Program-made: the position numbers and the translations under genes
Notes under the pieces: model-generated
Databases searched by the model: none
What the model saw: only the letters and a program-made list of their open reading frames with translations
Told to the model about the DNA's origin: nothing
Origin: a virus
Virus record (IMG/VR): IMGVR_UViG_3300007539_000009
Coordinates: 64,001 to 128,000 of that record
Strand: one strand, 5' to 3'
DNA: 64,000 nucleotides
In this document: piece by piece, positions 1 to 64,000 of the stretch
Layout: each line of letters starts with the position of its first letter
How positions within the stretch are numbered: position 1 is the first letter of the stretch

Positions 1-3000
1 ACAGACAGACCTTTGTCGATCAGACCCTTACGTGCACCAGGCGTTGTGCTGAGGTAGGCGCCAAGGTCGTGGCCTTCTGCGTAGGACTTGCCGACGATGA
101 TCGGTACGACCTGGTTTTTGTGGTCACGGGTGCCTACGGGGCTAAGCACCATCTGCTGGATCTGGCCTTTCTTGCCCAGCGCGCCAGACAGCGGACCAGC
201 CTCGACGAACCGGTTGTTGATTGCAGCGTCTAGCAACAAGCTGAGCTCCGCCACGGCCTCGTTAGCCGCTACGTCGTACCCGACGGTCTTGCTGCGGCGC
301 TTAGCCTTCCTAATCACCGCATCCCGCTTCTTCGTGTCGATTTCCAGGTCGCGGAGACTGACGCTGAAGCCGACTTCGGTGACGTAGTGGTTGCCGAGGT
401 TCTTGACCTCTGTGATTACACGCGCTGCTTCGCCGGACGAGAGCTCGCGCCCCGCACGCTCCAGATCGGCGTCCATGAGCTTACGTGTCGTTGAGCGGTA
501 CGCAGGCCGCACAGCTTGCGGGAAAGTCTGCGCGTAGATCCACTGGCCGATGCAGTGCACCTGCCCGCCCACGCGTGCCGCCTGGTTCGCCTTGACCTTC
601 TTGTCGCGGTAGAGCTGGAACAGGCTTTCCCAGTTACTCACTGACGGCGTGTTGCCTCTGACCTTTGGGGTGGTCATCAGGTACACACCCAGCGCAGTCT
701 CCTTGGTCGGCGAATGTACGAGACTGTGGTCCTGCGGGCTGAACAGGTTTTTGCTAGGCAGCAGCCGGTCAAACGCCTCTTTGCGCGCCTCTTCCGACAC
801 CGGCACATGGATACCCGCCGTGTCGCCGTCGAAGTCCATGTTGAAGCCACCCACAATCAGCGGGTTGACCTCAACGGCCTTGCCTTGGATCAGTCGCGGC
901 TTAAACGCTTGGATCGAGAACTTGTGCAGCGACGGGGCGCGGTTCATCAGCACAGGCCGATGCTCCATCTCAATCTCGAGCGCCTTGACGGCCAGCGGAT
1001 CGTTCTCTTCGATCGCTTTGCGTGCTTCGATAGGTGTCTTGCCCATCGACTGCAGCCGCTTGACCACAAACGGCTTGTACACCCGAGCTGCCATCTCTTG
1101 AGGCACACCGACCTCATCGAGATGCATCTTCGGGTTCGGAATTACGGTTGACCGCCCCGTAAGATCCTGCGCCCTACCGGACACTTTCGATTGGAAGAAC
1201 CCATACTTCGGAGCTGTCTTCCCTTTGATCTGTGAGACGAAACCTTGAAAGTTGCGTGCGCGAGTAAGTGGGTCACTCGTTCCGACCACACCTCCCACGG
1301 CTCCCGTGAGTGCTTGGTAGAGCGGACGTAGGTTCTCCTCATCAACCCCGAGACGGCGCAGCTCGCGAATCTGGTTGTTGACGAGCATGACTTCCCGGTA
1401 TCCGTGCACTGCGTCAGCAACACTCAGCGTCCCATCAGGCTGCACCGCAATCTGACGGAACTTGGGCGGAATCACGGGGAGCTGTTTGTTTACATAGGCG
1501 TCGGCAGGCTTGATGCCTGACACTTTCAACGCCTTCAAGTACCGCAGCCGCTTGTGCGCCTTATCCAGCCCAGTGCCGCGCTTACCAGCAGCGGCTTTCT
1601 CGGTGATCTGAATCTCTTTCTCTACGTCAACGTTATCCAGGATGCGGCGGACACCGTCAGCCCCAGTGATGTTGCCCTCGGCTTCTTCAGTGATCTGACC
1701 GTCGGGCGTCACGAACAGCTGACGATCGATGATCTGCTGCAGCTGCTTCTTAGTCTTGAAGGCGCCGACTGCTGCGACAGCATCGATCATCAACGGGTGG
1801 ACAACCGGAGTTTCGAGGGTGATGTGGTTCCAGCGGTTTCCACCAATGCCGCCTGTCAGGCCAGGATCAAACAGCCCGCCCTTCTCAGGGTTCAGGTTCT
1901 TCGCGTTGACTACCAGCGGCTTCTTCAGCTCGCCGCTCGACATCGACAGGATCTCGTTGTCAGTCATAGGTGTAGCTTTGATAGTGCTACCTGACTGCTC
2001 GAGATTGATGCCAGCTGCGAGCAACATGGCAATGAACTTCTCTTCTACAAACGGCGTCTGCGGAGGAGGGGTCGGCTGCCCGGTTTGTACCGCGCGCCAG
2101 TACTCGTCGTTGCGCTGACTCTTGAGCCCGAACGCGTCGTGCAAGAACGCGGTGGCATCGCCGGACAGCAACGAGAACGTGTCTAGCGCGCCAATACGCT
2201 GCGCACTGGCGTCACCGCCTTTGGTCGGCTGTTGGTCAACGGAGTAACGCTCACCAGTAGCGGCGCGTGCAGAGATCTTCTTCGATACCTGGTGCTTCAG
2301 CTTGAACCAGGTCATGTTCCCGACGAGCACGTCATCGAGCTGGTCGCCCGTGGTGGGATCAACGATCGTCTCCTCGTCGCTGATTCCAGCGTCTGCGAGC
2401 TCCTTCTTGAGCTTCTGCAGTGTGCCGGCAGTGCCCTTCTCGTTGAAGTTGTCTGCGTAGTAGACCTTGCCCGTCTTCTCTGCGAGCTTGCCAGCTGCTG
2501 CTTCAAACAGCTGACCAGTATTGACACGCCCCGGCACGCCAGCCGGGTTCATTAGCAGGTCAATGGTCTGGTCATCCTGACCTTTGGGCATTTCGTTGTC
2601 CGGAAGGATGCAGTTTCCCGACCAATGACATTTACCGTTTCGTCGGACATATACCAAACCACCAGGGACTGTCACGCAGAACACCTCACCGCTGTACTCA
2701 GTGGTGTATCGATCTTTGTTCTGGAACCCCTGCTCAACGCGATCACGGTACAGAGATAAGCACCACTGATCGCGATACTCGTTGCGACCAGCAACAAATC
2801 GAATGACCCCGCTACCTCCTGTGAGAACCCAGGCGCGGTGCAAGTCTACTGCAAGCTGTTCTGAGGTTATCGAAATACACATAGCTTGGTGCTTCGGCCG
2901 TTTCGCGCCGTCGCCCAAGTTGAACGCGTCTACAAGTCGTGTGAGCGCTGCCTGAGACGTATGAAACCAATGCTCAGGTATGTACTTCTCCCACGCATTA

Positions 3001-6000
3001 CCCAGGCTGTGCAGATACTCGTACACAGCTTTGTTGGCGAACCGGAAATAGCCGTGCCCTCGAGATTTATCGGTGTAGTGGTACTTCCAGGTGATCCCTA
3101 ACTTGGTGAGCAAGGCCCCGATACGTTTACAGTTGTCGGGATTAGCTACCTGGCTTTGGGCGATATGAATGCGATACTGACGCACTTGTGCGACGCCGTA
3201 CCGACCACCGGCTAAGCAGCCTTCAGCCAGATACCATCCCAGCAGCTCGGCGAAGTCTTCAGTATTGAACTTACGAAGACAGTCACGCCCTTTAGCTCTT
3301 GCTGCTTTTGGTAGTACAAACACTGCGGCAGTGTGTTCAGGAAGCGAAGATTTAGCTGCGTACTGCAGGTACCGACGTCCCTTGACTTCATCAGCTCGCT
3401 GGAACTTGTATTCAGCGGTCTGACCGCGATAGTGCTCGATGCGGCTCCACACCCGATGGTCTGGCGTTACCAGATAGTCGAGGTGGTCGTTGGCCACTCC
3501 GTACATCGGCCCAGAGTAATCGAACCGATGAAGTGCTTCTGGTGTGACGAACTCAAGACGGCCGCCTATTTGCGCGCTAATCTTATCTGATAGCGTCAGC
3601 TCTGAAAACGGCTTCCAGCCATTGGCAGTGAGAATATCTGTCTGATCGTCAAAGCAGGTCACGATGCCCTTAGATCCGTGGCGAGATGACAGCTTGTCAC
3701 CGACCTGCATCTGCTCTTTGGTGTGGATGTAGACCTTGACAAATCCACGTGACTCCACAACGTCAACAACAGTGCCCTCATATGCACTGTCCCAGACTTC
3801 TGAGATGTCTACGAACTTCAAGCCCGCACTGCGGTGCAGCTTGCTGTAGTCGTACTCCGGGTGGTACTCCGCTTCCTGGATAGCGGGGATCAGCACAGTA
3901 CCCGGAGGCACTGTTGCACCCTTTTTGACTATGCCGGACTCGGTGTAGAGGTCAGCAGGACAGTTGGCGACTTCAGTAGGGAAGGCAGCCAGGTATTTCT
4001 TACGCCCGACATGTACCTTCTTCTTGATCTGTACGCGGAACTCATACTTGTGCGTAGAGGTCAGCTTCTTGGCGCACGACTCAGAAATGACGATACCGTC
4101 CTCGAAGTTGTACCCCTTCCAGGCGGTGTACGCGACTTTGAGGTTCTTCCCCATAGCCAGCGAACCGTCTTTGGTGAAGTTGTTTCGCGCTACGTCCTGG
4201 CCAGCTTTGACACGGTCTCCTACTTTGACGATCGGCTCGTCGTGCAAGTAGGTGTTTGAGTTCAGCGGATAGTTATGCCTAAGCGGCACTTTGTAGACGC
4301 GACCACGACTAGGTCGGATCTTGATGTAGTCGTCAGTGACCTCAGTCACCACACCGCCACGAGCCTCGCCAGTGCGGATGTCGACAGCCTTAGGCGTTAG
4401 CGCTGACCCAAACAGCTCCTCGTAGCCACCTCCTGCAAGCCGGTGCTGCACTAGAGGCTTGTCGGGGTCTACAAGCCCTACCGACTGTTCAACGTGCTTG
4501 TCCCCCATCAACACACGGTTCGCGTGGTTGTTGTTGAGGAATGGCACCATTGCCGTGGTGCTCGAGAAGAACGCGTCAGGCGACACGAAGATGTAGTCAA
4601 CCTCGCTAGCCTTAACGTCAGCGATCTGGTTGCGCCGACGTGCGCGGACCGACTCGGGGTCTTTCGGCTTAGGTTTGCCATCAAAGCCCTTCTTGGGGTC
4701 CTCCGGCATGTTGCTGTACTGGTCAGGGAACGCAACGGTCGTACCGTCGAGGTCCTGAACAGACACCTCGGTGCGCTTACCTGTCGCTGCAACGTAGACA
4801 GGCACAAAGAGCGTCTGCCCTTTCTTGATAGCACCAAGCGAGAGGTGGTTGGTCACACCGACCTTATCGCCCTCAGGTGTATGCAGCGGGTCGAGCAGGC
4901 TGAAGTGCGACGGGTGTACGGTGCGCACGTCGTCAGTAATGGCGTGCGAGCTCGAGATGCCGCCGTCTCCGATGGTTGTGACCAAGGCATTGACCGAGGC
5001 CATGTCCAGCGGGTTGTTCTGGTCGCTGTAGCGCGTGAACTCCGACGTGGTGAAGAACTGGGTGACCGGCTCAGAGAACGTCATCGGCGGGATGACAGAG
5101 TCGATCGTCGGGTTCCGCATCAGCTCGAACTTGAGCTTGCGCTGAATGGCAGGAGCAGCGTTCTGGATCTTCTCAGGTACGAAGTCCTCGACTGAGTGGA
5201 TCGATTTGAACGCCAGAGACTCTTTGTCGTCTGCCTGCGCTTCCTTGCGCGAAACAGCCAGCGCTTTCTTGACGCCTTCGTAGAACGCCGAGCGATCAAT
5301 CTTGCTGACCGGCCGGCCTACCGTCAGCTTGTTGACAGCAGGGTCCAGCGGCTTTGATTCCATGAACTCCCTGACGAGCCTCATCTGCTCGTCGAGTTCG
5401 TTGCTCTGCGCGTAGGGCCGCAGCTTCGACAACATACGCTCTACGTCTCTGCGCAGATCCGCAGCCTCGAAGTTAGTCGGGTAGAGCTCGTTCGTCAGCA
5501 ACTGCCGGATCTCAGCATCGCGCATCCCCATGCAGCGCAGCACAGAGTAGATCGGCACATGGAAGCCGGAGCCGATACGCAGCCGGATTAGACCCGTATC
5601 CCGGTTAAGCAGGATTTTGAGCGTTCTCGACGCTGTGGTGTTGAGGAACACCTCAACCTGGTTGTCGTTAGCATCTGACGTGTAGATACCAGGACGCAGA
5701 CGAAACTGGCTGACGACTTGGACTTCCTTGCCCTTTACCAGGTAGCTGCCGTTGGCCGTAAGGTGCGGTATTAGCAAGATCGGATGCCGGTTTTTCTCGT
5801 CCAGCACCTTGCCACTCTCGTTCTTGATCTTGACGTCAGCTACCAGGACAGCATTGAGCGTGCCCTCTTTGAGCTTCACGTCTCGCTGTCGCTTGACGTC
5901 TAGCAGTACGTCAGCACCCACTTTGCGCCAACGGAAGTTGGACGCAGTAAGCGTGCTCTTGTCCCCGATCACCGGGAACTGAGCTTTGACGATGTCCTCG

Positions 6001-6050
6001 CTTTTAGCCAGGAGCTCCGTGAAGCGCTCTAAGTGCGCGGACTCAATCAT
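1..6050 (-). CDS. Multi-subunit-type RNA polymerase, beta and beta-prime fused in one ORF (3' end outside window); contains an intein
   Basis: Hand translation from ATG at 6050 (MIESAHLERF...); the segments I translated share one frame from 6050 to base 3. Beta motifs: DQNNPL, VHPSHFSLLDPLHTPEG, GYNFEDGIVISE, GDKLSSRHGSKGIV, LLMNPAGVPGRVNTGQLFE. Beta-prime motifs: GGLFD, SGRAQDLTGRSTVIP, VLMNRAPSLHKFSIQAF, NMDFDGD (822-842), GARKGLID (18-38). Missing from ORF track because it has no stop in the window. Confidence 0.95.
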   Translation of the reverse strand, partial: MIESAHLERFTELLAKSEDIVKAQFPVIGDKSTLTASNFRWRKVGADVLLDVKRQRDVKLKEGTLNAVLVADVKIKNESGKVLDEKNRHPILLIPHLTANGSYLVKGKEVQVVSQFRLRPGIYTSDANDNQVEVFLNTTASRTLKILLNRDTGLIRLRIGSGFHVPIYSVLRCMGMRDAEIRQLLTNELYPTNFEAADLRRDVERMLSKLRPYAQSNELDEQMRLVREFMESKPLDPAVNKLTVGRPVSKIDRSAFYEGVKKALAVSRKEAQADDKESLAFKSIHSVEDFVPEKIQNAAPAIQRKLKFELMRNPTIDSVIPPMTFSEPVTQFFTTSEFTRYSDQNNPLDMASVNALVTTIGDGGISSSHAITDDVRTVHPSHFSLLDPLHTPEGDKVGVTNHLSLGAIKKGQTLFVPVYVAATGKRTEVSVQDLDGTTVAFPDQYSNMPEDPKKGFDGKPKPKDPESVRARRRNQIADVKASEVDYIFVSPDAFFSSTTAMVPFLNNNHANRVLMGDKHVEQSVGLVDPDKPLVQHRLAGGGYEELFGSALTPKAVDIRTGEARGGVVTEVTDDYIKIRPSRGRVYKVPLRHNYPLNSNTYLHDEPIVKVGDRVKAGQDVARNNFTKDGSLAMGKNLKVAYTAWKGYNFEDGIVISESCAKKLTSTHKYEFRVQIKKKVHVGRKKYLAAFPTEVANCPADLYTESGIVKKGATVPPGTVLIPAIQEAEYHPEYDYSKLHRSAGLKFVDISEVWDSAYEGTVVDVVESRGFVKVYIHTKEQMQVGDKLSSRHGSKGIVTCFDDQTDILTANGWKPFSELTLSDKISAQIGGRLEFVTPEALHRFDYSGPMYGVANDHLDYLVTPDHRVWSRIEHYRGQTAEYKFQRADEVKGRRYLQYAAKSSLPEHTAAVFVLPKAARAKGRDCLRKFNTEDFAELLGWYLAEGCLAGGRYGVAQVRQYRIHIAQSQVANPDNCKRIGALLTKLGITWKYHYTDKSRGHGYFRFANKAVYEYLHSLGNAWEKYIPEHWFHTSQAALTRLVDAFNLGDGAKRPKHQAMCISITSEQLAVDLHRAWVLTGGSGVIRFVAGRNEYRDQWCLSLYRDRVEQGFQNKDRYTTEYSGEVFCVTVPGGLVYVRRNGKCHWSGNCILPDNEMPKGQDDQTIDLLMNPAGVPGRVNTGQLFEAAAGKLAEKTGKVYYADNFNEKGTAGTLQKLKKELADAGISDEETIVDPTTGDQLDDVLVGNMTWFKLKHQVSKKISARAATGERYSVDQQPTKGGDASAQRIGALDTFSLLSGDATAFLHDAFGLKSQRNDEYWRAVQTGQPTPPPQTPFVEEKFIAMLLAAGINLEQSGSTIKATPMTDNEILSMSSGELKKPLVVNAKNLNPEKGGLFDPGLTGGIGGNRWNHITLETPVVHPLMIDAVAAVGAFKTKKQLQQIIDRQLFVTPDGQITEEAEGNITGADGVRRILDNVDVEKEIQITEKAAAGKRGTGLDKAHKRLRYLKALKVSGIKPADAYVNKQLPVIPPKFRQIAVQPDGTLSVADAVHGYREVMLVNNQIRELRRLGVDEENLRPLYQALTGAVGGVVGTSDPLTRARNFQGFVSQIKGKTAPKYGFFQSKVSGRAQDLTGRSTVIPNPKMHLDEVGVPQEMAARVYKPFVVKRLQSMGKTPIEARKAIEENDPLAVKALEIEMEHRPVLMNRAPSLHKFSIQAFKPRLIQGKAVEVNPLIVGGFNMDFDGDTAGIHVPVSEEARKEAFDRLLPSKNLFSPQDHSLVHSPTKETALGVYLMTTPKVRGNTPSVSNWESLFQLYRDKKVKANQAARVGGQVHCIGQWIYAQTFPQAVRPAYRSTTRKLMDADLERAGRELSSGEAARVITEVKNLGNHYVTEVGFSVSLRDLEIDTKKRDAVIRKAKRRSKTVGYDVAANEAVAELSLLLDAAINNRFVEAGPLSGALGKKGQIQQMVLSPVGTRDHKNQVVPIIVGKSYAEGHDLGAYLSTTPGARKGLIDKGLS
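2613..3656 (-). mobile_element. Intein (348 aa) with LAGLIDADG homing endonuclease, in RNAP beta moiety
   Basis: In-frame insertion between ...GSKGIVT and CILPDNEMP. Starts CFDDQTDILT (block A), has LLGWYLAEG and LVDAFNLGDG dodecapeptide motifs, YSGEVFCVTV (block F), ends HWSGN followed by extein Cys. Confidence 0.93.
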
Positions 6051-6474
6051 CAGCGTCGTCCGACAACCCAGCGAAAAGCTCGTTCAGCTCTTCGTCATCT
6101 TCGCTGTTCAGGACGCGCCGTGCTTCTGCCTGGTCATCTCCTTCGCGCAGCTCTTGCTGGGACTTGTAGAGCGGAAGGTTATCGCCCTTCTCGAAGTAGA
6201 TGACGCGGATGAAGTAGTCACCGGCAGCTGAGGTCTTCTCAGTAGCGCTGATGACTTCGTAGCGCGCCGTATCGTTGTACAGCACCTGCCATCGACGGCA
6301 GTCAATGTCCTTGTTCATGTCGAGCAGCTCGATACGTCGAGCACGCGACACGTCCATCTCCTCAGAGTCAATACGCAGGAGCGCAGCAGTGAGCTTGGGC
6401 ATAGCTCCTTGCTGCTTCAGTCGTTGTGCAACGCCTTGCTGCACTCGGTCTGTGAGGGTCCTGCGTCGGGTCAT
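6043..6474 (-). CDS. Hypothetical protein, 143 aa, acidic C-terminus
   Basis: ORF overlaps portal stop (ATGA) and RNAP start; no recognisable domain. Confidence 0.8.
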   Translation of the reverse strand: MTRRRTLTDRVQQGVAQRLKQQGAMPKLTAALLRIDSEEMDVSRARRIELLDMNKDIDCRRWQVLYNDTARYEVISATEKTSAAGDYFIRVIYFEKGDNLPLYKSQQELREGDDQAEARRVLNSEDDEELNELFAGLSDDADD

Positions 6475-8432
6475 ACCGGACTGTTCTCTCTGCGCGGCGG
6501 CTTCTGCTCAGGCAGCGGCTTGATGTCGTTCACCTGATCTTGGATCAGCCTCTGACGCCGCCTGATGGCAGCAGCTAGCGCCGGGTTGGTCTGCTGTAGG
6601 ACGGCAATCTCATGCTCGATCATGTTCGGCGGGATCGTTTTGAGCATGTTGTCCGACATAGTGTCGAGCATCTGAGGATCAGCCTGCCAAGACGTGTCCC
6701 CAGGCTGCTGACCTTGTTGCGGAGCGCCAGCCGCAGCGGACTGATCAGGAGCACCACTAGGTGCTCCATTAGGCGTCCCGCCTTGGTAGGGGTCTCCACC
6801 TCCAGTTTGGGCGTTCGGATCCCCTTTTGGTGCGTACTCAGCGATGTAGCCTTGCTCCCGAGCTTCGCGGATATCCGCCTCGAGTGCCTTCTGTTGGGCC
6901 ACTTGAGCCTTTGCAGCGTACTCAGCCTGGATCACGCTGGCCTGTCCTTGGACCTTGGCAGCCTGCAGCTGCTGACGCTCCATGACTGCCAAGCGCTCGA
7001 TCTCTTCCTTCTGCTTGCGCGTGTTCTCGCGCTCGAAGTCGAAGCCGAGCTCTTCGATCGTGGTCTGATCGGACAGCGTGTTCGTTTGCCGCAGCGACAG
7101 CGCGATCTGCTTCTGCTGCGCGTCGTCCGCCATCTTGAAGTCACGGTGACGCAGGTGAATCGGCGGCATGCCGCACCAGCGCGTCAAGCGCGGGATGACG
7201 AAGTCCTTGAGGAAGTTATCGAGCTGCTCAATCTTGTTCAGGAAGATGTTCTCCAGAACACGCAGCGAGATTGACGAGCCAGTCCAATTGAGTCCGCCGT
7301 ACACAAACTCCTGGGGCGTGTCCAGACCACCAGTGATCTGCTCCCGCACCATCGTCATGTCGTTGTGGACATTGAGCGCCTGCGCGTCACCACGGATGTT
7401 CAGCATCTGCGCAGGGAACGGCATGGTGTAGATACCGTTCTGATCACGACGCCACTTCTGGATGATGTTCATCATCTTGTCTGACCAGTCCCCGAGGTCC
7501 GCAGCCATGTGCGGGCTGGGGCCGCCAGCGGGTGCTGAGGGCGTGAGGACAGTCAGCGGCAAAACGTGATCAAGCGCAATCGCTTCTTGTGCCCGGCGGT
7601 ACGTCTGGAAGAGCCAAGCGTCTTTGAAGACCGGGAGAAGCGGCGGGAGCCCGAAAGCGTCGTCCTCCATAGAGACGCTCGGGTTCTTGAAGTGGTAGAT
7701 GTTGTCGGGATCTAGCTTGACGTTCTTCTTCTCCTTCGTCGCCTTGAGGATCGACATCGGAGTTTCAAGGATTAGATCGCGGTTGGAGTTGGCGTCCTGA
7801 ACACGCTTACGCAGCCACTGAGGGATGCGGTAGATGTACGTCGAGCTGTCGCTGAACGGGTTGTACCGGACGTCGATGTACTTCGGGTTCCAGCGAATGA
7901 TCTTGGTTCGCTTCCGGTTCTTGACCGGCCGATCGTAGACCTCGAAGTCTTTGTTCTGCGTCTTGCACTCAGGGCAGTGACCCTCGAATCGGTTGTCGCG
8001 GTACTTCCAGTCCTTGTGCGTCCGCGCCATGAACTTGTGCCCGCAGTGCTTACAAATCAGGTGCCGGTCGAACGGTCGGTAGATGGACGCAAAGGCGTTG
8101 CCGTAAACCTCGTTGTCCAGCAGCAGCTTGTACTCCGCCTCGCGCAGCTTGATGTTGCGCTCGAGCAGCTCACGCCACGCTCTAGTTGAGTACGAGCTCT
8201 CAGACTCGTAGATCAGCGGTGTGATGACATACGAGCACTTCTTGTTGATCGTCGGAGCGATCTCGGAGTGCGTCGTGTAGAGGTACAAGCACCACCGAAA
8301 CATCTCCTTGACGGAGTTCGGGATGTAGCTGGTGCTCGGGTCGAAGAACGGGTGAGCGTAGTTGCCTAGCCCGCGTCCTCTGCTGCCAGAGCCTGACCGG
8401 TTGCCAAGTGAGTTACTGGATTCGAGGCTCAT
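6471..8432 (-). CDS. Probable portal protein with a CxxC...CxxC insertion and Q/A/P-rich C-terminal tail
   Basis: 653 aa; portal-like segments (YGNAFASIY, IIRWNPKYI, IYHFKNPS...FGLPPLLPVF, QEFVYGG) and position among head genes. Confidence 0.7.
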   Translation of the reverse strand: MSLESSNSLGNRSGSGSRGRGLGNYAHPFFDPSTSYIPNSVKEMFRWCLYLYTTHSEIAPTINKKCSYVITPLIYESESSYSTRAWRELLERNIKLREAEYKLLLDNEVYGNAFASIYRPFDRHLICKHCGHKFMARTHKDWKYRDNRFEGHCPECKTQNKDFEVYDRPVKNRKRTKIIRWNPKYIDVRYNPFSDSSTYIYRIPQWLRKRVQDANSNRDLILETPMSILKATKEKKNVKLDPDNIYHFKNPSVSMEDDAFGLPPLLPVFKDAWLFQTYRRAQEAIALDHVLPLTVLTPSAPAGGPSPHMAADLGDWSDKMMNIIQKWRRDQNGIYTMPFPAQMLNIRGDAQALNVHNDMTMVREQITGGLDTPQEFVYGGLNWTGSSISLRVLENIFLNKIEQLDNFLKDFVIPRLTRWCGMPPIHLRHRDFKMADDAQQKQIALSLRQTNTLSDQTTIEELGFDFERENTRKQKEEIERLAVMERQQLQAAKVQGQASVIQAEYAAKAQVAQQKALEADIREAREQGYIAEYAPKGDPNAQTGGGDPYQGGTPNGAPSGAPDQSAAAGAPQQGQQPGDTSWQADPQMLDTMSDNMLKTIPPNMIEHEIAVLQQTNPALAAAIRRRQRLIQDQVNDIKPLPEQKPPRRENSPV

Positions 8433-8435
8433 AGA

Positions 8436-9032
8436 TCACTTAGGCACGGCCATTTGGCCAATCTTGTTGGCTACGTACAGATCGATGTTGTAGAGGCGAT
8501 TCGACTGTACCTGAACGACATCCTCTAGATCAGGGTTGTCATTCCGCTTGGGCTGAATCGCGCGAATAAGGTCTTTGTACTCAGCGTCTGGTTCAGGCTG
8601 AGCAAAGGCAAGCATAGCTGGGTACTTGATCAGCCCGTCGCGTCGGCAGCACGCCTGCACGTACCCCTGCACTTCACGGCTGAACGTGCGCTTCTTGAGC
8701 GGCAGCAAAGCTCGAAGAGCATACTCAAGCTCCTCGACCGCGACCGGCTCGAACAAGTCAATGTCGTAAGGCAGATCGTTCATCGCCAGGCACGTGTTCT
8801 CGAACACGTGGGCATCCGTGAAGAATCGATCTGTGAGCTTGAATGCCCGAAGAGCCATGATCTTGCTCTTCACAATGTCCGAGCACTGAGCGTGGAACTC
8901 GCGCTCAATCTCGGACCACAGCGTCTCCGGCTCCCATTCCAACCAGGCGCCACCAAACTGCTTACTCAGCAGCTCTTGGTAGACGCCTGGAAGTATGTGG
9001 TGGGCGCGAAATACGCCCGCAAGCTCTTTCAT
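8436..9032 (-). CDS. Hypothetical protein in head operon (198 aa)
   Basis: Globular-looking ORF coupled between the KxA-rich gene and portal. Confidence 0.8.
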   Translation of the reverse strand: MKELAGVFRAHHILPGVYQELLSKQFGGAWLEWEPETLWSEIEREFHAQCSDIVKSKIMALRAFKLTDRFFTDAHVFENTCLAMNDLPYDIDLFEPVAVEELEYALRALLPLKKRTFSREVQGYVQACCRRDGLIKYPAMLAFAQPEPDAEYKDLIRAIQPKRNDNPDLEDVVQVQSNRLYNIDLYVANKIGQMAVPK

Positions 9033-10051
9033 CAGCCAAAGTACTCGTCGAGGGCTTCGCGGTACGGCCCATCGAACTCAGACTTCAGATCTCGAGCAAC
9101 GCTGGCCGTCTTGACGTACGAAGTATCCCATCGCGGGAACCTGTTCTCAAGATCAACCAGGAACTGATCCTTGGTTGTCAGACCCTCCGCAGGAGCCAGC
9201 TTGTGCTGTGCCTCCATGCGCCGAAGCTCGTTGGCTGTCTTGCGCAGGTCCATACCACCGAAGCAGGCAAGGTACGGGTCGCGCATCTCCGGGCCGTATT
9301 TGGGACGAAGGCCAGCTGCACGATCGAGCGTTTCGATCTCTTGGGCGAGCTTGATGCCGTCCTGTGGGTCGTCTAGCACCGGCTGGTGGTTAGCCAGCTT
9401 GGTGTAGATGTCCGAGAACTCAGTGCCCTCTGTCAGGGTGCTTCGGTCTCTGAGCTCGCCCTCGAACCACGGGCCCAGAATCGGCTTCGGCACGTAGTCC
9501 CAGACTCGATCGTCAGTGATGGCAGCAGTTCCAGCCTGCTTGAGCAGGCCGTCCGCAAACTCACAACGATCACGCGGAGTCATCTTGGAGTAGTTGCGAA
9601 CGAACTGATCCTGCAGCACTTCGGCGACCTTCTCGAGGCTGCCAACGCACTGCTGCTCCGGGGCCTGCTCTACCACCACTTGAATGACGGTCGGGTCCGC
9701 ATCGCTCGCTGCTTCTGCCAGCTTCTGCAGTCCAGAGCTGGGCCGGAGGCCGTAGTGCTCGAACGCTGCATTGATCCGCGAAGCAGCCGTCTTCACCACA
9801 TCCTCGGGCAGCGACTCAGCGTTGCTCTCGAGATACGCTGCTGAGAAGAACGCAGCTGCGCGGGTGTGGATCGGGTATCGGCGTTGATTGACACTACCGT
9901 CAGCGATCTTCACGGCGAAGGCGCGGTCGGGAAGCGAGTCAATCTCGTGAGGGTGGGGGAGCTCCTTACCGAAGAGCTGTTGGGCGTCGATGCTGTTGAC
10001 GAACGAAGGATCGTCATACGCATCGATCACCATCCCGGCGAGTTTGAACAT
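9032..10051 (-). CDS. K-x-A motif-rich protein (candidate scaffold or prohead core protein)
   Basis: 339 aa; 11 of 17 Lys followed by Ala at +2 (hand count); overlap-coupled in head operon. Function is inference. Confidence 0.75.
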   Translation of the reverse strand: MFKLAGMVIDAYDDPSFVNSIDAQQLFGKELPHPHEIDSLPDRAFAVKIADGSVNQRRYPIHTRAAAFFSAAYLESNAESLPEDVVKTAASRINAAFEHYGLRPSSGLQKLAEAASDADPTVIQVVVEQAPEQQCVGSLEKVAEVLQDQFVRNYSKMTPRDRCEFADGLLKQAGTAAITDDRVWDYVPKPILGPWFEGELRDRSTLTEGTEFSDIYTKLANHQPVLDDPQDGIKLAQEIETLDRAAGLRPKYGPEMRDPYLACFGGMDLRKTANELRRMEAQHKLAPAEGLTTKDQFLVDLENRFPRWDTSYVKTASVARDLKSEFDGPYREALDEYFG

Positions 10052-10683
10052 CAGTTCTTGGCCTCCTGGCCGTCCTTGGTCTTGGCAGCAGGCTTTTTGT
10101 CCTGCTTAGCGTCCTTGTCGTCCGCTTTGCCCTTACTCGGCTTAACCGTGGCCTTGGCCGCCGCACCAGCCACATCAGGCTTCTTACCTGACGCCTTCGG
10201 CTCAGCCTTTTCGGACTTTGCCTTATCTGCTGCTTTGGCCTCAGCCTTCGGTTCGGCCGAACCCTTAGACCCAGATGCCCGGGTCTTAACAGCCGCAGCT
10301 GCACCGGCTGTAGCCGGATTCTTAGCTTCTGCGATCTGCTGTTCGAGTTGCGTGTATTGGAGTCTGAGTTTTGCGTTCTCTACCAGCGTCTGGAGTCGCT
10401 GGTTCTCTGCCTGCACGGGATCGATCATCATCCCGGGCGGAGGCGCTGCACCGACAGCGGCGTCTGCAGGCTGCTCGGGAGCGGCAGGACCGGTTTGCGT
10501 AACCTCGTCCGGCACTGCAGGGGCCTGCTGAGCGGCAGGATCACCCTGCGGCTTGGGGGCTTTGGCTGACGGCATCTGCTGCCCAGGAAGGCTGCGCTGC
10601 TGTGTAGCGTCCCACTTGAGCTCGATGTTGGCGAGCTTAGCCAGGCCGTCTACGTAGCCGCGGTAGAGGGTTCGGACGTTCAT
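10051..10683 (-). CDS. Ala/Pro/Lys-rich low-complexity protein with central coiled coil
   Basis: 210 aa; N-terminal RGYVDGLAKLA motif; coupled to next gene. Confidence 0.75.
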   Translation of the reverse strand: MNVRTLYRGYVDGLAKLANIELKWDATQQRSLPGQQMPSAKAPKPQGDPAAQQAPAVPDEVTQTGPAAPEQPADAAVGAAPPPGMMIDPVQAENQRLQTLVENAKLRLQYTQLEQQIAEAKNPATAGAAAAVKTRASGSKGSAEPKAEAKAADKAKSEKAEPKASGKKPDVAGAAAKATVKPSKGKADDKDAKQDKKPAAKTKDGQEAKN

Positions 10684-10709
10684 TTCGTTAGTCCTTGGAC
10701 TACTTCAGC

Positions 10710-13700
10710 TTAGGAGTATGCGATGAACGAACCGGTGTCGCCCCAATCGTTCGCGCCCAGCGTAGCACCTGCGATGATGCTGCCGTTTGCGAACTGAAGT
10801 GCGCAAACAACTGGTGTCGCTGTGGTGAACGAAGCATCGGGGTACGTGTTGTTCACGCCCGGCTCGGGAACATTCATCGTGATCTGGATCTCGAACGGAG
10901 ACACCAGCTTAGTTACTGCAATGTTCTCGAACTTGACCCCGTAGAGGTCAGAGGCCACCGCAGTCACGGCAGGGGCCTCAGTGGTGGCAACTGCTTCGCG
11001 CAACCGCACGGTCAGCGTCACGAAACCACCTTCAGTGCCCGGGCCCACTTGCGACTGCAGCGAGCGCGCTACATCGAGCTGTGTGGCGCCTTGGGTCGGA
11101 TCGACATTCACCTTAGGACCACGAGCGTGTTGCCCGTAGCGAACAGTGGTGCCGATAGAGGTCAGTCCTCGCGCATTCCCCGCACCAGTTGCGTCCACAG
11201 CAGCCAAGTCCCACTCGCCAGCACCGTCAGGGTGCGTAGCAGGCCGGTTGAGCCATACCCGCGCTCGGAGGTTGCTGTAGGGGATTGATGCCGGAACACG
11301 CGCGATGATCTCGTCTGTGCTCTGCGTGACAATTTCTACCACCTCAATCCGATCCTCGGACAGTGCGGCGCTCAAACCAGGACCAGGCGGCGTCTCTTTG
11401 ATGTCAGAGCTGACCGAGTCATCCTCTTCACCGACGATCTCTAAGTACACACCAGGGTCGCTAGCCGGATCGCCCAGACCGCCAGGATCGACGTTGGCGC
11501 TACCCAGGTTGGTGCCCTGTATGCGTAGCAGTGCTGTCTTGTCCGTGTTCGGAACCGGCGCAACAACCGTAGCTGCGTCAGGATCAGCGAACTCGTTATA
11601 CAGCGTCAAGCCTGTGATCGTCGGATCGCCAGCCGGCTGCGAAAGGATGAACCCAAGGTTTCCTGCACGCAGCGTGTTGCCGCCAAGGTAGTTGATCGCA
11701 ACACCGAAGCTGCGGCCCGCTGTAGAGGCTGCGATGTCTACCGAGTACACCAGCTGCGTGCTGCTTGACGAGGTCAAGGTAGCACTCGAGAACGCCGTGT
11801 CGTCGCCGCTATCAAACAGCGAGTACGAGTAGTTCAGCGCACTGGCTCCTGACGGTACTGAGCCGGGAACAAGCCCGGTTCCGTAGATAGTCAGCGTTGC
11901 GCCAGTTGTGCCTTCGTACGCAGGTGTCAGCACAGCGCTGCGAACACGCGGAGCAGCGGGCTGGACGATGCGGGCTGACGTACCAGCCGTCACAGTCTGC
12001 GACAGCGTCGAGTCTGTGATCTTGGTGGTCACCAGCTTGCCTGCTTTGTTATCTGCCCAACGAACAAAGCCGCTGATACTTGACGTCGTTGCCGCTGTGA
12101 TCGTTGTTGACGCAGCCACGGTAGTACCAGTTGAGTCAACGAAGTCAACTGTCAAGTTACTGCCTGTGCCGTCTTCAGGTGCAAACCGACCAGCGATCGT
12201 GAACTCGCTGTACAACCCTTCAGCAGGTGCACCGCTGAAAGACGTCGGGTTAACCGAGCTGGTGAATGGGCCACCGCCAAATGTGGCGCCGAGCGTACCG
12301 GGGTTACTACCGCCGCCGCCAACACCTAAGGACTGGACAAACTCCAAAGCTGACAACGCCACAGTGGACGGGCCGGTACCTCCTGGCGCAGGCTGCTTGG
12401 TGATCACTAGGTCTGCCGTATCGCCGAGAGCGGCAGTGCCGTTAAGCTGAGCGGAGATTGTCCACACGTTGCCTACAGGGTTAGGCAGCACTACGAAGGA
12501 ACTGAAGTACCCGCCGCTTGTGGTGATCGTCGGAGGGCCGCCATCAAAGTTACTAGCGGCACCAATCAGGTCGATCTCAATATTGAACACCGCTCCTGGG
12601 GCAGCAGCATTCGACAGATCTAGCTCACCAGGTAAGTGGTCAGCAGCAGGCAGCACTTGAATGCTGTTGAACGTCGGATCCTGATCGAACGTGATCTGAC
12701 CGGCAGACGACACGTTAGAGTACTGGCCATCCGGGTTCCGAATGACGATGTCGAACGCACCTGTAGGAGTTACCGTTGCGAGCGTATCATCGGGGTCGAT
12801 CACATTGAGCGGAATGACCCAATCCCCTGCGCCGCCTGCGGGGATAGCCGGCGTAGCCCCGGCCACGCTGATGTACGTCGGATCCAGTCGTGTTGTTGCA
12901 GTAGTGATCGCACCTGACGTCACCACCAAGCCCGGAGCGTAGAACTCAACCGAAGCTCCGTCGACGATAGCTTCGACATTCAGCGTGATCTGGTTGTCCG
13001 CTGAGCTATCGTTCTCGATCACACCAGCTGACGCTGTGTTGATGATCGCAGGCTCTGCAGGCGTAGTGCCCGCAGCTACTTGACCAAAGTTGATTGTGAG
13101 CTCTTGGCCGGCTTGCCCTTGATCGAAGGCGAGTTTGTTTCGATACGTGACAACGATGTTCTCGCCTTCTGTCGCTGAAAGCTCTTGAAGCTCTAGGGCA
13201 AAGACCTTAGTAGCACCGGAACCATTAGCAGAGAAATCAGAGTCAGTGAGCGTTGTGCCGTTGTTAGCAAAGCCCGACACGAGATCAGCCTCAAACAACC
13301 CTGTCTGACCGGACTCCCAGTCGCTATGGGAAAGGCTCGCTAGGACTGTGACGATGTTGCCGGCTTGGGTGATCGGGTCGGTACCATCACTCGGATCGAT
13401 CAGGATGGCTCCGTTTGAACTTAGGGGCCGTGCGCTGATCTCGCTGACTAGAGCAATATCGAACGCACCGAACTCAACGTTGCTGGTCTGGTCGAAGACA
13501 CGAATGCGAAGGTCTGTTCCGCCAGTAAGAGCAGCGGTGAAGAAGTCATTGTTGATCTTCCACGTGCCCCAGAACCCGTTGTTCTCGAACCCGATAGAGT
13601 TGGGCCCTATAGCCGGGTTGAACTGAGTTGTGCCGATAGAGCCGTCAGGTAACGGCGCACCGCTAGGCACTGTGTTCGCCATCGCTGTATCCGGCATGTT

Positions 13701-16076
13701 GATTACAGCAAAGCTAGCCTGAACCTGCGCGTTAGGGTTAGCGAACACGTACGGAGCAGATACGTTAGGCGGTAGCCCGTCTGTCGGTAGAACGCTGTTT
13801 GCGTCACTGATGCTCCACACCGGTCCGTCGCCCGCTTGACTCCAGTACCCTTGGCCAACCGGCATGTCGATGCCGGAGAAACCAAACAGCACTACATCAC
13901 CTTCGGTAAGACCGTTGGTGATCGGCTCCCAGCTAGGATTAGTGGCGTAGGGGTCGTACTTGAACTTGGTCAGCGTGACCGGGTAGTCAAATGGGTTACC
14001 CTGCGCGATGCGCAAAGCTCCGGGGAACTCTGCTGACCAATCTGCAGTGTTCGTATTGAACTTGGGCGTCAGCCTAATGGTGAACGTTGCGCCTTTCGGC
14101 AGCACCGACAGCGCTGTTGTAGCTGCTGCTGAGATCAACTTTCGCTGGCTACCTGTATCGTCGATAGTGATCTCTTGATCACTGAACACGATCATGCCGC
14201 TCAGGAAGCCCAGCGCTCCCGGGCCGTTGTAGGTCGGATACAGCTGTGTGCCAGCCGGAATGAGCTGCGCGTTGGCAGAGTTCTGCATCCAGCCTTGACC
14301 GCCGCTGTAGTACAGGTCTTGATCGGTGAAGATACTGACCTGCACTAGCTGCTGGGAGTCAGCTACGTTGTTGTTAGCGTCCCACTGACCTTCGGGCAAG
14401 TTACTGCCTTCAAGTATGAGCTCGCTCAGTGCCGCAGCGCCTGCACCGATAACAGTGGCAGTTGGTACGTAAGGGATGCCTGACTGAGATGCAGCAGGCG
14501 CCGGCGGCTCGCAGAACACCGTGAATGATCGCGGCTCTGCTACGTTGGTCTCCACCACCAGGAAGCCAACATCGTTGCCGTTCTGCGCAATAACCTCAGA
14601 GTCAATGACCCACGTAGTGCCGAAGATGTTGGGGCCGTCGTAGTCAAAAGGATCGCCGACATCGAGGATGCCACCGTTGACGAACGGATCGCCTACGTCG
14701 ACGCCACCACCTGTGGTGCCAGGCGGGCAGCACGGCTCCCCACCACCTCCGGGATCAATGTCGGTCGTCGGTAGCTCGCCGGGGGTAGGCAAGAAGATGT
14801 CATCTTGCGAGGTGACCGTGACGCACCGCACGCGCATCTGGAGCGCGCTGCCTGTCCGGACGTCGTAGCCAACACCAAACCCGATGCGACCAAATTCCGG
14901 CTCAACCGGGTTGGACGTAGCGAACACCTGGTTGATGAGCTCGTCGACCTTCGAGTAGAAGCTCCGCTGCTGCGCCGTGGCGGTGCTGGCGGGGCTGCAG
15001 GTGAAGGTCGCGGCCAGTCGGTAGTTGTAGTAGTAGTGGAACGTGATCGCCGGAGTGTCGTTGTCGAGTTCCGACTCTACCTTGGCTCGTGACACCGAGA
15101 ACTCGTGACAGCCCTCGAGGAACTCTTGCGTCAAGTCACCTGAGTAGCCTGTGACCGGCGTGAACAGCGTGTCGATCGCCGTAGTCAAGTCAACAGTGAC
15201 TTGGGGCGACGGACCTGTGCTCGTGTCAACGCTGAGCTGGTAAGTTAACAGGTTGGAACCTGCGGCCTTGCTAATCAGCAGCGAAACGCCTCTTAGGGTA
15301 GGCCGGTTAACACCTCCCACCTGCGGAGTGCTCAGCAGGTCCAGGCTCAGCGTGACCGCATCACCTGTGGCCACCAGGTCCGTTGCGCCGTCACTGACGT
15401 CGTCGACTACGACAGTGACGCGCTGAACCAGGCCGTGAGGTACGTGACAATCAGCAAGCGATGTGACGGCGCCAGTAGTCGCCTCAGGCACAATCAGCTC
15501 AGCTCGAGTGCCTGCGCCGGACCCTGCGTTGTTTCGCACAGCAAACGACGGCCCGTCTGTCGTGACGTCAGTGGCCCAGCACTGGTCGCCAAGCAGCGTG
15601 CCTACGGGCCAGTTGAAGTTGTCGGTCCAAGCAACTGCCGCAGACGTGGTGGAGTTATTGAGCAGCTCCTCAGCCGCTGTTTGCGCCTGGGCGGTGACCA
15701 AGACCACGCCGCTGGACAGCTCCTGAATAGAGGTGTTCGCGAACTGGATCTCAGTGACGTTAGTGAACTCGTCACTGTTGTCGGCATTGGTGACCTTGCC
15801 CAGGGTCTCGTCGGTGAACGGACCGTGGATCGACGCATCCGCAATATGCGTATCGATCTCCGCGTGGGTGTTGGTCCCCGCGTCATTCAGATTGGCGTGG
15901 TCAATCTTCGGGCCCTGGCCGTTCACACCAGAGTGGCTGTGCCCGACCTCCCCTGCGCCAGAGAACTGATCATCAAGAATCTGGAAGTTCTCATTTACCG
16001 GGACATCCCACTCGTTTTTGTTCGAGCCTTTGTCCGGCAGGTTGAGGTTCAGGTTGTTCGACTTGGGATCAGCCAT
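10710..16076 (-). CDS. Large virion fibre or spike-like protein with Ig-like/IPT repeats
   Basis: 1788 aa, G/A/T/S-rich beta-type composition; fibre-like N-terminus (NLNLNLPDKGSNKNEWDVPVNENFQILD); IPT-like segments such as PRVRSAVLTPAYEGTTGATLTIYGTGL. Confidence 0.7.
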   Translation of the reverse strand: MADPKSNNLNLNLPDKGSNKNEWDVPVNENFQILDDQFSGAGEVGHSHSGVNGQGPKIDHANLNDAGTNTHAEIDTHIADASIHGPFTDETLGKVTNADNSDEFTNVTEIQFANTSIQELSSGVVLVTAQAQTAAEELLNNSTTSAAVAWTDNFNWPVGTLLGDQCWATDVTTDGPSFAVRNNAGSGAGTRAELIVPEATTGAVTSLADCHVPHGLVQRVTVVVDDVSDGATDLVATGDAVTLSLDLLSTPQVGGVNRPTLRGVSLLISKAAGSNLLTYQLSVDTSTGPSPQVTVDLTTAIDTLFTPVTGYSGDLTQEFLEGCHEFSVSRAKVESELDNDTPAITFHYYYNYRLAATFTCSPASTATAQQRSFYSKVDELINQVFATSNPVEPEFGRIGFGVGYDVRTGSALQMRVRCVTVTSQDDIFLPTPGELPTTDIDPGGGGEPCCPPGTTGGGVDVGDPFVNGGILDVGDPFDYDGPNIFGTTWVIDSEVIAQNGNDVGFLVVETNVAEPRSFTVFCEPPAPAASQSGIPYVPTATVIGAGAAALSELILEGSNLPEGQWDANNNVADSQQLVQVSIFTDQDLYYSGGQGWMQNSANAQLIPAGTQLYPTYNGPGALGFLSGMIVFSDQEITIDDTGSQRKLISAAATTALSVLPKGATFTIRLTPKFNTNTADWSAEFPGALRIAQGNPFDYPVTLTKFKYDPYATNPSWEPITNGLTEGDVVLFGFSGIDMPVGQGYWSQAGDGPVWSISDANSVLPTDGLPPNVSAPYVFANPNAQVQASFAVINMPDTAMANTVPSGAPLPDGSIGTTQFNPAIGPNSIGFENNGFWGTWKINNDFFTAALTGGTDLRIRVFDQTSNVEFGAFDIALVSEISARPLSSNGAILIDPSDGTDPITQAGNIVTVLASLSHSDWESGQTGLFEADLVSGFANNGTTLTDSDFSANGSGATKVFALELQELSATEGENIVVTYRNKLAFDQGQAGQELTINFGQVAAGTTPAEPAIINTASAGVIENDSSADNQITLNVEAIVDGASVEFYAPGLVVTSGAITTATTRLDPTYISVAGATPAIPAGGAGDWVIPLNVIDPDDTLATVTPTGAFDIVIRNPDGQYSNVSSAGQITFDQDPTFNSIQVLPAADHLPGELDLSNAAAPGAVFNIEIDLIGAASNFDGGPPTITTSGGYFSSFVVLPNPVGNVWTISAQLNGTAALGDTADLVITKQPAPGGTGPSTVALSALEFVQSLGVGGGGSNPGTLGATFGGGPFTSSVNPTSFSGAPAEGLYSEFTIAGRFAPEDGTGSNLTVDFVDSTGTTVAASTTITAATTSSISGFVRWADNKAGKLVTTKITDSTLSQTVTAGTSARIVQPAAPRVRSAVLTPAYEGTTGATLTIYGTGLVPGSVPSGASALNYSYSLFDSGDDTAFSSATLTSSSSTQLVYSVDIAASTAGRSFGVAINYLGGNTLRAGNLGFILSQPAGDPTITGLTLYNEFADPDAATVVAPVPNTDKTALLRIQGTNLGSANVDPGGLGDPASDPGVYLEIVGEEDDSVSSDIKETPPGPGLSAALSEDRIEVVEIVTQSTDEIIARVPASIPYSNLRARVWLNRPATHPDGAGEWDLAAVDATGAGNARGLTSIGTTVRYGQHARGPKVNVDPTQGATQLDVARSLQSQVGPGTEGGFVTLTVRLREAVATTEAPAVTAVASDLYGVKFENIAVTKLVSPFEIQITMNVPEPGVNNTYPDASFTTATPVVCALQFANGSIIAGATLGANDWGDTGSFIAYS

Positions 16077-17023
16077 TATTCAGCCCGGCGCATGTTCTGC
16101 TGGGTTCCAGAGATACTCGAGATGTCCGCGTGCGCTGCGTCGGGCACGACGAACTTCAACGCGTAGCCAGCGGCGGCGATCTCCAGTGTGACCAACGCAC
16201 CACGGACAAGAGGAGCCGCAAAGACCCCATTCTCGTCTACCGTGGTGACGAAGGCGCGATGTTCCTTGAACAAGGATTGCCGTACCAACAGCGGAGTGTC
16301 CTTGTCGTGCACGTAAAAAAGAGGCCGTGCGATTCCATCAGACTGGCCGGTGACATCGACCAGCCGGCCGCTCACAACGCAGATAGGCTCCTCAGTGCGG
16401 TAGGCCGCGACTGTGCTGGTGAGCACCTGCGTGTCGAACTCCGCTGAGCTCGGGCTAGACAGGTCTTGCTCCAGCCGCGAGATCCGGTACTCCACGTTTT
16501 GAGCCGCGCCAGCAGTGCCGTAGTCCGTGACGTCTACGAAGACCGGCCAAACAGAGAAGCCGATGATCGTGTAGTCGGTGACCCCAGGGGCTCTGGATTC
16601 GATCTGGTAACCCGTGATGGGCACGGTGGCTGGCTCCCAGGTCACCACCGTCGATGTGGCCGGGCGTGCCTGGAGCGGGTAGAACGAGTAGGCGTTCCAG
16701 CTCGAGCCATCGGCTAAGGTCGCGTCCTGCCACGTCCAGCGAATGCTGAGCAGCGCGCCAGGGAACAGATCAGAGTCGGAGAGCTCGAGCCCTGTGACCT
16801 CGTAATACGTCCCCTCAGCGTCTGAGAGCTCCGATATCGAGGGATACGGGCTCGTGGGGCTCGAGGGAATAGGCGAGAGACCGGGCGAGTACGTACCGAA
16901 CGTAGGGGCGTACACCAGCTCGCTGAGCTGGTTGTAAACCTCTGCTTCTAAGCCATCTACGGCCTGTCCGACGCCTGCGTCGTCACGGATGCGGAGCGTA
17001 AAGCTCGGCGTAAAATCAACCAC
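16076..17023 (-). CDS. Probable virion structural protein with FN3-like segment
   Basis: 315 aa, GTG start; VVTWEPATVPITGYQIESR...VEYRISR resembles fibronectin III; SP-rich linker. Confidence 0.65.
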   Translation of the reverse strand: MVDFTPSFTLRIRDDAGVGQAVDGLEAEVYNQLSELVYAPTFGTYSPGLSPIPSSPTSPYPSISELSDAEGTYYEVTGLELSDSDLFPGALLSIRWTWQDATLADGSSWNAYSFYPLQARPATSTVVTWEPATVPITGYQIESRAPGVTDYTIIGFSVWPVFVDVTDYGTAGAAQNVEYRISRLEQDLSSPSSAEFDTQVLTSTVAAYRTEEPICVVSGRLVDVTGQSDGIARPLFYVHDKDTPLLVRQSLFKEHRAFVTTVDENGVFAAPLVRGALVTLEIAAAGYALKFVVPDAAHADISSISGTQQNMRRAE

Positions 17024-17033
17024 TTGGTACCTC

Positions 17034-17073
17034 GGCGGGACTACACCTGAGTCTCCTCAAGTGTAGACCCGCC
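17034..17073 (-). promoter_or_regulatory. Long intergenic stem-loop with GAGA tetraloop, no U-tract
   Basis: Minus strand GGCGGG-U-CUACAC-UUGAG [GAGA] CUCAG-GUGUAG-U-CCCGCC, 11 nt upstream of GTG at 17023. Confidence 0.6.
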
Positions 17074-17086
17074 AAATGGCTGGCTG

Positions 17087-17332
17087 TCAATTACCGCCTA
17101 GTGGCCCCCGCACAGGAGGCATCACCAGTGCGAGCTTGACCGGCACGAACTCGATCAACGCGTGCTCGTCTTGGTAGTCGAGAGCCTCCTCTAAAGAGGC
17201 AAAGATCAGCGGTGCTGATGAACCTTCAGTGGTCACGCATTTCTCCGCGCCACGCCAGGAGATGTCTGGATAAGGCGAATGCAGTACCCAGCATTCGTAG
17301 TCAATCGTGAGCTTCTTCGTGGCGAACTTCAT
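17087..17332 (-). CDS. Hypothetical protein (81 aa)
   Basis: ORF in minus-strand gene train. Confidence 0.6.
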   Translation of the reverse strand: MKFATKKLTIDYECWVLHSPYPDISWRGAEKCVTTEGSSAPLIFASLEEALDYQDEHALIEFVPVKLALVMPPVRGPLGGN

Positions 17333-17669
17333 GCACTGTGAGTCCTGCTTGGAGTGCCTGCTTGACGCAGTTCTTGGTACCGGACCCGCCAGGGAACGCC
17401 ACGATTGTGCGCGCGATCCCTAGATCGATCATCTCCTTGTTGCGAATCGGTCCAGCCGCTCGGCCGTGCTTGTCCCAGTCCGCCGGAACGGTGAGGCAGC
17501 GCACAGCGCGATCAGCTGCCCAGACACGGGCAAGATGGTCTGCGCCTTCTGCTCCACCCTGGATAACCATGGTCGGTTTGAGGCGGTCTAGCACTTCGTA
17601 GACGCGGGTGGTGTCGCTGTAGGTGCTACCGCCAGTGACGATGACTGCGTTGTTTCCAGGGTCTTCCAT
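17301..17669 (-). CDS. SLOG-superfamily protein (YspA/DUF2493-like)
   Basis: VIVTGG, VIQGGAEGADHLA, ADWDKHGRAAGPIRNKEM, VAFPGGSGT motifs; start moved to ATG 17669, just after the upstream stop. Confidence 0.85.
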   Translation of the reverse strand: MEDPGNNAVIVTGGSTYSDTTRVYEVLDRLKPTMVIQGGAEGADHLARVWAADRAVRCLTVPADWDKHGRAAGPIRNKEMIDLGIARTIVAFPGGSGTKNCVKQALQAGLTVHEVRHEEAHD

Positions 17670-17670
17670 T

Positions 17671-18762
17671 TCAAGCCGGAACAAGGGACTGCTGCACGGT
17701 TTGGGGAGCGTCGAGAACAACTTCGTAGCGTTTGTTTTCGACAGTGGCGGATGAGGGTCCTACCCAGGTGTGCGCTACGAACACCTGGCGAGGCGTGCCG
17801 TCGTGGTTGCGACGATAGCGCTCATGACGAAGAGTCTTCCAGTGCGCTCTGCGCGCATGACCGTGAGTGAGCTGACGGCCAGCCTCACTCGACGCATCGA
17901 TCTTGAATGTCTCTCGGATCTGCTTTCTAGTCAAGAGGGTGTAGTTGGGGCGTTGCCACCCACGGCGGATAGCACCCTTCTTCGGCTTAGAGCCGGTAGT
18001 TGCTTGTGATTTCACCAACCACCGGTCGCCGCTGTTGAGCAGGCAAAGCTCTTCGACTGCTGTGGTAGGGTGGGTGATGAAGTCCTGCCGCGTAGGTGCC
18101 CACCTATCGTTGTCGTCCATCATCTGCTCTTCAGTCAGCGGACGATCAACAATCACGAGGTCCTTTGCGTACATCTGCATACCGAACGGGACGACGCCGA
18201 CTTTGTAGTCCGGCCCGGGGCCATCACCGTCACCTTCCGCCATGCGAAACACGCCGCTAAGGATGTAAGTAGCGCAGCCCCGCAAGTCCCTCCTGTCTGT
18301 GGTGACGCCGTACATGCGCCGAAAGTCTGCCAGGATGTCGGCATCGGCGTCTTTGTCCATGAACCCGTCACCTGTCACGGCCGGCATGAACACTGCGAAG
18401 CCGCGCACGCTGTCCGTGCCGAAGTCGCGCTTCTCTCCTTTCGCAGGAAGCATGTCACTGAGCTTGATACTGCCAGGATCCATCCCCTGACTTCGCGTAG
18501 AGATGTCAAACAGCACCACACACGATCGCCGATCCTCCACCGCTGTCACCGGAAACGGCAACGCGAACATGCTGAAGTCCTGACTGGCGAGCTCTGCCTT
18601 GTGCTTGCGCATCTCCTCGTTGGGGTCGAACTCGAAGTGAAACAGTGATGCTTTGCGCAGCAGCTGCCCGTACTGCTCATCGAGCCGAGAGTGCCATTCG
18701 CAAAGCCGACACGCCTGGTCAAAGATCGGTGTATTACTCATCGAGTGCCGCGCAGTCATCAA
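17671..18762 (-). CDS. Hypothetical protein (~360 aa) with basic His/Arg-rich C-terminus
   Basis: C-terminal HGHARRAHWKTLRHERY...VFVAHTWVG motif of a type often seen in phage hypotheticals. Confidence 0.8.
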   Translation of the reverse strand: MMTARHSMSNTPIFDQACRLCEWHSRLDEQYGQLLRKASLFHFEFDPNEEMRKHKAELASQDFSMFALPFPVTAVEDRRSCVVLFDISTRSQGMDPGSIKLSDMLPAKGEKRDFGTDSVRGFAVFMPAVTGDGFMDKDADADILADFRRMYGVTTDRRDLRGCATYILSGVFRMAEGDGDGPGPDYKVGVVPFGMQMYAKDLVIVDRPLTEEQMMDDNDRWAPTRQDFITHPTTAVEELCLLNSGDRWLVKSQATTGSKPKKGAIRRGWQRPNYTLLTRKQIRETFKIDASSEAGRQLTHGHARRAHWKTLRHERYRRNHDGTPRQVFVAHTWVGPSSATVENKRYEVVLDAPQTVQQSLVPA

Positions 18763-18925
18763 GTACTTCGGCGAACGCTAGAGCATCTGCGTACGATCCA
18801 TGTAGATTCTTTCCTTTCTGGAGCTTGGCCCAGAACTCTTGTAGTGAGTGCCGCTCGCTTTCTGTTTCGGCACAGAGGTGCAGCACCTCTTCTTCTTGCT
18901 GCTTTTGTGTGCGGATCAGCTTCAC
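18734..18925 (-). CDS. Hypothetical protein (63 aa)
   Basis: Overlap-coupled ORF. Confidence 0.6.
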   Translation of the reverse strand: MKLIRTQKQQEEEVLHLCAETESERHSLQEFWAKLQKGKNLHGSYADALAFAEVLDDCAALDE

Positions 18926-19125
18926 GCTAGGTCCTCTCCTCTCTCGATCTTGGTAGCGCAGCTATCGCAGTAGGCGTATTGCGGCAGCAGCTTGACTTTG
19001 CGCTGGCAGCCTTCGCAAGTCTTCTCGACTGACTCCTGAGCGACGCGGTCGTAGAACTCCTGCATGTCAGGATCGTCCATGTCAGCCCAGTGGCCGAAGT
19101 TGTCGTCGTAGTAAACGCCAGACAT
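18922..19125 (-). CDS. Small CxxC-CxxC zinc-finger protein
   Basis: TCEGCQR...YCDSCA; AAGGAG RBS upstream. Confidence 0.75.
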   Translation of the reverse strand: MSGVYYDDNFGHWADMDDPDMQEFYDRVAQESVEKTCEGCQRKVKLLPQYAYCDSCATKIERGEDLA

Positions 19126-19171
19126 GTTGCTCCTTGGTTTGTAACGAACGCGGACAAACTACTCATGACAC

Positions 19172-19205
19172 AAAAGAAGCCCGCACTACCGAAGCAGTAC
19201 GGGCT
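19172..19205 (-). terminator. Intrinsic terminator
   Basis: AGCCCGUACUGC [UUCG] GUAGUGCGGGCU followed by UCUUUU, downstream of stop at 19224. Confidence 0.85.
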
Positions 19206-19223
19206 CTTATCACAGCGTGGAAG

Positions 19224-19514
19224 TTACTCAGTGGGCGGCCAGGCGTCCGGGATCTCTACCGACTTCTGCTGCGCTTGCATCGCAGCCTGACAGTAGAGGC
19301 CGAGCGCGCGCATGATCGCAGCGCTGGTGCGCGCGTCCATCGAGATGTGAGAGCGTGTGCCTTCCGCGCTCTCGTAGACCAAGCAGATCTGCATCTCACC
19401 TTGGTCTCGATCCATGCCAACAAGCGTGTAGGCGAGATCCTCGCTCGTGATGGAATCCATGCAGAAGCCGGTGTCGATGTCGGCCTCGTCTTCAAAAGGG
19501 TATTGCATTGTCAC
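19224..19514 (-). CDS. Small acidic hypothetical protein
   Basis: ORF followed by terminator. Confidence 0.7.
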   Translation of the reverse strand: MTMQYPFEDEADIDTGFCMDSITSEDLAYTLVGMDRDQGEMQICLVYESAEGTRSHISMDARTSAAIMRALGLYCQAAMQAQQKSVEIPDAWPPTE

Positions 19515-19545
19515 TCCGTGGTAGACCCCTGACGGTGAGACTATG

Positions 19546-19830
19546 TTAGCGCTCGCGTTGCGCTACCGAGCCCTTCTCCTTGATAGGTTCTTCTACTCGC
19601 ACGTAAGTGTCGAGCGTCTCTCGTATTGCGCGAACAGCGCAGTCTCTGGATGACGAGAGCCGGAACGCTGTGGTCTGTAGGAAGTCCTTGGGCCGACGGA
19701 TGCGGAACGTGACGGTGTAGTCCACCTCTGCCTCATCCTCGAGCGCATCGATGCCGTTGTGCTTGATGTCCAGCACTTCACCGGAGATGATCGTCACTTG
19801 ATGCGGCCGGCTAGGAGTCTCTTCAGTCAT
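19546..19830 (-). CDS. Hypothetical protein (94 aa)
   Basis: TGATG-coupled to upstream gene. Confidence 0.65.
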   Translation of the reverse strand: MTEETPSRPHQVTIISGEVLDIKHNGIDALEDEAEVDYTVTFRIRRPKDFLQTTAFRLSSSRDCAVRAIRETLDTYVRVEEPIKEKGSVAQRER

Positions 19831-20744
19831 CAGTTCGTCGGGTAGAGAAGCTGGATCTCGTCACCAGCCTCGAGAAGACGCCGGTCTTGCGTGAACGTGA
19901 TAGACAACCCATCACCGGCGATCGTGTAGTCAATCCCACTGACCAGGGCCGCACCGTTCTGGAAGACCAGCATGGTGGCAGCCACCGTCACAGCGGGGTT
20001 GATGTCTATGGCTACATCCTGCCCTGAGCTCCCCAGGCCAAGCAAGCTCCCAGGCACACATCCTTCGATCTTGTTCCAAACCTGCCCGCTGACTGAAGAT
20101 GCGTCCAGCCGCTGGCCCAGGCTCTGCCCGATGTAGAGGAAGCCGGTGAACCAGAAGTCAGAGCCCTCCGGCACACCTACCTCGTACGGGTCGTCCTTGG
20201 TGAACACCAGGATGCCGGTGCTCGGATCCCACAGCGGACCAGCCGGGTGGTCAGGTAGCAGCTCACCACCGAAGCGAGGCGACGGTGTGCCGTACCACAG
20301 CTGCGCAGCGTATGTCTGACCTTGGCTGTTCTCTTGTGGGTTATCACCGTCCACCCACGAGTCCAAGAAGCCTACGCCTGGATCTTGTGTAGCAAGAGGC
20401 GGAGTAAGGACAGACGCGCCTGTGACAGCGATCCAGCCCCGGTTGTCGGGGACACTAGGGATCTGTACGAGCTTGAGCCCGCTGTTCGGCGGATCTGAAG
20501 TGTCGCCATAGCGCCGTACAAGCGAAGTCGTTCCTCCATTGATCAAAGCTGGCGCAGGGATCTCCAACTCCTCACCAACAGTTTGATACGCACTGACAGT
20601 TACGTGGCTAGGTAACGACGTGGTGCCACCAGCCGGCGCAGGATCCTCACCAGGGAAGAAAACCTCAGAGAGGTGCGCCTTGTTTAGCAGTCGTTTAACT
20701 GCCCATGACAGCCACGCCTCTTGCTGATTAGTAAACGTCGCCAT
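19830..20744 (-). CDS. Probable virion structural protein, paralog A
   Basis: Start at MATFTNQ (20744); aligns by eye with 39042-39941; C-terminal FQNG...DYTI...ITFT...GDEIQLLY module. Confidence 0.75.
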   Translation of the reverse strand: MATFTNQQEAWLSWAVKRLLNKAHLSEVFFPGEDPAPAGGTTSLPSHVTVSAYQTVGEELEIPAPALINGGTTSLVRRYGDTSDPPNSGLKLVQIPSVPDNRGWIAVTGASVLTPPLATQDPGVGFLDSWVDGDNPQENSQGQTYAAQLWYGTPSPRFGGELLPDHPAGPLWDPSTGILVFTKDDPYEVGVPEGSDFWFTGFLYIGQSLGQRLDASSVSGQVWNKIEGCVPGSLLGLGSSGQDVAIDINPAVTVAATMLVFQNGAALVSGIDYTIAGDGLSITFTQDRRLLEAGDEIQLLYPTN

Positions 20745-20768
20745 CACAAGCAATCAAATAGAGATAGC

Positions 20769-21998
20769 TCAGCAGTTCCACTTGTCGAGCGCAAGCTTCT
20801 TCCGCGTCGGTTTGCCGCTCTTGTCGTGCATCGGCCCCGGCATCCCGCCCATCCGTGCACAGAAGCTCTTGCGCCTCTTGTCCTCGCTTGAGCCCGGCTT
20901 GATCTTGCTCGGGTCCTTGGTAACCGCCATCTTAAGCTTGCTGCCTGGATTAGCTTCTCGATACGACTGAACACCTTTGCGGTTCAGCCCGCCCGTCTTG
21001 CTCTTGCCTTCGCTGCGAGTCCATGCAGGTGTCTCCGACGCTTGTTTCTTGAGCTTGCGCTTACGCTCTTTCGCCTCTTCGCCGCCTGCGTGGCCGTCTA
21101 TGAGCGACTTGGAGGCGTAGATGTCGGTGCGGCGTGCGGCGATCTTCTGCAGCTCGTCCTCGAAGCCACGAAGCATCGCTGTCTTGGCCACGTGCGCGTT
21201 GTCGATCCAGTTGGGGTAGGGCCGACCGTTAGCTGCAGCGCGTGCTTTTGCTCGAGACTTCTGCTCGGGCGTCAGCGTCTTGCTCTTACCTTTGGCTTCC
21301 TTCGGGTTCTTCTTGTCCCAGGGAGCCTCCTCAGCCGCTTTGAGCATCCCGCCGCCAGTGAGAGAGCCGGCAGCTCGGCTGGTGATGTTGTTGCTGCTCA
21401 ACGTGTTACGTAGGTGGTTCGGGGCACTGACTTGACCCATCATCGGCTTCGGCGGCTTGTTCATCTGCATCGACCTTATCGGCTTGAGCGAAGGCGGCTT
21501 CGGCAGCGCCTTGAGCATACTGAGAACTGCAGCTGCTTTCACCAGCCGACCGTCAGCTGCGACGCCCGGGGGTCGGGCAGTAGTGTCTTTCTTCACGCGA
21601 CTTGCGTACCTGCCTGCGGCGTAGATCAGCCCGGCAACAGCAGCACCTTTGATGGCGTTGTTGCGAGCGCTGTTGCGAATAATTTTGAGCCCAGCTTTCC
21701 CCAAGTCTTGTGCACCTTGGTTGTAGCTAGATGAGATTCGGGCGCGAGTACTAGGGGAACCGGCTAAGTACTGCGAGCGCATTGCGGGGTCAGTCTTGAT
21801 TGCCTTAGCAACAGCCCGTGACGCTCCCGACCAGCGAGCTGATTGGCCCGCTTGACGCGCCACCTTGCTGTCAAGACCTTGCAGGCCCTTGGTGATGTTG
21901 TCGGCCGCACGACGGAGACCCTTGTAGTAGCCTCTTACTGCGCCGAGGGCCGCACCGGTGATTACGACCTCGCCATATCGCTTAGCTCGATCACTCAC
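20769..21998 (-). CDS. Basic mosaic protein with KxA-delimited modules; C-terminal DUF6321-like domain
   Basis: 409 aa, Lys/Arg-rich; C-terminal PAWTRSEGKSKTGGLNRKG...RRKSFCARMGGM...LALDKWNC recalls DUF6321 (from memory). Confidence 0.75.
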   Translation of the reverse strand: MSDRAKRYGEVVITGAALGAVRGYYKGLRRAADNITKGLQGLDSKVARQAGQSARWSGASRAVAKAIKTDPAMRSQYLAGSPSTRARISSSYNQGAQDLGKAGLKIIRNSARNNAIKGAAVAGLIYAAGRYASRVKKDTTARPPGVAADGRLVKAAAVLSMLKALPKPPSLKPIRSMQMNKPPKPMMGQVSAPNHLRNTLSSNNITSRAAGSLTGGGMLKAAEEAPWDKKNPKEAKGKSKTLTPEQKSRAKARAAANGRPYPNWIDNAHVAKTAMLRGFEDELQKIAARRTDIYASKSLIDGHAGGEEAKERKRKLKKQASETPAWTRSEGKSKTGGLNRKGVQSYREANPGSKLKMAVTKDPSKIKPGSSEDKRRKSFCARMGGMPGPMHDKSGKPTRKKLALDKWNC

Positions 21999-24900
21999 GC
22001 GCCGCTACTCCAGGGGGTGTCAGTGGATTGGTTGAGCATCTGCAGTTGGGTGATAACAGTGCGCAGGCCGATGCTGCCGTGAAGTGCGATGCGGACTACT
22101 GCCTGGTTGCTGGTGTTGCCGGTAGTGAAGGCACCGGCCCGCCAGTAGATGTCAACGTAACCAGCGCCAATCGTGATGCCTCCTGTGTCTGCCGCACCGT
22201 AGCCGTCCTCTCCAGACTCGTACAGGCTGGAAGCACCTGTTGTGAGCATGTCGAGCCAGCCGGTCTTGCCGGGGTTACCCAGCGGCGTATCAGCGTGCAC
22301 CGAGCTCTGGTCGCCAACGAACTTGATCTCCGCGCTGATACCACTCAGGGTCGGGACCGGAGAAGCGCTGGGGCCGACGTTGTACCAGCTGCCAACGAAG
22401 TCAGGGCTACTGAGCGGAGAGCTGTAGCTCTCGTATGAAGTTAGCGCCGGAGAGGCGGAGGCATCCCGCAAGTAGCCGTACACCCGCAGACGACCCTGGT
22501 TGGCCGCTGTGCCGCTGGTGAACAGTCGGTAGTAGACCACTGAGCTCTGAGCCGAGTAGTCGGTGTAGTAGTCGTAGGACGGGCTACCGTAGCTGCCGTA
22601 GACGTTGAACGGGCTGCTCAGCGCAGGCATCTGCGTGCGTGCATCGTACTCCGTAGCTGTGTTGTAGCCGGGGTGTACGAGGCCGAGGTCGCTGACCTGC
22701 GCCGGGCGCGACGTGCGTGTGCCCGGATTGACCGCAAACGTCTTGCCCGAGCGGGCCTCAGCTGACGGCGAGCCGTCAGTCACATTCCAGGTGCTTTCCG
22801 TGCCTAGCGCCGTGAGCTCCGCACCACTCGGCCAACCGTACGTGCCAGATTCGAGCACGTCCCCTGCCACGGGCTGGGTAGTGAACGAAGTGAAGATGGG
22901 GCTGGTAACGGGGCTAACGAGGTCGGTCCCACCCCATGTGTCGGGGTAGATTCGATACTTCTCACTGGCGAAGGTTTCGACAGTAGTCGTACCGACAGAG
23001 GCGCCGGCCCGTCCGAGGTGTAGTAATCGCCCATACGGAGAGCCATACGGGTCGGAGAAGTTCAGCACCACATCCGTGTCGCTGACGAACACATCGTTGA
23101 AGTTGATCGTCAGGTCACGGCTGGTGTAGCCGTCCGACGCCACCAGCGCGGTCATCGGCTGAACCGTGTCGTACGGATCAGTCGGTGTACCGAGCAGGAA
23201 CACCGTTTCCGGGCTAGGGATCCACGTAGCGTCTTGCGGGCTGGCATACGTGGTCAGGTAGTACTGCAGGTCGAACGAGTACGTACCGTCGCTCGCATCC
23301 GCTACGGTCAGCAGGTTCTGCTGGTACGTGATGTTGTAGAGGTTGTCCGCATCGACGTAGAGGCCCCAGTTCTCCGAGGCAGTGACGTGCGGGATGCCCG
23401 ACACGTAGCGGATAGCCACACCGTTGTCGATGCTCAGCTCCGCCGTGTTGATCACCGGATCGGCCGCGCCTGTGTACTGATCCTTGAAGATCTCAATGCT
23501 GTTGGTGCGGTTGACTCCCGAACCGGTGTCATGGGAGATACGTACCCGGTTGAAGCCAAGGGGCGCCGGGAAGTCCGTGAATACCGGATTACCTGAAACG
23601 CGTAGCTCGAACACAGGCGCTGATGTGTTATCCAGACCGAGATAGTCAACCGCTTGGAAAGCGATCTTGGTCGTGGGGCTGCCACCGGGCTGCACAGGGT
23701 TGCTACCCATGTGGGTCGCCACGTCGCTGTAGTTAGGAGGAGATCCTCCGATAGCTGTAAGCGCGTTGCCGTAAGTCAGCGATATGTCAAGCTGCTCCAG
23801 CACTGTCCAAGTGCTCGGTGACGGGCTAGCTGTGCCCAGCTCGAGCGAAAGCGTGCCTGCGTTGCCCGGATCGCCGAACGGAGTAGTCACAACACTGAAC
23901 GTCGTGCCTGCCGTGCCGGCTACCAAGTTGGTGACCAGATCACCCGGCTTGTACCCCGGTGACGCGTAGACGATGGTCGGGCTGCTGTCAGACAGGTAGC
24001 TCTGCTGGAACGCAGGGATGTAGGTCTCGTTAAGCGTCGACAGCGCACCTGATTCGCTGGCCGTGGTGAACTGCGAGGCCAGCGCAGTGTTGATCGAAAA
24101 CAGTGCATCTTCAATCGTCATGCCTGACGTCAGCGTCAAGTACCCGGAGATGTCTTGATCCAGCGTGAGGAAACGCGCTGTGTGCGAGTGACCACCTGAT
24201 ACTCCGCCGGTCGTACTAGTGCTGACTGCTGCAGCACCAGAGAACAGCGCGTTGATGCGCTCCTTGTCTGTAGTGCTGTGCAGTCCTGCTTGCGACGTAG
24301 TGGCATCCGGGATGTTGGTACCAACAACAACCTCATTGGTCCCGGTCGAGAAGGTGACGAAGGTCTGGCCCGCGTGAGCAGCATCTTCGCCAGCCGTCAG
24401 CTGAATGTTCTGCGAACCATCAGGTGCAACACTGTTGATGGTCGCAACGCCCGGATCAGCGTCTAGGCGAATCTGATTGGCCGTAGGCGTGACAGTCAGG
24501 TAATCACCGGCCAGCAGCGTCAATGCACCCAGCGAATCGAACTGCACTGAAGTGCTCGAGCCGCCCAGCTGCTCAGCAACAAGTGTCGCAAGGAACGACA
24601 GCTGAACAGTAGAGGAAGCTGAGAACTTGTTGATGCCCAGCGCGCCGCTAGCAACCGTCAGCCCAACGTTGCCTGCGGCATCCGGCTCGATCTGAGCCAG
24701 TGACAGCAGCGGGTTGGACGGAATGGCATCAGACAGCTGCGCTAGGATCGCAGCGTCAGTCGACCCAGTCTTGTTAGCCGTACGGATGAGGGCATCCGCA
24801 TCGAGGTTCCCGAGGGTACGGCGACGACCGGCCACAACCTTGAACGGTGCCGGAGGTACAGCACCACGACTGTTGGGCGTCCACGCAACTCGGAGCGTGA

Positions 24901-26611
24901 TGCCTCCCGTGCTGAGGAAGCCGTCCGCATCGACTTGACCACCGCCCGACGGATTGACTTCCGCTCCGCCAACGATATTGACCTGGGTGATCTGGGCCTG
25001 GTTTCCGTAGGCATCTACAACCTCATCCCAATTGGTGAGATCCTCAACAGGGCCTGCGCCGCTGCGATCGTACCCGTCGATCAGTGAGAACGCCTGCTGA
25101 CGTACCTGCGCTGCTGTGGTCGTGGAACCGCCAACCCAGTACTTGTCTGCCGTGGGGCTGTTGAACGGATCAGTTGACTGGATGGTGACAACACCAACAG
25201 TCGCTGAGTTCCACAGTACGTCCAGCGCGTAAGCAACTGCCGTGACTGTCTGAGCCGGGCTCGCTGCCTCGTTCGTGGCGTACAGCGGGCTGACCAACGC
25301 GCCGCCTGTAGTGACGACCGAGGCCGTGCTACCAGGAATGACGTTGGTGACTGTGGAGTCAACCGTAGCGGCCAGTCGCAGGTAGTTCGCGGGGCTCGAG
25401 GGCGACAGGAAGTAGTCGCTCTGGAACACCAGGTAGTAGTCCGTGCTGCCGCTCAGAATGATCGGCGACGCAGCGACACCGGGGCTGGCCGGGCTGACTG
25501 CGTTAGGCACAGTCAGCGGGACGCTGATTGCGAACGTCTCGTCCCAAGCAGCTCGGCTTGCGTCAGTCTTGAACTGGCTAGGCGAGATGTAGCCGACTGC
25601 CACAACCTTAGGCGAGCTACCTAAGGGCGAGGCATAGACCCCTGTGTTGATCGCAACAGTATCAGCCGGTGAGCCTGCGATCTCAGAGATCGAGACGGTC
25701 ACCCCGCCTACCTGGCCGGTAGCGGGGCGGCTGCCGTACACCGTAAGGGCGTCTACCTTGGCGTCAGCAGGCAGTGTGATAGACTGAGCTAATGCCGGAT
25801 AGCCGATTGAGAAGTCCGGCGAATCGTACGCCGATCCGCTGGTGTACTCCGTCAGGACAACATCGAGGTTGTCACCGAGGTAGACGTCAGAGGCTGTGAA
25901 GCCAATTGCCTGGACCGGTGTGGTCGGTGACTCCAGCGAGTCGTAGGCCGTGACCGTGAGCACTACCGGCTCAGCTAGGACCTTGGCGTTGTCCTGCAGG
26001 TCCCTGACTACGTCGTACAGGCTGATGACCGCCGGACCGACCGACACACCTGCGCTGGGCGAGGGGCTAGCCGGGGTCGGGCTCGAGGGAGATGCGCTCG
26101 GCGACTCAGGGATGGTTGCGTCTGATGCGCCACTAGCAAAGCCGATCTGCCCTGCCCAGTGCGAGAACACGTCAGCCTCAAAGGCACCACCAGGGCCGAG
26201 GCGGACGTTTCGACGGGGTCCTTCTGCGAAGTGGCCAGTGACCTCTTCTCGAGTCACGCTGTCTGCCGGGAACCGCTCCACCTGCGCCTGCAGCGTGGGG
26301 TCCAGCATTAGCGTTGTGCGGCGCCGGTAGTTAGCCGGGCGAACAGTCAGTGAGGGCGTGAGCTGGGCGGTAGCTCCAACGGCGTCAGTGACTGTGATTG
26401 TCGGCGTGTAGACACCAACTTGGGGGGCGAGGATACCGGCAGTCGTCTCTGCGAGCGTACCGGTATCGAGGTCAATGGTCATGCCCTCAGGCAGACCAGT
26501 GGCGGTCCAGCGGTAGGGGAGGGTGCCGCGCCGCGCTTGAACCCGGACTCGGTAGCTTTCACCTACGAACGCGTTGGGGAGCGCCGTAGTGATGATTGTC
26601 AGATCAGCCAT
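21995..26611 (-). CDS. Large virion protein, N-terminal putative Ig (He_PIG-like) domain, Ser-Pro-rich
   Basis: 1538 aa; IITTALPNAFVGESY...GTLPYRWTATGLPEGMTIDLDTGTL is a typical putative-Ig signature; about 37 SP dipeptides. Confidence 0.75.
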   Translation of the reverse strand: MADLTIITTALPNAFVGESYRVRVQARRGTLPYRWTATGLPEGMTIDLDTGTLAETTAGILAPQVGVYTPTITVTDAVGATAQLTPSLTVRPANYRRRTTLMLDPTLQAQVERFPADSVTREEVTGHFAEGPRRNVRLGPGGAFEADVFSHWAGQIGFASGASDATIPESPSASPSSPTPASPSPSAGVSVGPAVISLYDVVRDLQDNAKVLAEPVVLTVTAYDSLESPTTPVQAIGFTASDVYLGDNLDVVLTEYTSGSAYDSPDFSIGYPALAQSITLPADAKVDALTVYGSRPATGQVGGVTVSISEIAGSPADTVAINTGVYASPLGSSPKVVAVGYISPSQFKTDASRAAWDETFAISVPLTVPNAVSPASPGVAASPIILSGSTDYYLVFQSDYFLSPSSPANYLRLAATVDSTVTNVIPGSTASVVTTGGALVSPLYATNEAASPAQTVTAVAYALDVLWNSATVGVVTIQSTDPFNSPTADKYWVGGSTTTAAQVRQQAFSLIDGYDRSGAGPVEDLTNWDEVVDAYGNQAQITQVNIVGGAEVNPSGGGQVDADGFLSTGGITLRVAWTPNSRGAVPPAPFKVVAGRRRTLGNLDADALIRTANKTGSTDAAILAQLSDAIPSNPLLSLAQIEPDAAGNVGLTVASGALGINKFSASSTVQLSFLATLVAEQLGGSSTSVQFDSLGALTLLAGDYLTVTPTANQIRLDADPGVATINSVAPDGSQNIQLTAGEDAAHAGQTFVTFSTGTNEVVVGTNIPDATTSQAGLHSTTDKERINALFSGAAAVSTSTTGGVSGGHSHTARFLTLDQDISGYLTLTSGMTIEDALFSINTALASQFTTASESGALSTLNETYIPAFQQSYLSDSSPTIVYASPGYKPGDLVTNLVAGTAGTTFSVVTTPFGDPGNAGTLSLELGTASPSPSTWTVLEQLDISLTYGNALTAIGGSPPNYSDVATHMGSNPVQPGGSPTTKIAFQAVDYLGLDNTSAPVFELRVSGNPVFTDFPAPLGFNRVRISHDTGSGVNRTNSIEIFKDQYTGAADPVINTAELSIDNGVAIRYVSGIPHVTASENWGLYVDADNLYNITYQQNLLTVADASDGTYSFDLQYYLTTYASPQDATWIPSPETVFLLGTPTDPYDTVQPMTALVASDGYTSRDLTINFNDVFVSDTDVVLNFSDPYGSPYGRLLHLGRAGASVGTTTVETFASEKYRIYPDTWGGTDLVSPVTSPIFTSFTTQPVAGDVLESGTYGWPSGAELTALGTESTWNVTDGSPSAEARSGKTFAVNPGTRTSRPAQVSDLGLVHPGYNTATEYDARTQMPALSSPFNVYGSYGSPSYDYYTDYSAQSSVVYYRLFTSGTAANQGRLRVYGYLRDASASPALTSYESYSSPLSSPDFVGSWYNVGPSASPVPTLSGISAEIKFVGDQSSVHADTPLGNPGKTGWLDMLTTGASSLYESGEDGYGAADTGGITIGAGYVDIYWRAGAFTTGNTSNQAVVRIALHGSIGLRTVITQLQMLNQSTDTPWSSGA

Positions 26612-26891
26612 TGGTGGTGGTCGGGGTCTGGTGCAGCGATTCCAGCCATTCGGGGATCTTGCTACCGATCATGAGAACCGGCTGCTCTTGCCCCATCACC
26701 CCCTTGGGTATCAGTAGGGCAGGCACAGCCGGTAGCTGGTGTTTCTCCGCAAGGTTAGGCATGCGGGCTATGACCATCGTACGAGCTCGCTGGACCTCCT
26801 CTACAACTCGGGGCAGCACCTCCTCGCATGCGCGGCAAAACGGCGAGTAGAAGAAGGTGACGTAGGGGACGTCGTAGTAGATGGAGCTCAT
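26604..26891 (-). CDS. Thioredoxin-fold protein
   Basis: VTFFYSPFCRACEEVLP (CxxC) and VPALLI (cis-Pro strand). Confidence 0.75.
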   Translation of the reverse strand: MSSIYYDVPYVTFFYSPFCRACEEVLPRVVEEVQRARTMVIARMPNLAEKHQLPAVPALLIPKGVMGQEQPVLMIGSKIPEWLESLHQTPTTTNG

Positions 26892-28003
26892 AGCTTGATG
26901 CAGGCGCGCACAGGGAATGACGGAGGCACTGAGGTCATCTTGGTCGTGAGCTTGTGCGTGTGGCGCGTGCCTAGCACCTCAGCCGGCTGCTCTCCTGGGA
27001 ACTGAGGCAAGGTCCCGAATAGCGGGGTGCGTACAAAGGCTTGAGACCCGAATGGGATAGGAATTGGCGTCTCATGCAGAACTGACGACGCATCACCAAA
27101 AGCGTCGGGCGGCCCCTCCGGGTTGTGGTCATGCTCGTCGTTACCGACCAGCACCTGTGCCTGGCCGTCGGCATCAGGGATGGCGTGCTCACCGTTGACG
27201 CCGAGCAGCATCGCCTCTGCCCCGTTCATGGCATCCCTGAACCCCGGCGGGCACGCATCGCCCTCGAACAGGATCACCAGGCCACTAGGTACAGTGACAT
27301 CGCAGATGCTGGGCACGAACGGGAGCGTGTTGCCCGTAGGTCCTAGCACCGATGTGATGCTGGAGATCGAACAACGGGAACCTACGGTACCTACGAGCTC
27401 GAGCTGGAACTTCAGTGACGCTGCTGTAGCCGGGATGTCTACCTGGCGGACGATGCGGCGGTTCTGCCCAAAGGTAGAGGACTCGTCGCGTGTGCTGAAG
27501 ACCTCCTCCTCGCCATCCAGCAAGCGCATGTTGATGGTGACGTTATTCTTACCGGCAGCACCGCTGTACGCCAGCATGATCGGCTGGCCGCGCAGCTTGG
27601 CTAAGTCGCTGAAGTCTTGCTCGAAGTAGATCGAGCCAGCTGCGCTAAATGTGACACGAGCAAAGTTGCCACCATCTCGAGCGAAGACAGAGAAGCCGGT
27701 AGACGCGTCAGTGGGCGCTACCTCAACACTGCCTTTCACCCCGTAGACGTCCCACGACCCTACGCGGTTCTCGAGCCCTGCTTCCTCAGCCGGAGCGAAC
27801 GAGAAGCTGGTGAACCGGTACTGCTTCTGGTCGATGAACGTGCGCTTCGGTGTTGTGGTGCCGCCGCTGAATGCTGGGTTGACGTTCTCAACTAGCGCGG
27901 TGGTGCCGGGGAACGAGTCAAACCCACCGTTATTCAGCAGGTTGTACCGCGCAAAGTCATTGGCGGTTGCCTCGTACTTGTCCGGGATGTCGGCAATGCC
28001 CAT
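26888..28003 (-). CDS. Tail-associated protein: CBM-like N-terminus plus collar-like motif
   Basis: NLLNNGGFD start; GLVILFEGDACPPGF; ends HTH...VPPSFPVRACIKL. Confidence 0.7.
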   Translation of the reverse strand: MGIADIPDKYEATANDFARYNLLNNGGFDSFPGTTALVENVNPAFSGGTTTPKRTFIDQKQYRFTSFSFAPAEEAGLENRVGSWDVYGVKGSVEVAPTDASTGFSVFARDGGNFARVTFSAAGSIYFEQDFSDLAKLRGQPIMLAYSGAAGKNNVTINMRLLDGEEEVFSTRDESSTFGQNRRIVRQVDIPATAASLKFQLELVGTVGSRCSISSITSVLGPTGNTLPFVPSICDVTVPSGLVILFEGDACPPGFRDAMNGAEAMLLGVNGEHAIPDADGQAQVLVGNDEHDHNPEGPPDAFGDASSVLHETPIPIPFGSQAFVRTPLFGTLPQFPGEQPAEVLGTRHTHKLTTKMTSVPPSFPVRACIKL

Positions 28004-28004
28004 G

Positions 28005-31000
28005 TCAGAGCTTTTGGCAGAGGGTTACGAGTCGAGCAAGCGGCATCGGGAACCGGTAGGTGTCGAGGAACCCGTGGTCGTGCTCTGCAGCAACAGGAGT
28101 GAACGGGATGTCTTCCGTGTCAAACGCCCCACCACTGGTCGACCCCGTCTCCTTGACACGAGGCAGAGTGGGACCAGTAGGGCCGCCACTGCCGTTAAGG
28201 ATCTCGTGGCTGTGGCCGCCTGACCCGTAGTTCATTTGCGTATCAGGCTCGTCGTAGCGAACGTATCCACCAGCCTCGACACGCAAGGACACCACGTCCT
28301 CAGGCAGCTCTAGCTGCCCAGCCACCGTCAGCGTAGTGGATGACTCTAGTGCTCGAGTCGACCACACCTGCCCTATGTCTGTTTGAGCGTTGGTCTGCAC
28401 TACACCAGCGATGGCTACGTTGCCGTTGCCGTCAATCGTGTGTTGACCTACGCCATACAGCTTTGCTGGACGAACCGAGATGACTCCGATGTCCGAGATC
28501 TCCTCAGTGATCTCAGTGCCAAACAGCTGCTGGCCGTCGTAGCGCTTGAATATGTAGCGACGAGCTGGGTCACCGTTAGTAAGATTGAACTGGTTGATAG
28601 CTGTGCATCGGACGATAGTACCGACAGTTTTGTCGACAACCGACAACCAAAGCACATCACCTACTGACGGCTCGAAGACTGATGAACTCCCTGCGAGAGG
28701 CACCGGCGGCCCTCCCAGGAACTGGGTTTTACGCACACCGTAATAACCAACAGGCACGCCTCCTTCAAAGAGTAAGGACGTGCCGACGTTAATATCGAAC
28801 GGCAGCCCGTCGCTAAACGTCTCTGTCTGCTCCTCGGCACTAGGACCTACGGGCGGAGTCGGCTGTTGACCTTGGTTCTGACTGACGAGGCCACCAAGAC
28901 CAACGAAGTTGGGATAACCAACCACTCCTTGTCCTTGACCGCCAGTATTGCCACTAGGGTCAGTAGGAACAGCGGAAACCAAAGACCCGACGAGTTGCGA
29001 AGTTCTATTGTTTACATCCGTGATCAAGAACGCAGGGTCCTGGTCTTCCGCAGCAGCACGGAAGCTATCTAAGGTGATACCAACGTTCGGTAGTACGGCT
29101 TTGACGTGTCCTGGTACAGACGCCAGATCGAAGAACGAGGCAGCGGTCAAAGCAGAGGATGCACCAGTAGGGCCAACTTGGTTCGTAACCACACCGAATG
29201 AGGGAGTATCGAACCGGTAGTCACCGTAGAGGGTGTACTCTGCGAGAATCGTGCTAGGCAGGACCGGGGTACCCTTTGCGTTATTCCAGGTGGCTTGAGC
29301 GTAAGTAGTCAGATCTTCATTAGGTGCTCCGATGCGCAGGTGGTCGATAGTGACGTCAGCAGTAGAAATCGGGTTACCGCTGAGCACTTCAGCTGCACCA
29401 ACCTGGAGGAACACAGAGTCATCGTTGATCGGAATACCTGTGCCCGTAACTTGGTTCGCGAAAGGCACGCGTGTGGTCGACTGCACGTTGTACGCCGCGC
29501 CGCTGACGACCATGGTTGCGCCGTAGTTAGCACCCGACCCCGGGTTAGCTGCAAAGTCAAAAGACGATCCCGCCTTGAACAATGCAGCAACGTGGAACCA
29601 TCCGCCTACTGTAGAGCCTGATGCTGTGGGGTTGGCCCAATCGATCACGTCATCTGTGGTCGCTGTACTCGTGAGGTACGTCGAGTTAGCCCGGATGTAC
29701 ATGACGGCCTGGAGGCGCCCGTCGGTAAGGATCTTGATGCCCCACCCGACGCGCTTAGCCGTATTGTTGTCGTCGATGTTGACTGTGTTTGCGATCCAGT
29801 GCTCTTGGCTGTTGTCGAACGCTCCAGGGTTGTACTTGAACCACAGATCAACGATTGCTTCGTTGGTCGGCACAAGTGATTGAGCGCTACCCAGGCCGCC
29901 TCGGTAGAAGCCTTGATCTCCGCCACCCAGCTGAATCGCGTTGCCGGGCTCGTCACTGACGCTCAGCTCGGCAAGCTCTGCAGGAGGAATTGTCGCGCCG
30001 TTGAAGCGCACCTGCATTCCAGGCTGCATGAGCTGCTGGAAGCTCGGAAACTCGATGGTCTCGAAGTTCACGTTTCCAGTGCCGACCTCTAGCGACTCGA
30101 CGTTGGTAGCACCTATCAGCTCGATAGGTGCACCGGCCTCGTCAAGTAGTGAGAACTCCTCATTATTCCACACCAGTGTCGTGCGATCAGTAATCGAATC
30201 ATAGGTAGTACTGCTAGGCAGGGGTAGCGTCACTACAGGTGCAGTGCCTGAGTTAGCAAAGCCTTGCAGCCGTTTGAACCCGGGAGGACAGATGCCGCCC
30301 CCTGCGTACATAACCACAGTGCCAGGCGAAATGACGTTGTCCAGTAGGTCCACTCGGTGCACTAGCGGGTCTACCGAGACCGTGTCATTGAGCGTGGTGC
30401 CCGGAGGCAGCGCGTTGTCGTCAGAGATAGCCACGCGCTGCGTAATGTCGCCCTTGCATGCGTACACGTCTGACACCTGGCAACGCACCGCGCCTTCCGC
30501 GATAGAGCTCATGATCGGCACTTCATTGACAGTACCGGCTGGCCAAGGCTGGTTCTGCGCAAAAAAGAAGTTACCGAAGGACGGAAGGTACGAACTTGTC
30601 ACCGTCACAACGCTCGTAGCGCCCGATGTGTCGATTGATGACGTCAGCACGCGGATCTGCGGCTGAACGTCCAGCAGAGTGTTGATCCACGGCTGGTCAG
30701 CGAACACACCTGGAGTACTGGTGAGCAGCGCCACCTTACCTACGGCAAGCCAGTCAGGTATGAGTATTGTCGGGACGCCCAGGTCTATCGCCACCGACAC
30801 GACCTCGACAGGTGAGCCACCGATGGTCTCCGTAGTAGCTTCGATGCTCTTAACAAGACCGCTGAACTCGCCGGCGTCGCCTGACTGCGGCGGCTGGATG
30901 CGCAAGGCAGCGCGGCCATCCTGAGGCACGGTGAATTCGCGGATGATGCGATTCACGTAGCGACGGTAGGTCAAATCCTCGTTACCGTTAGGCAGCTCAA

Positions 31001-32240
31001 ACCGTACATCCAATGATTCCGCCGATTCAGCGACAATACGCTCGGACAGTCGACCAAACCCGTCTATGTTGCCGTCAGCCTCTAATTGGCGAAACTCGAG
31101 GATAGGTAGGGCGGGGCGCAGGAACTCACCGGCTGCTTTGTACGTCATCGCTACTGTCATGTCGTAGCGATACACCGGCAAAGTGCGCGTGACGTTAGCT
31201 ACCGACTTAGGGAAGATCGCCCACGACATCGGCTCTTGGTCTTGCGCTGCAGGAGGCTGAGCAAACAGCACGTTAGCCGACTGGTTAATTACCAGAGCTA
31301 GCGTGAAAGTAGTTTGCGTAGCTCCGACGTTGAGGTTGCTGATCGTGCCGACGCCCGGTAGCGGCGCTTCAACGACAAAAATGTCTCCATCGCGCAGACC
31401 TGTGACACCTACGACTTGAAATCGTGGCAATGCGTTGATCACCGCTGCAGATGCGTCAATCGTCACCGTCCAGGTGTCTACGCCAAACTCAGACGTAGCC
31501 GCAATACTGATGCCTGAGATGCCGTCAGTCAGCTGGTTGGCTACGTGCTGAATACTGACATCAGCAGGAGGAACTACGGTCAGGCCATGATATGTGAAGC
31601 GATCTAGCTGAGGATTGCCAGCATTAACGGTGTCGCCTGGAATAAACGCAATGCCGCTATAGTTCAGCAGCAACTGCCCTACTCGATACACCCCGGAGTT
31701 TGTGTCGTTGAACGTGTCCGTCAGCGGCAGTGCATCACCCGGCTTCTGACGCACCTCGTACTGCTCGCGAGCGAACGACGGACCATCCTTGAGCTGCACC
31801 GTGCCTGTGTGCACGAACGGATGCTGGAAGATCAGATCAGAGGTGTAATTCTCTAGCGGCAGCTCCAGCGGTACGGCAAACAGATCGTCCAACACCTTGC
31901 CATCAATCGTGCTGAACTGCTTGAGCACCCGCAGTCCCGCCTTCTTGTAACCAAGCGGGATGAACTCAAGTCCGGTGACTAGGCGAGAGCTAGGGAACTG
32001 GACCAGGTCCGGACGGTCCAGGTACTGCCACATGCCCGGCTCTTGCGTGCTGAGATACGCACCTTCGGCTGGGCGCGTGATCTCCATCGCGTAGCGCGTG
32101 CGAACACTGGACGAGCTGGCGCTCGTCTGTAGCTGCCGCAGGTACGAGCCATGCCAGTACGCAGAGCCGTGGGCGAAGTTGCCGTTGCGGATGAGGCCAG
32201 GCGCAGAGCGCTGGCTCATGATTTCTAGGTTGCCGGTCAT
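28005..32240 (-). CDS. Tail fibre or receptor-binding-like protein with LamG/ConA-like domain
   Basis: LIRNGNF start; GTVVMYAGGGICPPGF; LamG-like AIVDLWFK...GWFHVAALF...IDHLRI; ends HDH...LVTLCQKL. Confidence 0.7.
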   Translation of the reverse strand: MTGNLEIMSQRSAPGLIRNGNFAHGSAYWHGSYLRQLQTSASSSSVRTRYAMEITRPAEGAYLSTQEPGMWQYLDRPDLVQFPSSRLVTGLEFIPLGYKKAGLRVLKQFSTIDGKVLDDLFAVPLELPLENYTSDLIFQHPFVHTGTVQLKDGPSFAREQYEVRQKPGDALPLTDTFNDTNSGVYRVGQLLLNYSGIAFIPGDTVNAGNPQLDRFTYHGLTVVPPADVSIQHVANQLTDGISGISIAATSEFGVDTWTVTIDASAAVINALPRFQVVGVTGLRDGDIFVVEAPLPGVGTISNLNVGATQTTFTLALVINQSANVLFAQPPAAQDQEPMSWAIFPKSVANVTRTLPVYRYDMTVAMTYKAAGEFLRPALPILEFRQLEADGNIDGFGRLSERIVAESAESLDVRFELPNGNEDLTYRRYVNRIIREFTVPQDGRAALRIQPPQSGDAGEFSGLVKSIEATTETIGGSPVEVVSVAIDLGVPTILIPDWLAVGKVALLTSTPGVFADQPWINTLLDVQPQIRVLTSSIDTSGATSVVTVTSSYLPSFGNFFFAQNQPWPAGTVNEVPIMSSIAEGAVRCQVSDVYACKGDITQRVAISDDNALPPGTTLNDTVSVDPLVHRVDLLDNVISPGTVVMYAGGGICPPGFKRLQGFANSGTAPVVTLPLPSSTTYDSITDRTTLVWNNEEFSLLDEAGAPIELIGATNVESLEVGTGNVNFETIEFPSFQQLMQPGMQVRFNGATIPPAELAELSVSDEPGNAIQLGGGDQGFYRGGLGSAQSLVPTNEAIVDLWFKYNPGAFDNSQEHWIANTVNIDDNNTAKRVGWGIKILTDGRLQAVMYIRANSTYLTSTATTDDVIDWANPTASGSTVGGWFHVAALFKAGSSFDFAANPGSGANYGATMVVSGAAYNVQSTTRVPFANQVTGTGIPINDDSVFLQVGAAEVLSGNPISTADVTIDHLRIGAPNEDLTTYAQATWNNAKGTPVLPSTILAEYTLYGDYRFDTPSFGVVTNQVGPTGASSALTAASFFDLASVPGHVKAVLPNVGITLDSFRAAAEDQDPAFLITDVNNRTSQLVGSLVSAVPTDPSGNTGGQGQGVVGYPNFVGLGGLVSQNQGQQPTPPVGPSAEEQTETFSDGLPFDINVGTSLLFEGGVPVGYYGVRKTQFLGGPPVPLAGSSSVFEPSVGDVLWLSVVDKTVGTIVRCTAINQFNLTNGDPARRYIFKRYDGQQLFGTEITEEISDIGVISVRPAKLYGVGQHTIDGNGNVAIAGVVQTNAQTDIGQVWSTRALESSTTLTVAGQLELPEDVVSLRVEAGGYVRYDEPDTQMNYGSGGHSHEILNGSGGPTGPTLPRVKETGSTSGGAFDTEDIPFTPVAAEHDHGFLDTYRFPMPLARLVTLCQKL

Positions 32241-33334
32241 AGACGCTTACAGAGGCGGAAGCCGCGTGAGACAGGACGTGTGGCTGCCTGCTCGAAGGTG
32301 TGAGGGTGATCCGGGATGCCGTTGTTACCGCCCGGTGCGTCTACAGAAGGGTTGGTTCCTGCGTAGTCGAGCTCCGCACCAGTCTGCCCGGCATCCTCCA
32401 CGACCGTTTTTGAGTTCTCAGACACGAAGTTCACGTTGTCGGGTGTGCCCGGGGTGATCTTGGTGACCTCGGAACCGTGCAGCTCAGTACCGGTGAGCCC
32501 TGATGATGTGCGCGGGAAGTTGCCAATGCGCGTTTGCACGTCAGAGTCGGCCGCAACCCACTCGTCCAGCGGCTGCTCATCACCGTTACCGAGCTCCTCG
32601 AACCCGGGAGGGCAGCCGCCACCCATGGACATGATGATCGCACCTTGCGGGAAGCACTCAAGCAGAGGGTCACCGAGGTACGGCAGCGCCGAGTACGCCC
32701 CGAGCGTGAACGAGAACAAACTGACGTCAACTGTGGCCAGATCGCTGTCAGCCTGACGGCTAGTGCGCAGCCCCATCTTGCTCACGGGCTGGGGCACTTG
32801 AACGATGGCACTGAACCGACGCCACAACCCCTCGCTCTGAGCGCGACGGTCAAGCTGCTGACCCTCGAGAGGCGTCAGAGTGAGCTCGGTACCGTCAAGC
32901 CCGTACGCCACTGGCGTAAAAACATAGCCTCCCTGAGTACCTCGGTAGCTCCACGAGAAGGTGTAGACCTCCTCCTCGATCAGCGAGCTCACTTCACCGA
33001 TATAGCCAGCTTGTACCGATGCTACCTTCTCCGGCTGGAGCGGTACTTGGAAGTCAAACACCTGCGAGTTGGGGTCGGGCAGGAATGACTGCAGCAACTC
33101 AATGTTGTTGGTGCTCTGCAGCGTCAACTGCAGCCCGCGTTCAGGCCCTGCAGATAGATCCTGGTCAGTCAAGACAGCGAAGTTGTTGCTCGAGACCGCC
33201 TCAGGCAGCGACGACTCAACTGCACCAGCGATTTCCCACACCGCAGGGCGACCATCTGACTGCACCAGGTCAAAGTGGCCGTTGCGCAGCAGGTTGACGG
33301 CCTGGTACGTGCTGGTGAACCTGAGCGCACTCAT
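32237..33334 (-). CDS. Tail-associated protein: CBM-like N-terminus plus collar-like motif
   Basis: NLLRNGHFD; GAIIMSMGGGCPPGF; ends HPH...RGFRLCKRL. Confidence 0.7.
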   Translation of the reverse strand: MSALRFTSTYQAVNLLRNGHFDLVQSDGRPAVWEIAGAVESSLPEAVSSNNFAVLTDQDLSAGPERGLQLTLQSTNNIELLQSFLPDPNSQVFDFQVPLQPEKVASVQAGYIGEVSSLIEEEVYTFSWSYRGTQGGYVFTPVAYGLDGTELTLTPLEGQQLDRRAQSEGLWRRFSAIVQVPQPVSKMGLRTSRQADSDLATVDVSLFSFTLGAYSALPYLGDPLLECFPQGAIIMSMGGGCPPGFEELGNGDEQPLDEWVAADSDVQTRIGNFPRTSSGLTGTELHGSEVTKITPGTPDNVNFVSENSKTVVEDAGQTGAELDYAGTNPSVDAPGGNNGIPDHPHTFEQAATRPVSRGFRLCKRL

Positions 33335-33759
33335 CAGTTCTTGCCTTTGGCGGCCGGTTCGATCCCCCGCATTCTCAGCCGGCCTTCCAGGCTGCGCTGA
33401 ATGTCATCAAACGGGGGCACCGGCATCAGCACCGGCTCCACCACAGGCTCCTCCTCGATCTCAGACTCAGGAGGGGGACCACCAGGACCAGCAGGGCCGG
33501 CTGAGCCCGGTATGCCAGGCGCAGGCAGCATTACCGGCTCCTCGCTGACCATCATGTCTGACACCATCGGGGGCGGCAGCTGCAGGAACAGGACGGTCAG
33601 GTCCTGGATGGTGGCGCGCAGCTCCCTGATGTCGTCGTCCTGCCGACCATTGATCACGTTGCCGCTGCTGAAGTCATGGATGGACAGGCTGACCCATCCG
33701 ATCCAAGCGAGTGCACCACCCGCTACGGTGCCCAGGAGTATCTTCGTACCTTCGTGCAT
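33334..33759 (-). CDS. Membrane-anchored protein with coiled coil and Pro-rich tail
   Basis: Start MHEG (33759); N-terminal hydrophobic helix ILLGTVAGGALAWIGWVSL. Confidence 0.7.
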   Translation of the reverse strand: MHEGTKILLGTVAGGALAWIGWVSLSIHDFSSGNVINGRQDDDIRELRATIQDLTVLFLQLPPPMVSDMMVSEEPVMLPAPGIPGSAGPAGPGGPPPESEIEEEPVVEPVLMPVPPFDDIQRSLEGRLRMRGIEPAAKGKN

Positions 33760-33783
33760 AGCCAATCGTCCTGAACATACCGT

Positions 33784-33821
33784 AAAAGAAAAGCGCCCGA
33801 CCATTGCGGTGGCCGGGCGCT
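33784..33821 (-). terminator. Intrinsic terminator
   Basis: AGCGCCCGGCCA [CCGCAA] UGGUCGGGCGCU followed by UUUCUUUU. Confidence 0.85.
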
Positions 33822-33831
33822 GATCCAGTCT

Positions 33832-33993
33832 TCAAACGAGGCGCTTCACAACTTCGTCCTGTTTCTCAGGGTCAGCCGCGTCCCGTCGGAGCTTTCCAGC
33901 CTCGATCATGGACGCTACCAGCTGATCCCTGAACGCTAGGGCCTGGGACCATTGTGCCGATTCAGACCACATCCCGGCATGGGGACTACTCAT
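33832..33993 (-). CDS. Small hypothetical protein (53 aa)
   Basis: ATG 33993 overlaps upstream stop; followed by terminator. Confidence 0.5.
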   Translation of the reverse strand: MSSPHAGMWSESAQWSQALAFRDQLVASMIEAGKLRRDAADPEKQDEVVKRLV

Positions 33994-34276
33994 CGGACTT
34001 GTAGTGCTTGAGGGTCTCTTCGATCTGCTGAATGCCGGCCTGCATGTCAGCGACGACAGCATCAATGGCTGCCAGTTGATCTGCCTTGGTGATGGTCTGC
34101 TGTCCCGCCACGATCAGCGAGTCCCGGCCACTCGCCGCGATCGTCTTGCGGGCTTCGCCTAGTGCAAGTACACGACGCTTGAGATCGGTGGCCACAACCT
34201 CCATCTCACGCATGCGCTGCTTGACGTGTTTTTCGGAGTGGGCCTGTGCTTGCTGAAACTGGTGCTCTGAGTTCAT
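33986..34276 (-). CDS. Coiled-coil hypothetical protein
   Basis: ATGA-coupled ORF. Confidence 0.7.
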   Translation of the reverse strand: MNSEHQFQQAQAHSEKHVKQRMREMEVVATDLKRRVLALGEARKTIAASGRDSLIVAGQQTITKADQLAAIDAVVADMQAGIQQIEETLKHYKSDE

Positions 34277-34629
34277 TCGGTATCCCTAAGGTTGGTATGT
34301 TTTGCCACTAGCTGCTGAGCGGCGTTCATGAACAACTGATTGGTGCGTTCAAAGATGACGTCGTATGCCGGGTTGAGCTCAATCTCAGCGTCGGTCCGCT
34401 CGTCATACAACGGTTTGCTGAGTCCGCGTTTGTACGCCTTGACTGTCCGCATTCGGACATAAGAGGCACGGGGGATACTGGACCTCCAGAACTGCCACCA
34501 GCGTCGTCGCGCGAGTGGCCCTACACGCACCTGGTCCAGCACGTAGAAAACGATGATGCCATCGTTGCGCATCTCACTGCCCGCGCAGGCAACTTGATAT
34601 GTGATCCAGTCCGAGTCGGTGTACTGCAT
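34273..34629 (-). CDS. Hypothetical protein
   Basis: Start MQYT at 34629 with AGGAG RBS. Confidence 0.7.
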   Translation of the reverse strand: MQYTDSDWITYQVACAGSEMRNDGIIVFYVLDQVRVGPLARRRWWQFWRSSIPRASYVRMRTVKAYKRGLSKPLYDERTDAEIELNPAYDVIFERTNQLFMNAAQQLVAKHTNLRDTE

Positions 34630-34659
34630 AGTTGCTCCTAAAAGCAAAGGAGTAAGAGA

Positions 34660-34693
34660 GAGGGGATACAGGACTCATGCCCCATATCCCCTC
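34660..34693 (-). terminator. Terminator-like hairpin
   Basis: GAGGGGAUA...UAUCCCCUC stem right after stop at 34698, followed by a pyrimidine-rich tract. Confidence 0.55.
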
Positions 34694-34697
34694 ACGT

Positions 34698-35042
34698 TTA
34701 GACGTCGATGCGCGGGTGTGGCGCGTCTTCTGGAGCAAACCACTCGAAGTGGCCGCAGACGTGACAACGCCAAAGCTGCTCCATGCCCCGGCTTACTTGC
34801 TTCTCATCGTGCTTCCATAGATGACCACCTGAGTGGCCGCAGCGCATGCGCCGATGATAGATGCGACGCACTTCGCGCCACGCTCTGATCTCATCGACAA
34901 TTGCATCTCGCCAGATGCCTACCCAGATGTTGCTGAGTAGACGCCACAGTGAAGCAGGACGAGCCGGCCAGTTCTTCTGATGCCCTACTGGCAGCTGGCG
35001 TTTACGACCTGCGTACCACTCATACTCCGTCATCACCCTCAC
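34698..35042 (-). CDS. Hypothetical protein with C/H-rich zinc-ribbon-like C-terminus
   Basis: CGHSGGH...WRCHVCGH. Confidence 0.6.
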   Translation of the reverse strand: MRVMTEYEWYAGRKRQLPVGHQKNWPARPASLWRLLSNIWVGIWRDAIVDEIRAWREVRRIYHRRMRCGHSGGHLWKHDEKQVSRGMEQLWRCHVCGHFEWFAPEDAPHPRIDV

Positions 35043-35448
35043 CTTCAGGGGTCAGGTCGAGCTCCACACCCCAATCAGGGGCGTTGATGTCAGCAATGGC
35101 CGCGCCCTTGTCCGTGATCATGAGGCCCGAGCCATCAGGACCATCTACCGTGGTTACCCAGTCACGGTCGATCAGTGCGTTGAGGATCTGCGTGGGCAGC
35201 TGCACGGGGAACTTGTAGTACTCACGCTCCTCGACTGACTGGGCTACGGCGAACTGGAAGCTGACGAACACCAGCCAGCCGATCACGCGCTGGTCGGTGA
35301 GCTCATCTTTCATTTGGAGATAGCGCTCGTGAATCCGCTCTGCCATGCCGATCGGGTTGTTCACGTCAATGGCCATGTCAGGGACAATGCCGGTGAGGAA
35401 CCCAAGGGCTTGGATGTATTGCGAGTTCAGGCTCTCTTCTTCAGTCAT
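35020..35448 (-). CDS. Hypothetical protein
   Basis: Start MTEEES overlaps GroES stop. Confidence 0.65.
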   Translation of the reverse strand: MTEEESLNSQYIQALGFLTGIVPDMAIDVNNPIGMAERIHERYLQMKDELTDQRVIGWLVFVSFQFAVAQSVEEREYYKFPVQLPTQILNALIDRDWVTTVDGPDGSGLMITDKGAAIADINAPDWGVELDLTPEGEGDDGV

Positions 35449-35734
35449 TGGTGTACGCCAGGATGTCGTTTTCACGCAGGACGAGGTAGGTATCTCCGTC
35501 TAGGTCAACTTCTAATCCAGCGTACGAGCTGATGATCACGCGGTCTCCCGCCTTCGTTGATGTAGGCAGGAAGTCGCCTGACTCCTCAGTGATTCCAGGA
35601 CCGACAGCCAGCACTGTGCCCTCTCGAGCCGGCTCCTGCAGTTGATCCGGGATCACGATGCCACAGTCCCACTCGGTGATCTTGTTGTCGAGCTTGAGGA
35701 GGATGTTGTCTCTGAGGGGCTTGAAGTCGATCAT
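35441..35734 (-). CDS. groES: Co-chaperonin GroES (Cpn10)
   Basis: FKPLRDNILL, GIVIPD, EGTVLAVGPG, GDRVIISSYAGLEV, YLVLRENDILA. Confidence 0.93.
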   Translation of the reverse strand: MIDFKPLRDNILLKLDNKITEWDCGIVIPDQLQEPAREGTVLAVGPGITEESGDFLPTSTKAGDRVIISSYAGLEVDLDGDTYLVLRENDILAYTND

Positions 35735-36087
35735 GCGAAGGGATCCTGGTTTGTCGAGAAGCCGGATGCCGCACTACTGCGCAGCTGGAAGAATCGAGCG
35801 TGCTGCGGATACTCCGCAATGAACATGCGCGCGTACACAGAGTGGTGGTTGTTGTTGAGCTTGTAGGGCTCTCCTCTGGTCTCGATCATCGTGTACCACC
35901 TAAGGCGCTCCCAGATCATCTTTGCACCGAAATAGTCTCGCCCGCTAGCTACCGCCTCTAGCGCAAACCGCCGGAACAGTTTGTACACCTCGGGGTTGTC
36001 GCGATGAAAGACTATAGCGGCGTCAAACATAGAGCTGTCTTGACGCACAGATTGGGCAGGGGTCCACGGATCATCTGCTTTGACCAT
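35731..36087 (-). CDS. Conserved phage hypothetical protein
   Basis: IWERLRW...YKLNNNH...YARMF...FFQLR motif familiar from phage hypotheticals. Confidence 0.75.
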   Translation of the reverse strand: MVKADDPWTPAQSVRQDSSMFDAAIVFHRDNPEVYKLFRRFALEAVASGRDYFGAKMIWERLRWYTMIETRGEPYKLNNNHHSVYARMFIAEYPQHARFFQLRSSAASGFSTNQDPFA

Positions 36088-36475
36088 CGAAACGCTCCCT
36101 CAGTTGCTGCACCTGCTTATTGATGTCTTGCTGCCAACCGTCCTTGGTCTTGGGCGGGCGGTCATCAACGAGGACCATACCCTGCACTTCTGCATCTCGG
36201 ATCACCACCATGCAGGCCATTGCTTTCACGAGGTGTGAGACGCCTGACTCGAGATCAGTGTCTTCGCCTTCCCACCACGCATCGAGGTGACGGCGCGCTG
36301 CATCGTAGTACGTAGATGTCACGAGCCCAGCAGTGCGCCAGTTGTACGCGCCATACTTAAGCGCGCCTTCTAGCATTGCGAGACCGAGCTCGTGCATCAC
36401 AACAGGCGGCACGACATGCGTGACTGACTTGGCTGAGCCAGCTTCGTGCTTCGGGTTATCACCAGGGATTGTCAC
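36071..36475 (-). CDS. dATP/dGTP diphosphohydrolase-domain protein (DUF5664-like)
   Basis: NPK..AG..K, AMLEGALKYGAYNWR, YYDAARRHLDAWWEGEDTDLESGVSHL. Confidence 0.85.
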   Translation of the reverse strand: MTIPGDNPKHEAGSAKSVTHVVPPVVMHELGLAMLEGALKYGAYNWRTAGLVTSTYYDAARRHLDAWWEGEDTDLESGVSHLVKAMACMVVIRDAEVQGMVLVDDRPPKTKDGWQQDINKQVQQLRERFDGQSR

Positions 36476-36687
36476 ACGCTCAGCTCCTTAATCATGGACT
36501 CTGCTTCGTTAGCGACATCAAGTTGACCGATATTGCCGTGAATGAACTCGAATGCCTCTTTCGCCCTAGCCAGCTTGGTGCGTAGTGCTTCGTACTCTTC
36601 CCACTCGACATACTCACCATCATCAGAGGTCTCAAGAACGTAGCCGGTAGCCCGGTCAATGTTGAGTGTCCAACGCTCTACAGTCAT
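36472..36687 (-). CDS. Hypothetical protein
   Basis: Overlap-coupled ORF. Confidence 0.65.
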   Translation of the reverse strand: MTVERWTLNIDRATGYVLETSDDGEYVEWEEYEALRTKLARAKEAFEFIHGNIGQLDVANEAESMIKELSV

Positions 36688-37085
36688 GCCTTGTCTGCCT
36701 CTGCTTCGTAATCGATGGGCTTGCCGTCTAGAGCTCTACGGGCGAGCCGCATGTCCTGCTCGGTGATGACAAACGCCTCTGCCATAGGATCGAGGATACT
36801 GAAGGTGCTGCGCGGCTTACTGTGGAACTCGAAGAACAGCACGAAAGGCCGCAGTAACTCGGTGCGTTGTTTGATCTCCCTGCAGGCCGCAGCCATCGCA
36901 TCGTCGATTGCACCTTCCCACTTGACCGGGTACGTGTTCTGCAGCTCCATCCAGTGATCAGCTGCACGGCTAACCAGATCCGACATGCGCTGAACTGCTT
37001 GCCTGCAGTCAACGGCAACAAAAGTCATCTTCTCGAGCTGAGCCTCAAGCTGCTTGATGCGCTCCTTGTCACTGAGCTCGCTCAT
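36684..37085 (-). CDS. Hypothetical protein
   Basis: ATGA-coupled ORF. Confidence 0.7.
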   Translation of the reverse strand: MSELSDKERIKQLEAQLEKMTFVAVDCRQAVQRMSDLVSRAADHWMELQNTYPVKWEGAIDDAMAAACREIKQRTELLRPFVLFFEFHSKPRSTFSILDPMAEAFVITEQDMRLARRALDGKPIDYEAEADKA

Positions 37086-37345
37086 TGGGTCTCTTCCAGG
37101 TGCTTAGCCGCTTTGATCAGCAGCTCACCGATTTGTCGCGCGTGCTTGGAGCCGCTGATGACCAGCTCACTGCTGGGCTTGGTCTGGAGCATCGTAGTGC
37201 TGCCTTCGAGATCGCGACCACGGACCTGGATGGTGACGCAGTAGTCGTTAGGCACGGTAGTGATGGTGAACGCGAAGTCACCGGCACTATCCCACAGCAC
37301 GTATTCAACGTCCACGTGATCGTCTGACTCTTTGTTGTCGTTCAT
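37082..37345 (-). CDS. Hypothetical protein
   Basis: Likely start MNDNKE at 37345; ATGA overlap downstream. Confidence 0.6.
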   Translation of the reverse strand: MNDNKESDDHVDVEYVLWDSAGDFAFTITTVPNDYCVTIQVRGRDLEGSTTMLQTKPSSELVISGSKHARQIGELLIKAAKHLEETQ

Positions 37346-37444
37346 TGCAGTAAAGAAGAAAGGGGTAAAGGGTGCGGGTACGTGTGACTTATGCCACATG
37401 CACCCGCGCGGGTTGTCAGACCTTTTGGGTCTTGTGGTACTCAG

Positions 37445-37669
37445 TCATTCGGGTAACCGTGCTTTCTCTGCTAGGCGAGCCGCCTCGCTGATGCGCTTGG
37501 CGATCTCAGGGGCTAGTTCGATGGGGAACCTCACCACGTCTTTCATGACGAGCTTATCGTCTTCCCGCTCGTGATAAGAAACAACGATCCTAATCGCGTC
37601 CTCATCAGCCACGTTCCAGTGGTACTCAGAATTGTTGGTGACCAGAAACTCGGTCCAGGGCTTGCTCAT
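37445..37669 (-). CDS. Hypothetical protein
   Basis: Start MSKPW, ATGA-coupled. Confidence 0.6.
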   Translation of the reverse strand: MSKPWTEFLVTNNSEYHWNVADEDAIRIVVSYHEREDDKLVMKDVVRFPIELAPEIAKRISEAARLAEKARLPE

Positions 37670-37917
37670 GTGATGTCGTGTGTAACTTTGACGAGGATGG
37701 GCTCCTGCGCCGCGGGGCATGTGGCGTAGTGCGTGAACTCGCGATCACCCACGACCAACGGCTTGGTGAACTCTGAGAACGGCATCTGGCCGTGATGCTG
37801 CTTACAGCGGGGGCAGTTGTTCGCTCGCAGCATGATGGTACCCGGCTTCACTCCGGCCTGCTGCAAAGTTCGGAACGCTTCCTGCGGGTCGAAGGGTGTA
37901 CGCATGGTGTGGGGCAT
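37666..37917 (-). CDS. Small zinc-ribbon-like protein
   Basis: NCPRCKQHH...HYATCP. Confidence 0.65.
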   Translation of the reverse strand: MPHTMRTPFDPQEAFRTLQQAGVKPGTIMLRANNCPRCKQHHGQMPFSEFTKPLVVGDREFTHYATCPAAQEPILVKVTHDIT

Positions 37918-38005
37918 AAGGGGTGTAGAAAAGCCATCACCAGTTGAAAGAACATACGCAAGGCGGAAAGAGAGCCACGTGTGTGGCCCTCGGGGTTGCG
38001 ACGGA

Positions 38006-38248
38006 TTAGCGCTGCTGCGCCTCCGCCATTGACATGAACTTGCTCACGGGCCCGACATACAGCATCTCGGGCTCCTCACGCGTGGCGTCCCACACGCGGA
38101 TCTCGTCGTCATCGGCACGAGCACGCAGGCGCAGGTAGACCGTGCCGTTGCACTTCATGGTGTACTCGTGAGACACCATGCTGTCAGCCAGGGCCACGTG
38201 GTACAGCCACTGGCGTACCGCCGAACGCTTGAGTACTTGCGAGATCAT
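38006..38248 (-). CDS. Hypothetical protein
   Basis: Likely start MISQV; ORF extends to 38326. Confidence 0.55.
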   Translation of the reverse strand: MISQVLKRSAVRQWLYHVALADSMVSHEYTMKCNGTVYLRLRARADDDEIRVWDATREEPEMLYVGPVSKFMSMAEAQQR

Positions 38249-38405
38249 TTGAGTGGTCACAATGTTCCTCTGCTGGGGGAAGCGGAAAGTGCCGGCTGCA
38301 TACCACGTTGGTACACAGGCCGGCACTTTACTCTTGCCATAAACAGCGACGATTTAAGCAGGCATCATGCTGCATTCGGACCCAGGATACTGCGCACTAC
38401 TGGTG

Positions 38406-38774
38406 TCAGGTGCTCTGCTCTGCCTCCAGCACCCGGTTGGTGATAGCGGTTACCACCAACGCAGCGTTGTTCATGGCTGCCAGCGCAGCGGCTACACGAG
38501 CGGTCTTGGTGTACTCGGTGTCGTTCTCGTCGATGTAGTCGATCAGCTGAACCTCGCGTTGCCCATTCATGAACATGTTCTGGACCTGCACGAAGGTCTC
38601 CTGCATTGCCCGCATCTGGAGCTCCTGCGCCATCTCACGCGTCAGCGGCTTCGGCAGGTCATCGAGCTTCTTGTCCACCTCAGCTAGCGCGGCTTCGAAG
38701 ATGGCTTGGGCTTCGGGGTTGGAGTACTCGTTCTCTTTCACGGGGTCTCTTCTGTCGTTGTTCTCGGGGGCCAT
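38406..38774 (-). CDS. Helical hypothetical protein
   Basis: ORF in gene train. Confidence 0.7.
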   Translation of the reverse strand: MAPENNDRRDPVKENEYSNPEAQAIFEAALAEVDKKLDDLPKPLTREMAQELQMRAMQETFVQVQNMFMNGQREVQLIDYIDENDTEYTKTARVAAALAAMNNAALVVTAITNRVLEAEQST

Positions 38775-38775
38775 T

Positions 38776-39042
38776 TCAGTTGCCTTTCAGTCTCTCGTCG
38801 TACTCAGCGGCCAGTCGGCACGCTTGCTTCTCCAGGTACTTGGCGGCTTCGATCAGCCGGGGGATGTAGGTGTCAGTGATGATCTCAGCAGCTTCTTTGT
38901 ATCCATTGGCTGCGAGGAAGCCCGCGCCTTGGTCGAGTACCTGCCGGCGACGATCGGCCTCCGCAGCTTTATCGAACAGCGCGCCGACCACCTCCTCCTT
39001 CTCCTTCTGGAGCGCTGCGCGGTTGGGGTGTAGTAGTGACAT
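38776..39042 (-). CDS. Helical hypothetical protein
   Basis: TGATG-coupled to upstream gene. Confidence 0.7.
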   Translation of the reverse strand: MSLLHPNRAALQKEKEEVVGALFDKAAEADRRRQVLDQGAGFLAANGYKEAAEIITDTYIPRLIEAAKYLEKQACRLAAEYDERLKGN

Positions 39043-39941
39043 CAGCTGTAGGTCCTGTAGAACACTTGGAGGTAGTCACCCGCACGGACAACAGCGCGGG
39101 ACTGGGTGAGGACGAGGGCAGCGCCGTTGGCTGCCACGGTGTAGTCGAAAGGGCGCATCAGCGCCAAGTTGTTGTGAAGTACGATCAGCCTGTCATTGAC
39201 TGATCGTGGTGCTAACCGGAACCGCAGTGATTGGTTGAGCTGATCAAGCCCACTGCGAGGTGTCACGCAGATGCGTGTGTAGGCCCACTTGGTGTTGATC
39301 CGGGCTACACGCTCAGCGACTGTCTCCCCTTCATACAACCAACCAGTAAAGAAGAACTGGTCATTGGAGGGGATGCCGAAGTCGTAGGGGTTGCCGCTCG
39401 CGAAGAACAGCACCCCTGTCGACGGATCAAACAACGGCCCAGAAGGGTGGTTCTCCTGGAGCTCAGTGGTTGGAGCAGACGTACCATGCCACAGGCGAGC
39501 ACTGTACGTCTGTCCGTTCGCATTGGGTGTCTGGTTAGGACCATCTACCCAGCCATCTAAGAAGCCGATGCCAGGTGGCTTGGTTGCCCAAGGCTGGTCA
39601 TCAGCGCTGTCACCATCAACCAAGATCCAAGCACGGTTGTCAGGCACTGAGGGGACCTGTGAAAACCCCAAACTATCAATCGGAGGTATCTGATCATCTC
39701 CGAAGCGCCTAACAAGACCATTAGAGACACCATCATCCAGTGTGGGCGGTGGTACCTCGAGCTCTTGACCGATCATCAGCTCAGGAGCCGTGATGTAGTG
39801 AGAAGGCAGCGCGGAGCTTCTCCTCGTGACTACAGCCGGATCCTCACCAGGCAAGAACGTGCTACTGGTGTGCGATTGGTTGAGCAGCCGCTTTGTCAGC
39901 TGACTCAACCACTCCTGGTACTGATCGGTGAACGTGGCCAT
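39042..39941 (-). CDS. Probable virion structural protein, paralog B
   Basis: Colinear similarity to 19830-20744 (MATFT, KRLLN, PGEDPA, LPSH, PSVPDNR, GFLD.WVDG, P.HP.GPL.DPSTG). Confidence 0.75.
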   Translation of the reverse strand: MATFTDQYQEWLSQLTKRLLNQSHTSSTFLPGEDPAVVTRRSSALPSHYITAPELMIGQELEVPPPTLDDGVSNGLVRRFGDDQIPPIDSLGFSQVPSVPDNRAWILVDGDSADDQPWATKPPGIGFLDGWVDGPNQTPNANGQTYSARLWHGTSAPTTELQENHPSGPLFDPSTGVLFFASGNPYDFGIPSNDQFFFTGWLYEGETVAERVARINTKWAYTRICVTPRSGLDQLNQSLRFRLAPRSVNDRLIVLHNNLALMRPFDYTVAANGAALVLTQSRAVVRAGDYLQVFYRTYS

Positions 39942-39958
39942 ACCCTCAGTGTCTTGGC

Positions 39959-40096
39959 TCAGCGCAAGCCGAGCGCTTCCTCGGCCGCGAGTTCTGCCTC
40001 TTCATAGCCAGACGCTGTCATCTGCGCGGCTAGCACAGCTGCTTCTAGTCGCTTGACTTGAGCATCAGTCGTCGCGGGTTTCTCGGGTTGTAGCAT
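39959..40096 (-). CDS. Small hypothetical protein (45 aa), not in ORF track
   Basis: MLQPEKPATTDAQVKRLEAAVLAAQMTASGYEEAELAAEEALGLR fills the gap. Confidence 0.5.
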   Translation of the reverse strand: MLQPEKPATTDAQVKRLEAAVLAAQMTASGYEEAELAAEEALGLR

Positions 40097-40274
40097 CGTC
40101 GTTGGCTTGTACAGAAACGCGACGGCCACAACGGCCATCGCTTGATGTCACTTGGTTACCGCACCGTGCGCAGCGGTAGCGCGGCCCGCAGGCAGCGCCT
40201 CCGCACATGGTGAACACTTCGGGCTGGTTGAACTCGAACTCGAGCTGTGTGTAGCTGTTGGATGAGTAGCTCAT
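40065..40274 (-). CDS. Small Cys-rich protein
   Basis: CGGAAC...CARCG...C; ATGA overlap upstream. Confidence 0.55.
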   Translation of the reverse strand: MSYSSNSYTQLEFEFNQPEVFTMCGGAACGPRYRCARCGNQVTSSDGRCGRRVSVQANDDATTRETRDD

Positions 40275-40351
40275 TCGACGATGTCCAGAAGGTCAAGGAG
40301 CAGGTAGGTCACTACAAGAATGGCCGCTGCCCAGAGGATCGCACAGACCAT
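40271..40351 (-). CDS. Putative 26-aa membrane peptide
   Basis: MVCAILWAAAILVVTYLLLDLLDIVE; stop forms ATGA overlap with next gene. Confidence 0.35.
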   Translation of the reverse strand: MVCAILWAAAILVVTYLLLDLLDIVE

Positions 40352-40468
40352 ACACCCAGTGTTGGCTAAAGAAAGAACAGAGGGCTCTCCCACTCGCGAC
40401 GAGCGAGTGAAAGAACCCTCATAGATCTCATGCCAGGACGGTGACCCTTCCGAAACGGTACGACGACA

Positions 40469-40645
40469 TCAATCCCTCCATCCTTGGCCGTGGAACAGAT
40501 GGCGGCACCGATGGGCGAAGACACTCCACAGCAACCCCACCAAGGTATTTGCAGAGTAGCTTCCTTCCGCCACCACTAGGTGATAGCGGTACTCGCGGGT
40601 GTTGAACGGCTGCCTCTTGTACAGCTCCTGACTTACCTCATCCAT
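40469..40645 (-). CDS. Small hypothetical protein (58 aa), not in ORF track
   Basis: MDEVSQELYKRQPFN...GWRD; start overlaps upstream stop. Confidence 0.5.
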   Translation of the reverse strand: MDEVSQELYKRQPFNTREYRYHLVVAEGSYSANTLVGLLWSVFAHRCRHLFHGQGWRD

Positions 40646-41051
40646 TTGAGACTGCTTTCTGCTCGCAGAGCTTGGCGAGCTCTTGGTGTACGTCGATAGC
40701 GGTGTAGCCGTCCTTGGTGACGTGGAAGCCTACGCCGTAGGCGTCGAGGCCACGACTGTCCCAGCTAACCTCTTGGAAGCAGATGTTGCCCAGAATGTCG
40801 AACTCAAACATGTAGCGCTGCAGCCACTCAGCCGCATGCGCACCTTCCAGTCCCTCAGTGCTGGCGTGTGCGCCGATCAGCACCTCGTTTGGGTTGTTGA
40901 TTTGCACGTCGAAGCACAGCTCGTGCTCAGCGCGCACGTCGTACTCGAAGCTGTAGAGCTCAATCTTCTTGCGCACGTCGTCCCACCACTCTGTCTGCTC
41001 GTCTGTCAGGTTGATGAGGGACACGTTGAACTGCACATAGGTATCAGACAC
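40638..41051 (-). CDS. Acidic hypothetical protein
   Basis: 137 aa ORF. Confidence 0.7.
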   Translation of the reverse strand: MSDTYVQFNVSLINLTDEQTEWWDDVRKKIELYSFEYDVRAEHELCFDVQINNPNEVLIGAHASTEGLEGAHAAEWLQRYMFEFDILGNICFQEVSWDSRGLDAYGVGFHVTKDGYTAIDVHQELAKLCEQKAVSNG

Positions 41052-41331
41052 GTCTACGCTCCTGCTGCTGCTGCTTCAGTGCCCAGCCGATGATCTGCGT
41101 GCGGCCAGAGGGCCGGGACCGTAGCCACAGGCGTACACCCACTGCGTATGCCACCGCTATCAGCCCAACGAGGGCCCATCCGCCTGCAGCTCGAGTGAGC
41201 CAGCCGACGATCAGCGCAACTGCAGTAGCAAGCGCCAGCATCGACACAGTCAGGACAACGGTGGTATCGAAATCAGTCGCGCGCAGAGCAGTACTTCGCA
41301 CGCGCGGTGTAGAGCTTGTTGAGTATCTCAT
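41044..41331 (-). CDS. Small membrane protein (two hydrophobic helices); true start probably downstream
   Basis: MLALATAVALIVGWL and WALVGLIAVAYAVGV. Confidence 0.55.
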   Translation of the reverse strand: MRYSTSSTPRVRSTALRATDFDTTVVLTVSMLALATAVALIVGWLTRAAGGWALVGLIAVAYAVGVRLWLRSRPSGRTQIIGWALKQQQQERRRV

Positions 41332-41500
41332 CGTCTTCCACGTTGGGGTCTAAGAAAAAGCAAGCGAGCCCATCGACGTCTGACTTAGCCGTCGTGAGCC
41401 CGCAGTTGATAATCAGTTGATTGAAGCGCCAGTCTGGGTTGGTAGCCCAGATGTCTTTAATGAGGCCGAGCACTTCATCGATGCGCTTGGGATCGCGCAT
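41273..41500 (-). CDS. Conserved phage hypothetical protein
   Basis: MRDPKRID..L..IK.IW..NPDWRF.QL motif. Confidence 0.75.
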   Translation of the reverse strand: MRDPKRIDEVLGLIKDIWATNPDWRFNQLIINCGLTTAKSDVDGLACFFLDPNVEDDEILNKLYTARAKYCSARD

Positions 41501-41584
41501 CAGTCTTTCAGCTTGTCGTAGACGCTGGTGATGTAGGCAGGGTCAGCTGCCTTGTGCGTGTCACGTCGACGACGACGTCCAGCG

Positions 41585-41968
41585 CTACCGCTCCTCTTCT
41601 TCAGCGGTACCAGCCTCCCATTCCGTCGCTTGTTGGAGGGCGTCTTTTTCGAGGGCATCAGCTTTGTCTCGTAGAGCAGTAACTATGAGCTCGAGATCCT
41701 GCTCGTTGATCTCTCGAGTTCCGGGAATAAGTAGATGCGATGCTAGCGCGCGCAAACCTGATGGGTCAACGCCCACCATGGCGCGACGAGCGAACATGCG
41801 ACGCTGGCGTTCTCGATAGAGAGCGAACGACTTGCGGTGCTCATTGATTAGGTACTCGATTGCGATGTCAGGCGAATCGAGCCGCGCCTCCGTCACCCTA
41901 TCGTTATCACCGATCGGGTGCGGGTTGAACTTAGCCTCTATCTCTTGAAGGATGGATTCAAGGATCAT
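41585..41968 (-). CDS. Hypothetical protein
   Basis: ATGA-coupled ORF. Confidence 0.65.
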   Translation of the reverse strand: MILESILQEIEAKFNPHPIGDNDRVTEARLDSPDIAIEYLINEHRKSFALYRERQRRMFARRAMVGVDPSGLRALASHLLIPGTREINEQDLELIVTALRDKADALEKDALQQATEWEAGTAEEEER

Positions 41969-42204
41969 TGTTCTGATTGCGGTGGTCGAACTGCTGGCCG
42001 CTTAGGTGCACCTAACGTTGCATCCGCAGCATCCTGAGCTTTTCGTAGCGTAGAGAGCGCATGCTCCAGTTCGACCACACGCCTTAGCAGTCGTACGCTT
42101 GCTGAGATCGTGCGCACCTGTCGCCTGATCACGTGGTTATCCACGATCAGCCACACAGCAAGCAGCACAAGCACAACCAGCACCCATACCTGAGGATCAT
42201 CCAT
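41965..42204 (-). CDS. Small membrane protein with coiled coil
   Basis: VWVLVVLVLLAVWLIV. Confidence 0.65.
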   Translation of the reverse strand: MDDPQVWVLVVLVLLAVWLIVDNHVIRRQVRTISASVRLLRRVVELEHALSTLRKAQDAADATLGAPKRPAVRPPQSEQ

Positions 42205-42449
42205 CAGCTCACAGCCTCAGCAGGTTCGATGAGCTGCAGCAGGACCTTGATGTCCTTGCCCTCTTTGATGGCTGTCTTGAGTGCGTACAGCTCATCAGCC
42301 AAGGCATCGCGCTCCTTTTCAGCGTCGATGCAGCGCTGCTTGAGGTGTTCGAAGTTCTTCATGCCCAATGCCAGATTCTGCTGTGCTTCAGTAAGCGACA
42401 GAAGGACTTGGCGGTGGTGCTGGGCAGCGGTGGCGGGATATTGCTTCAT
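42204..42449 (-). CDS. Coiled-coil hypothetical protein
   Basis: TGATG-coupled. Confidence 0.65.
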   Translation of the reverse strand: MKQYPATAAQHHRQVLLSLTEAQQNLALGMKNFEHLKQRCIDAEKERDALADELYALKTAIKEGKDIKVLLQLIEPAEAVS

Positions 42450-42455
42450 GGATGG

Positions 42456-42917
42456 TTACTGTTCGGGTTCGTCTACACCGAGGACAGGCTGCCGTCCGAA
42501 CCAGTCAAGCTGCGGTGTCTTGTACGTGCTTGCGACGTCACGACGTTCCAAGCTGTCGAGCATGCCGTACGCCGCAGCGCGCACTCGCATGCTATCCTCG
42601 GTCTCGTAAACTCCGCGACAATGCGTGACCACTTGCTGCACCGCGTCACGAAGATTGGACTCAGTGCTGTGCGTGATCACGTAATCGTCTTGATCGATCA
42701 GGATCCGACCTTCACCGGTGATCCTGTACTTGCCGTGCTTGTTGCGCTCGGCGAGCCACAGGTCTTCAAGCCTGCGGCACCACGGTTGAGCCCAGGATCC
42801 GGGCGAACGCACTGAGCACATGTGCTCGAGCTTCCTGCCTATCTCTGTCGGCGACATGAACACTTCCTCTTTGGCGAGCAAGTGCAGAATCTGGTGCATG
42901 GGGAGAGTTAGCCGCAT
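42456..42917 (-). CDS. Hypothetical protein with winged-helix-like N-terminus
   Basis: ILHLLAKE...MSPTEIGRKL...CRRLEDLWLAERNKHGKYRITGEG. Confidence 0.6.
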   Translation of the reverse strand: MRLTLPMHQILHLLAKEEVFMSPTEIGRKLEHMCSVRSPGSWAQPWCRRLEDLWLAERNKHGKYRITGEGRILIDQDDYVITHSTESNLRDAVQQVVTHCRGVYETEDSMRVRAAAYGMLDSLERRDVASTYKTPQLDWFGRQPVLGVDEPEQ

Positions 42918-42928
42918 GTTGTATACCT

Positions 42929-42959
42929 AAAGAAATGGCCGAGGCGTGAGGCCCCGGCC
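42929..42959 (-). terminator. Intrinsic terminator
   Basis: GGCCGGGGC [CUCAC] GCCUCGGCC followed by AUUUCUUU, just after stop at 42965. Confidence 0.75.
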
Positions 42960-42964
42960 GCGTA

Positions 42965-43399
42965 TCAAAGATCGTCGAGCTCGTCCACGAGGTCATCTAC
43001 TGCCGCGCTGATCACAGCGGCAAGCTCCTCGTCTTCCTCATCCTCCTCATCCTCGATCTCGATGTCCTCGCGTGCAGGGATGCGTGTGGCGTGGCCGTGC
43101 TCTTCGAGCTGCACGTTCACCAGGTCAATGGTCTTGTCCCAGAGCTGCAAGAAGCGCTTGCCATCTTTGACAATGCTCTGCGGTTCCTGGTCTACGAGCC
43201 AACGCAGCTGCGTGTTGATGGCATTGGTGATCGCTGACTTCCAGTTGCTGTGGTACGCGTGATCACGCCACACCTCTTCACCTTCGTTGGTGAGTGCGCT
43301 GCGTGTGATCACGATTTGGTGCTTATCACACTTGAACCCGACCTTGAACACGTAGTCGTCGGGGTAGTCAACTCTCTTCGGTCGTCGTCCCTTGGGCAT
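42965..43399 (-). CDS. Hypothetical protein with long acidic tail
   Basis: C-terminal EDIEIEDEEDEEDEE...DDLVDELDDL. Confidence 0.75.
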   Translation of the reverse strand: MPKGRRPKRVDYPDDYVFKVGFKCDKHQIVITRSALTNEGEEVWRDHAYHSNWKSAITNAINTQLRWLVDQEPQSIVKDGKRFLQLWDKTIDLVNVQLEEHGHATRIPAREDIEIEDEEDEEDEELAAVISAAVDDLVDELDDL

Positions 43400-43619
43400 C
43401 CTGTACTTCTCCGATAATGGCAGGTTCTTTGAAACGATCAGCGATGGCCTGAGTGGGGACCATGACGTTGATCACACGAATGGGCTCTCGGTACTGCGCG
43501 CGCACCTCTTGCATGTAGATCTCGAAGGTACCCTCGCACTTAGAGATCAACGATTCGTCATACACACGCACAGGCTTGATGGTGCCGAACTCGGCGGCAA
43601 ACACGATACGTAGATTCAT
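43368..43619 (-). CDS. Hypothetical protein
   Basis: 83 aa ORF. Confidence 0.65.
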   Translation of the reverse strand: MNLRIVFAAEFGTIKPVRVYDESLISKCEGTFEIYMQEVRAQYREPIRVINVMVPTQAIADRFKEPAIIGEVQDAQGTTTEES

Positions 43620-43912
43620 GGCTTCGGGCCGTACAGGAAGTGATGAGCGCGTTGCGCCCAGCCTTCAGGTGGCTCAAACGGGCCGCGTCGAGCTTCGGCC
43701 CAGGCTTCTGGTTGTGTCTTTCACCACGTCATGGTTGCCTTGTCTTGTGTGGCACCAGACAGTGGCTGAAGGCGTGCGCAGTAGTTGGCGGTCTCCTCTA
43801 CCGCATCGGGGTAGATGCGCATCTCGACTAATGCGCACGAGAGCATCGAGTGATCACCCGGACGCGGGCCGTCGGACTCGATGTCAAGGAAGACCCACCG
43901 CTGGTCAAACAA
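43616..43912 (-). pseudogene. DEDD-type 3'-5' exonuclease fragment interrupted by in-frame TGA at 43721-43723
   Basis: VFLDIESDGPRPGDHSMLS (Exo I motif); reads MTW*KTQPEAW; frame continues 35 codons to an ATGA overlap at 43616-43619. Confidence 0.7.
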
Positions 43913-43974
43913 CGAGTCGCTCGTGTTGTCGCCTAGTAGGTATAAAGAACGGTCAGCTTACTTATGCCACGTCC

Positions 43975-44328
43975 TCAAACAGCTCTGGCGTAGCCCCGCC
44001 ACGCAGCTGCCTTGAGAAAGTGATCTTGAGCATTTTCCACATTTCCGTCGTTGTCGACTTTTGAAAAATCGTGGTGCCCTTTGACGTGCTGGTTGAGGAA
44101 CTTGCCTTTGCTCTTCGCACCCATCATCTGTGTGTGCTTGTGCTTAGGCACGTTGTCGTACTCGTACACGCCGCCGCTGTTGAAGCGCACCGTCATGGCC
44201 CTGCGCTCGGGCTCGTACTTCACCGCCTCGATGTTCGAGGACTGCACGTTCTCGAACTCGCCTTTGGGGGCAGTGCTGCGGCGAAAGTAACCGCGAGCCC
44301 AGTCAATGATCCCTGCTTGTTTCTGCAC
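43975..44328 (-). CDS. KTSC-domain protein
   Basis: VQSSNIEAVKYE...MTVRFNSGGVYEYDNVP...GAKSKGKFLNQHVKG. Confidence 0.9.
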   Translation of the reverse strand: MQKQAGIIDWARGYFRRSTAPKGEFENVQSSNIEAVKYEPERRAMTVRFNSGGVYEYDNVPKHKHTQMMGAKSKGKFLNQHVKGHHDFSKVDNDGNVENAQDHFLKAAAWRGYARAV

Positions 44329-44331
44329 GGA

Positions 44332-44925
44332 TCAAAGGTAGCGCATCACCCAGTTGCGGCTGTCGTCGACCTGCGCTAACACCTTGCGGCCACCCACTGA
44401 GCGCAGCAGGATGCCGTCACCGTTGCCGAGGCCCTCGAAGGCGATGTTATCACCCTGGTCCTGCACCACAACCTTCTCGCGCAGCTCCGCAGGCACGGAT
44501 GTGTGCGGGATCTCGAACAGGAAGGAGAACAAGTTCTCTGAGAGGCTCGTGGAGTAGGTCACGATGCGCACCTGCGTGCTCGAGACCTCTTCGTAGTGCA
44601 GGTAAGACGGCACTGCCAAGAAGCTAGGATCCTGGATCGTGGTGTCCCTGTCCAGGATGCGCAGCCAGTGGTTGATGCCGCCCGTCACTTTTCGCAATGA
44701 CACCTGCAGCTGGTTGATACCGACTAAGTAGCTGAAGGTGTCGAGGGTGACCAGGTAGTTGCCTGACCCCTCATCGACGACGTTGGTCGCTGAGTCGAGC
44801 CGGATGATCTCCCGTTTGCCTGCTTCTGACCCTAAGAAGCGCGAGGCGTCAGCGTTGGTGCTGACCTTGTCGTAGAAGCCTGACAGCTCCTGTGTGCCGG
44901 CTCGTTGCGGTTGGATAATGCTCAT
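44332..44925 (-). CDS. Probable virion structural protein
   Basis: 197 aa, coupled to tail gene; SYLVGINQLQV...HYEEVSSTQVRI module. Confidence 0.65.
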   Translation of the reverse strand: MSIIQPQRAGTQELSGFYDKVSTNADASRFLGSEAGKREIIRLDSATNVVDEGSGNYLVTLDTFSYLVGINQLQVSLRKVTGGINHWLRILDRDTTIQDPSFLAVPSYLHYEEVSSTQVRIVTYSTSLSENLFSFLFEIPHTSVPAELREKVVVQDQGDNIAFEGLGNGDGILLRSVGGRKVLAQVDDSRNWVMRYL

Positions 44926-47264
44926 CAGATCAGCCCGCCGGTGTAGCGAACAAAGACTTCCCAGTCGACGTCGATCACTGCCAACCCAGAAGAGGCAGCA
45001 AACGCGGTAATCAGCACGCTGTCCGAATCAGCGACGTACGAGATGTCGCCCACGTTGGTGGACCGGTTGGCCTCGGCCACCTGCGCAGTGCGTGCTACCA
45101 GCTCTCCTAGCGTGGCTTCCTTGCGTGTGCCCAGCTGCTGGCCCAGACCGAGGGTTGCACCCTCAGTCGCGTTCTGCGTGGCGTACGCACGTCCACGCTC
45201 GGTGTACCCGCGCAGCGTTGCGATGCCCTCTGGCGCCTTGGTGAACGGGAGCACGGTGTACGAACCTACCGATGCTCGAGCGTTCCACACCGTGTGCGTG
45301 ACCGTGGCCGAAGCGCCGATCAGCACGTAGTACAGACCGATCTGATCCACGTCAGGACCGACAGTGACGTCTGTAGTGGTGTAGAGCTCGCCTGTTGTTT
45401 GCTGAGCAAACGACTCGACCTTGTTCTTGAGCGCTAGCTCACCGCCGACTCTGGTGTACTGCGCAATGCCGATACCCAAGGCAGCAGCCGCGCTGGTTTC
45501 AAAGTTGGTGGCAAACGTGATGGAACGCCCATTGAGCTCGAACGCCGCAGGTATGCGGTACTCAAAGATCAGTCGCTGACCATCGCCTTCAACCGTGGTG
45601 AGCTTTAGCGCAGTGCTCGCGTCGTTGTCTGTCGTAGCTCGCGTGATGCGCTTGACCGTGTCGCCTGAGACGCCAGGGCCAAACTCAGTCACCTGCCAAC
45701 CATCAGCGAGGTTGGGCTCGTCCTGCACCTCACTGACTACAAACGACAGGTCGTTTTGGGTGGCGAGGTCAGGCAGTGAACCACCTGACGTGTAACGCGA
45801 CCAGTAGTAGAAATTGCCGTTGGCGATCAGGTTGCGCGTGGCGCTGTTGCGCAGCGACTCGATACCAAGCTCACCCACCGTGGCAGCGTTGAGCACGTTG
45901 CCGTCCAGGTTGATCAGCACGCCAAGGCTAAAGAGCTTGGCCACCTTGTTGATGAACCCACCCGTAGGTACACGCAGACGCAGGTAGAGCTTCTTCGCGC
46001 CGCTGTCAGGGACGCGCACGATCTCACCAGGCCGGTACGTCTGAGACGTGAACCCGGCTGTAGGGCTACTCGTGGAGTACTGGAAGCGCAAACCGCTGAA
46101 TGCAGTGTCTGCGCTCACGCAGAAGTGCTGAACCTTGGTGATAGTTGACCCGGACAGCAGATCAGCCGTGGTGATAGCGACTGTCTCAGTAGGTAGCGAA
46201 CCACCGCCTGTCCACGTGATCTTGAGCGACGTGTCCGTTGAGTCGATCGTGGCGGTGAGGTCAGAGCTGTCTTCAGCCTCAGCAAGCTCGACTGTGTTGA
46301 GCTCGATCAGCTCGTCGTCCTTGAACTGAATAACGTGCAGGCTCGAGAACACAGAGTCAGCCAGCCAGTCCTTGTAGTCGTCTACCTCAACGCGGCTGGC
46401 CAGTCGGCGAGCAAACGGCACGCGGATGTCCTCGAGTTCCACAAGGCGGACTGAGGCGTCTGTCTTGCGTGCTAGGACAATCGCTACGGGCAGCACGTCC
46501 ACAGAGAGGTCCGGCAGGTCTGCTTTGGTAGCTGCTTCACCTACGAACGACACCAGGCCCTCATCAGTCACACCAACGAGGTAGTAGCGCTCTTCGTTAG
46601 CTGTGAACGAGTTGGCGTCCAAGATGTCGGTGTAGCCGCCGTCAAACCGGATGATCTCGGTGCCATCGACGTTCGCCATGACGCCTGCGTACACGAACAG
46701 GCGGCGGTTGTCGTTGGGGTCGATCTCAGGCTTGAGTGCTGCAACGTCTACAGGTGAGCTGAGCCACCTAGCCTTGGGCACATGCAGCACGTCAGTGGCG
46801 AGCACCTGCGCAGAAGCAGAGCCAGCGAACGCGGACTGCGGCCGGATCGTGACGTAGGCCAGAGGGATCTGGAAGTCGCTCTGCGTCGTAGGCGCAACCG
46901 CTGCAGTGGAGAGGTTTGTCTGGTTCCTGCCCTTGATGACGCGATAAGTCTGCTTGACATCAGATGAGGCGGAGAACTGATACTCAGCCACCACCAGGTC
47001 AATGCGCGTCAGTGCAGCGTCAGCCGGCTCAACAGCCACGGCTGCCAAGATGTCCGTTGACTCCTTAATGACCACGCCCTCTGTCGTGGCCAAGATGCTC
47101 ACCCCATCACCCCCGCGCGTGATGTCAAGCAGGTTGGTCTGCCCTGGGTTCGGGCGAACGCGATAGCCTGCGTACACGCCGGGGTCGATGATGCCCACAA
47201 AGCGCTGGTTCTGCAGCGCTGAGGTATCGAGGGCGTGGAACGCAGTTGTGATCGTCTGGGTCAT
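44925..47264 (-). CDS. Tail or baseplate-associated structural protein with CBM-like domain
   Basis: 779 aa; RIDLVVAEY...QIPLAYVTI fibre-attachment-like N-terminus; NLIANGNFYYWSR CBM-like start. Confidence 0.65.
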   Translation of the reverse strand: MTQTITTAFHALDTSALQNQRFVGIIDPGVYAGYRVRPNPGQTNLLDITRGGDGVSILATTEGVVIKESTDILAAVAVEPADAALTRIDLVVAEYQFSASSDVKQTYRVIKGRNQTNLSTAAVAPTTQSDFQIPLAYVTIRPQSAFAGSASAQVLATDVLHVPKARWLSSPVDVAALKPEIDPNDNRRLFVYAGVMANVDGTEIIRFDGGYTDILDANSFTANEERYYLVGVTDEGLVSFVGEAATKADLPDLSVDVLPVAIVLARKTDASVRLVELEDIRVPFARRLASRVEVDDYKDWLADSVFSSLHVIQFKDDELIELNTVELAEAEDSSDLTATIDSTDTSLKITWTGGGSLPTETVAITTADLLSGSTITKVQHFCVSADTAFSGLRFQYSTSSPTAGFTSQTYRPGEIVRVPDSGAKKLYLRLRVPTGGFINKVAKLFSLGVLINLDGNVLNAATVGELGIESLRNSATRNLIANGNFYYWSRYTSGGSLPDLATQNDLSFVVSEVQDEPNLADGWQVTEFGPGVSGDTVKRITRATTDNDASTALKLTTVEGDGQRLIFEYRIPAAFELNGRSITFATNFETSAAAALGIGIAQYTRVGGELALKNKVESFAQQTTGELYTTTDVTVGPDVDQIGLYYVLIGASATVTHTVWNARASVGSYTVLPFTKAPEGIATLRGYTERGRAYATQNATEGATLGLGQQLGTRKEATLGELVARTAQVAEANRSTNVGDISYVADSDSVLITAFAASSGLAVIDVDWEVFVRYTGGLI

Positions 47265-47618
47265 CTAATCTTCTACCAGGGCGGTCCACACGAGGTGCAT
47301 GAACATACCCCATTCTGGGCCGTGGGGGCGCAGTCTCCCTGATTCCGTGCCCCACCCAAGCGCGTGCGCCCACTCGTGCGCAATGACGTGCTGTAGGGCA
47401 TCTGTGTGGAGGTTGCGGTCAATGACCATCCTGAACTTCTTCGGATTGCCGTTCTCGTCAAATAGCAGATGGAGGTACGCCTGGTTGTCCTTTCCAGGAT
47501 TCCCAGTGCGTACCTCCACGGGCACGATCGGCGGTAGCTCTAAACGCAGGATGCGCAGGAACTCTCGCAGCTTCTTTCGCCCGTAAGGGCTACTAAGCAG
47601 CTTGTTCTCCGTCTCCAC
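47265..47618 (-). CDS. SprT-like zinc metalloprotease
   Basis: VIAHEWAHAL (HExxH) followed by HGPEW. Confidence 0.75.
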   Translation of the reverse strand: METENKLLSSPYGRKKLREFLRILRLELPPIVPVEVRTGNPGKDNQAYLHLLFDENGNPKKFRMVIDRNLHTDALQHVIAHEWAHALGWGTESGRLRPHGPEWGMFMHLVWTALVED

Positions 47619-48690
47619 CAGCGAGCCCGTAGGTGAGGAAGATGGGCATATCAGCGATCATGCCGTGCTTCGCATTGAAGAACTGAAGTCGCTGGCGCGG
47701 AGTGGTGGAGCTGGAGAGCCTCTCTAGTGCATAGTCGTTGTCCGACTCAGTAGTGCCGTTGCAGAACCACCAGCGTCCGTTGAGGTCGCCCTGCTTGTAG
47801 ACGTGGAAGTGGCCGAAGTAGAGGTTGTCCCACGGCTCTCGAATGGAGTCGCGCCAACCCATCATCTGACGAGCGAACGCCGGTCCGCCGATCATCCCTC
47901 GGATCTGATGTCCGTGGATCATCAGGTTGGTAGTGTTGAACACCGTGTCCAGCGCGTAGAAGCTCGGAGGGATGTTGAACGTGACGCGCTCCAACGTGTC
48001 AGCTCGCTGGTTGACTTCGGTGCCGTGCACCATCATCCGCACGATCTCATAGCAGACCGTGTCCCAGTTGGTCTCTGGGTGCGACCCTGAGTGCTTAGAG
48101 GCCGGGCGGCCGTGGTTGCCAGCCACGCAGACCACGTGGATCTTCTCGACCACTGACAGCAGCGAGACGATCACCTCTGTGATCGCGTACGGCACGTCAC
48201 GGACACTCTGCTTGATGACGCTGGTGTCGATCAAGTGTGGCTGGTGCGGGAAGATGACCTCACCTTCCACCATGTCACCACCCAGGTAGAGCCGAAGCTC
48301 TTTGATGGTGGCCATCGACTTCCGCAGCTCTATGATCTTCGCTGTCTTACTGGCCAGCTCTTTCAGCCGGCCGATCCCGATAGCGGTGTCGTATGTCTCA
48401 GTGATCTTACCCATCTGGGTGTCACTGATGTGCAGCACCGGGACCTCCTCGTCACCTTTCCCGTGCTTCTTGGGTTTAGGTACCGATATGCGCGGCAGAT
48501 CCTCGTCAAAGGCTTCCTGCACAGCACCCAGCACAATAGAAGCGCCCCGACCTGCGACTGTGAGTCGCTGCCGCAGGCTGGCATTCTCTTTCTTTAGGAC
48601 CCTGATCTCTTCGGTGTCATCGCGGTGCTGAGCAGAGGCCCACTGCTGTACGTCGAAGTCGTCAATCTCCTCCGGCTCACTACTGGCCAT
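47593..48690 (-). CDS. Calcineurin-like metallophosphoesterase with N-terminal coiled coil
   Basis: HISDTQMG, LGGDMVEG, AGNHG, IHGH, YFGHFH motifs. Confidence 0.85.
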   Translation of the reverse strand: MASSEPEEIDDFDVQQWASAQHRDDTEEIRVLKKENASLRQRLTVAGRGASIVLGAVQEAFDEDLPRISVPKPKKHGKGDEEVPVLHISDTQMGKITETYDTAIGIGRLKELASKTAKIIELRKSMATIKELRLYLGGDMVEGEVIFPHQPHLIDTSVIKQSVRDVPYAITEVIVSLLSVVEKIHVVCVAGNHGRPASKHSGSHPETNWDTVCYEIVRMMVHGTEVNQRADTLERVTFNIPPSFYALDTVFNTTNLMIHGHQIRGMIGGPAFARQMMGWRDSIREPWDNLYFGHFHVYKQGDLNGRWWFCNGTTESDNDYALERLSSSTTPRQRLQFFNAKHGMIADMPIFLTYGLAGGDGEQAA

Positions 48691-49012
48691 CGATCTGCTC
48701 CCACAGCTTCGGCTCGCACTGCTTCATGTGCCTCTTCAGGGTGCTGATGCTACGCTCGAAGTTGAACTGCCGCTTTAGCATCTGATACGTAGCTTCGATC
48801 CCTGCTTGAGATTCCCCGCTAGCACGCAGCTCCATGATCCGGCGAACGACCGGCACGATGTCAGGCCGATCGCAGACGCTGCAGCGGTGAGGGCGAGAGC
48901 GCGAGGAGGGCTGCTCTTTAGCCCACTGCTCTACGTCGAAGTCTTCTGTTGACTTCTTGGACCGACGCTTAGCCGCCGGTCGTGCTTTCTTGGCGCGCTT
49001 CTTAGTGACCAT
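48680..49012 (-). CDS. Small basic protein with C/H zinc ligands and HTH-like helices
   Basis: HRCSVCD...STLKRHMKQC; Lys/Arg-rich N-terminus. Confidence 0.7.
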   Translation of the reverse strand: MVTKKRAKKARPAAKRRSKKSTEDFDVEQWAKEQPSSRSRPHRCSVCDRPDIVPVVRRIMELRASGESQAGIEATYQMLKRQFNFERSISTLKRHMKQCEPKLWEQIDGQ

Positions 49013-49116
49013 AGCTCTTTGGTAGTGTTAGAGACCCCGGACACTGCGAGTGTGCCCACTACCAAAGTGTATGTATCTGACCGCTAAGGTGCCGGTCAGG
49101 GTCACCGTCAGCTTGG

Positions 49117-49668
49117 CTACGACAGCGTCAGCGTCAGCGACCAGCGCACTACGAGGTACTCCAGCGTGCTTTTAGGGAACTTCTTAGCACGCGTTTCACC
49201 CGCAGCAGGCTCTGTCACGTAGTGCGAAATCAGCGTCTGGTTGGCCGACTCAAGCCCTAACTCGTTGAGTGAGCCGGTCGTTGCCTCTGATGGCTTAGCA
49301 ATCGCCACATACGTGAAGGTGTTGGGGTCCGCTGCCTCGTCGTAGACCACCTGTACGATGGGCAGGCGCGCGATGACTTGGCGCACCTCGGTGTCTGTGG
49401 CAGCCGGAGCGACCCGAGCACCGCTGTCCAGCTTGCTCACCTGCTCGAGGTCACCGCCTGTGCCGATCACCACGTTCTGCGGAATGTACGCCGCGATGTC
49501 TCGACGCATCAGCCCAACCAAGACGGTCTCGGCACTGTTGACCACCAAGTTATCTCCGGTGAAACCGCCAAGGTACGCATCAGTAGAGGCGTCATGGAGT
49601 GGGCCGGCGTACTTGGCTACGTGCACCCGTCCCTTGAGACTCACGCGTGTGTTGTCGTTGACGTACAT
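49117..49668 (-). CDS. Tail/baseplate protein (fibre-attachment-like)
   Basis: Start MYVND (TGATG overlap at 49668); DNLVVN, VVIGTG, LNELGL, FPKST motifs typical of myovirus baseplate-linked proteins. Confidence 0.7.
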   Translation of the reverse strand: MYVNDNTRVSLKGRVHVAKYAGPLHDASTDAYLGGFTGDNLVVNSAETVLVGLMRRDIAAYIPQNVVIGTGGDLEQVSKLDSGARVAPAATDTEVRQVIARLPIVQVVYDEAADPNTFTYVAIAKPSEATTGSLNELGLESANQTLISHYVTEPAAGETRAKKFPKSTLEYLVVRWSLTLTLS

Positions 49669-51080
49669 CAGCTCACCAGGTTGACGGCACCGGCACGGAT
49701 GGCGGTAGCCAGGATGATCAGCCGACCAGACTGCGCAAAGTCGCCTGCGTTGTACTGCGGGTTGGACAGGTCTTGAGCGAAGTCGAAGGCAGGTCCGGTC
49801 ACAAGACATGCTCCCAGCTGGCCAATCTCCAGGTCGAACACGTTGGTGCCACGAACATGGGCACGCGCGCCGAGTGTCTGGTTCTGCCCATCTTTGAAGT
49901 ACATGTGCCAACCTGTTTCGATGCCGTCGTTAGTGTTGCCGGTCACTAGATTCGGCGGCTGCCACAGCACGTTGACACTCAGGATCTTGGCCACAGTCAC
50001 CGGCGTACCACCTACCACCGGCGGAGTCAGCTCGTAGGCTACCGACGTGCTAAGCAGTGCAGGCGCGAGATCCAGCACGAACTGCTGAACGATGAGACCT
50101 GAGTCAGCCAGCGGGTGAATATGGTCTGAGCGTGCAGCGGTGTCTGCCGTGCCATTCTTTGCGCTTGCCTGCAAGAAGGCTACGCCGAGCTTCTCGATAC
50201 CGCCGTCATCTACGACTGTCAGCGAATCAAACCGATTGATGTCGATAGTCGCTGTGCGCCCATTGGTCTGGATCTGGGCCGGGACGTTAGACCCAGTCAC
50301 GGAGATCGATAAGTAGCCCGCAGTATCCGCTGCTTGCACATCGAGCACGGCTTCATCTATAGCCGTGAACGCTCCAGCAGGCATGAGACCAGGACGACTA
50401 CCACCTGGCTGCGCTGCGTCGAGCGCCGCCACCTGGATAGCGTCACCACCTCCAGGCAGGTGCGTAGCTGCGTGGTCGTCAACGGGCACCGACACTCCGC
50501 CAGGGAGGCTGTACACGTCTGTGCTGTTGCCCAGCACTGTCAACTCGCTTCCGGACGGCGCTGTGTTGTCGTACTGGACCGTTGCCAGCTTGACGAAGCC
50601 TACGTCTGTCGCCCCAAGCACCGGATCTGCGATAGTAACAACAAGCGAGCTGTTGGAGATATACGAGACTCGTGACGTCGGAAGCGTTTGGGTGACCGTC
50701 TCCGCATCCTGCTGAACAATGACCTGAGTCAGCGGGTCCGTAGACGTAAAGTTCCTGGTCTGCAAGACCTCTTGTCTACCCGCAACCAAGAACACGCCCA
50801 CCTGTGTCGGCTCTGCTGCTGAGACGGTGATCTGGCGAACGTCCTCACTGGTCTGGACGATCACACCGTTCACTGCAAAGTACTGCGCCGGAACAGTAAT
50901 AGTCAGCACTGTTCCTGCCAGCTCAGCAGTGGGGATGATGTTGTCGAACAACACCTTCCCTGTGCCTGATGAGGTGGTAGCGCGCAGCAGCCTGTCGACC
51001 TCTTCCTCCGTGAAGTTGTGGAGGTTGTTGAGGTCCTCAACCAGAGCTCGCTGGCCTTGTGCGAAGGTGATCTTCTTCAT
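49668..51080 (-). CDS. Tail/baseplate structural protein
   Basis: 470 aa; MKKITFAQGQRALVEDLN N-terminus, HAATHLPGGGDAI and ARSDHIHP fibre-like motifs. Confidence 0.65.
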   Translation of the reverse strand: MKKITFAQGQRALVEDLNNLHNFTEEEVDRLLRATTSSGTGKVLFDNIIPTAELAGTVLTITVPAQYFAVNGVIVQTSEDVRQITVSAAEPTQVGVFLVAGRQEVLQTRNFTSTDPLTQVIVQQDAETVTQTLPTSRVSYISNSSLVVTIADPVLGATDVGFVKLATVQYDNTAPSGSELTVLGNSTDVYSLPGGVSVPVDDHAATHLPGGGDAIQVAALDAAQPGGSRPGLMPAGAFTAIDEAVLDVQAADTAGYLSISVTGSNVPAQIQTNGRTATIDINRFDSLTVVDDGGIEKLGVAFLQASAKNGTADTAARSDHIHPLADSGLIVQQFVLDLAPALLSTSVAYELTPPVVGGTPVTVAKILSVNVLWQPPNLVTGNTNDGIETGWHMYFKDGQNQTLGARAHVRGTNVFDLEIGQLGACLVTGPAFDFAQDLSNPQYNAGDFAQSGRLIILATAIRAGAVNLVS

Positions 51081-51092
51081 GGAGTCTGGGCG

Positions 51093-54000
51093 TCAGCCAG
51101 CAACAGTAGCGACTACCTCAAAGGTAGCCTGGTTGTCAGAGTTCACAGGGATACCAGTCGGGTCGACCATAGCCATGAGCTCGACTACAGCCATCATCTC
51201 GCCATCAGGGTAGTAAGACACCGGCTCCCACTGCGTCGTGAGCGCCTCGCCGGTTACCGGATGTTTGATCTTCAGCGGCGACGTGTCAGAGTACTTGAGC
51301 CCTGCAGGCAGCGGGATCGTACCGCGTACTAAGATTGATCCGCTGTACGTCGCGGGCATGTTGATAATCAGTAGTCCGACTGTCGTATCGCCAGGACCAA
51401 TCGTGTTGAAGTTACTGTCCTGGAACGCAGCTGTGATCTCTAGTGACGTAAGTGTGTCGTCAGCACTAGGAACACCGTAATCAACAAGCCCACTCAGTAG
51501 GTTCGAGGTGTACGCACCGCTGGTAACAGCCTCGAATACGTTGTCGGCCGCGATCAAGAGGTAGATTCTGGAGCTGAGATACTCCTCTTTTGCTACGTCG
51601 CCTGAGCCGTTGATGTTGGCGTCCAGCCGCACCGGGTCGAGCTCCACTAACTGGCTGGACGAAGCCAGCGTGTTGCCGACAATCCTAGCTACACGGCAGC
51701 CGGCAACCATCAAAGCAGTCAAGCTAAATCTCGGGTCGATGAACGGCCAGGTGCTGCGATATCGGTACAAGAGATCCGCCCGAACACGGTCCCCGCTAGA
51801 GCCCACAGCTTCTCCGACGCCAGGGTTACTGACTGCGGCAAAGCTACGGTTACGCGCAGGCACATCGACTGACCAAGCACCAGTGCCGTTGGCTACACCA
51901 GACGTAGGAGCCAGATTTTCGATGTCGTTGATCCGAATGATGTTGCCCTCGATGTTGAGGTTGCCTACCTGCTGGTTGCCGCCACGGATATCAAACACGC
52001 CGTAGGCTGTGGAGCCTACCAGCTCAGGCGCGAACGTCCCGTCGAACACAGGCGGGTAGAACGTCTGACTCCCTCCAGTGACCGGGTGGACGTCGGAGCC
52101 GGGCAGCACTGGCCACGTGTTGATGAGGTTCTGGAACTCAGTAGGCAGCGGCGCACTAGGGTCGGTGGGGCCGAACGCCATGACACCCTCGACGATGTCT
52201 TGGTACGAGATCAGCGGTACCCCATCTCGATCTGTCAAGTAGACCGGCCAGTGCTCGTAGTACGCCGTGTTGTTGCGGAACGTGAACTGCGGCCCGTCGT
52301 TCACGTCAACACCGTTACCGCACATGTACCGTAGGTGACTCAGGTTCAGGTTGTAGCCAAGGCGGATGTTGTTGTTCTCGATCCGCACCTGGCCGTACTG
52401 ATGGCCTGATATGTCCACAGCCGACTCGGCGTGCGAGAGGCCCGTATCCCTGATCACGTTGTCTGTGATTAACAGCGTGCCCCACGACGGTCCGCCAGTA
52501 TCGGAAGAAATCGTTCCCGGAGCGGTCAACAGGTCCCGGTCTGGCGGTCCGAACTGGTTGCCAGTCAACCTGCTCAGTACGCGAACACCTGAACGACCAC
52601 ATAGACGGATAGTGCTGAACTCGACCAGCGTCTCATCGCCGCCTACGTTGCGCAGTTCAATGCCGTGGCGCTGAGCAATGTTGACAACGCTGCCACCGCT
52701 CCAAACGAAGTCCCAGACGTTACGGGCGGTCACGCCCCACAGAGACTCGCGGCCACCACCGTACACCAGGTTCGGGACGTTGCTCGGGTCCGGATACAGG
52801 TCGGCCACCGTCTCGTCATAGTTGGGATGGGACGGATCGCCAGGCCAACCAGGGAAGAACGGGCCACCTGGCTGATCGCCTGAGCCAACACGCAACGGCG
52901 GCCGGTTGTCATCGACCTCGAAGAAGTCTTCTCCGTCCTGCGTATTCCCTACTACCGCGTTCAGCACCGTGGCATGCGAGTAGTTGGGGTAATACACATC
53001 TGCTTCAGTCGCAGCCCCAGGGTAAATTCCGTCGTTGAACGACTGTGTTGGGAACGACTCAGGACCGCCGTATGCGTAGATGTAGAAAGGTACATCTACG
53101 GGATTGATAGCCGGGTTGCTGGGCGTGAACCGGAGTGTGATCGGTGCGCCAAACTTGCCGCTAAACGCCGAGGTCACGGCGGCGATGGAATCGGCCGTAA
53201 CTTCTAGGCGAAGCTGTGTAGCCAGCAGGCCCCCGCGCACAGTCCAAGCGGCCGGATCCTCGCCAGGCGTCGCTGCGATCACTTCCCACTGGTTGCCTGC
53301 GACAAGCGGCGTTGAATCAGCAACAGTGATACTCACCGTACCGATCGTCGAGCTGTCTAGATCAACTACGCCGTCATCATCAGTGAACTTGATGACGGTA
53401 GAGAACACCTCAGTACTCAGTCGATTAGCGCCGAACGCTGTGTTGTACGCGGCATCGCGCGGGAATACCCATACGTCACTGTGCTTGGCCACCAGCACAG
53501 CCTGCGTAGCGACCGGATACGTCACGCCGTCCCGGAACTCGAGGTTCAGTAGACGTCGAGCACGTCCATCCGGAAGCTGCGGATCATCAAACACTACGTC
53601 GAGGTTGTAGATAGCAGCCACGCTCGCACTTGTAATGCGAGCGAGCAGCATACCGCCACCTACGGGTAGCGTGATCGTATTGCCGAAGGTCAACTGCTGG
53701 TTACCAGCCGACGTAAGGAAGTTGATTACGCCTGTGCTGCCAAAGCCACCTCCGCCGATGTAACGCACAGTTGCAGTACGCCGCAGCGGATTACCCGGAG
53801 CGTTGTCGTATGTGTCGGGATCAGGGTCTCCGTAGCCAGACCAGAACACTTCGTCCGGCGCTGTGTACAGCGAGTTGTTGACGTAGTACTTCGGGTCGTT
53901 AACGTTGCTGACGCCTGCCGTGGCTGTCGGCGGGGCGAAGCCAAAGACGAAAGCATTAGGCCGTGTCCGCGACATAGGCAGCAGGCTGACGTCGAACGCA

Positions 54001-57000
54001 ACAGCGTCATCAACTTCATCCTTAGTCCAGGCAATCTTGTTTGCCGGAGCCACGGTGTTGCCTTGATCGTCGTACTGATCTTGCGCATCCTGATCAGCAC
54101 CAAGAGGGCCACGAATCCAACGGTTAGGCGCAAGGCGAACCAGCGCGTGATCCCACTCACCCAGCACAGCGCAACGATGGAACTCAAGGCCCTGCCACTT
54201 AGTAGATGACGTTCCCTGATCGATCTTGAGCGGGTTATCGTTCGTGTTGACGTTGGAGTCCTTGAGCTTGAGCACCGACACTTTGCCCGGTGTTTTGATA
54301 GCTGCAGACTCACCTGCACGGATCTTCAGGTCGTAGAAGTGAACGTGCTGGTTAGCCGTCTGATAGTCGAAGAAGATCGACGCGTCAGCGCCAGGGTCTA
54401 TGACCACGGGCTCAGGCTCTGTAGCACCCGGCGTAGCCCGAATGATCAGGGGCTCTGTCGCAGTAGGCGTATGCAGTAGCTGCACCTCCCCCGGACCATT
54501 AGAGTCCGTGAACGAGATAGCACCGTAAGCACCTGCGTCAATCTCAATGACGTCAAGCGCGCCCTTTGACCCTGACTCCTGCAAGAACACAGGCGTGCCG
54601 TCGGCCAACCCATCAGCACCATTGAGCACGCCTACTTGCCGCAACGCAGCAGCAAGCGGCTCTGTCGACGCAGTCTCCGTTGCGTCAGGTTCAGGAAGCA
54701 GGCGCTGCCACCCCGTCGGCGTCACCCGAATCGTGGCCGGGATGTCATCCTCTTCAGGGAAGGGGCCTTCCGGCACGCCGAACGGCACGACTGTCAGGTC
54801 TAGCTCGTTTGATGCGTACTGACCCGTGAACACTGCAATCTTGTAGTTAACAAGGTTCTGCAGCGCGAACGACGGCGCTACGAACGTGATAGTGCCCGGG
54901 TCGACGAACGTTGTGGGGAGCGGCACGCTACCGTTAGCAAACACAGCAACCTCGCCGTCGAAGAACGTCGTAGTCGACGCTGCGTTGATGCGAACAGTTG
55001 TATCTCCACTGAACTGCAGAATCTTGCTAGGCGACAACGACTCGATGGTCGGAGGCGGGTTCACCACCGACGCCTGTGTCGTAATCGTCACCGTCTCGTT
55101 AGGCGATAGCGACGGGCTACCTGCCCAAGTGGCTTCCAGCGTGTACAGCCCGGCGCGAGTGAACCCAACGTCTTGGGTGATAACACCGTTGGTGGTCGAC
55201 TTGAACACCTCGGACCCGCTCTCGAACGTGCCGCCGTTCGAGGTGGTACTGGCGATAGACAGCGTGATGCTGCCGGTCGCTTGAGAGTCAAGCACCGCCT
55301 GCCCCTCGAAGTCCGAATCGATGAGTTGCGACGTGATGCGGAATCCCTGGTTGTTACCTACTTCCGGCAACACGACGAGAGCGGTCAGATCAGACTCAAG
55401 CGTATCTGCGGCAAGCGGACTTGTTGCCGGGGACGGGGACGCCGATGATGGAGACACCGAGATGTACGCTACTCCACCGGACTGACCACCTCCCGGAGCA
55501 AAGTTGAGGATGCTGAACACATAAGTGCCAGCAGTGCTCAGCAATGCAGGGTCAGGGCTTGCGATAAATAGTGTCGGCGACTGGTACGTGCCCGGAATGG
55601 GGGTCGTACCGTTAACGATGACACGCGCAGACTCGTCAAACCCGGAGCCGAAGAGTGAGATCGATGACGGAGGGCTTGCGGTAGAACCAGTGCTAGGGGT
55701 GATGCTGAGCAGCGTCGGCACCGGGTTGTTCACTGTGATCGCCGCTGAGTCTTCAGTCAGCACTCCACTAGTGAACCTGACCTCATATGCTCCTCCCTCG
55801 TCGATGCGGAGATCATCGAAGATCGCAAGGCCACCGGTTGTTAGCTTTGAGGTTGTGCCGCTCAGTACGCCATCGAACGAGGTAGGCGCAAGCTGGGCAA
55901 CGATGGGGACGCCTGAGTCCTCATAGTCCGCATCGATGGTGCCTTCGTTTGTTTGCACCGATACCGCAACTGTGAACGTCTGGTTCTCGTTCAGCGACGA
56001 CTGCGGCTGTTGGTCTACAGACAACGAGATCGGCGGCGGATCAGGCGGATCGATAATCACTGACTCGCCTGTCACCAGCTGTGAGAAGGCAACGGCTACT
56101 TCCGCAAACGAGCCGACGCAGATGAAGCGCTCTACTGTGTAGCCTGCCGTGCTGACGCCGTCGGCCAGCAGCTCCTGCATCAGCAGCAGCGCGTTGAATT
56201 GACCGTACTTCTGCCCTACCGGGTTGAGCTGCCCTAAAGGAGGAAGAATCAGCGTCGACCGGACCGACGAGCTGATCACCTTATCGAGCGCGCAGATGCC
56301 TACAGCGCGCGTGCCTGTCTGGTTAGACAGGATCATGCCGCCGGGCAGGTCGCTCGGGAAGACCAGCTGATTCGCCGCAGAAAATCCTACTTCTGTAGGT
56401 CCGTCATCCCCGACAACCGGGAAGTATGTGTAGGCGCGTACAAACTCATCAGTCAGCGCCATGCTCAGCTGCGAGCGTGCCGAGCCGTCGCGGTTGGTGA
56501 GCTCGGGTGTGATGGTGCCGCGAACTCGAATGATTGACGGGTTGCCGAGGTAGTCGACTTCGACGTGCTTGTCGACACGGGCTGCACTGATAGTCAGCGA
56601 CGCACCCTGATACGAGAACGGCACGAGATACGGCATGTACACGTCCGTGCGAGCCGCCTTCTCGCCGAATTGAGAGAAGACTAGCGGTGTATCGCTGGGC
56701 TGCGTATACACCTGCAGCAGGTTGCCGCCCTCATTGACGAGGTAGCTGCCGGTGCGGTCAACGCCGCTAAACCCATACTGAGCCCCACGAGCTTTGGTCA
56801 GCGAGTTCAGTACGTTGACGCCATCCCAAGTGAGATCTGAGATAGCCCCACCAAACTCAGCCTCGAAAGTCAGCGTAGCCCGAGCGCCAACCAACGTCTG
56901 GTCACTGGCCAGCGTGCTGTGCGATACACCGTCAGGGTCAGGATCCGTCGGCTGGAGGAACCCGTCGTAGTGGTCTGAGTTGTCGAGATCGATCGACGCC

Positions 57001-60000
57001 TCTACTGCTTTCGCCCCACCGTTGAGCCGTTGCCAACCCTTCAGGCCGGAGTACGTCAGCCAGTAGTCAGGAGCAACGTAGGTGACAGCACCGGCAATGA
57101 ACTGGCCTGTGATCTCTGTCTCAGCACCGGGTCCTTCAATGTCGAAGTCCTCGTTGAAGACGACGGCATCGTTGATGTCACCAATCGCTACTTTCGCGCC
57201 TTGCAGCAGCACGATGCCTTCGCGGTCCACCGTGTGCACGTCGTACTCGCGAGGCCACAAGTCCTGCACGATGCCGTCGACGCGCCAGTCTTCTGTGAGC
57301 CCTGATCCGACCTTGGTAGCGGAGAAGCCGTTGCCTGAGTAGTCGGGGATCGTAAGGCCCCAGCCACGCCAGAAGTGGTAGACAGCCGTAAGACCGTCGG
57401 TCACTAGCGGAGATCCAGTGGTAGCCTCGACCCCGATGTTATGAATCGGCCGGGGAATGCTGAAGCTAGTCTCCAACGCTTCCGGGTTGAAAGCGTTGGT
57501 GAGCGTGATACTTGGCTGCTGAATAGCGCCGCCGACGCTGAACACGGGGCTGCCGGAAGCTACGCCGCCTATCCACAGGTCTTCGCCTGTGACATCGTTC
57601 ACCGTCAGGTCCGCTACAGGCGTATCAGGGCTAGGCGAACCGACGCCCCACAGCTCGCCATTGACGACGATCTCAGTGCGGTACCGATTGCCCAGGTCCC
57701 GATACTGGGCTGTGATCTCAAACCACTCGTTGACCGGCAGGGTGTACGTAGTAGACGCCGGCGTGATGATGGCGGTGCCATCACCGAACGGATCAGGCTC
57801 CTCGGGGGAATACTCCGGATCGTTAGGCGAGAAGAACGGGTTAGGGAAGACGTAGCTGCCGGGCGAGCCAGGATCCGGGCTAACGAACAGCCCTGACGCA
57901 CCTACCTCGAAGTACGGACGAACAACGCCTTCCTCGAGCACGTTTAGCCCGAGAGTAATCGGACCGTACGAGAAGATGACCGGCGTCTCTCCGCCAACGT
58001 AGCTGCCAGAGTTGATCTTCAGCCAAGTGCGGAACGCAAACTCCGACCCACTTGAGTAGTCAAGCGTGTTGGCGGCAGGCAATAGAGCATTAGTGACTCC
58101 TGTGTTCGCCACCTGCAGCCGGCGATCACCTGTGAGCTCAATAGCCTTACCCGTGCGGTACCCTTGGCCTGAGTCAGCGATCCAGTAGTTGCTGGGCGAC
58201 TCGTACCTAACCGCAAGGTTGCCAAGCCCGCGCTTCTCCGAGTAGCGACGAGCAAAGACTGACGACTGGTTGAGGAACTGATCGTCCCCAACGAGGTAGT
58301 GCACGCCCGGAGCGAGCGTAGCCGGAGGTTCAGTGAGCTGCGACGCTACCTCAGGGCCAAACGAATACAGGTACGGCGTGTACAACCAGCCATCACTGTC
58401 CGTCTGGTCGTTGAACTCGGCCTGAGCAATAAACGACTCACCTGCCAGCAGCGTGTTAGCCAGCGGGTTGTCGGATTGCAGCGATAAGCTCGGGCTGCCT
58501 TCGACGAGCGTAGCTGTGGTCGTATCGGCCAGCGCGCTGTTATCAGCAACCTCGTCCTCAAACGCCTCAGTGAAGACAATAGGCTGCGTCTCCGCCGGAC
58601 GGATTCGATCCAAGAACACAGCTACGTCTTCGAGCTGTGCCTGTTCCGTTGCCAGTCCCCATCGCAGCTTGACAGCGAAAACGTGATGCTTGAACACGTT
58701 CGCAAGCTGGGTGTTCAGCAGCTGGATGTTCTCGCCGACTGCTTGCGCCTGCGTCGGATCAAGCGCCTCATCTAAGTACAGGAACTGGTCGAGTGTGCGC
58801 GTCTGACGAGCCCAAACGGTGTACTCCGTTACCGAAGGTGCGAGAATACCACCGCCGTACCCGTACTGCCCGTACTGCCCGTCGCCATAGCCAATTGGGA
58901 AGGCACCGATAGTCTCAGAGTCAAACGTGACGCGTAGCGTGTGCGCATCTACGACCTCTACTACTCGTCCGTACTGCGTCGCTGCGGCTGACGACGGCAG
59001 CGTGAGGTAAGACTGCGCAGCCACCTCCTGAACCTGGACTGCTCCCACAACAGGGGACAGATCAGGCGAACTAGGAGCAGCCTTACCAGTAGGCCAGACG
59101 CAAGTGATGAGACTGCCCGAGCCAGTCGGGCTACTATTGTCGACAGCAAATGCCTCATCAAGCTCGTTCTGCCACGCAAGCGGCGCATTGACTAGCCCGA
59201 GTAGCGTGCTAAAGCCGCTCGGACTGTCGAGCAGGTTCTCGATAACAAACGGAGGCACGCTCGCAGTTGTGATGCTGAGCGAGCCGGCCGGGAACCCAGC
59301 TGTGACCGTAGAGTCGTACGACAGGTGCGTGACGTCGACGGCGCCTGTGTTAGTGGGCAGGAACGCACTCTGCTGCGCCTGCTCGAGCGTAGCAAAGCTG
59401 GTGATGCCCAGCTTGATGAGATCCCCAGCCCACACTTCTTGCTCAAAGAAGTTGACGCTGAAATCAGTCAACAGCCCAGTAGCGTTATTGAACGTAGCAA
59501 CCGTGCTCGTGAAGTTGGACGGCGTGCGCACGTCCAATCGCTTAGCGAACTGGTAATCGTCAGAGAACTGCTCAGCAAAGAACGCGAGCAGTCCAACGTC
59601 AGCAAGCTCGTCCCGATCGTACACCGTCACCAGGTCATTGACGGCGTAGAACTTAGACATCTCCTGCGGTGCGCGCAGCACACGCAGCGGCTGCTCCGGA
59701 AGCAGCGGCACTACGAAAGTAGCAGTACCGTCAGACGGTTGAACAGTCAGCCCCTGCCCTGTTGTGGTATCGACAATACCAGCGGCCGTACCTGCTTGAT
59801 CCAAGAAGGCGGATCCCAGCAGGATGCTTCCGTAGTTCTGGATCGCACTCTTAGTGGACGCACCACGGTACGCCGCGTACAGCGACGCAGTGAGCCCACG
59901 GTACTCCGCGCTCGAGTCGCGAACCAGGTCAATAGGCTCGCCCCACACCTGGGCGATGGTCTGCTCATCAACGTCCGTCTCGAAGAACCAACCTTCCTCG

Positions 60001-62003
60001 AGCCGCACGTCTGCGTACAGGAGAGTCTCATCTTCCTGCACTACCAGGTCAAAGTCACCCGCAGGTCCGTTGAGCTCGGTGTCCCACTGCGTGACGCCAT
60101 CACGGATGATGGCAACGTTGGTGATCTGTCCGCGGTAGCCGTAGTCGATGTCAACGCGCACCGGCAGGCTGTGCAGATACGCCTTTGAGTCGATGGCCGC
60201 GTTGATAGTGACCGTCAGGCCCGGAGTCAGCGCATTGTCAAACTGCACGAACTGGTCGGAGACGATCGTGAACTCTTCGGGGTCTGTGAAGACAAACCCG
60301 TCACGGAAGATCTGTACCGGATACTTGTCGCGGTCAAAGCTATCATCCAGCTTGACCGTGAACTGCTCCAGGATCGTCGGAGGGATTGTGATCTCACCGA
60401 AGATGTGCCGGTGGTTGTCTTGGGTCTCTTGGTCGACGTAGTAGATGTCGACGATGGCGCCAACCGGCAGCACTTCCGCGAACTGGATAGTGCGGCTGTC
60501 AGTGAACGTGTAACTAGCCGGCTCAACCAGCGTGGAGTCGTAGTCGAACTCTGTGTCGTCTACGAACACCTGGATGGGGAACTGCTCTTTGGGCTCGTCT
60601 GCTGCGTCGAGGGCAAAGGGCCGAGTGATCGGAACAGCCACTGTGTCGGTGGCCTCGTCAAGCACCTCACGATAGCTAGCATGGCTATGCGCTTCGACAA
60701 TCGGCGCGACCAGCTTGAACGTGACACCGTTGTTTGGGGCCCGATCGAACCCTAGAGTGGTGGCGGTCAGTGACGGGTTGAGGATGTTAGTGCCGAGATA
60801 CAGCACCTCTACCTGATCCGGGTCCACCGTCCGCTCGAGTTGAATCTTGCGGGTCGGCTTCGATACCTCAACTGTCTGAACGCCTCGTGCGTCCTTGATC
60901 CGTACTCGAGCGCCGCCGTGGAACGAATTCCCTCCGAGCAACGACAGCTCGGTAGCGGTGACGTTGACAAACTCAGCACCGAGGCGGAACCCTACGCGCA
61001 CGTCTGCTGCGACCACGGTGACGCCTGAAGTGACCGACAGCGTCAGTGTCTGACCGGCAGCCGGCAGCTCTTTGAACAGCAGCGTGTCGTCAGACAGTCG
61101 TAGCTGCAGCAGGTTGCCGGCACCGATACCGCCGAGCGGCTTCTGGGTGATGATAGGTGCCGTCGGGTCGCTGTAGTCAATGTCTAGCAGCGACAGCGCG
61201 TTGAACGACTCCAGAAACAGCTGAGCATCGACCGGGTCGTAGGTGATCGCGGTGCCATCAACTTGCGGTGTGTAGCTGGTCGTAGTGCCGTTGCTCAGCC
61301 CCTGAACGATCTGCTGATCACGGAACGCGTAAACAGAGATGCGCTCAATCTCAGCCGCAGGCGTCCACTCCTGCGACGTGTTCTCGGTCGATTGCTGGGG
61401 CTGCTCGCCCGGTGCACCCGCTCCGAGGTTACCGCTGTTGTTGACGTTGGAGCTCGCACTGCCAACAAACTCCCCGGCCAGGAACTTGGCGAACTTACCA
61501 ACAGGGTTGCCGTTTGCGTCCACTGACGCATCGAACACCAACGTCGTGCCTTGAACTAGCTCTCCGCTATCCACCCACGGCTCGAGCGAGCACGTGTACA
61601 CGTAAGTGGGCACCGCCCGTCCATCCAGCAGGACTTGTACCCGACCCTTGAGGGCGTGGTCAGGTATGCGAACGCGGTAGAGCTCGGTTACAGAGCTGTC
61701 CGCGTTGATGGTCTGATCAGCGACAGGCCAGTCCTGGAAAGTCTGCCAGTGAGCATGCGGTACCTGCAGAGACTGCCAGTTGCCAAGCTCCTGGAATACC
61801 AGAGGGTAAAACGTCTGGACAGGAACAGTCGACAGGTCACGCGCGGCATCAAGCTGAAACAGCTTCGCGTAGTCACTGTCTTGGGCGCGGATCCACGCCT
61901 CGTAAATCGCTGTGAGCTCGGGTCGATTCGCGTAGAAGTCGCGGTAGATCGACGGGAGGTAGTCGAACAGCGGGTTGGGATCGAAGGTCTTGTCGTCAGC
62001 CAC
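51093..62003 (-). CDS. Giant (3636 aa) baseplate-wedge-like fusion protein with LamG, IPT/TIG and beta-helix-like domains
   Basis: Directly downstream of baseplate J-like gene; FLDRIRPAETQPI wedge-type motif; LamG-like FRTWLKI...WFEITAQY...WIGG; two IPT-like repeats; beta-helix-like IENNNI/FRNNT/IEGNII repeats. Confidence 0.75.
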   Translation of the reverse strand: MADDKTFDPNPLFDYLPSIYRDFYANRPELTAIYEAWIRAQDSDYAKLFQLDAARDLSTVPVQTFYPLVFQELGNWQSLQVPHAHWQTFQDWPVADQTINADSSVTELYRVRIPDHALKGRVQVLLDGRAVPTYVYTCSLEPWVDSGELVQGTTLVFDASVDANGNPVGKFAKFLAGEFVGSASSNVNNSGNLGAGAPGEQPQQSTENTSQEWTPAAEIERISVYAFRDQQIVQGLSNGTTTSYTPQVDGTAITYDPVDAQLFLESFNALSLLDIDYSDPTAPIITQKPLGGIGAGNLLQLRLSDDTLLFKELPAAGQTLTLSVTSGVTVVAADVRVGFRLGAEFVNVTATELSLLGGNSFHGGARVRIKDARGVQTVEVSKPTRKIQLERTVDPDQVEVLYLGTNILNPSLTATTLGFDRAPNNGVTFKLVAPIVEAHSHASYREVLDEATDTVAVPITRPFALDAADEPKEQFPIQVFVDDTEFDYDSTLVEPASYTFTDSRTIQFAEVLPVGAIVDIYYVDQETQDNHRHIFGEITIPPTILEQFTVKLDDSFDRDKYPVQIFRDGFVFTDPEEFTIVSDQFVQFDNALTPGLTVTINAAIDSKAYLHSLPVRVDIDYGYRGQITNVAIIRDGVTQWDTELNGPAGDFDLVVQEDETLLYADVRLEEGWFFETDVDEQTIAQVWGEPIDLVRDSSAEYRGLTASLYAAYRGASTKSAIQNYGSILLGSAFLDQAGTAAGIVDTTTGQGLTVQPSDGTATFVVPLLPEQPLRVLRAPQEMSKFYAVNDLVTVYDRDELADVGLLAFFAEQFSDDYQFAKRLDVRTPSNFTSTVATFNNATGLLTDFSVNFFEQEVWAGDLIKLGITSFATLEQAQQSAFLPTNTGAVDVTHLSYDSTVTAGFPAGSLSITTASVPPFVIENLLDSPSGFSTLLGLVNAPLAWQNELDEAFAVDNSSPTGSGSLITCVWPTGKAAPSSPDLSPVVGAVQVQEVAAQSYLTLPSSAAATQYGRVVEVVDAHTLRVTFDSETIGAFPIGYGDGQYGQYGYGGGILAPSVTEYTVWARQTRTLDQFLYLDEALDPTQAQAVGENIQLLNTQLANVFKHHVFAVKLRWGLATEQAQLEDVAVFLDRIRPAETQPIVFTEAFEDEVADNSALADTTTATLVEGSPSLSLQSDNPLANTLLAGESFIAQAEFNDQTDSDGWLYTPYLYSFGPEVASQLTEPPATLAPGVHYLVGDDQFLNQSSVFARRYSEKRGLGNLAVRYESPSNYWIADSGQGYRTGKAIELTGDRRLQVANTGVTNALLPAANTLDYSSGSEFAFRTWLKINSGSYVGGETPVIFSYGPITLGLNVLEEGVVRPYFEVGASGLFVSPDPGSPGSYVFPNPFFSPNDPEYSPEEPDPFGDGTAIITPASTTYTLPVNEWFEITAQYRDLGNRYRTEIVVNGELWGVGSPSPDTPVADLTVNDVTGEDLWIGGVASGSPVFSVGGAIQQPSITLTNAFNPEALETSFSIPRPIHNIGVEATTGSPLVTDGLTAVYHFWRGWGLTIPDYSGNGFSATKVGSGLTEDWRVDGIVQDLWPREYDVHTVDREGIVLLQGAKVAIGDINDAVVFNEDFDIEGPGAETEITGQFIAGAVTYVAPDYWLTYSGLKGWQRLNGGAKAVEASIDLDNSDHYDGFLQPTDPDPDGVSHSTLASDQTLVGARATLTFEAEFGGAISDLTWDGVNVLNSLTKARGAQYGFSGVDRTGSYLVNEGGNLLQVYTQPSDTPLVFSQFGEKAARTDVYMPYLVPFSYQGASLTISAARVDKHVEVDYLGNPSIIRVRGTITPELTNRDGSARSQLSMALTDEFVRAYTYFPVVGDDGPTEVGFSAANQLVFPSDLPGGMILSNQTGTRAVGICALDKVISSSVRSTLILPPLGQLNPVGQKYGQFNALLLMQELLADGVSTAGYTVERFICVGSFAEVAVAFSQLVTGESVIIDPPDPPPISLSVDQQPQSSLNENQTFTVAVSVQTNEGTIDADYEDSGVPIVAQLAPTSFDGVLSGTTSKLTTGGLAIFDDLRIDEGGAYEVRFTSGVLTEDSAAITVNNPVPTLLSITPSTGSTASPPSSISLFGSGFDESARVIVNGTTPIPGTYQSPTLFIASPDPALLSTAGTYVFSILNFAPGGGQSGGVAYISVSPSSASPSPATSPLAADTLESDLTALVVLPEVGNNQGFRITSQLIDSDFEGQAVLDSQATGSITLSIASTTSNGGTFESGSEVFKSTTNGVITQDVGFTRAGLYTLEATWAGSPSLSPNETVTITTQASVVNPPPTIESLSPSKILQFSGDTTVRINAASTTTFFDGEVAVFANGSVPLPTTFVDPGTITFVAPSFALQNLVNYKIAVFTGQYASNELDLTVVPFGVPEGPFPEEDDIPATIRVTPTGWQRLLPEPDATETASTEPLAAALRQVGVLNGADGLADGTPVFLQESGSKGALDVIEIDAGAYGAISFTDSNGPGEVQLLHTPTATEPLIIRATPGATEPEPVVIDPGADASIFFDYQTANQHVHFYDLKIRAGESAAIKTPGKVSVLKLKDSNVNTNDNPLKIDQGTSSTKWQGLEFHRCAVLGEWDHALVRLAPNRWIRGPLGADQDAQDQYDDQGNTVAPANKIAWTKDEVDDAVAFDVSLLPMSRTRPNAFVFGFAPPTATAGVSNVNDPKYYVNNSLYTAPDEVFWSGYGDPDPDTYDNAPGNPLRRTATVRYIGGGGFGSTGVINFLTSAGNQQLTFGNTITLPVGGGMLLARITSASVAAIYNLDVVFDDPQLPDGRARRLLNLEFRDGVTYPVATQAVLVAKHSDVWVFPRDAAYNTAFGANRLSTEVFSTVIKFTDDDGVVDLDSSTIGTVSITVADSTPLVAGNQWEVIAATPGEDPAAWTVRGGLLATQLRLEVTADSIAAVTSAFSGKFGAPITLRFTPSNPAINPVDVPFYIYAYGGPESFPTQSFNDGIYPGAATEADVYYPNYSHATVLNAVVGNTQDGEDFFEVDDNRPPLRVGSGDQPGGPFFPGWPGDPSHPNYDETVADLYPDPSNVPNLVYGGGRESLWGVTARNVWDFVWSGGSVVNIAQRHGIELRNVGGDETLVEFSTIRLCGRSGVRVLSRLTGNQFGPPDRDLLTAPGTISSDTGGPSWGTLLITDNVIRDTGLSHAESAVDISGHQYGQVRIENNNIRLGYNLNLSHLRYMCGNGVDVNDGPQFTFRNNTAYYEHWPVYLTDRDGVPLISYQDIVEGVMAFGPTDPSAPLPTEFQNLINTWPVLPGSDVHPVTGGSQTFYPPVFDGTFAPELVGSTAYGVFDIRGGNQQVGNLNIEGNIIRINDIENLAPTSGVANGTGAWSVDVPARNRSFAAVSNPGVGEAVGSSGDRVRADLLYRYRSTWPFIDPRFSLTALMVAGCRVARIVGNTLASSSQLVELDPVRLDANINGSGDVAKEEYLSSRIYLLIAADNVFEAVTSGAYTSNLLSGLVDYGVPSADDTLTSLEITAAFQDSNFNTIGPGDTTVGLLIINMPATYSGSILVRGTIPLPAGLKYSDTSPLKIKHPVTGEALTTQWEPVSYYPDGEMMAVVELMAMVDPTGIPVNSDNQATFEVVATVAG

Positions 62004-62067
62004 GGAGCACCTGGACGGCGGTAAACGTCTTTCCCATTGTTAGCTAAAGCTGTCTGTAGAAGCAGCG

Positions 62068-62092
62068 AGGCGGCCCATAACTTGAGCCGCCT
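62068..62092 (-). terminator. Intergenic hairpin, weak U-tract (attenuator or terminator)
   Basis: AGGCGGCUC [AAGUUAU] GGGCCGCCU between the two baseplate genes. Confidence 0.45.
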
Positions 62093-62125
62093 GCACACTA
62101 CTAGATGGTGGTGGGGATCACCAGC

Positions 62126-64000
62126 TCAGACCTTGGTGATACTGAGATCGGTATCGGCAGCCCAGACTTGGCCCGGATCGAGAGCCAAGCGGTCTTCTGA
62201 TTCGGCGAAGACGAACGATCCAGCGCCTGTGTCGTATCGAGACCGCAAAGTCACAGGCATCGTTACGTCCTGCACATTGAACAGTGCAAGAACAGTGACC
62301 AGCTCGTTGACTGTCACTGCCTCTCCAAAGGGCTTGCCGTTGATGTACTCAGTGATGATGTCACGAACGCTCTGCAACGTGGCATCACCGGAGAACGTCA
62401 GTTCAACATCAAGGATGACGGTAACTGGCGTCTTGACTTGGATGTCTTTGGTGATGTCCCGGTTATCGGCGTTGTCTAGGAACGCCTCAATCAGCGGGAT
62501 GTCCGGGCTGGTGAGGTACGTGACCTTGATCCGGGTACCGATGAACATCGGGATCTCTGCAAGCACGTTGCCGAGGCCGTCTAGCACCGGCTCAGAGCCG
62601 TAAATCCTTAGAACATCAGAGGTTGCGGTTGTAAATCGACCACGAACCTCCTGCCGCACCAGGGCGTAGTGCGTGTCAGGCTCGAGCTCGCGGATGACGA
62701 TGTCCTCGTCAACTGCGTCCACCTGCTCAACACGCACGATGGCCTGCACCGGCTCCTGGAACCCGGTGCCGTCCTCGAAGAGGTTGACGCCGGCTGAGTT
62801 GACGAACGTAGATGTCAACGGCACTTCGCTGACATCTACATCTGCGTCGGTGGAAGCGGGCGGCAAGCTGGAGATGACAACTTCAGCCGGAGTGACGGCG
62901 GACGACTCCACGTACACGTCGACCTTGCCGCCAATGTGGAACTGGTTGGTGTTGTAGAAACCGAACAGCTGGTAGGGGTTGTCTGCTAGGTTGGTGGCCA
63001 CGTTGACCGTAGACGTGTCCTTGAACGGCCGATCGATGCGGGCCACCTTGACCGGATCTCCTCCCGGAGCAACCGGTACTTCCTCTACTCGAGCAATCTT
63101 GTAGTCGTTGTTGACGAAGTCAGGGTCGTCCTCGTTCAGCAAGCGCAACCGAAAGTTCTGTTGTACAGACACTTGCTCGAACGTGACGCCATCCTGTGTT
63201 ACCTGCAGCGCGTTGTAATTGAGACCCAGCAGGTCATACACCGCACCCACAAACCCACCTACCGGCGCTGTAATCGGGTCTCCATTGGTGTCTGTCCACT
63301 GCACGTTGCCATCAGCGTCTAGCGGCAGGTTGACCTTCTGGCAGAACGACTGGCTAAACAGCGGCTGGTCAGCCAGAGCTATCTGCGCAACGTCGCGAGT
63401 CATCAGCGGGTCGCCGAAGCCTTGGACCGACACACGCTTCACAGTCGGGAACTGGGCCAAGATCGCTGACTCAATAGCCACCGCTTTGACCAGGTCACGG
63501 TTGGTGACTGACGTCTTGATGCGAGCAAAGAGCTCAGCGTTACCTTCCGGGTTGGCCGCACCGAAGTAGGCCAGGGGATTGAAGGTGCGGAGCGCGCCAG
63601 GCACCCCTGTGACCCCAGTGACTGCGCCAGCCGCTGCCAGGTACTCATCACCGACGTCCTCGGCGATGGTGTTCACATCAACGAAAAACTCACCAGTACT
63701 GGCGATCGTGTTCGCAGCGACCGCAGCTGAGCTGAAGGTTTGACGAGAAATCGGCCGAAATCTGCGGCCGGCATCGTCTGTGAACACTACGTTGGTCGTA
63801 ACTTCCACAGCCTGTGTTGTGGCGAACACGATCCGTTGAGATCCCGTAGCTTTCTCGCCTTGGCGACGATCCACCAAGAAGTTGGCCGCGAGCCGGTCGA
63901 GCTCCTCAGGGAGCATGCCCGCGTAGTTGGCCAACGACTGGTTTCGTTGGATGACCCTCGTCTGGTCTCGGAACCGCTGGAACAACAGCGAAGCCGGCGT
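62126..64000 (-). CDS. Baseplate J / T4 gp6-like wedge protein (5' end outside window)
   Basis: LDRLAANFLVDRRQGEKATG, NTIAEDVGDEY, FGAANPEGNAEL, FPTVKRVSVQGFGDPLMTRD; frame open to window edge. Confidence 0.8.
   Translation of the reverse strand, partial: TPASLLFQRFRDQTRVIQRNQSLANYAGMLPEELDRLAANFLVDRRQGEKATGSQRIVFATTQAVEVTTNVVFTDDAGRRFRPISRQTFSSAAVAANTIASTGEFFVDVNTIAEDVGDEYLAAAGAVTGVTGVPGALRTFNPLAYFGAANPEGNAELFARIKTSVTNRDLVKAVAIESAILAQFPTVKRVSVQGFGDPLMTRDVAQIALADQPLFSQSFCQKVNLPLDADGNVQWTDTNGDPITAPVGGFVGAVYDLLGLNYNALQVTQDGVTFEQVSVQQNFRLRLLNEDDPDFVNNDYKIARVEEVPVAPGGDPVKVARIDRPFKDTSTVNVATNLADNPYQLFGFYNTNQFHIGGKVDVYVESSAVTPAEVVISSLPPASTDADVDVSEVPLTSTFVNSAGVNLFEDGTGFQEPVQAIVRVEQVDAVDEDIVIRELEPDTHYALVRQEVRGRFTTATSDVLRIYGSEPVLDGLGNVLAEIPMFIGTRIKVTYLTSPDIPLIEAFLDNADNRDITKDIQVKTPVTVILDVELTFSGDATLQSVRDIITEYINGKPFGEAVTVNELVTVLALFNVQDVTMPVTLRSRYDTGAGSFVFAESEDRLALDPGQVWAADTDLSITKV

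Follow-up and report, generated by a model that had tools for sequence, protein, structure and literature searches.

On the evidence of its sequence, a single gene of the uncultured phage catalogued as IMG/VR record IMGVR_UViG_3300007539_000009 specifies, in one polypeptide, the whole catalytic core of an RNA polymerase (RNAP) of the bacterial multisubunit type. The window analysed here, a stretch of 64,000 nucleotides (positions 64,001 to 128,000 of the record), begins inside this gene: the ORF occupies 3..6050 on the minus strand, with its ATG at 6050, and is open at the window edge, and the portion of the gene in the window (1..6050; ORF list, translation, and Pfam Rpb2 and Rpb1 matches) supplies the first 2016 of its 2388 residues. 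The virus record (183,184 bp, 95% complete) holds the whole gene (L002:8884-16050, minus strand), which continues for 1116 more bases past the window start and ends at genome position 62,884. The protein is ordered as RNAP beta, interrupted by a 348-aa LAGLIDADG intein, followed by beta-prime; with the intein removed the RNAP is 2040 aa long, with about 1004 aa of beta and 1036 aa of beta-prime, and the spliced single chain would be about 225 kDa. It is the only RNAP gene that we found in the phage genome. The initial annotation had proposed a phage-encoded, single-chain and shortened beta/beta-prime RNAP with an intein, and the ORF, its translation, the Pfam domains and the full gene all bear this out; its estimate of about 1000 aa for beta also agrees with the 1004 aa or so that are left once intein residues 799-1146 are subtracted.

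The two moieties and their junction can be followed along the minus strand. Beta upstream of the intein (residues 1-798, 3657..6050) is recognized by Pfam matches to Rpb2_6 (E 2.9e-58) and Rpb2_3 (E 7e-12) and by alignment with the Salmonella and S. aureus subunits, and it ends in the catalytic motif GDK...RHGxKG (GDKLSSRHGSKGIVT), which is present and is split by the intein; beta resumes at residues 1147-1352 (1995..2612), where alignment with bacterial beta extends to its C terminus, ...AAGINLEQ. The junction itself (INLEQS-GS-TIKATP, residues 1348-1362, 1965..2009) is in frame, stop-free and conserved in the family. In the translation of the RNAP ORF PFVEEKFIAMLLAAGINLEQSGSTIKATPMTDNEILSMSSGELKKP is read straight through without a stop (...GINLEQ-SGST-IKATPMTD..., window approximately 2054-1930, with PFVEEKF from 2054 and SGST from 1994), and the earlier reading of an uninterrupted link through SGST at about 1930-2050 matches this in both frame and position. 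Downstream lies beta-prime (residues 1353-2016 in the window, 3..1994), recognized by Pfam Rpb1_1, Rpb1_2 and Rpb1_3 and by PDB and Foldseek searches. Its best PDB sequence matches are bacterial beta-prime subunits (E 1e-101 to 1e-80), as are the chains that Foldseek matches to the AlphaFold model (pLDDT 90.4). The catalytic magnesium-binding motif NMDFDGD (residues 1737-1743, 822..842) was located in the translation and by alignment with bacterial beta-prime, in which D-F-D-G-D is invariant, and the bridge helix and trigger loop are present as GARKGLIDK...GYLSRLLV and TQVTLRAFHTGG.

The fused RNAP can be aligned module by module with beta and beta-prime of Salmonella and S. aureus, at 26-27% identity to these cores as against 56.5% between the two bacteria, and its length after splicing falls some 350 residues below the combined length of the S. 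aureus large subunits. The clamp-helix region of beta-prime is retained, and the cysteines of its second zinc site are kept; the N-terminal zinc-binding domain (four cysteines, E. coli 70-88) is missing, E. coli residues 68-99 being deleted, with no cysteine, in all 14 of the family members aligned. In the alignment the fused RNAP also has none of the lineage-specific inserts of the E. coli enzyme, and its beta-prime stops short of the C-terminal tail (E. coli 1369-1407), which we take to be part of the omega-binding region.

From its sequence and its model, the interrupting segment is a class-1 intein with a LAGLIDADG homing endonuclease, lying within the beta catalytic motif and predicted to be self-splicing. 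It covers residues 799-1146 (348 aa; 2613..3656, minus strand), from Cys1 to Asn348 with a Cys following (boundaries ...KGIVT/CFDDQTDILT ... HWSGN/CILPDNEMP), and intein-free homologues run uninterrupted through the beta motif, lacking the segment at exactly these boundaries. Its AF2 model (pLDDT 85.6, pTM 0.85) matches TliVMA (E 2.5e-16) as well as the PhoVMA, PI-PfuI and PI-SceI inteins and I-DmoI, so that both the HINT splicing fold and the LAGLIDADG endonuclease fold are represented in the model; by sequence the Pfam LAGLIDADG_3 match is weak (E 0.031). Because the intein splits the beta catalytic motif, splicing would be needed before the RNAP could work. Homologous inteins are found in other family members at the same catalytic-motif site and at two adjacent ones, with at least six distinct insertion positions across the phage family, whose RNAP genes thus provide a naturally occurring set of catalytic-motif inteins.

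Searches with the fused RNAP return 433 proteins of 1313-4179 aa at E <= 1e-10, and among the matches listed Rpb2 and Rpb1 domains occur together in 120 of 120. In about 27 IMG/VR loci a single ORF carries the whole fusion, in about 15 the ORF for beta continues only through the first half of beta-prime, and more than 100 independent metagenomic proteins have the junction in common. Judged from these sequences, the beta/beta-prime fusion is real and ancestral, a trait of a family with hundreds of metagenomic proteins, and this large phage family is apparently undescribed. The family is monophyletic in our tree (support 1.0), and the split-type loci, including D69, nest inside it (support 0.992). 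Its clade lies apart from mReC-like phages and outside five bacterial phyla, and this position, together with the 26-27% identity, shows that it is not a recent transfer from a host lineage, an origin that the initial annotation had named as one of two outcomes that would overturn its reading.

The cultured relatives in the same RNAP clade are Salmonella phage Arash (gp206 and gp216) and Vibrio phages D69, D148 and D181, whose RNAPs are only 27-30% identical to that of the window. Phages of this type have the same fused beta/beta-prime junction and the same gene order of portal, small ORF and RNAP. Unlike the window RNAP, however, theirs is split within beta-prime, near E. coli 555-570, into two chains encoded 0.6-4.8 kb apart, the larger (about 1525 aa) comprising beta and the first half of beta-prime and the smaller (about 606 aa) the remainder; in Arash a reverse-strand gene cassette separates the two. 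In the published annotation of Arash, gp206 is named 'subunit beta', with no reference to a fusion (PMC10585845). We did not find a fully fused RNAP in any cultured phage of the collection searched.

We propose, with moderate confidence in the scheme as a whole, that this RNAP is a single-chain, sigma-directed core that is made late, packaged and delivered with the DNA. The spliced 2040-aa chain would fold into an active core without an alpha-dimer assembly platform, the covalent link between beta and beta-prime replacing alpha-assisted assembly, and a phage sigma factor would dock on the clamp helices and the flap tip, which are both retained, and guide the core to phage promoters. Produced alongside the head proteins, the enzyme would be packed into the capsid, enter the next cell with the DNA and start the new infection.

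Packaging is likely, an indirect assessment that draws on the position of the gene in the head block and on the abundance of its orthologue in Arash particles. Directly upstream and co-directional is the portal protein gene (6471..8432, minus strand), whose product is 27% identical to Arash portal gp204 (E 1.5e-60) and has portal clusters as its feature and structure neighbours in the ESM Atlas. Between them is an ORF of 143 aa (6043..6474, minus strand; ORF list) that overlaps its neighbours by 4 and 8 bases, is conserved only in the two closest loci and has no match in Pfam or PHROG. A large terminase gene lies downstream of the RNAP gene, which thus sits within a gap-free co-directional head-morphogenesis block from portal to large terminase; between genome positions 56,095 and 81,023 there are no gaps of 50 bp or more. 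In virion mass spectrometry of Arash, which also encodes a sigma factor, the RNAP pieces are abundant: gp206 gave 3516 spectra, the highest of all proteins and more than the major capsid protein, and gp216 and sigma gp10 were also present in the sucrose-gradient-purified particles (PMC10585845). The same proteome comprises 116 proteins, ribonucleotide reductases among them, so that carry-over is possible, as its authors grant (PMC10585845), and packaging in the window phage is extrapolated from this relative at only 27-30% identity. It is thus possible, if on balance unlikely, that the RNAP is a working single-chain enzyme that is not packaged, and that it is expressed along with the late genes, or else from an internal promoter, to transcribe middle or late genes of the current infection, the early ones being left to host RNAP. 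Besides the distance to Arash and the permissiveness of its proteome, the placement of the sigma gene fits such a programme, since it is found in a separate region of opposite orientation, preceded by a 331-bp gap, and might be transcribed early by host RNAP. Against this stand the adjacency of the portal and RNAP genes, with overlapping stop and start codons, a portal gene being kept upstream of the RNAP in 37 related loci, the surrounding 25 kb without a gap of 50 bp or more, and the excess of the Arash orthologue over the major capsid protein. Packaging with the head therefore remains the reading that we prefer.

As regards partners, the initial annotation saw neither an alpha nor a sigma gene in the window. 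Both statements hold within the window, and for alpha the absence extends to the whole 95%-complete genome, in which profiles PF01000, PF01193, PF03118 and PF01192 found no alpha or omega while matching the control genomes; PF01000 had no match in five related genomes either. A sigma-70-family gene, on the other hand, is present about 30 kb before the window start (312 aa, genome 33,399-34,337), with 30-31 bits to Sigma70_r2, above the cut-off, and 25.2 bits to Sigma70_r4 in the genome search (above the cut-off) or 22.5 bits in the protein scan (just under it); its product shares about 25% identity with RpoD/RpoS-type sigma factors. Sigma is also encoded in two related near-complete genomes (G001 and G002), and Pfam Sigma70_r2 detected none in three related records, one of them a complete split-type genome. 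Since this genome and the two related ones encode a sigma-70-family protein, the RNAP is probably not factor-independent. Candidate docking surfaces are retained: in the model, helices 400-420 and 425-443 form a hairpin that corresponds to the clamp helices in the alignment, and the beta flap region is kept in the alignment without the E. coli insert 938-1049. The sequence preceding the sigma gene contains no consensus promoter that we could find, and a comparison of 58 upstream regions yielded no promoter word common to them.

That the enzyme is assembly-independent is a reasonable inference from the fusion and from the missing alpha and omega, although a small-subunit gene could sit in the missing part of the record or be too divergent for the Pfam models. 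The fused chain might instead assemble with a host alpha dimer and omega, as the fused RNAPs of Helicobacter are thought still to do. Most of the beta and beta-prime core modules are kept, and natural rpoB-rpoC fusions are described from Helicobacteraceae and Wolbachia in PMC7483510 (citing Lane & Darst, 2010; Zakharova et al., 1999). We nevertheless regard such a dependence as quite unlikely, given the loss of the beta-prime tail (E. coli 1369-1407) and an identity of only 26% to any bacterial core, at which host-specific alpha contacts are unlikely to have been preserved in a family that presumably infects many hosts; moreover, jumbo-phage RNAP cores work without alpha or omega (PMC7598289).

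It is very doubtful that the polypeptide is instead a precursor, cut at or near the junction after translation or in the prohead, for example by a head-maturation protease, to give separate active chains. One family member (L041) does encode beta and beta-prime separately, and a break inside beta-prime is tolerated in the Arash-type subclade, so covalent continuity is not essential everywhere in the family. The junction, though, is short and its sequence is conserved across the phage family in the alignment; it is modelled, with pLDDT >=90 in the blocks concerned, as a tight beta-hairpin (model strands 202-207 and 210-215) in which a buried-looking two-residue turn appears to link the beta C terminus to the beta-prime N terminus, with none of the look of an exposed linker, and its one shared frame in more than 100 proteins would be needless if the chains parted anyway. 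The notion that so long an ORF arose by chimeric assembly, or that it is a pseudogene in decay, is effectively refuted by the identical architecture and junction on many independent contigs from different projects, the intact catalytic motifs and the high-confidence AF2 models.

The fused RNAPs of Helicobacteraceae and Wolbachia are ordinary bacterial enzymes with the usual domains, in cells that keep alpha and omega. Like the window RNAP they join the beta C terminus to the beta-prime N terminus in one frame (PMC7483510); the window enzyme is much shorter (2040 aa), has no beta-prime zinc-binding domain and is only 26% identical to the bacterial cores compared, those of Salmonella and S. aureus. 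The RNAPs of mReC and YerA41-like phages resemble that of the window in that they belong to tailed phages of about 100-300 kb, match standard beta/beta-prime models and lie outside cellular lineages (Weinheimer & Aylward, 2020; PMC7481178). We rejected membership of mReC, which was defined by separate beta and beta-prime proteins, each of at least 800 aa, in the mReC RNAP clade (Weinheimer & Aylward, 2020): the window RNAP is one fused protein, whereas the mReC entries examined all have two (beta 900-1560 aa, beta-prime 900-1390 aa; PMC7481178), and three mReC-like loci (L054, L056 and L058) form a different clade, with support 1.0, as distant from the family as bacteria are. A locus from the sample of a published mReC contig (L055) matches the window RNAP weakly (153 bits), and in YerA41-like phage GN1 two genes encode the subunits separately (1090 and 925 aa). 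Fusion within mReC is not mentioned by Weinheimer & Aylward (2020; PMC7481178).

The phiKZ and AR9 jumbo-phage RNAPs are also phage-encoded multisubunit relatives without alpha or omega, one version of which is packaged in the virion, but they consist of four or five polypeptides, lack a recognizable sigma and are very divergent (PMC7598289). The window RNAP stands at the opposite extreme: it is one chain with strong Pfam matches, and the genome that encodes it holds only this RNAP set along with a sigma gene. A catalytic core in one chain is likewise found in crAss-like gp66, YonO and the tape-measure-fused RNAP of P23-45, of which the crAss-like and P23-45 enzymes are virion proteins (PMC7481178; PMC10770324; bioRxiv 2020.03.07.982082). 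These RNAPs are described in PMC7481178 as too divergent for standard beta/beta-prime models, whereas that of the window keeps the full bacterial module set, with an Rpb2_6 match at E 2.9e-58.

In summary, there are bacterial-like phage RNAPs outside the published mReC clade, and the probable reason is that fused genes escape a search that asks for two proteins. To our knowledge, every cellular multisubunit RNAP needs an alpha (or Rpb3/Rpb11-type) platform to join its two large subunits, and the only well-studied exceptions that we know of are the phiKZ and AR9 enzymes, which are highly fragmented and very divergent and have no recognizable sigma. The family described here is close enough to bacterial RNAP for module-wise alignment, yet is a single chain and seems to pair with an ordinary-looking sigma; it would be a tractable system for studying the requirements of core assembly, sigma docking without the zinc-binding domain, and the packaging and ejection of a 225-kDa enzyme. 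More tentatively, phages of this family may use a minimal two-component machine, in which a self-assembling chain of about 225 kDa, with no alpha, omega or beta-prime zinc-binding domain, and a phage sigma-70-type factor would be packed and injected together and would transcribe the whole genome without host polymerase. If that is true, the covalent fusion would be the adaptation by which a core of bacterial type regains its fold once ejected, with no assembly platform to help it.

The RNA polymerase (RNAP) gene of this phage lies on the minus strand, starting in the window with an ATG at 6050 in a frame that the ORF list shows still open at base 3; the full gene (L002:8884-16050, equivalent to 62,884-70,050 of the genome) encodes 2388 aa. 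The window covers positions 64,001-128,000 of the 183,184-bp IMG/VR record, which is 95% complete by CheckV, and tblastn of the window protein against the whole genome gave no second RNAP copy. Beta and beta-prime are read in a single frame, as the initial annotation had observed, and the junction it had described (...PFVEEKFIAMLLAAGINLEQ-SGST-IKATPMTDNEILSMSSGELKKP..., with PFVEEKF starting at window position 2054 and SGST at 1994) is translated without a stop. Pfam places Rpb2_3 and Rpb2_6 (E 2.9e-58) on the 5' side of this junction and Rpb1_1, Rpb1_2 and Rpb1_3 on the 3' side, and the junction lines up directly with the end of bacterial beta (...GINIE...) and with the ...ASPD.IR.WS.GEV... 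stretch near the start of beta-prime. That annotation was right about what kind of protein this is, but wrong or incomplete on sigma, on membership of the mReC group (multisubunit-RNAP-encoding Caudovirales; PMC7481178) and on uniqueness.

The protein is a member of a large family that is visible in databases: 433 proteins of 1313-4179 aa match at E <= 1e-10 in a large protein database, and the 120 of these that were listed have both Rpb2 and Rpb1 domains, on source contigs of up to 196 kb. Scanning IMG/VR yielded 80 loci related to the gene, and reading their ORFs distinguished three architectures. About 27 loci are fully fused, with a single ORF of 2020-2150 aa (without inteins) over the whole query; about 15 are split in beta-prime, with an ORF of 1460-1500 aa comprising beta and the first half of beta-prime, and the remainder (620-690 aa) encoded 2-4.5 kb away; and one locus, L041, has three pieces. 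An assembly artefact is rejected, since the same fusion is present in other IMG/VR loci and in database proteins. Judged from these sequences, the fusion is genuine and characterizes the family as a whole, with the junction consensus G[AV]G[IV]N-x(3,4)-G-x(5)-P-[ML]-T-D.

An AlphaFold model of residues 1147-2000, built from a 62-sequence alignment (pLDDT 90.4, pTM 0.82), was matched by Foldseek to bacterial beta-prime chains with a TM of about 0.63 over the query. In this model INLEQS and TIKATP, both blocks at pLDDT >=90, are adjacent strands with the turn G-S between them, so that the link between beta and beta-prime is predicted to be a two-residue hairpin turn and not a floppy linker. In our reading, the fusion would make a hairpin of a former intermolecular strand pair. 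At the other end of the protein, the N-terminus (MIESAHLERFTELLAKSEDIVKAQFPV, window 5970-6050) is a short helix-like, family-specific segment (F-x-E/S-L-L...FP[VI]xG) that stands in for the first ~20 residues of bacterial beta.

The beta moiety is interrupted by an intein of 348 aa (residues 799-1146; window 2613-3656, minus strand), which splits the universally conserved beta motif GDKLSSRHGSKGIVT / CILPDNEMP (window 3611-3668). The intein begins with Cys (CFDDQTDILTANGW), ends ...HWSGN and is followed by a further Cys; the motif is uninterrupted in intein-free family members (P0006, of 2039 aa, is one), and 18 other members have inserts in the same motif that are 24-32% identical to the window intein. 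Its endonuclease is barely detectable by sequence (LAGLIDADG_3 at E 0.031), and a sequence search of PDB with the intein gave no match. Its AlphaFold model (pLDDT 85.6, pTM 0.85) matches the homing-endonuclease inteins TliVMA (E 2.5e-16), PhoVMA, PI-PfuI and PI-SceI, the middle domain matching I-DmoI. Because the intein sits inside a catalytic motif, splicing is presumably necessary before the enzyme can be active. Without it the protein is 2040 aa, of which ~1004 aa are beta, in agreement with the initial estimate of about 1000 aa, and ~1036 aa beta-prime.

Across the family, related inteins have entered a single catalytic motif of 15 residues at three adjacent points. The commonest lies after GDKL; in P0082 the insertion follows KGV(L), and in the window gene and P0080 it follows KGIVT. 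This proximity suggests that the homing endonucleases have been re-targeted repeatedly within a few codons. Homologues of the window motif with related inteins are found in the family proteins P0004, P0080 and P0082, and the family RNAP genes are intein hot spots, with at least six insertion positions (P0003-P0122) that lie, in intein-free numbering, near 394 (the ETPEG motif), 637, 788-800, 963, 1396 (just after N[AM]DFDGD) and 1796 (the trigger loop). Some family proteins have two inteins and reach 3550 aa. In two related contigs, a second large ORF that lies ~6 kb downstream of RNAP (L011:22055-25051 and L024:22028-25621) contains a homologue of the window intein (matching residues 799-1146), and the intein family therefore appears to have spread beyond RNAP in these phages.

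The intein-free window sequence and 14 family members were aligned with beta and beta-prime of Salmonella (in E. coli numbering) and Staphylococcus aureus. Relative to E. coli the window protein lacks 229-345, 938-1049 and 1125-1178 of beta and 942-1130 of beta-prime, all of which we take to be E. coli lineage-specific inserts, together with beta-prime 68-99 (the N-terminal zinc-binding domain) and the final 39 beta-prime residues; compared with S. aureus, it is further missing beta 279-371 and beta-prime 579-617, besides several short segments. The zinc-binding domain is absent, and the region free of Cys, in every family member aligned; at the second zinc site, by contrast, the Cys residues hardly vary across the family alignment, and the window protein has them. 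The bridge helix, trigger loop, flap and a helical hairpin aligning with the clamp helices are all retained. The window protein is 26.3% identical to the Salmonella subunits and 26.7% identical to those of S. aureus, compared with 56.5% between those two bacteria.

Bacterial rpoB-rpoC loci were gathered by scanning a single genome for each species. The 80 best were 39-45% identical to the 161 most conserved residues, favoured no phylum and included no closer relative. In a tree of 54 taxa (FastTree, LG+gamma, 1927 columns), the fused family, Bacteria (19 sequences from five phyla) and mReC-like loci (three, with separate genes) formed three clades with SH-like support of 1.0 each; the family thus stands as its own clade and does not nest within a host lineage. 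Recent transfer from a host is rejected on this separate placement, the 26-27% identity and the lack of a closer bacterial relative. Mean tree distances are 3.0 between the family and Bacteria, 3.6 between the family and the mReC-like loci and 0.9 within Bacteria, values from an unrooted, simple-model tree in which early divergence and fast evolution are not separable. The split type is a subclade nested inside the fused family (support 0.992), and the placement of a basal fused sequence, L035, is without support (0.19). As both subclades have the beta/beta-prime junction, the fusion is ancestral to the family.

Membership of mReC is likewise rejected. The mReC survey sought contigs with both beta and beta-prime matches and reported 97, and its text mentions fusion for crAss-like phages only (PMC7481178); all its rows examined list two different proteins per entry, whereas the window enzyme is one chain, and the mReC-like loci fall in a different clade. 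A locus on a contig that shares its sample and length with a published mReC contig (L055) matches the window protein only weakly (153 bits). Among cultured phages, Yersinia phage vB_Yru_GN1 (L169, 3155-9268; YerA41-like) is an example of the unfused, mReC-like arrangement, with beta (1090 aa) and beta-prime (925 aa) in adjacent separate genes.

The fully fused form was found in no cultured phage of the genome collection searched. The best cultured matches, at 27-30% identity, are Vibrio phages D69, D148 and D181 and Salmonella phage Arash, all split in beta-prime. In Arash (L170, OQ632216.1) the RNAP pieces lie at 2094-6671 and 11442-13262. The first, gp206, is labelled 'subunit beta' by its authors (PMC10585845), with its half of beta-prime unremarked; by our analysis it comprises beta and the first half of beta-prime, and gp216 is the second half of beta-prime, even though its product name in the record is also 'subunit beta'. 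The gap is filled by eight reverse-strand genes (gp207c-gp214c), and this cassette fits a secondary split, of which the tree alone is no proof. Only five proteins of our genome match the 49-kb structural region of Arash at E <= 1e-5, and the two phages are therefore very distant. The phage collection also includes bacterial DNA: 'Staphylococcus phage SA 1306 Kay' (L088, OR844998.1, UNVERIFIED_ORG) encodes rpoB and rpoC of the bacterial type, and a contig from a Salmonella whole-genome sequence (L087, AFYI01000006.1) has its rpoB start annotated 38 codons too far upstream.

Fusions of rpoB and rpoC are documented in Helicobacteraceae and Wolbachia (PMC7483510), and jumbo-phage reviews (including PMC7598289) describe only phiKZ-type enzymes, which are split and lack a sigma, and YonO-like proteins. 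The literature searched contained no account of a phage RNAP in which bacterial-type beta and beta-prime are fused, which is not proof of absence. An rpoB-rpoC fusion, a phage RNAP lacking alpha and omega, a virion RNAP and inteins in RNAP are each known separately; neither their combination nor the family itself was found described in that literature.

Searches for the alpha N-terminal domains, the alpha C-terminal domain and omega gave no match in the whole genome, with controls matching, and PF01000 (alpha N-terminal) likewise had no match in any of five related records, of which two are complete; PF00940 (T7-type RNAP) had no match in the genome, the control genomes being equally blank. 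The earlier statement that no sigma gene is recognizable holds for the window but not for the genome, in which a sigma-70-family protein of 312 aa that has regions 2 and 4 and shares ~25% identity with RpoD/RpoS-type factors is encoded at 33,399-34,337. Two related genomes of the fused type, G001 (189 kb, with terminal repeats) and G002, also have sigma genes, and none was detected in three other related records; Arash has an annotated sigma, gp10. The window RNAP is therefore probably sigma-dependent. No promoter word shared among 58 upstream regions emerged from a k-mer search, and a consensus scan upstream of the sigma gene gave nothing above the shuffled level.

None of 20 proteins around the RNAP (window 6043-51080 and L002:3866-8887) matched PHROG at E <= 0.01, and the lineage is thus essentially absent from these families, which are built from sequenced phages; the neighbourhood was accordingly read through Pfam (large terminase), annotated Arash genes and ESM Atlas (portal). 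Directly upstream of the RNAP is a putative portal gene (window 6471-8432), whose product is 27% identical to Arash portal gp204 (E 1.5e-60) and has portal clusters as its ESM Atlas neighbours; it gave no match to PDB by sequence, and in 37 related loci, too, the portal precedes the RNAP gene. A 143-aa ORF between portal and RNAP overlaps both genes, and the large terminase (GpA_ATPase, E 3.4e-11) is five genes downstream of the RNAP. A crude gene call shows no gaps of >=50 bp in genome 56,095-81,023; this co-directional 25-kb run (window -7906 to 17023) includes the large terminase, RNAP, portal and a 1788-aa protein, with overlaps of 4-8 bases between many neighbours. In sucrose-gradient-purified Arash particles, gp206 gave 3516 spectra, the highest of all proteins, with 1210 spectra for gp216 and 467 for sigma gp10; the authors warn that carry-over of abundant enzymes is possible (PMC10585845). 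The portal and terminase block, the gap-free run and the Arash spectra together point to an RNAP that would be expressed late and packaged in the capsid, the most likely reading and one in which our confidence is somewhat better than even.

Follow-up and report, generated by a model that had tools for sequence, protein, structure and literature searches.

A putative multi-module precursor of head-internal proteins, with candidate prohead protease sites between its modules, in a large uncultured phage

Introduction

In the uncultured virus recorded as IMGVR_UViG_3300007539_000009, one 409-aa reading frame (pI 10.7; 20769..21998, minus strand) looks like a string of dissimilar basic segments, which raises the question of whether it specifies a single virion protein or a precursor that is cut into several small ones. 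Coordinates refer to the window, i.e., the whole 64,000-nucleotide stretch analyzed (positions 64,001 to 128,000 of the record), unless the genome is named, and all window features given below lie on the minus strand. An initial annotation had proposed a cleavable precursor delivering small basic internal capsid proteins, possibly DNA binding, with modules shuffled as cassettes bounded by K-x-A motifs. Our analysis indicates that the ORF is probably a multi-module precursor of head-internal proteins, built from exchangeable cassettes and cut by the prohead protease.

Results

The ORF starts at a GTG codon that overlaps the stop of an upstream, co-oriented, fibre-like gene of 1538 aa, an overlap kept in the relative L006, and its GC3 is 0.69. 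Very large fibre-like genes flank it, and the head module lies about 30 kb away; comparison of ten neighbouring genes with PHROGs and Pfam yielded nothing useful except a YspA/SLOG domain and an exonuclease. The N-terminus (MSDRAKRYGEVV) is without leader or site, the first site being found only at aa 152. Every string quoted in the initial annotation is present in the translation: LVKAA/A at aa 152-157, MLKAA/E at 218-223, VAKTA at 270-274, RGFEDELQKIA at 277-287, and LKKQA at 316-320 (slashes mark the putative cut).

Plain K-x-A, the boundary motif originally put forward, is at chance level in the ORF (10 occurrences versus 7.0 expected; P = 0.15 over 20,000 shuffles) and was therefore rejected as a signal in its own right. 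All five named sites have L, V, or M two residues before the lysine, and the stricter form [LIVMF]-x-K-x-A occurs five times versus 1.3 expected (P = 0.0067), with shuffles that preserve composition only and homologues (below) that are non-independent samples. The boundary motif accordingly takes the corrected form [LIVMF]-x-K-x-A.

Module 1 (aa 1-156; 21531..21998) is basic (pI 11.2), ends at LVKAA, and is predicted to form a long helical hairpin (AF2 helices at aa 2-141, pLDDT 55-86). A wide fold search with the model of the whole ORF gave only generic coiled-coil matches, all to aa 1-143 (best Z 7.5). A transmembrane reading of its Gly/Ala-rich stretches was discarded (maximum Kyte-Doolittle score 1.28), and a Tim17 match (E = 0.65) was taken as noise. 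Module 2 (aa 157-222; 21333..21530) is Pro/Met-rich (pI 12.0), predicted to be disordered (pLDDT <50 over aa 173-222), and ends at MLKAA. P0003 is the only homologue of module 1, and P0004 is the only relative of module 2 among 1.84 billion representatives; for aa 1-222 as a whole, a scan of viral contigs found no relatives, and an exhaustive HMMER search of the same 1.84 billion representatives found only P0004. Since modules 1 and 2 have no relatives beyond these two very close homologues, their separate status comes down to the site at aa 152-156 and the structure model, and the boundary first drawn between them is unsupported by homologues.

Module 3 (aa 223-274; 21177..21332) is a WDKKNP...GRPYPNWIDN domain, modeled with pLDDT >90 and ending at VAKTA, of which aa 225-273 match phrog_34011 (E = 5.7e-15; profile positions 6-51 of 55). 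It is followed by MLRGFEDELQKIA (aa 275-287; 21138..21176), an internal copy of the N-terminal leader found elsewhere in the genome, with one site on either side and the only acidic character in the ORF (pI 4.7). The same tag begins the proteins of genome ORFs 36292, 42323, 47242, and 138263, as well as those of five consecutive small genes in L011. A basic linker (aa 288-320; 21039..21137), a variable slot that ends at LKKQA, then leads to the cargo domain (aa 321-409; 20772..21038; pLDDT 78-95). The initial description of this last domain as DUF6321-like is borne out by Pfam: PF19846 scores 71.7 bits over aa 331-407 (gathering cut-off, 28.5; E = 7.9e-20; profile positions 1-72 of 72) and occurs in a single copy in the genome. 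The motif is found both behind the internal leader (LQKIA/A) and ahead of DUF6321 (LKKQA/S). Foldseek with the model of the whole ORF gave no PDB match at E ≤0.001.

All five sites are kept in P0003 and P0004 despite diverging surroundings. Site 1 (LVKAA, aa 152-156; 21531..21545) reads LVKSA in both, and site 2 (MLKAA, aa 218-222; 21333..21347) reads LIKSA in P0003, with an insert beginning directly after it in P0004. Site 3 (VAKTA, aa 270-274; 21177..21191) is identical in both; it is followed by Met, atypical for the motif, and aligns by eye, not in a computed alignment, with the AARNE that closes module 3 in homologues with T4 leaders. Site 4 (LQKIA, aa 283-287; 21138..21152) is LGKIA in P0003, whose homology breaks immediately afterward, and LQKVA in P0004. 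Site 5 (LKKQA, aa 316-320; 21039..21053) is LQKMA, MQKCA, and VTKLA in P0003, P0004, and P0013, respectively, K318 and A320 being invariant. The AF2 model places sites 3 and 4 within one confident helix (aa 264-300).

Full-length, colinear homologues would speak against a cassette organization; those found are mosaic, with breakpoints at the sites. An 82-aa insert in P0004 runs from just behind MLKAA to NKDA, P0003 replaces the 33-aa linker with about 125 aa bounded on one side by KIAA or LAKTA/E and on the other by LQKMA/E, P0013 has a different middle module in the linker slot, and most of the 120 ORF homologues align from aa 321-322 on. Four breakpoints lie within 3 residues of a site, for which a rough hand estimate of chance is about 5e-5 (35/409 positions, fourth power). 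Such exchange is also seen in a second lineage (P0015, P0022, P0023, and P0057). The expected resemblance of the third and last modules to small stand-alone phage proteins was recovered as well. Forty-eight stand-alone clusters of 49-73 aa, i.e., the phrog_34011 type, match aa 223-274 with nearly the same ends and 60-77% identity, and those of 51-55 aa have ends almost coinciding with the predicted product. DUF6321, also represented by phrog_4689 (a 99-position profile), stands alone in the 101-aa gp50 of Methylophilales phage MEP402, which starts MAKTPAW at about aa 321 of the ORF and whose ends lie close to those of the predicted product. Judged by sequence, aa 223-274 and 321-409 are thus units that exist elsewhere as separate genes, and modules 1 and 2 are orphans.

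Across the 183-kb genome, [LIVMF]-x-K-x-A is found 93 times versus 50.4 expected (z = 6.2), and 60 times versus 18.3 (z = 9.8) when A, S, E, M, G, or N is required as the next residue; none of six controls (the reversed motif, A-x-K, R-x-A, E-x-A, h-x-R-x-A, and h-x-E-x-A) is enriched. Most conspicuous for their sites are head-module proteins beside the large terminase and N-terminal leaders, which are amphipathic helices. Scaffold-like head-module proteins of 388 and 560 aa contain 9 and 10 sites, the protease candidate 6, and the candidate major capsid protein 1 (aa 26-30), and 17 proteins have a site inside their first 35-40 residues. Another likely substrate, a 339-aa protein (9032..10051), has 6 sites versus 0.5 expected, and its ortholog in L011 heads a cluster of leader-bearing genes containing a DUF6321 gene; the 210-aa protein at 10051..10683 has the N-terminal leader RGYVDGLAKLA/N. 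In L010, a 185-kb relative with a 38% identical protease, the head module holds 27 sites versus 7.8 expected (z = 7.1); the classes of protein that carry them are the same, and the capsid protein has one (aa 25-29). L011 belongs to the same clade, as marked by a fused rpoB-rpoC gene, and there five consecutive small basic genes start M-x-F-Q-x-A-F-F-[DE]-E-L-x-K-x-A and are followed by its DUF6321 gene. Four neighbouring genes of L007, of the second lineage, start MIKLANN..V[IL]KQA, one of them with DUF6321.

The head module also encodes a 457-aa protease candidate (genome 52455-53828, outside the window) whose AF2 model (pLDDT 82.9) has the gp21 fold. Its top match is T4 gp21 (5jbl_A; Z 9.8, rmsd 2.8 Å, 138/165 residues), followed by herpesvirus proteases (Z 7.2) and unrelated MCE domains (Z of about 6); Foldseek gave a probability of 0.99 at E = 0.025. 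At the sequence level, the candidate matches the head maturation protease profile phrog_18299 weakly (E = 1.6e-5). Pfam yielded nothing at E ≤0.01, the Peptidase_S77 (PF03420) threshold not being reached, PDB nothing with single-sequence or profile searches, and the viral contigs no close relative. Three candidate catalytic residues, H131, S182, and H208, do not vary among 50 homologues. A set of 120 protease homologues contains 672 sites versus 105 expected, with those at about aa 30-34 and 249-253 nearly invariant; these flank the catalytic domain, and one opens a disordered linker. No protease was identified in L007, where a 471-aa gene was rejected as a homologue (hhalign probability, 0.8%).

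Collapsing near-duplicates left 47 distinct DUF6321 architectures. An h-x-E motif stands just before DUF6321 in 35 of them, 18 of which open with T4-like leaders (MKSYKQFIA, MKTFKSFIVE), the T4 capsid-targeting sequence being MKTYQEFIAE (PMC8442874); a K-x-A junction is present in 8 of the 47, none with a T4-type leader. Cyanophages S-SCSM1 and ACG-2014f encode Peptidase_S77 and have the junctions VSE/G and LPE/G, their protease homologues passing the Pfam cut-off, and MEP402, with its stand-alone DUF6321 gene, has no S77 hit. DUF6321 proteins of cyanophages adjoin tail-fibre genes. ORF29 of S-SCSM1, which ends in DUF6321, is annotated as a virion protein; the paper on this phage reports virion proteins detected by mass spectrometry in particles purified on CsCl (PMC9602691), and the supplement lists ORF29, with no mass-spectrometry detection mark found for it there. 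Neither DUF6321 nor phrog_34011 has a described function; a literature search found no paper mentioning DUF6321 and one review only that ties capsid-targeting sequences to cyanophage proteins.

Discussion

The probable role of the ORF as a precursor implies that a set of small basic proteins would be assembled into the prohead as one chain and carried in the head like the internal proteins of T4. The gp21-fold prohead protease would cut at [LIVMF]-x-K-x-A, most likely just after Ala, to release a helical 156-aa protein, a disordered 66-aa protein, the 52-aa WDKKNP module, a 13-aa acidic leader remnant, a 33-aa linker, and the 89-aa DUF6321 domain. These products would presumably stay in the head, as the virion annotation of S-SCSM1 ORF29 indirectly suggests, and some modules may bind DNA there. 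The gene appears to have originated by cassette fusion, with M275-LRGFEDELQKIA as a copy of the leader borne by the phage's other small basic proteins, and its relatives gain or swap modules exactly at the sites. We read the motif as a protease site because its enrichment is confined to head-module proteins both genome- and clade-wide, because a gp21-fold protease is encoded in the head module, and because phages with Peptidase_S77 place the same cargo behind h-x-E sites and leaders of the T4 type.

Several observations count against the precursor reading: the atypical Met after site 3, the N-terminus devoid of a leader, the distance of the gene from the head module, and the predicted helix around sites 3 and 4, not an obvious protease substrate. 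This helix would suit a different role for the motif. [LIVMF]-x-K-x-A, together with the longer F-x-D-E-L-x-K-I-A helix, could be an uncut docking or targeting element for scaffold, portal, or the inner capsid surface. The ORF product would then stay whole through packaging or assembly, as a multi-domain protein whose linkers incidentally contain docking helices. The 9-10 copies in scaffold-like proteins, reminiscent of a repeated docking element, and the amphipathic nature of the leaders also fit docking. We nonetheless consider this unlikely, since two phages with proteases only 38% identical conserve a single near-N-terminal site in the capsid protein, near-invariant sites flank the protease catalytic domain as in gp21-type self-cleavage (PMC5694885), stand-alone genes end at site positions, and those same positions carry h-x-E in phages encoding Peptidase_S77.

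The genomic setting could instead suggest an ordinary multi-domain protein, part of the virion or associated with the tail, that stays uncleaved, with motif matches that stem from Lys/Ala-rich linkers and have nothing to do with a head protease. Plain K-x-A at chance level (P = 0.15), the co-oriented overlap with the 1538-aa fibre-like gene, and the location of DUF6321 proteins beside cyanophage tail-fibre genes agree with such a protein. It becomes quite improbable in view of the stricter motif (P = 0.007), the flat reversed and R/E-substituted controls genome-wide, the retention of five sites where the flanks are not retained, and the four breakpoints next to sites (about 5e-5 by the rough estimate). 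Very improbable indeed is an artefactual or piecemeal-translated long frame, through an assembly fusion of two or more small genes or an internal start at M275 yielding a 135-aa leader-DUF6321 protein: M275 comes directly after site 3, the sequence that it begins is of exactly the type seen in the genome's N-terminal leaders, and both conserved modules exist as stand-alone genes, but the same fused frame recurs in independent samples (P0003, in L006, and P0004). The lack of a Shine-Dalgarno-like sequence before M275 argues only weakly against the internal start because just 22 of 155 genes have one.

Beyond the cleavable precursor itself, we tentatively propose, as a possible scenario, that this clade of ~185-kb uncultured phages re-tuned a gp21-fold protease from the Glu rule to [LIVMF]-x-K-x-A, with cleavage after Ala, nearer to what herpesvirus proteases do. 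Cargo cassettes (DUF6321, the WDKxNP module, and others) would circulate among unrelated marine phage families, each recipient refitting them with its own leader and motif or, where such a protease is lacking, keeping the cassettes as free genes, and several could be chained in one precursor. The module string of the ORF suggests how phages swap and package small head-internal proteins. If true, a sequence rule would predict processed, head-packaged proteins across a large group of uncultured phages, and gp21-fold capsid proteases would be shown capable of a complete change in substrate specificity. The leaders, the protease-type junctions, and the virion annotation are new information on DUF6321 and phrog_34011, and these families, widespread in marine phages, would then gain a testable role as head-internal cargo, probably injected. 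The T4 leader has already been used to load foreign proteins into capsids, and the leaders and sites described here could serve likewise. Since the class of T4 internal proteins includes anti-restriction factors (PMC3012670), the cassettes are also candidates for early host take-over or counter-defence.

T4 internal proteins, among the closest known parallels, are small, basic, and diverse; they are incorporated into the core of the prohead and share a short leader, which the prohead protease removes (PMC8442874, PMC3012670, PMC5694885). The likeness lies in the many DUF6321 homologues that start with leaders close to MKTYQEFIAE and in the gp21 fold of the protease. Each T4 internal protein, however, is one unit that receives a single cut, after L/I-x-E, whereas the ORF has several modules and five candidate sites, in which Lys and Ala take the places of the hydrophobic residue and the Glu of the T4 motif; the leader copy of the ORF is internal only (aa 275-287), unlike the N-terminal T4 leader, and the protease falls below the Pfam Peptidase_S77 threshold. 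In the giant phages phiKZ, 201phi2-1, and SPN3US (proteases gp175 and gp245), a single short motif marks the cut in many head proteins, propeptides may be long, with multiple sites, and the protease cuts itself C-terminally (PMC5694885, PMC10052503). At 183 kb, the genome studied here is likewise large, and it has a multi-subunit-type RNA polymerase beside its head genes. In those phages, the motif is S/A/G-x-E, and no sequence similarity to their substrates was found; the present cargo modules, moreover, are also encoded by unrelated phages as genes of their own. Herpesvirus assemblin has a fold in common with gp21 and with the protease candidate (Z 7.2). Assemblins cut after Ala in (V/L/I)-x-A/S. 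The resemblance would extend to the putative cut, with Ala just ahead of it and Ala, Ser, or Glu next in line, whereas the spacing in the phage motif, hydrophobic-x-Lys-x-Ala with an invariant Lys, sets it apart.

Module boundaries of P0001 that homologues can test coincide with its proposed cleavage sites

The virus record (183,184 bp, ~95% complete according to CheckV; the window corresponds to its bases 64001-128000) encodes P0001, a strongly basic protein (pI 10.7) of 409 residues, on the minus strand at window 20769-21998. Its GTG start and the stop codon of a 1538-aa gene overlap; a 307-aa gene comes after it. DUF6321 is the sole Pfam match (aa 331-407, 71.7 bits); in PHROGs, the 55-position profile phrog_34011 matches aa 225-273, and several long families have just the C-terminal domain in common with P0001. 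Elsewhere in the window lie a 139-aa protein (17301-17720, minus strand) with a YspA/cpYpsA-related SLOG domain (PF10686, E 2.4e-16) and the largest ORF, of 3636 aa (51093-62003, minus strand).

The initial annotation read P0001 as a cleavable precursor whose modules are delimited by K-x-A. Plain K-x-A occurs at chance frequency (10 observed versus 7.0 expected, p 0.15) and must be dropped as the delimiter; the longer [LIVMF]-x-K-x-A is in excess (5 versus 1.3, p 0.0067), and the five named sites (LVKAA, MLKAA, VAKTA, LQKIA and LKKQA), confirmed in the sequence, all fit [LVM]-x-K-x-A. The predicted pieces are all basic, with the sole exception of a 13-aa leader remnant (pI 4.7).

Homologue boundaries coincide with these sites wherever homologues permit a test. 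For most of the 120 nearest homologues, similarity is confined to aa 321/322-409 of P0001, and the cut predicted after LKKQA would yield a product starting at S321; MAKTPAW opens the protein of a stand-alone 101-aa gene in Methylophilales phage MEP402, matching SETPAW of P0001. Similarly, aa 223-274 have counterparts in 48 clusters of proteins of 49-73 aa, which begin 4-6 residues before the Trp and stop 8-10 after VDN, like the predicted 52-aa product. A four-way alignment finds the five sites kept in homologues P0003 (511 aa) and P0004 (partial) despite strong divergence of module 2 and the linker. The 82-aa insert of P0004 begins directly after MLKAA and ends at NKDA, and P0003 has ~125 aa between KIAA and LQKMA, holding an additional LAKTA/E (a slash marks the proposed cut). 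P0013 combines a leader-like VSELEKHA/A, a different middle module, VTKLA/S and DUF6321; its source contig, L011, has a fused rpoB-rpoC gene as in this phage. The L011 gene, of >2000 aa, carries both Rpb2 and Rpb1 Pfam domains, and the fusion is therefore shared within the clade. In a second lineage (P0015, P0022, P0023, P0057), modules are exchanged at ...TKEA/ and ...LLKLA/ junctions. For the predicted boundary at aa 156, an exhaustive search for relatives of aa 1-222 found P0004 alone.

The closest relative, L006, has an extra basic gene of ~184 aa (L006:3355-3909; leader YASELQKLA/E) between the ortholog of P0001 and a 304-aa ortholog. This locus therefore gains and loses genes with leaders.

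The extended motif is concentrated in the head module

Over the whole genome (201 ORFs, called crudely with a simple greedy caller), [LIVMF]-x-K-x-A occurs 93 times versus 50.4 expected from shuffles keeping composition only (z 6.2), and 60 times versus 18.3 when a small or acidic residue follows (z 9.8). The controls A-x-K, R-x-A, E-x-A, h-x-R-x-A, h-x-E-x-A (h, hydrophobic) and the reversed motif all stay at their expected frequency across the same ORFs; since the reversed motif is at expectation, a simple effect of Lys/Ala-rich segments is disfavoured. The consensus of 49 sites is [DE]-[DEG]-L-x-K-[LTIV]-A-[ASE].

The excess is concentrated in a few proteins of the head module, which adjoins the gene for the large terminase (phrog_675, E 7.7e-66): a protein of 560 aa has 10 sites and one of 388 aa has 9, a 457-aa protein and the 339-aa protein at window 9032-10051 have 6 each, and small neighbours have 3-4 each. 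The capsid protein candidate has one site only, LEKTA/E at aa 26-30. Its gene (genome 49041-50321, minus strand) is overlapped by a long wrong-strand open frame (48888-50330, plus strand, GC3 0.56), and ORF calling by length fails there. A 2388-aa ORF (genome 62884-70050, window 1-6050, crossing the window start), the putative rpoB-rpoC fusion, adjoins the head genes. Seventeen proteins have a site inside their first 35-40 residues, and several of them have in common a longer leader, [FY]-x-D-E-L-x-K-[IL]-A. Two proteins of the window are likely further protease substrates: the one of 339 aa, which starts MFKLA/G, and an Ala/Lys/Pro-rich one of 210 aa (10051-10683) with the leader RGYVDGLAKLA/N.

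The same distribution recurs in L010, an NCBI contig of 185 kb encoding a protease with 38% identity to the 457-aa protein: its head module has 27 sites versus 7.8 expected (z 7.1), in the same protein classes (terminase 0; capsid protein 1, MDKLA/E at aa 25-29).

A candidate gp21-like protease

The protease candidate of the head module is the 457-aa protein encoded at genome 52455-53828, which lies outside the window, ~10.2-11.5 kb ahead of its first base. It has no Pfam match, and its similarity to phrog_18299, a family of head maturation proteases, is weak (E 1.6e-5). The contigs that carry its 323 homologues reach 212 kb. In 50 of these homologues, H131, S182 and H208 are invariant and sites near aa 30-34 and 249-253 nearly so. 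In 120, 672 motif sites stand against 105 expected, with controls flat or depleted; since homologues share ancestry, counts over them do not represent independent events. In the AF2 model (pLDDT 82.9), aa 40-250 form a confident domain; the 249-253 site marks the start of a disordered linker, and the C-terminal part is helical. Structurally the model is closest to gp21, the capsid assembly protease of T4 (Foldseek probability 0.99; VIA-align Z 9.8, rmsd 2.8 A over 138 residues), followed by herpesvirus proteases (Z 7.2). Having sites on either side of the catalytic domain is consistent with self-processing, as reported for giant-phage proteases of the gp21 type (PMC5694885). A C192/C195/C206/H208 cluster inside this domain is invariant in the family and could be a zinc site. 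Such a Cys/His cluster is not known from gp21.

Leaders and junctions across phage groups

With near-duplicates collapsed, DUF6321 homologues form 47 architectures. [LIVMF]-x-E directly precedes the domain in 35, and 18 of these have N-terminal leaders like MKSYKQFIA, MKTFKSFIVE or MKASEFINE; in T4, proteins are targeted to the capsid by MKTYQEFIAE (PMC8442874). A K-x-A junction occurs in 8 of the 47, none with a T4-type leader and two starting MIKLA.../...KQA. The remaining 4 have neither junction, and 3 of them read GGSTPAW. Cyanophages S-SCSM1 and ACG-2014f both have a Peptidase_S77 gene (E 2e-36 and 4.5e-34), and their long DUF6321-ending proteins have VSE/G and LPE/G junctions, respectively; MEP402 has no S77 match, and its DUF6321 gene is free-standing. 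These three phages fit with leader and junction types differing between phage groups.

The N-terminal leader of homologue P0019, MSFTQFLNE, is repeated immediately before DUF6321; the internal MLRGFEDELQKIA of P0001 is arranged in the same way. At the end of module 3, AARNE of T4-leader homologues was aligned by eye with VAKTA of P0001, and it is mainly because this puts Ala at the Glu position that the cut is placed after Ala. K-x-A-lineage proteins P0003, P0015, P0022, P0023, P0057 and P0092 keep a Glu four residues before the domain Trp (e.g., KLA/ESAAW), the position just before the cut in T4-type proteins; the stand-alone gene lacks it. This Glu may be left over from a transfer between phages whose proteases differ.

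S-SCSM1 ORF29 (L004:2705-4258) and ACG-2014f gp123 (L009:614-2737) chain further small modules recurring in DUF6321 homologues (HxWF...GGWV, SAYASGxLVKCRK, CWxGY...NCV), and precomputed Pfam matches on various such homologues include DUF5872, DUF5661 and DUF5824. In the S-SCSM1 annotation, ORF29 is a virion protein. According to the authors, S-SCSM1 virion proteins were identified by mass spectrometry (PMC9602691); no such flag for ORF29 was found in the supplement.

Alternative readings and relation to known systems

The AF2 model of P0001 (mean pLDDT 68.8) has long helices at aa 1-141, disorder at aa 173-222, confident helices at aa 241-300 and DUF6321 at pLDDT 78-95; fold searches with it gave no informative match and barely covered the small C-terminal domain. 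Flexible points hold sites 1, 2 and 5. The helical setting of sites 3 and 4 disfavours easy cleavage there, and the motif might be a docking element that stays uncut; given module boundaries that fall at the sites, we consider this rather unlikely. That P0001 is an ordinary multi-domain protein is less probable still, and an artefact, or reading from an internal start, is very improbable. Full-length, colinear homologues with boundaries unrelated to the sites, which would have refuted the precursor reading, are not what the comparison returned.

P0001 is probably a cleaved precursor, a reading that withstands this refuting comparison and gains independent comparative support; its products would be cut out and reside in the head, and may bind DNA. 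Five consecutive small basic genes of L011 begin M-x-F-Q-x-A-F-F-[DE]-E-L-x-K-x-A, with a DUF6321 gene next and the ortholog of the 339-aa protein at the head of the cluster. Four neighbouring genes of the second-lineage contig L007 begin MIKLANN..V[IL]KQA, one of them containing DUF6321. Both clusters share the layout of the T4 internal-protein genes, in which diverse cargo stands behind one shared leader (PMC3012670). On this reading the system is of a known kind: head cargo targeted by a leader and trimmed by a protease, as T4 and phiKZ-like phages have. It differs from these in its proposed cleavage rule, in the proposed chaining of several modules in one precursor and in cargo domains common to different phage families.
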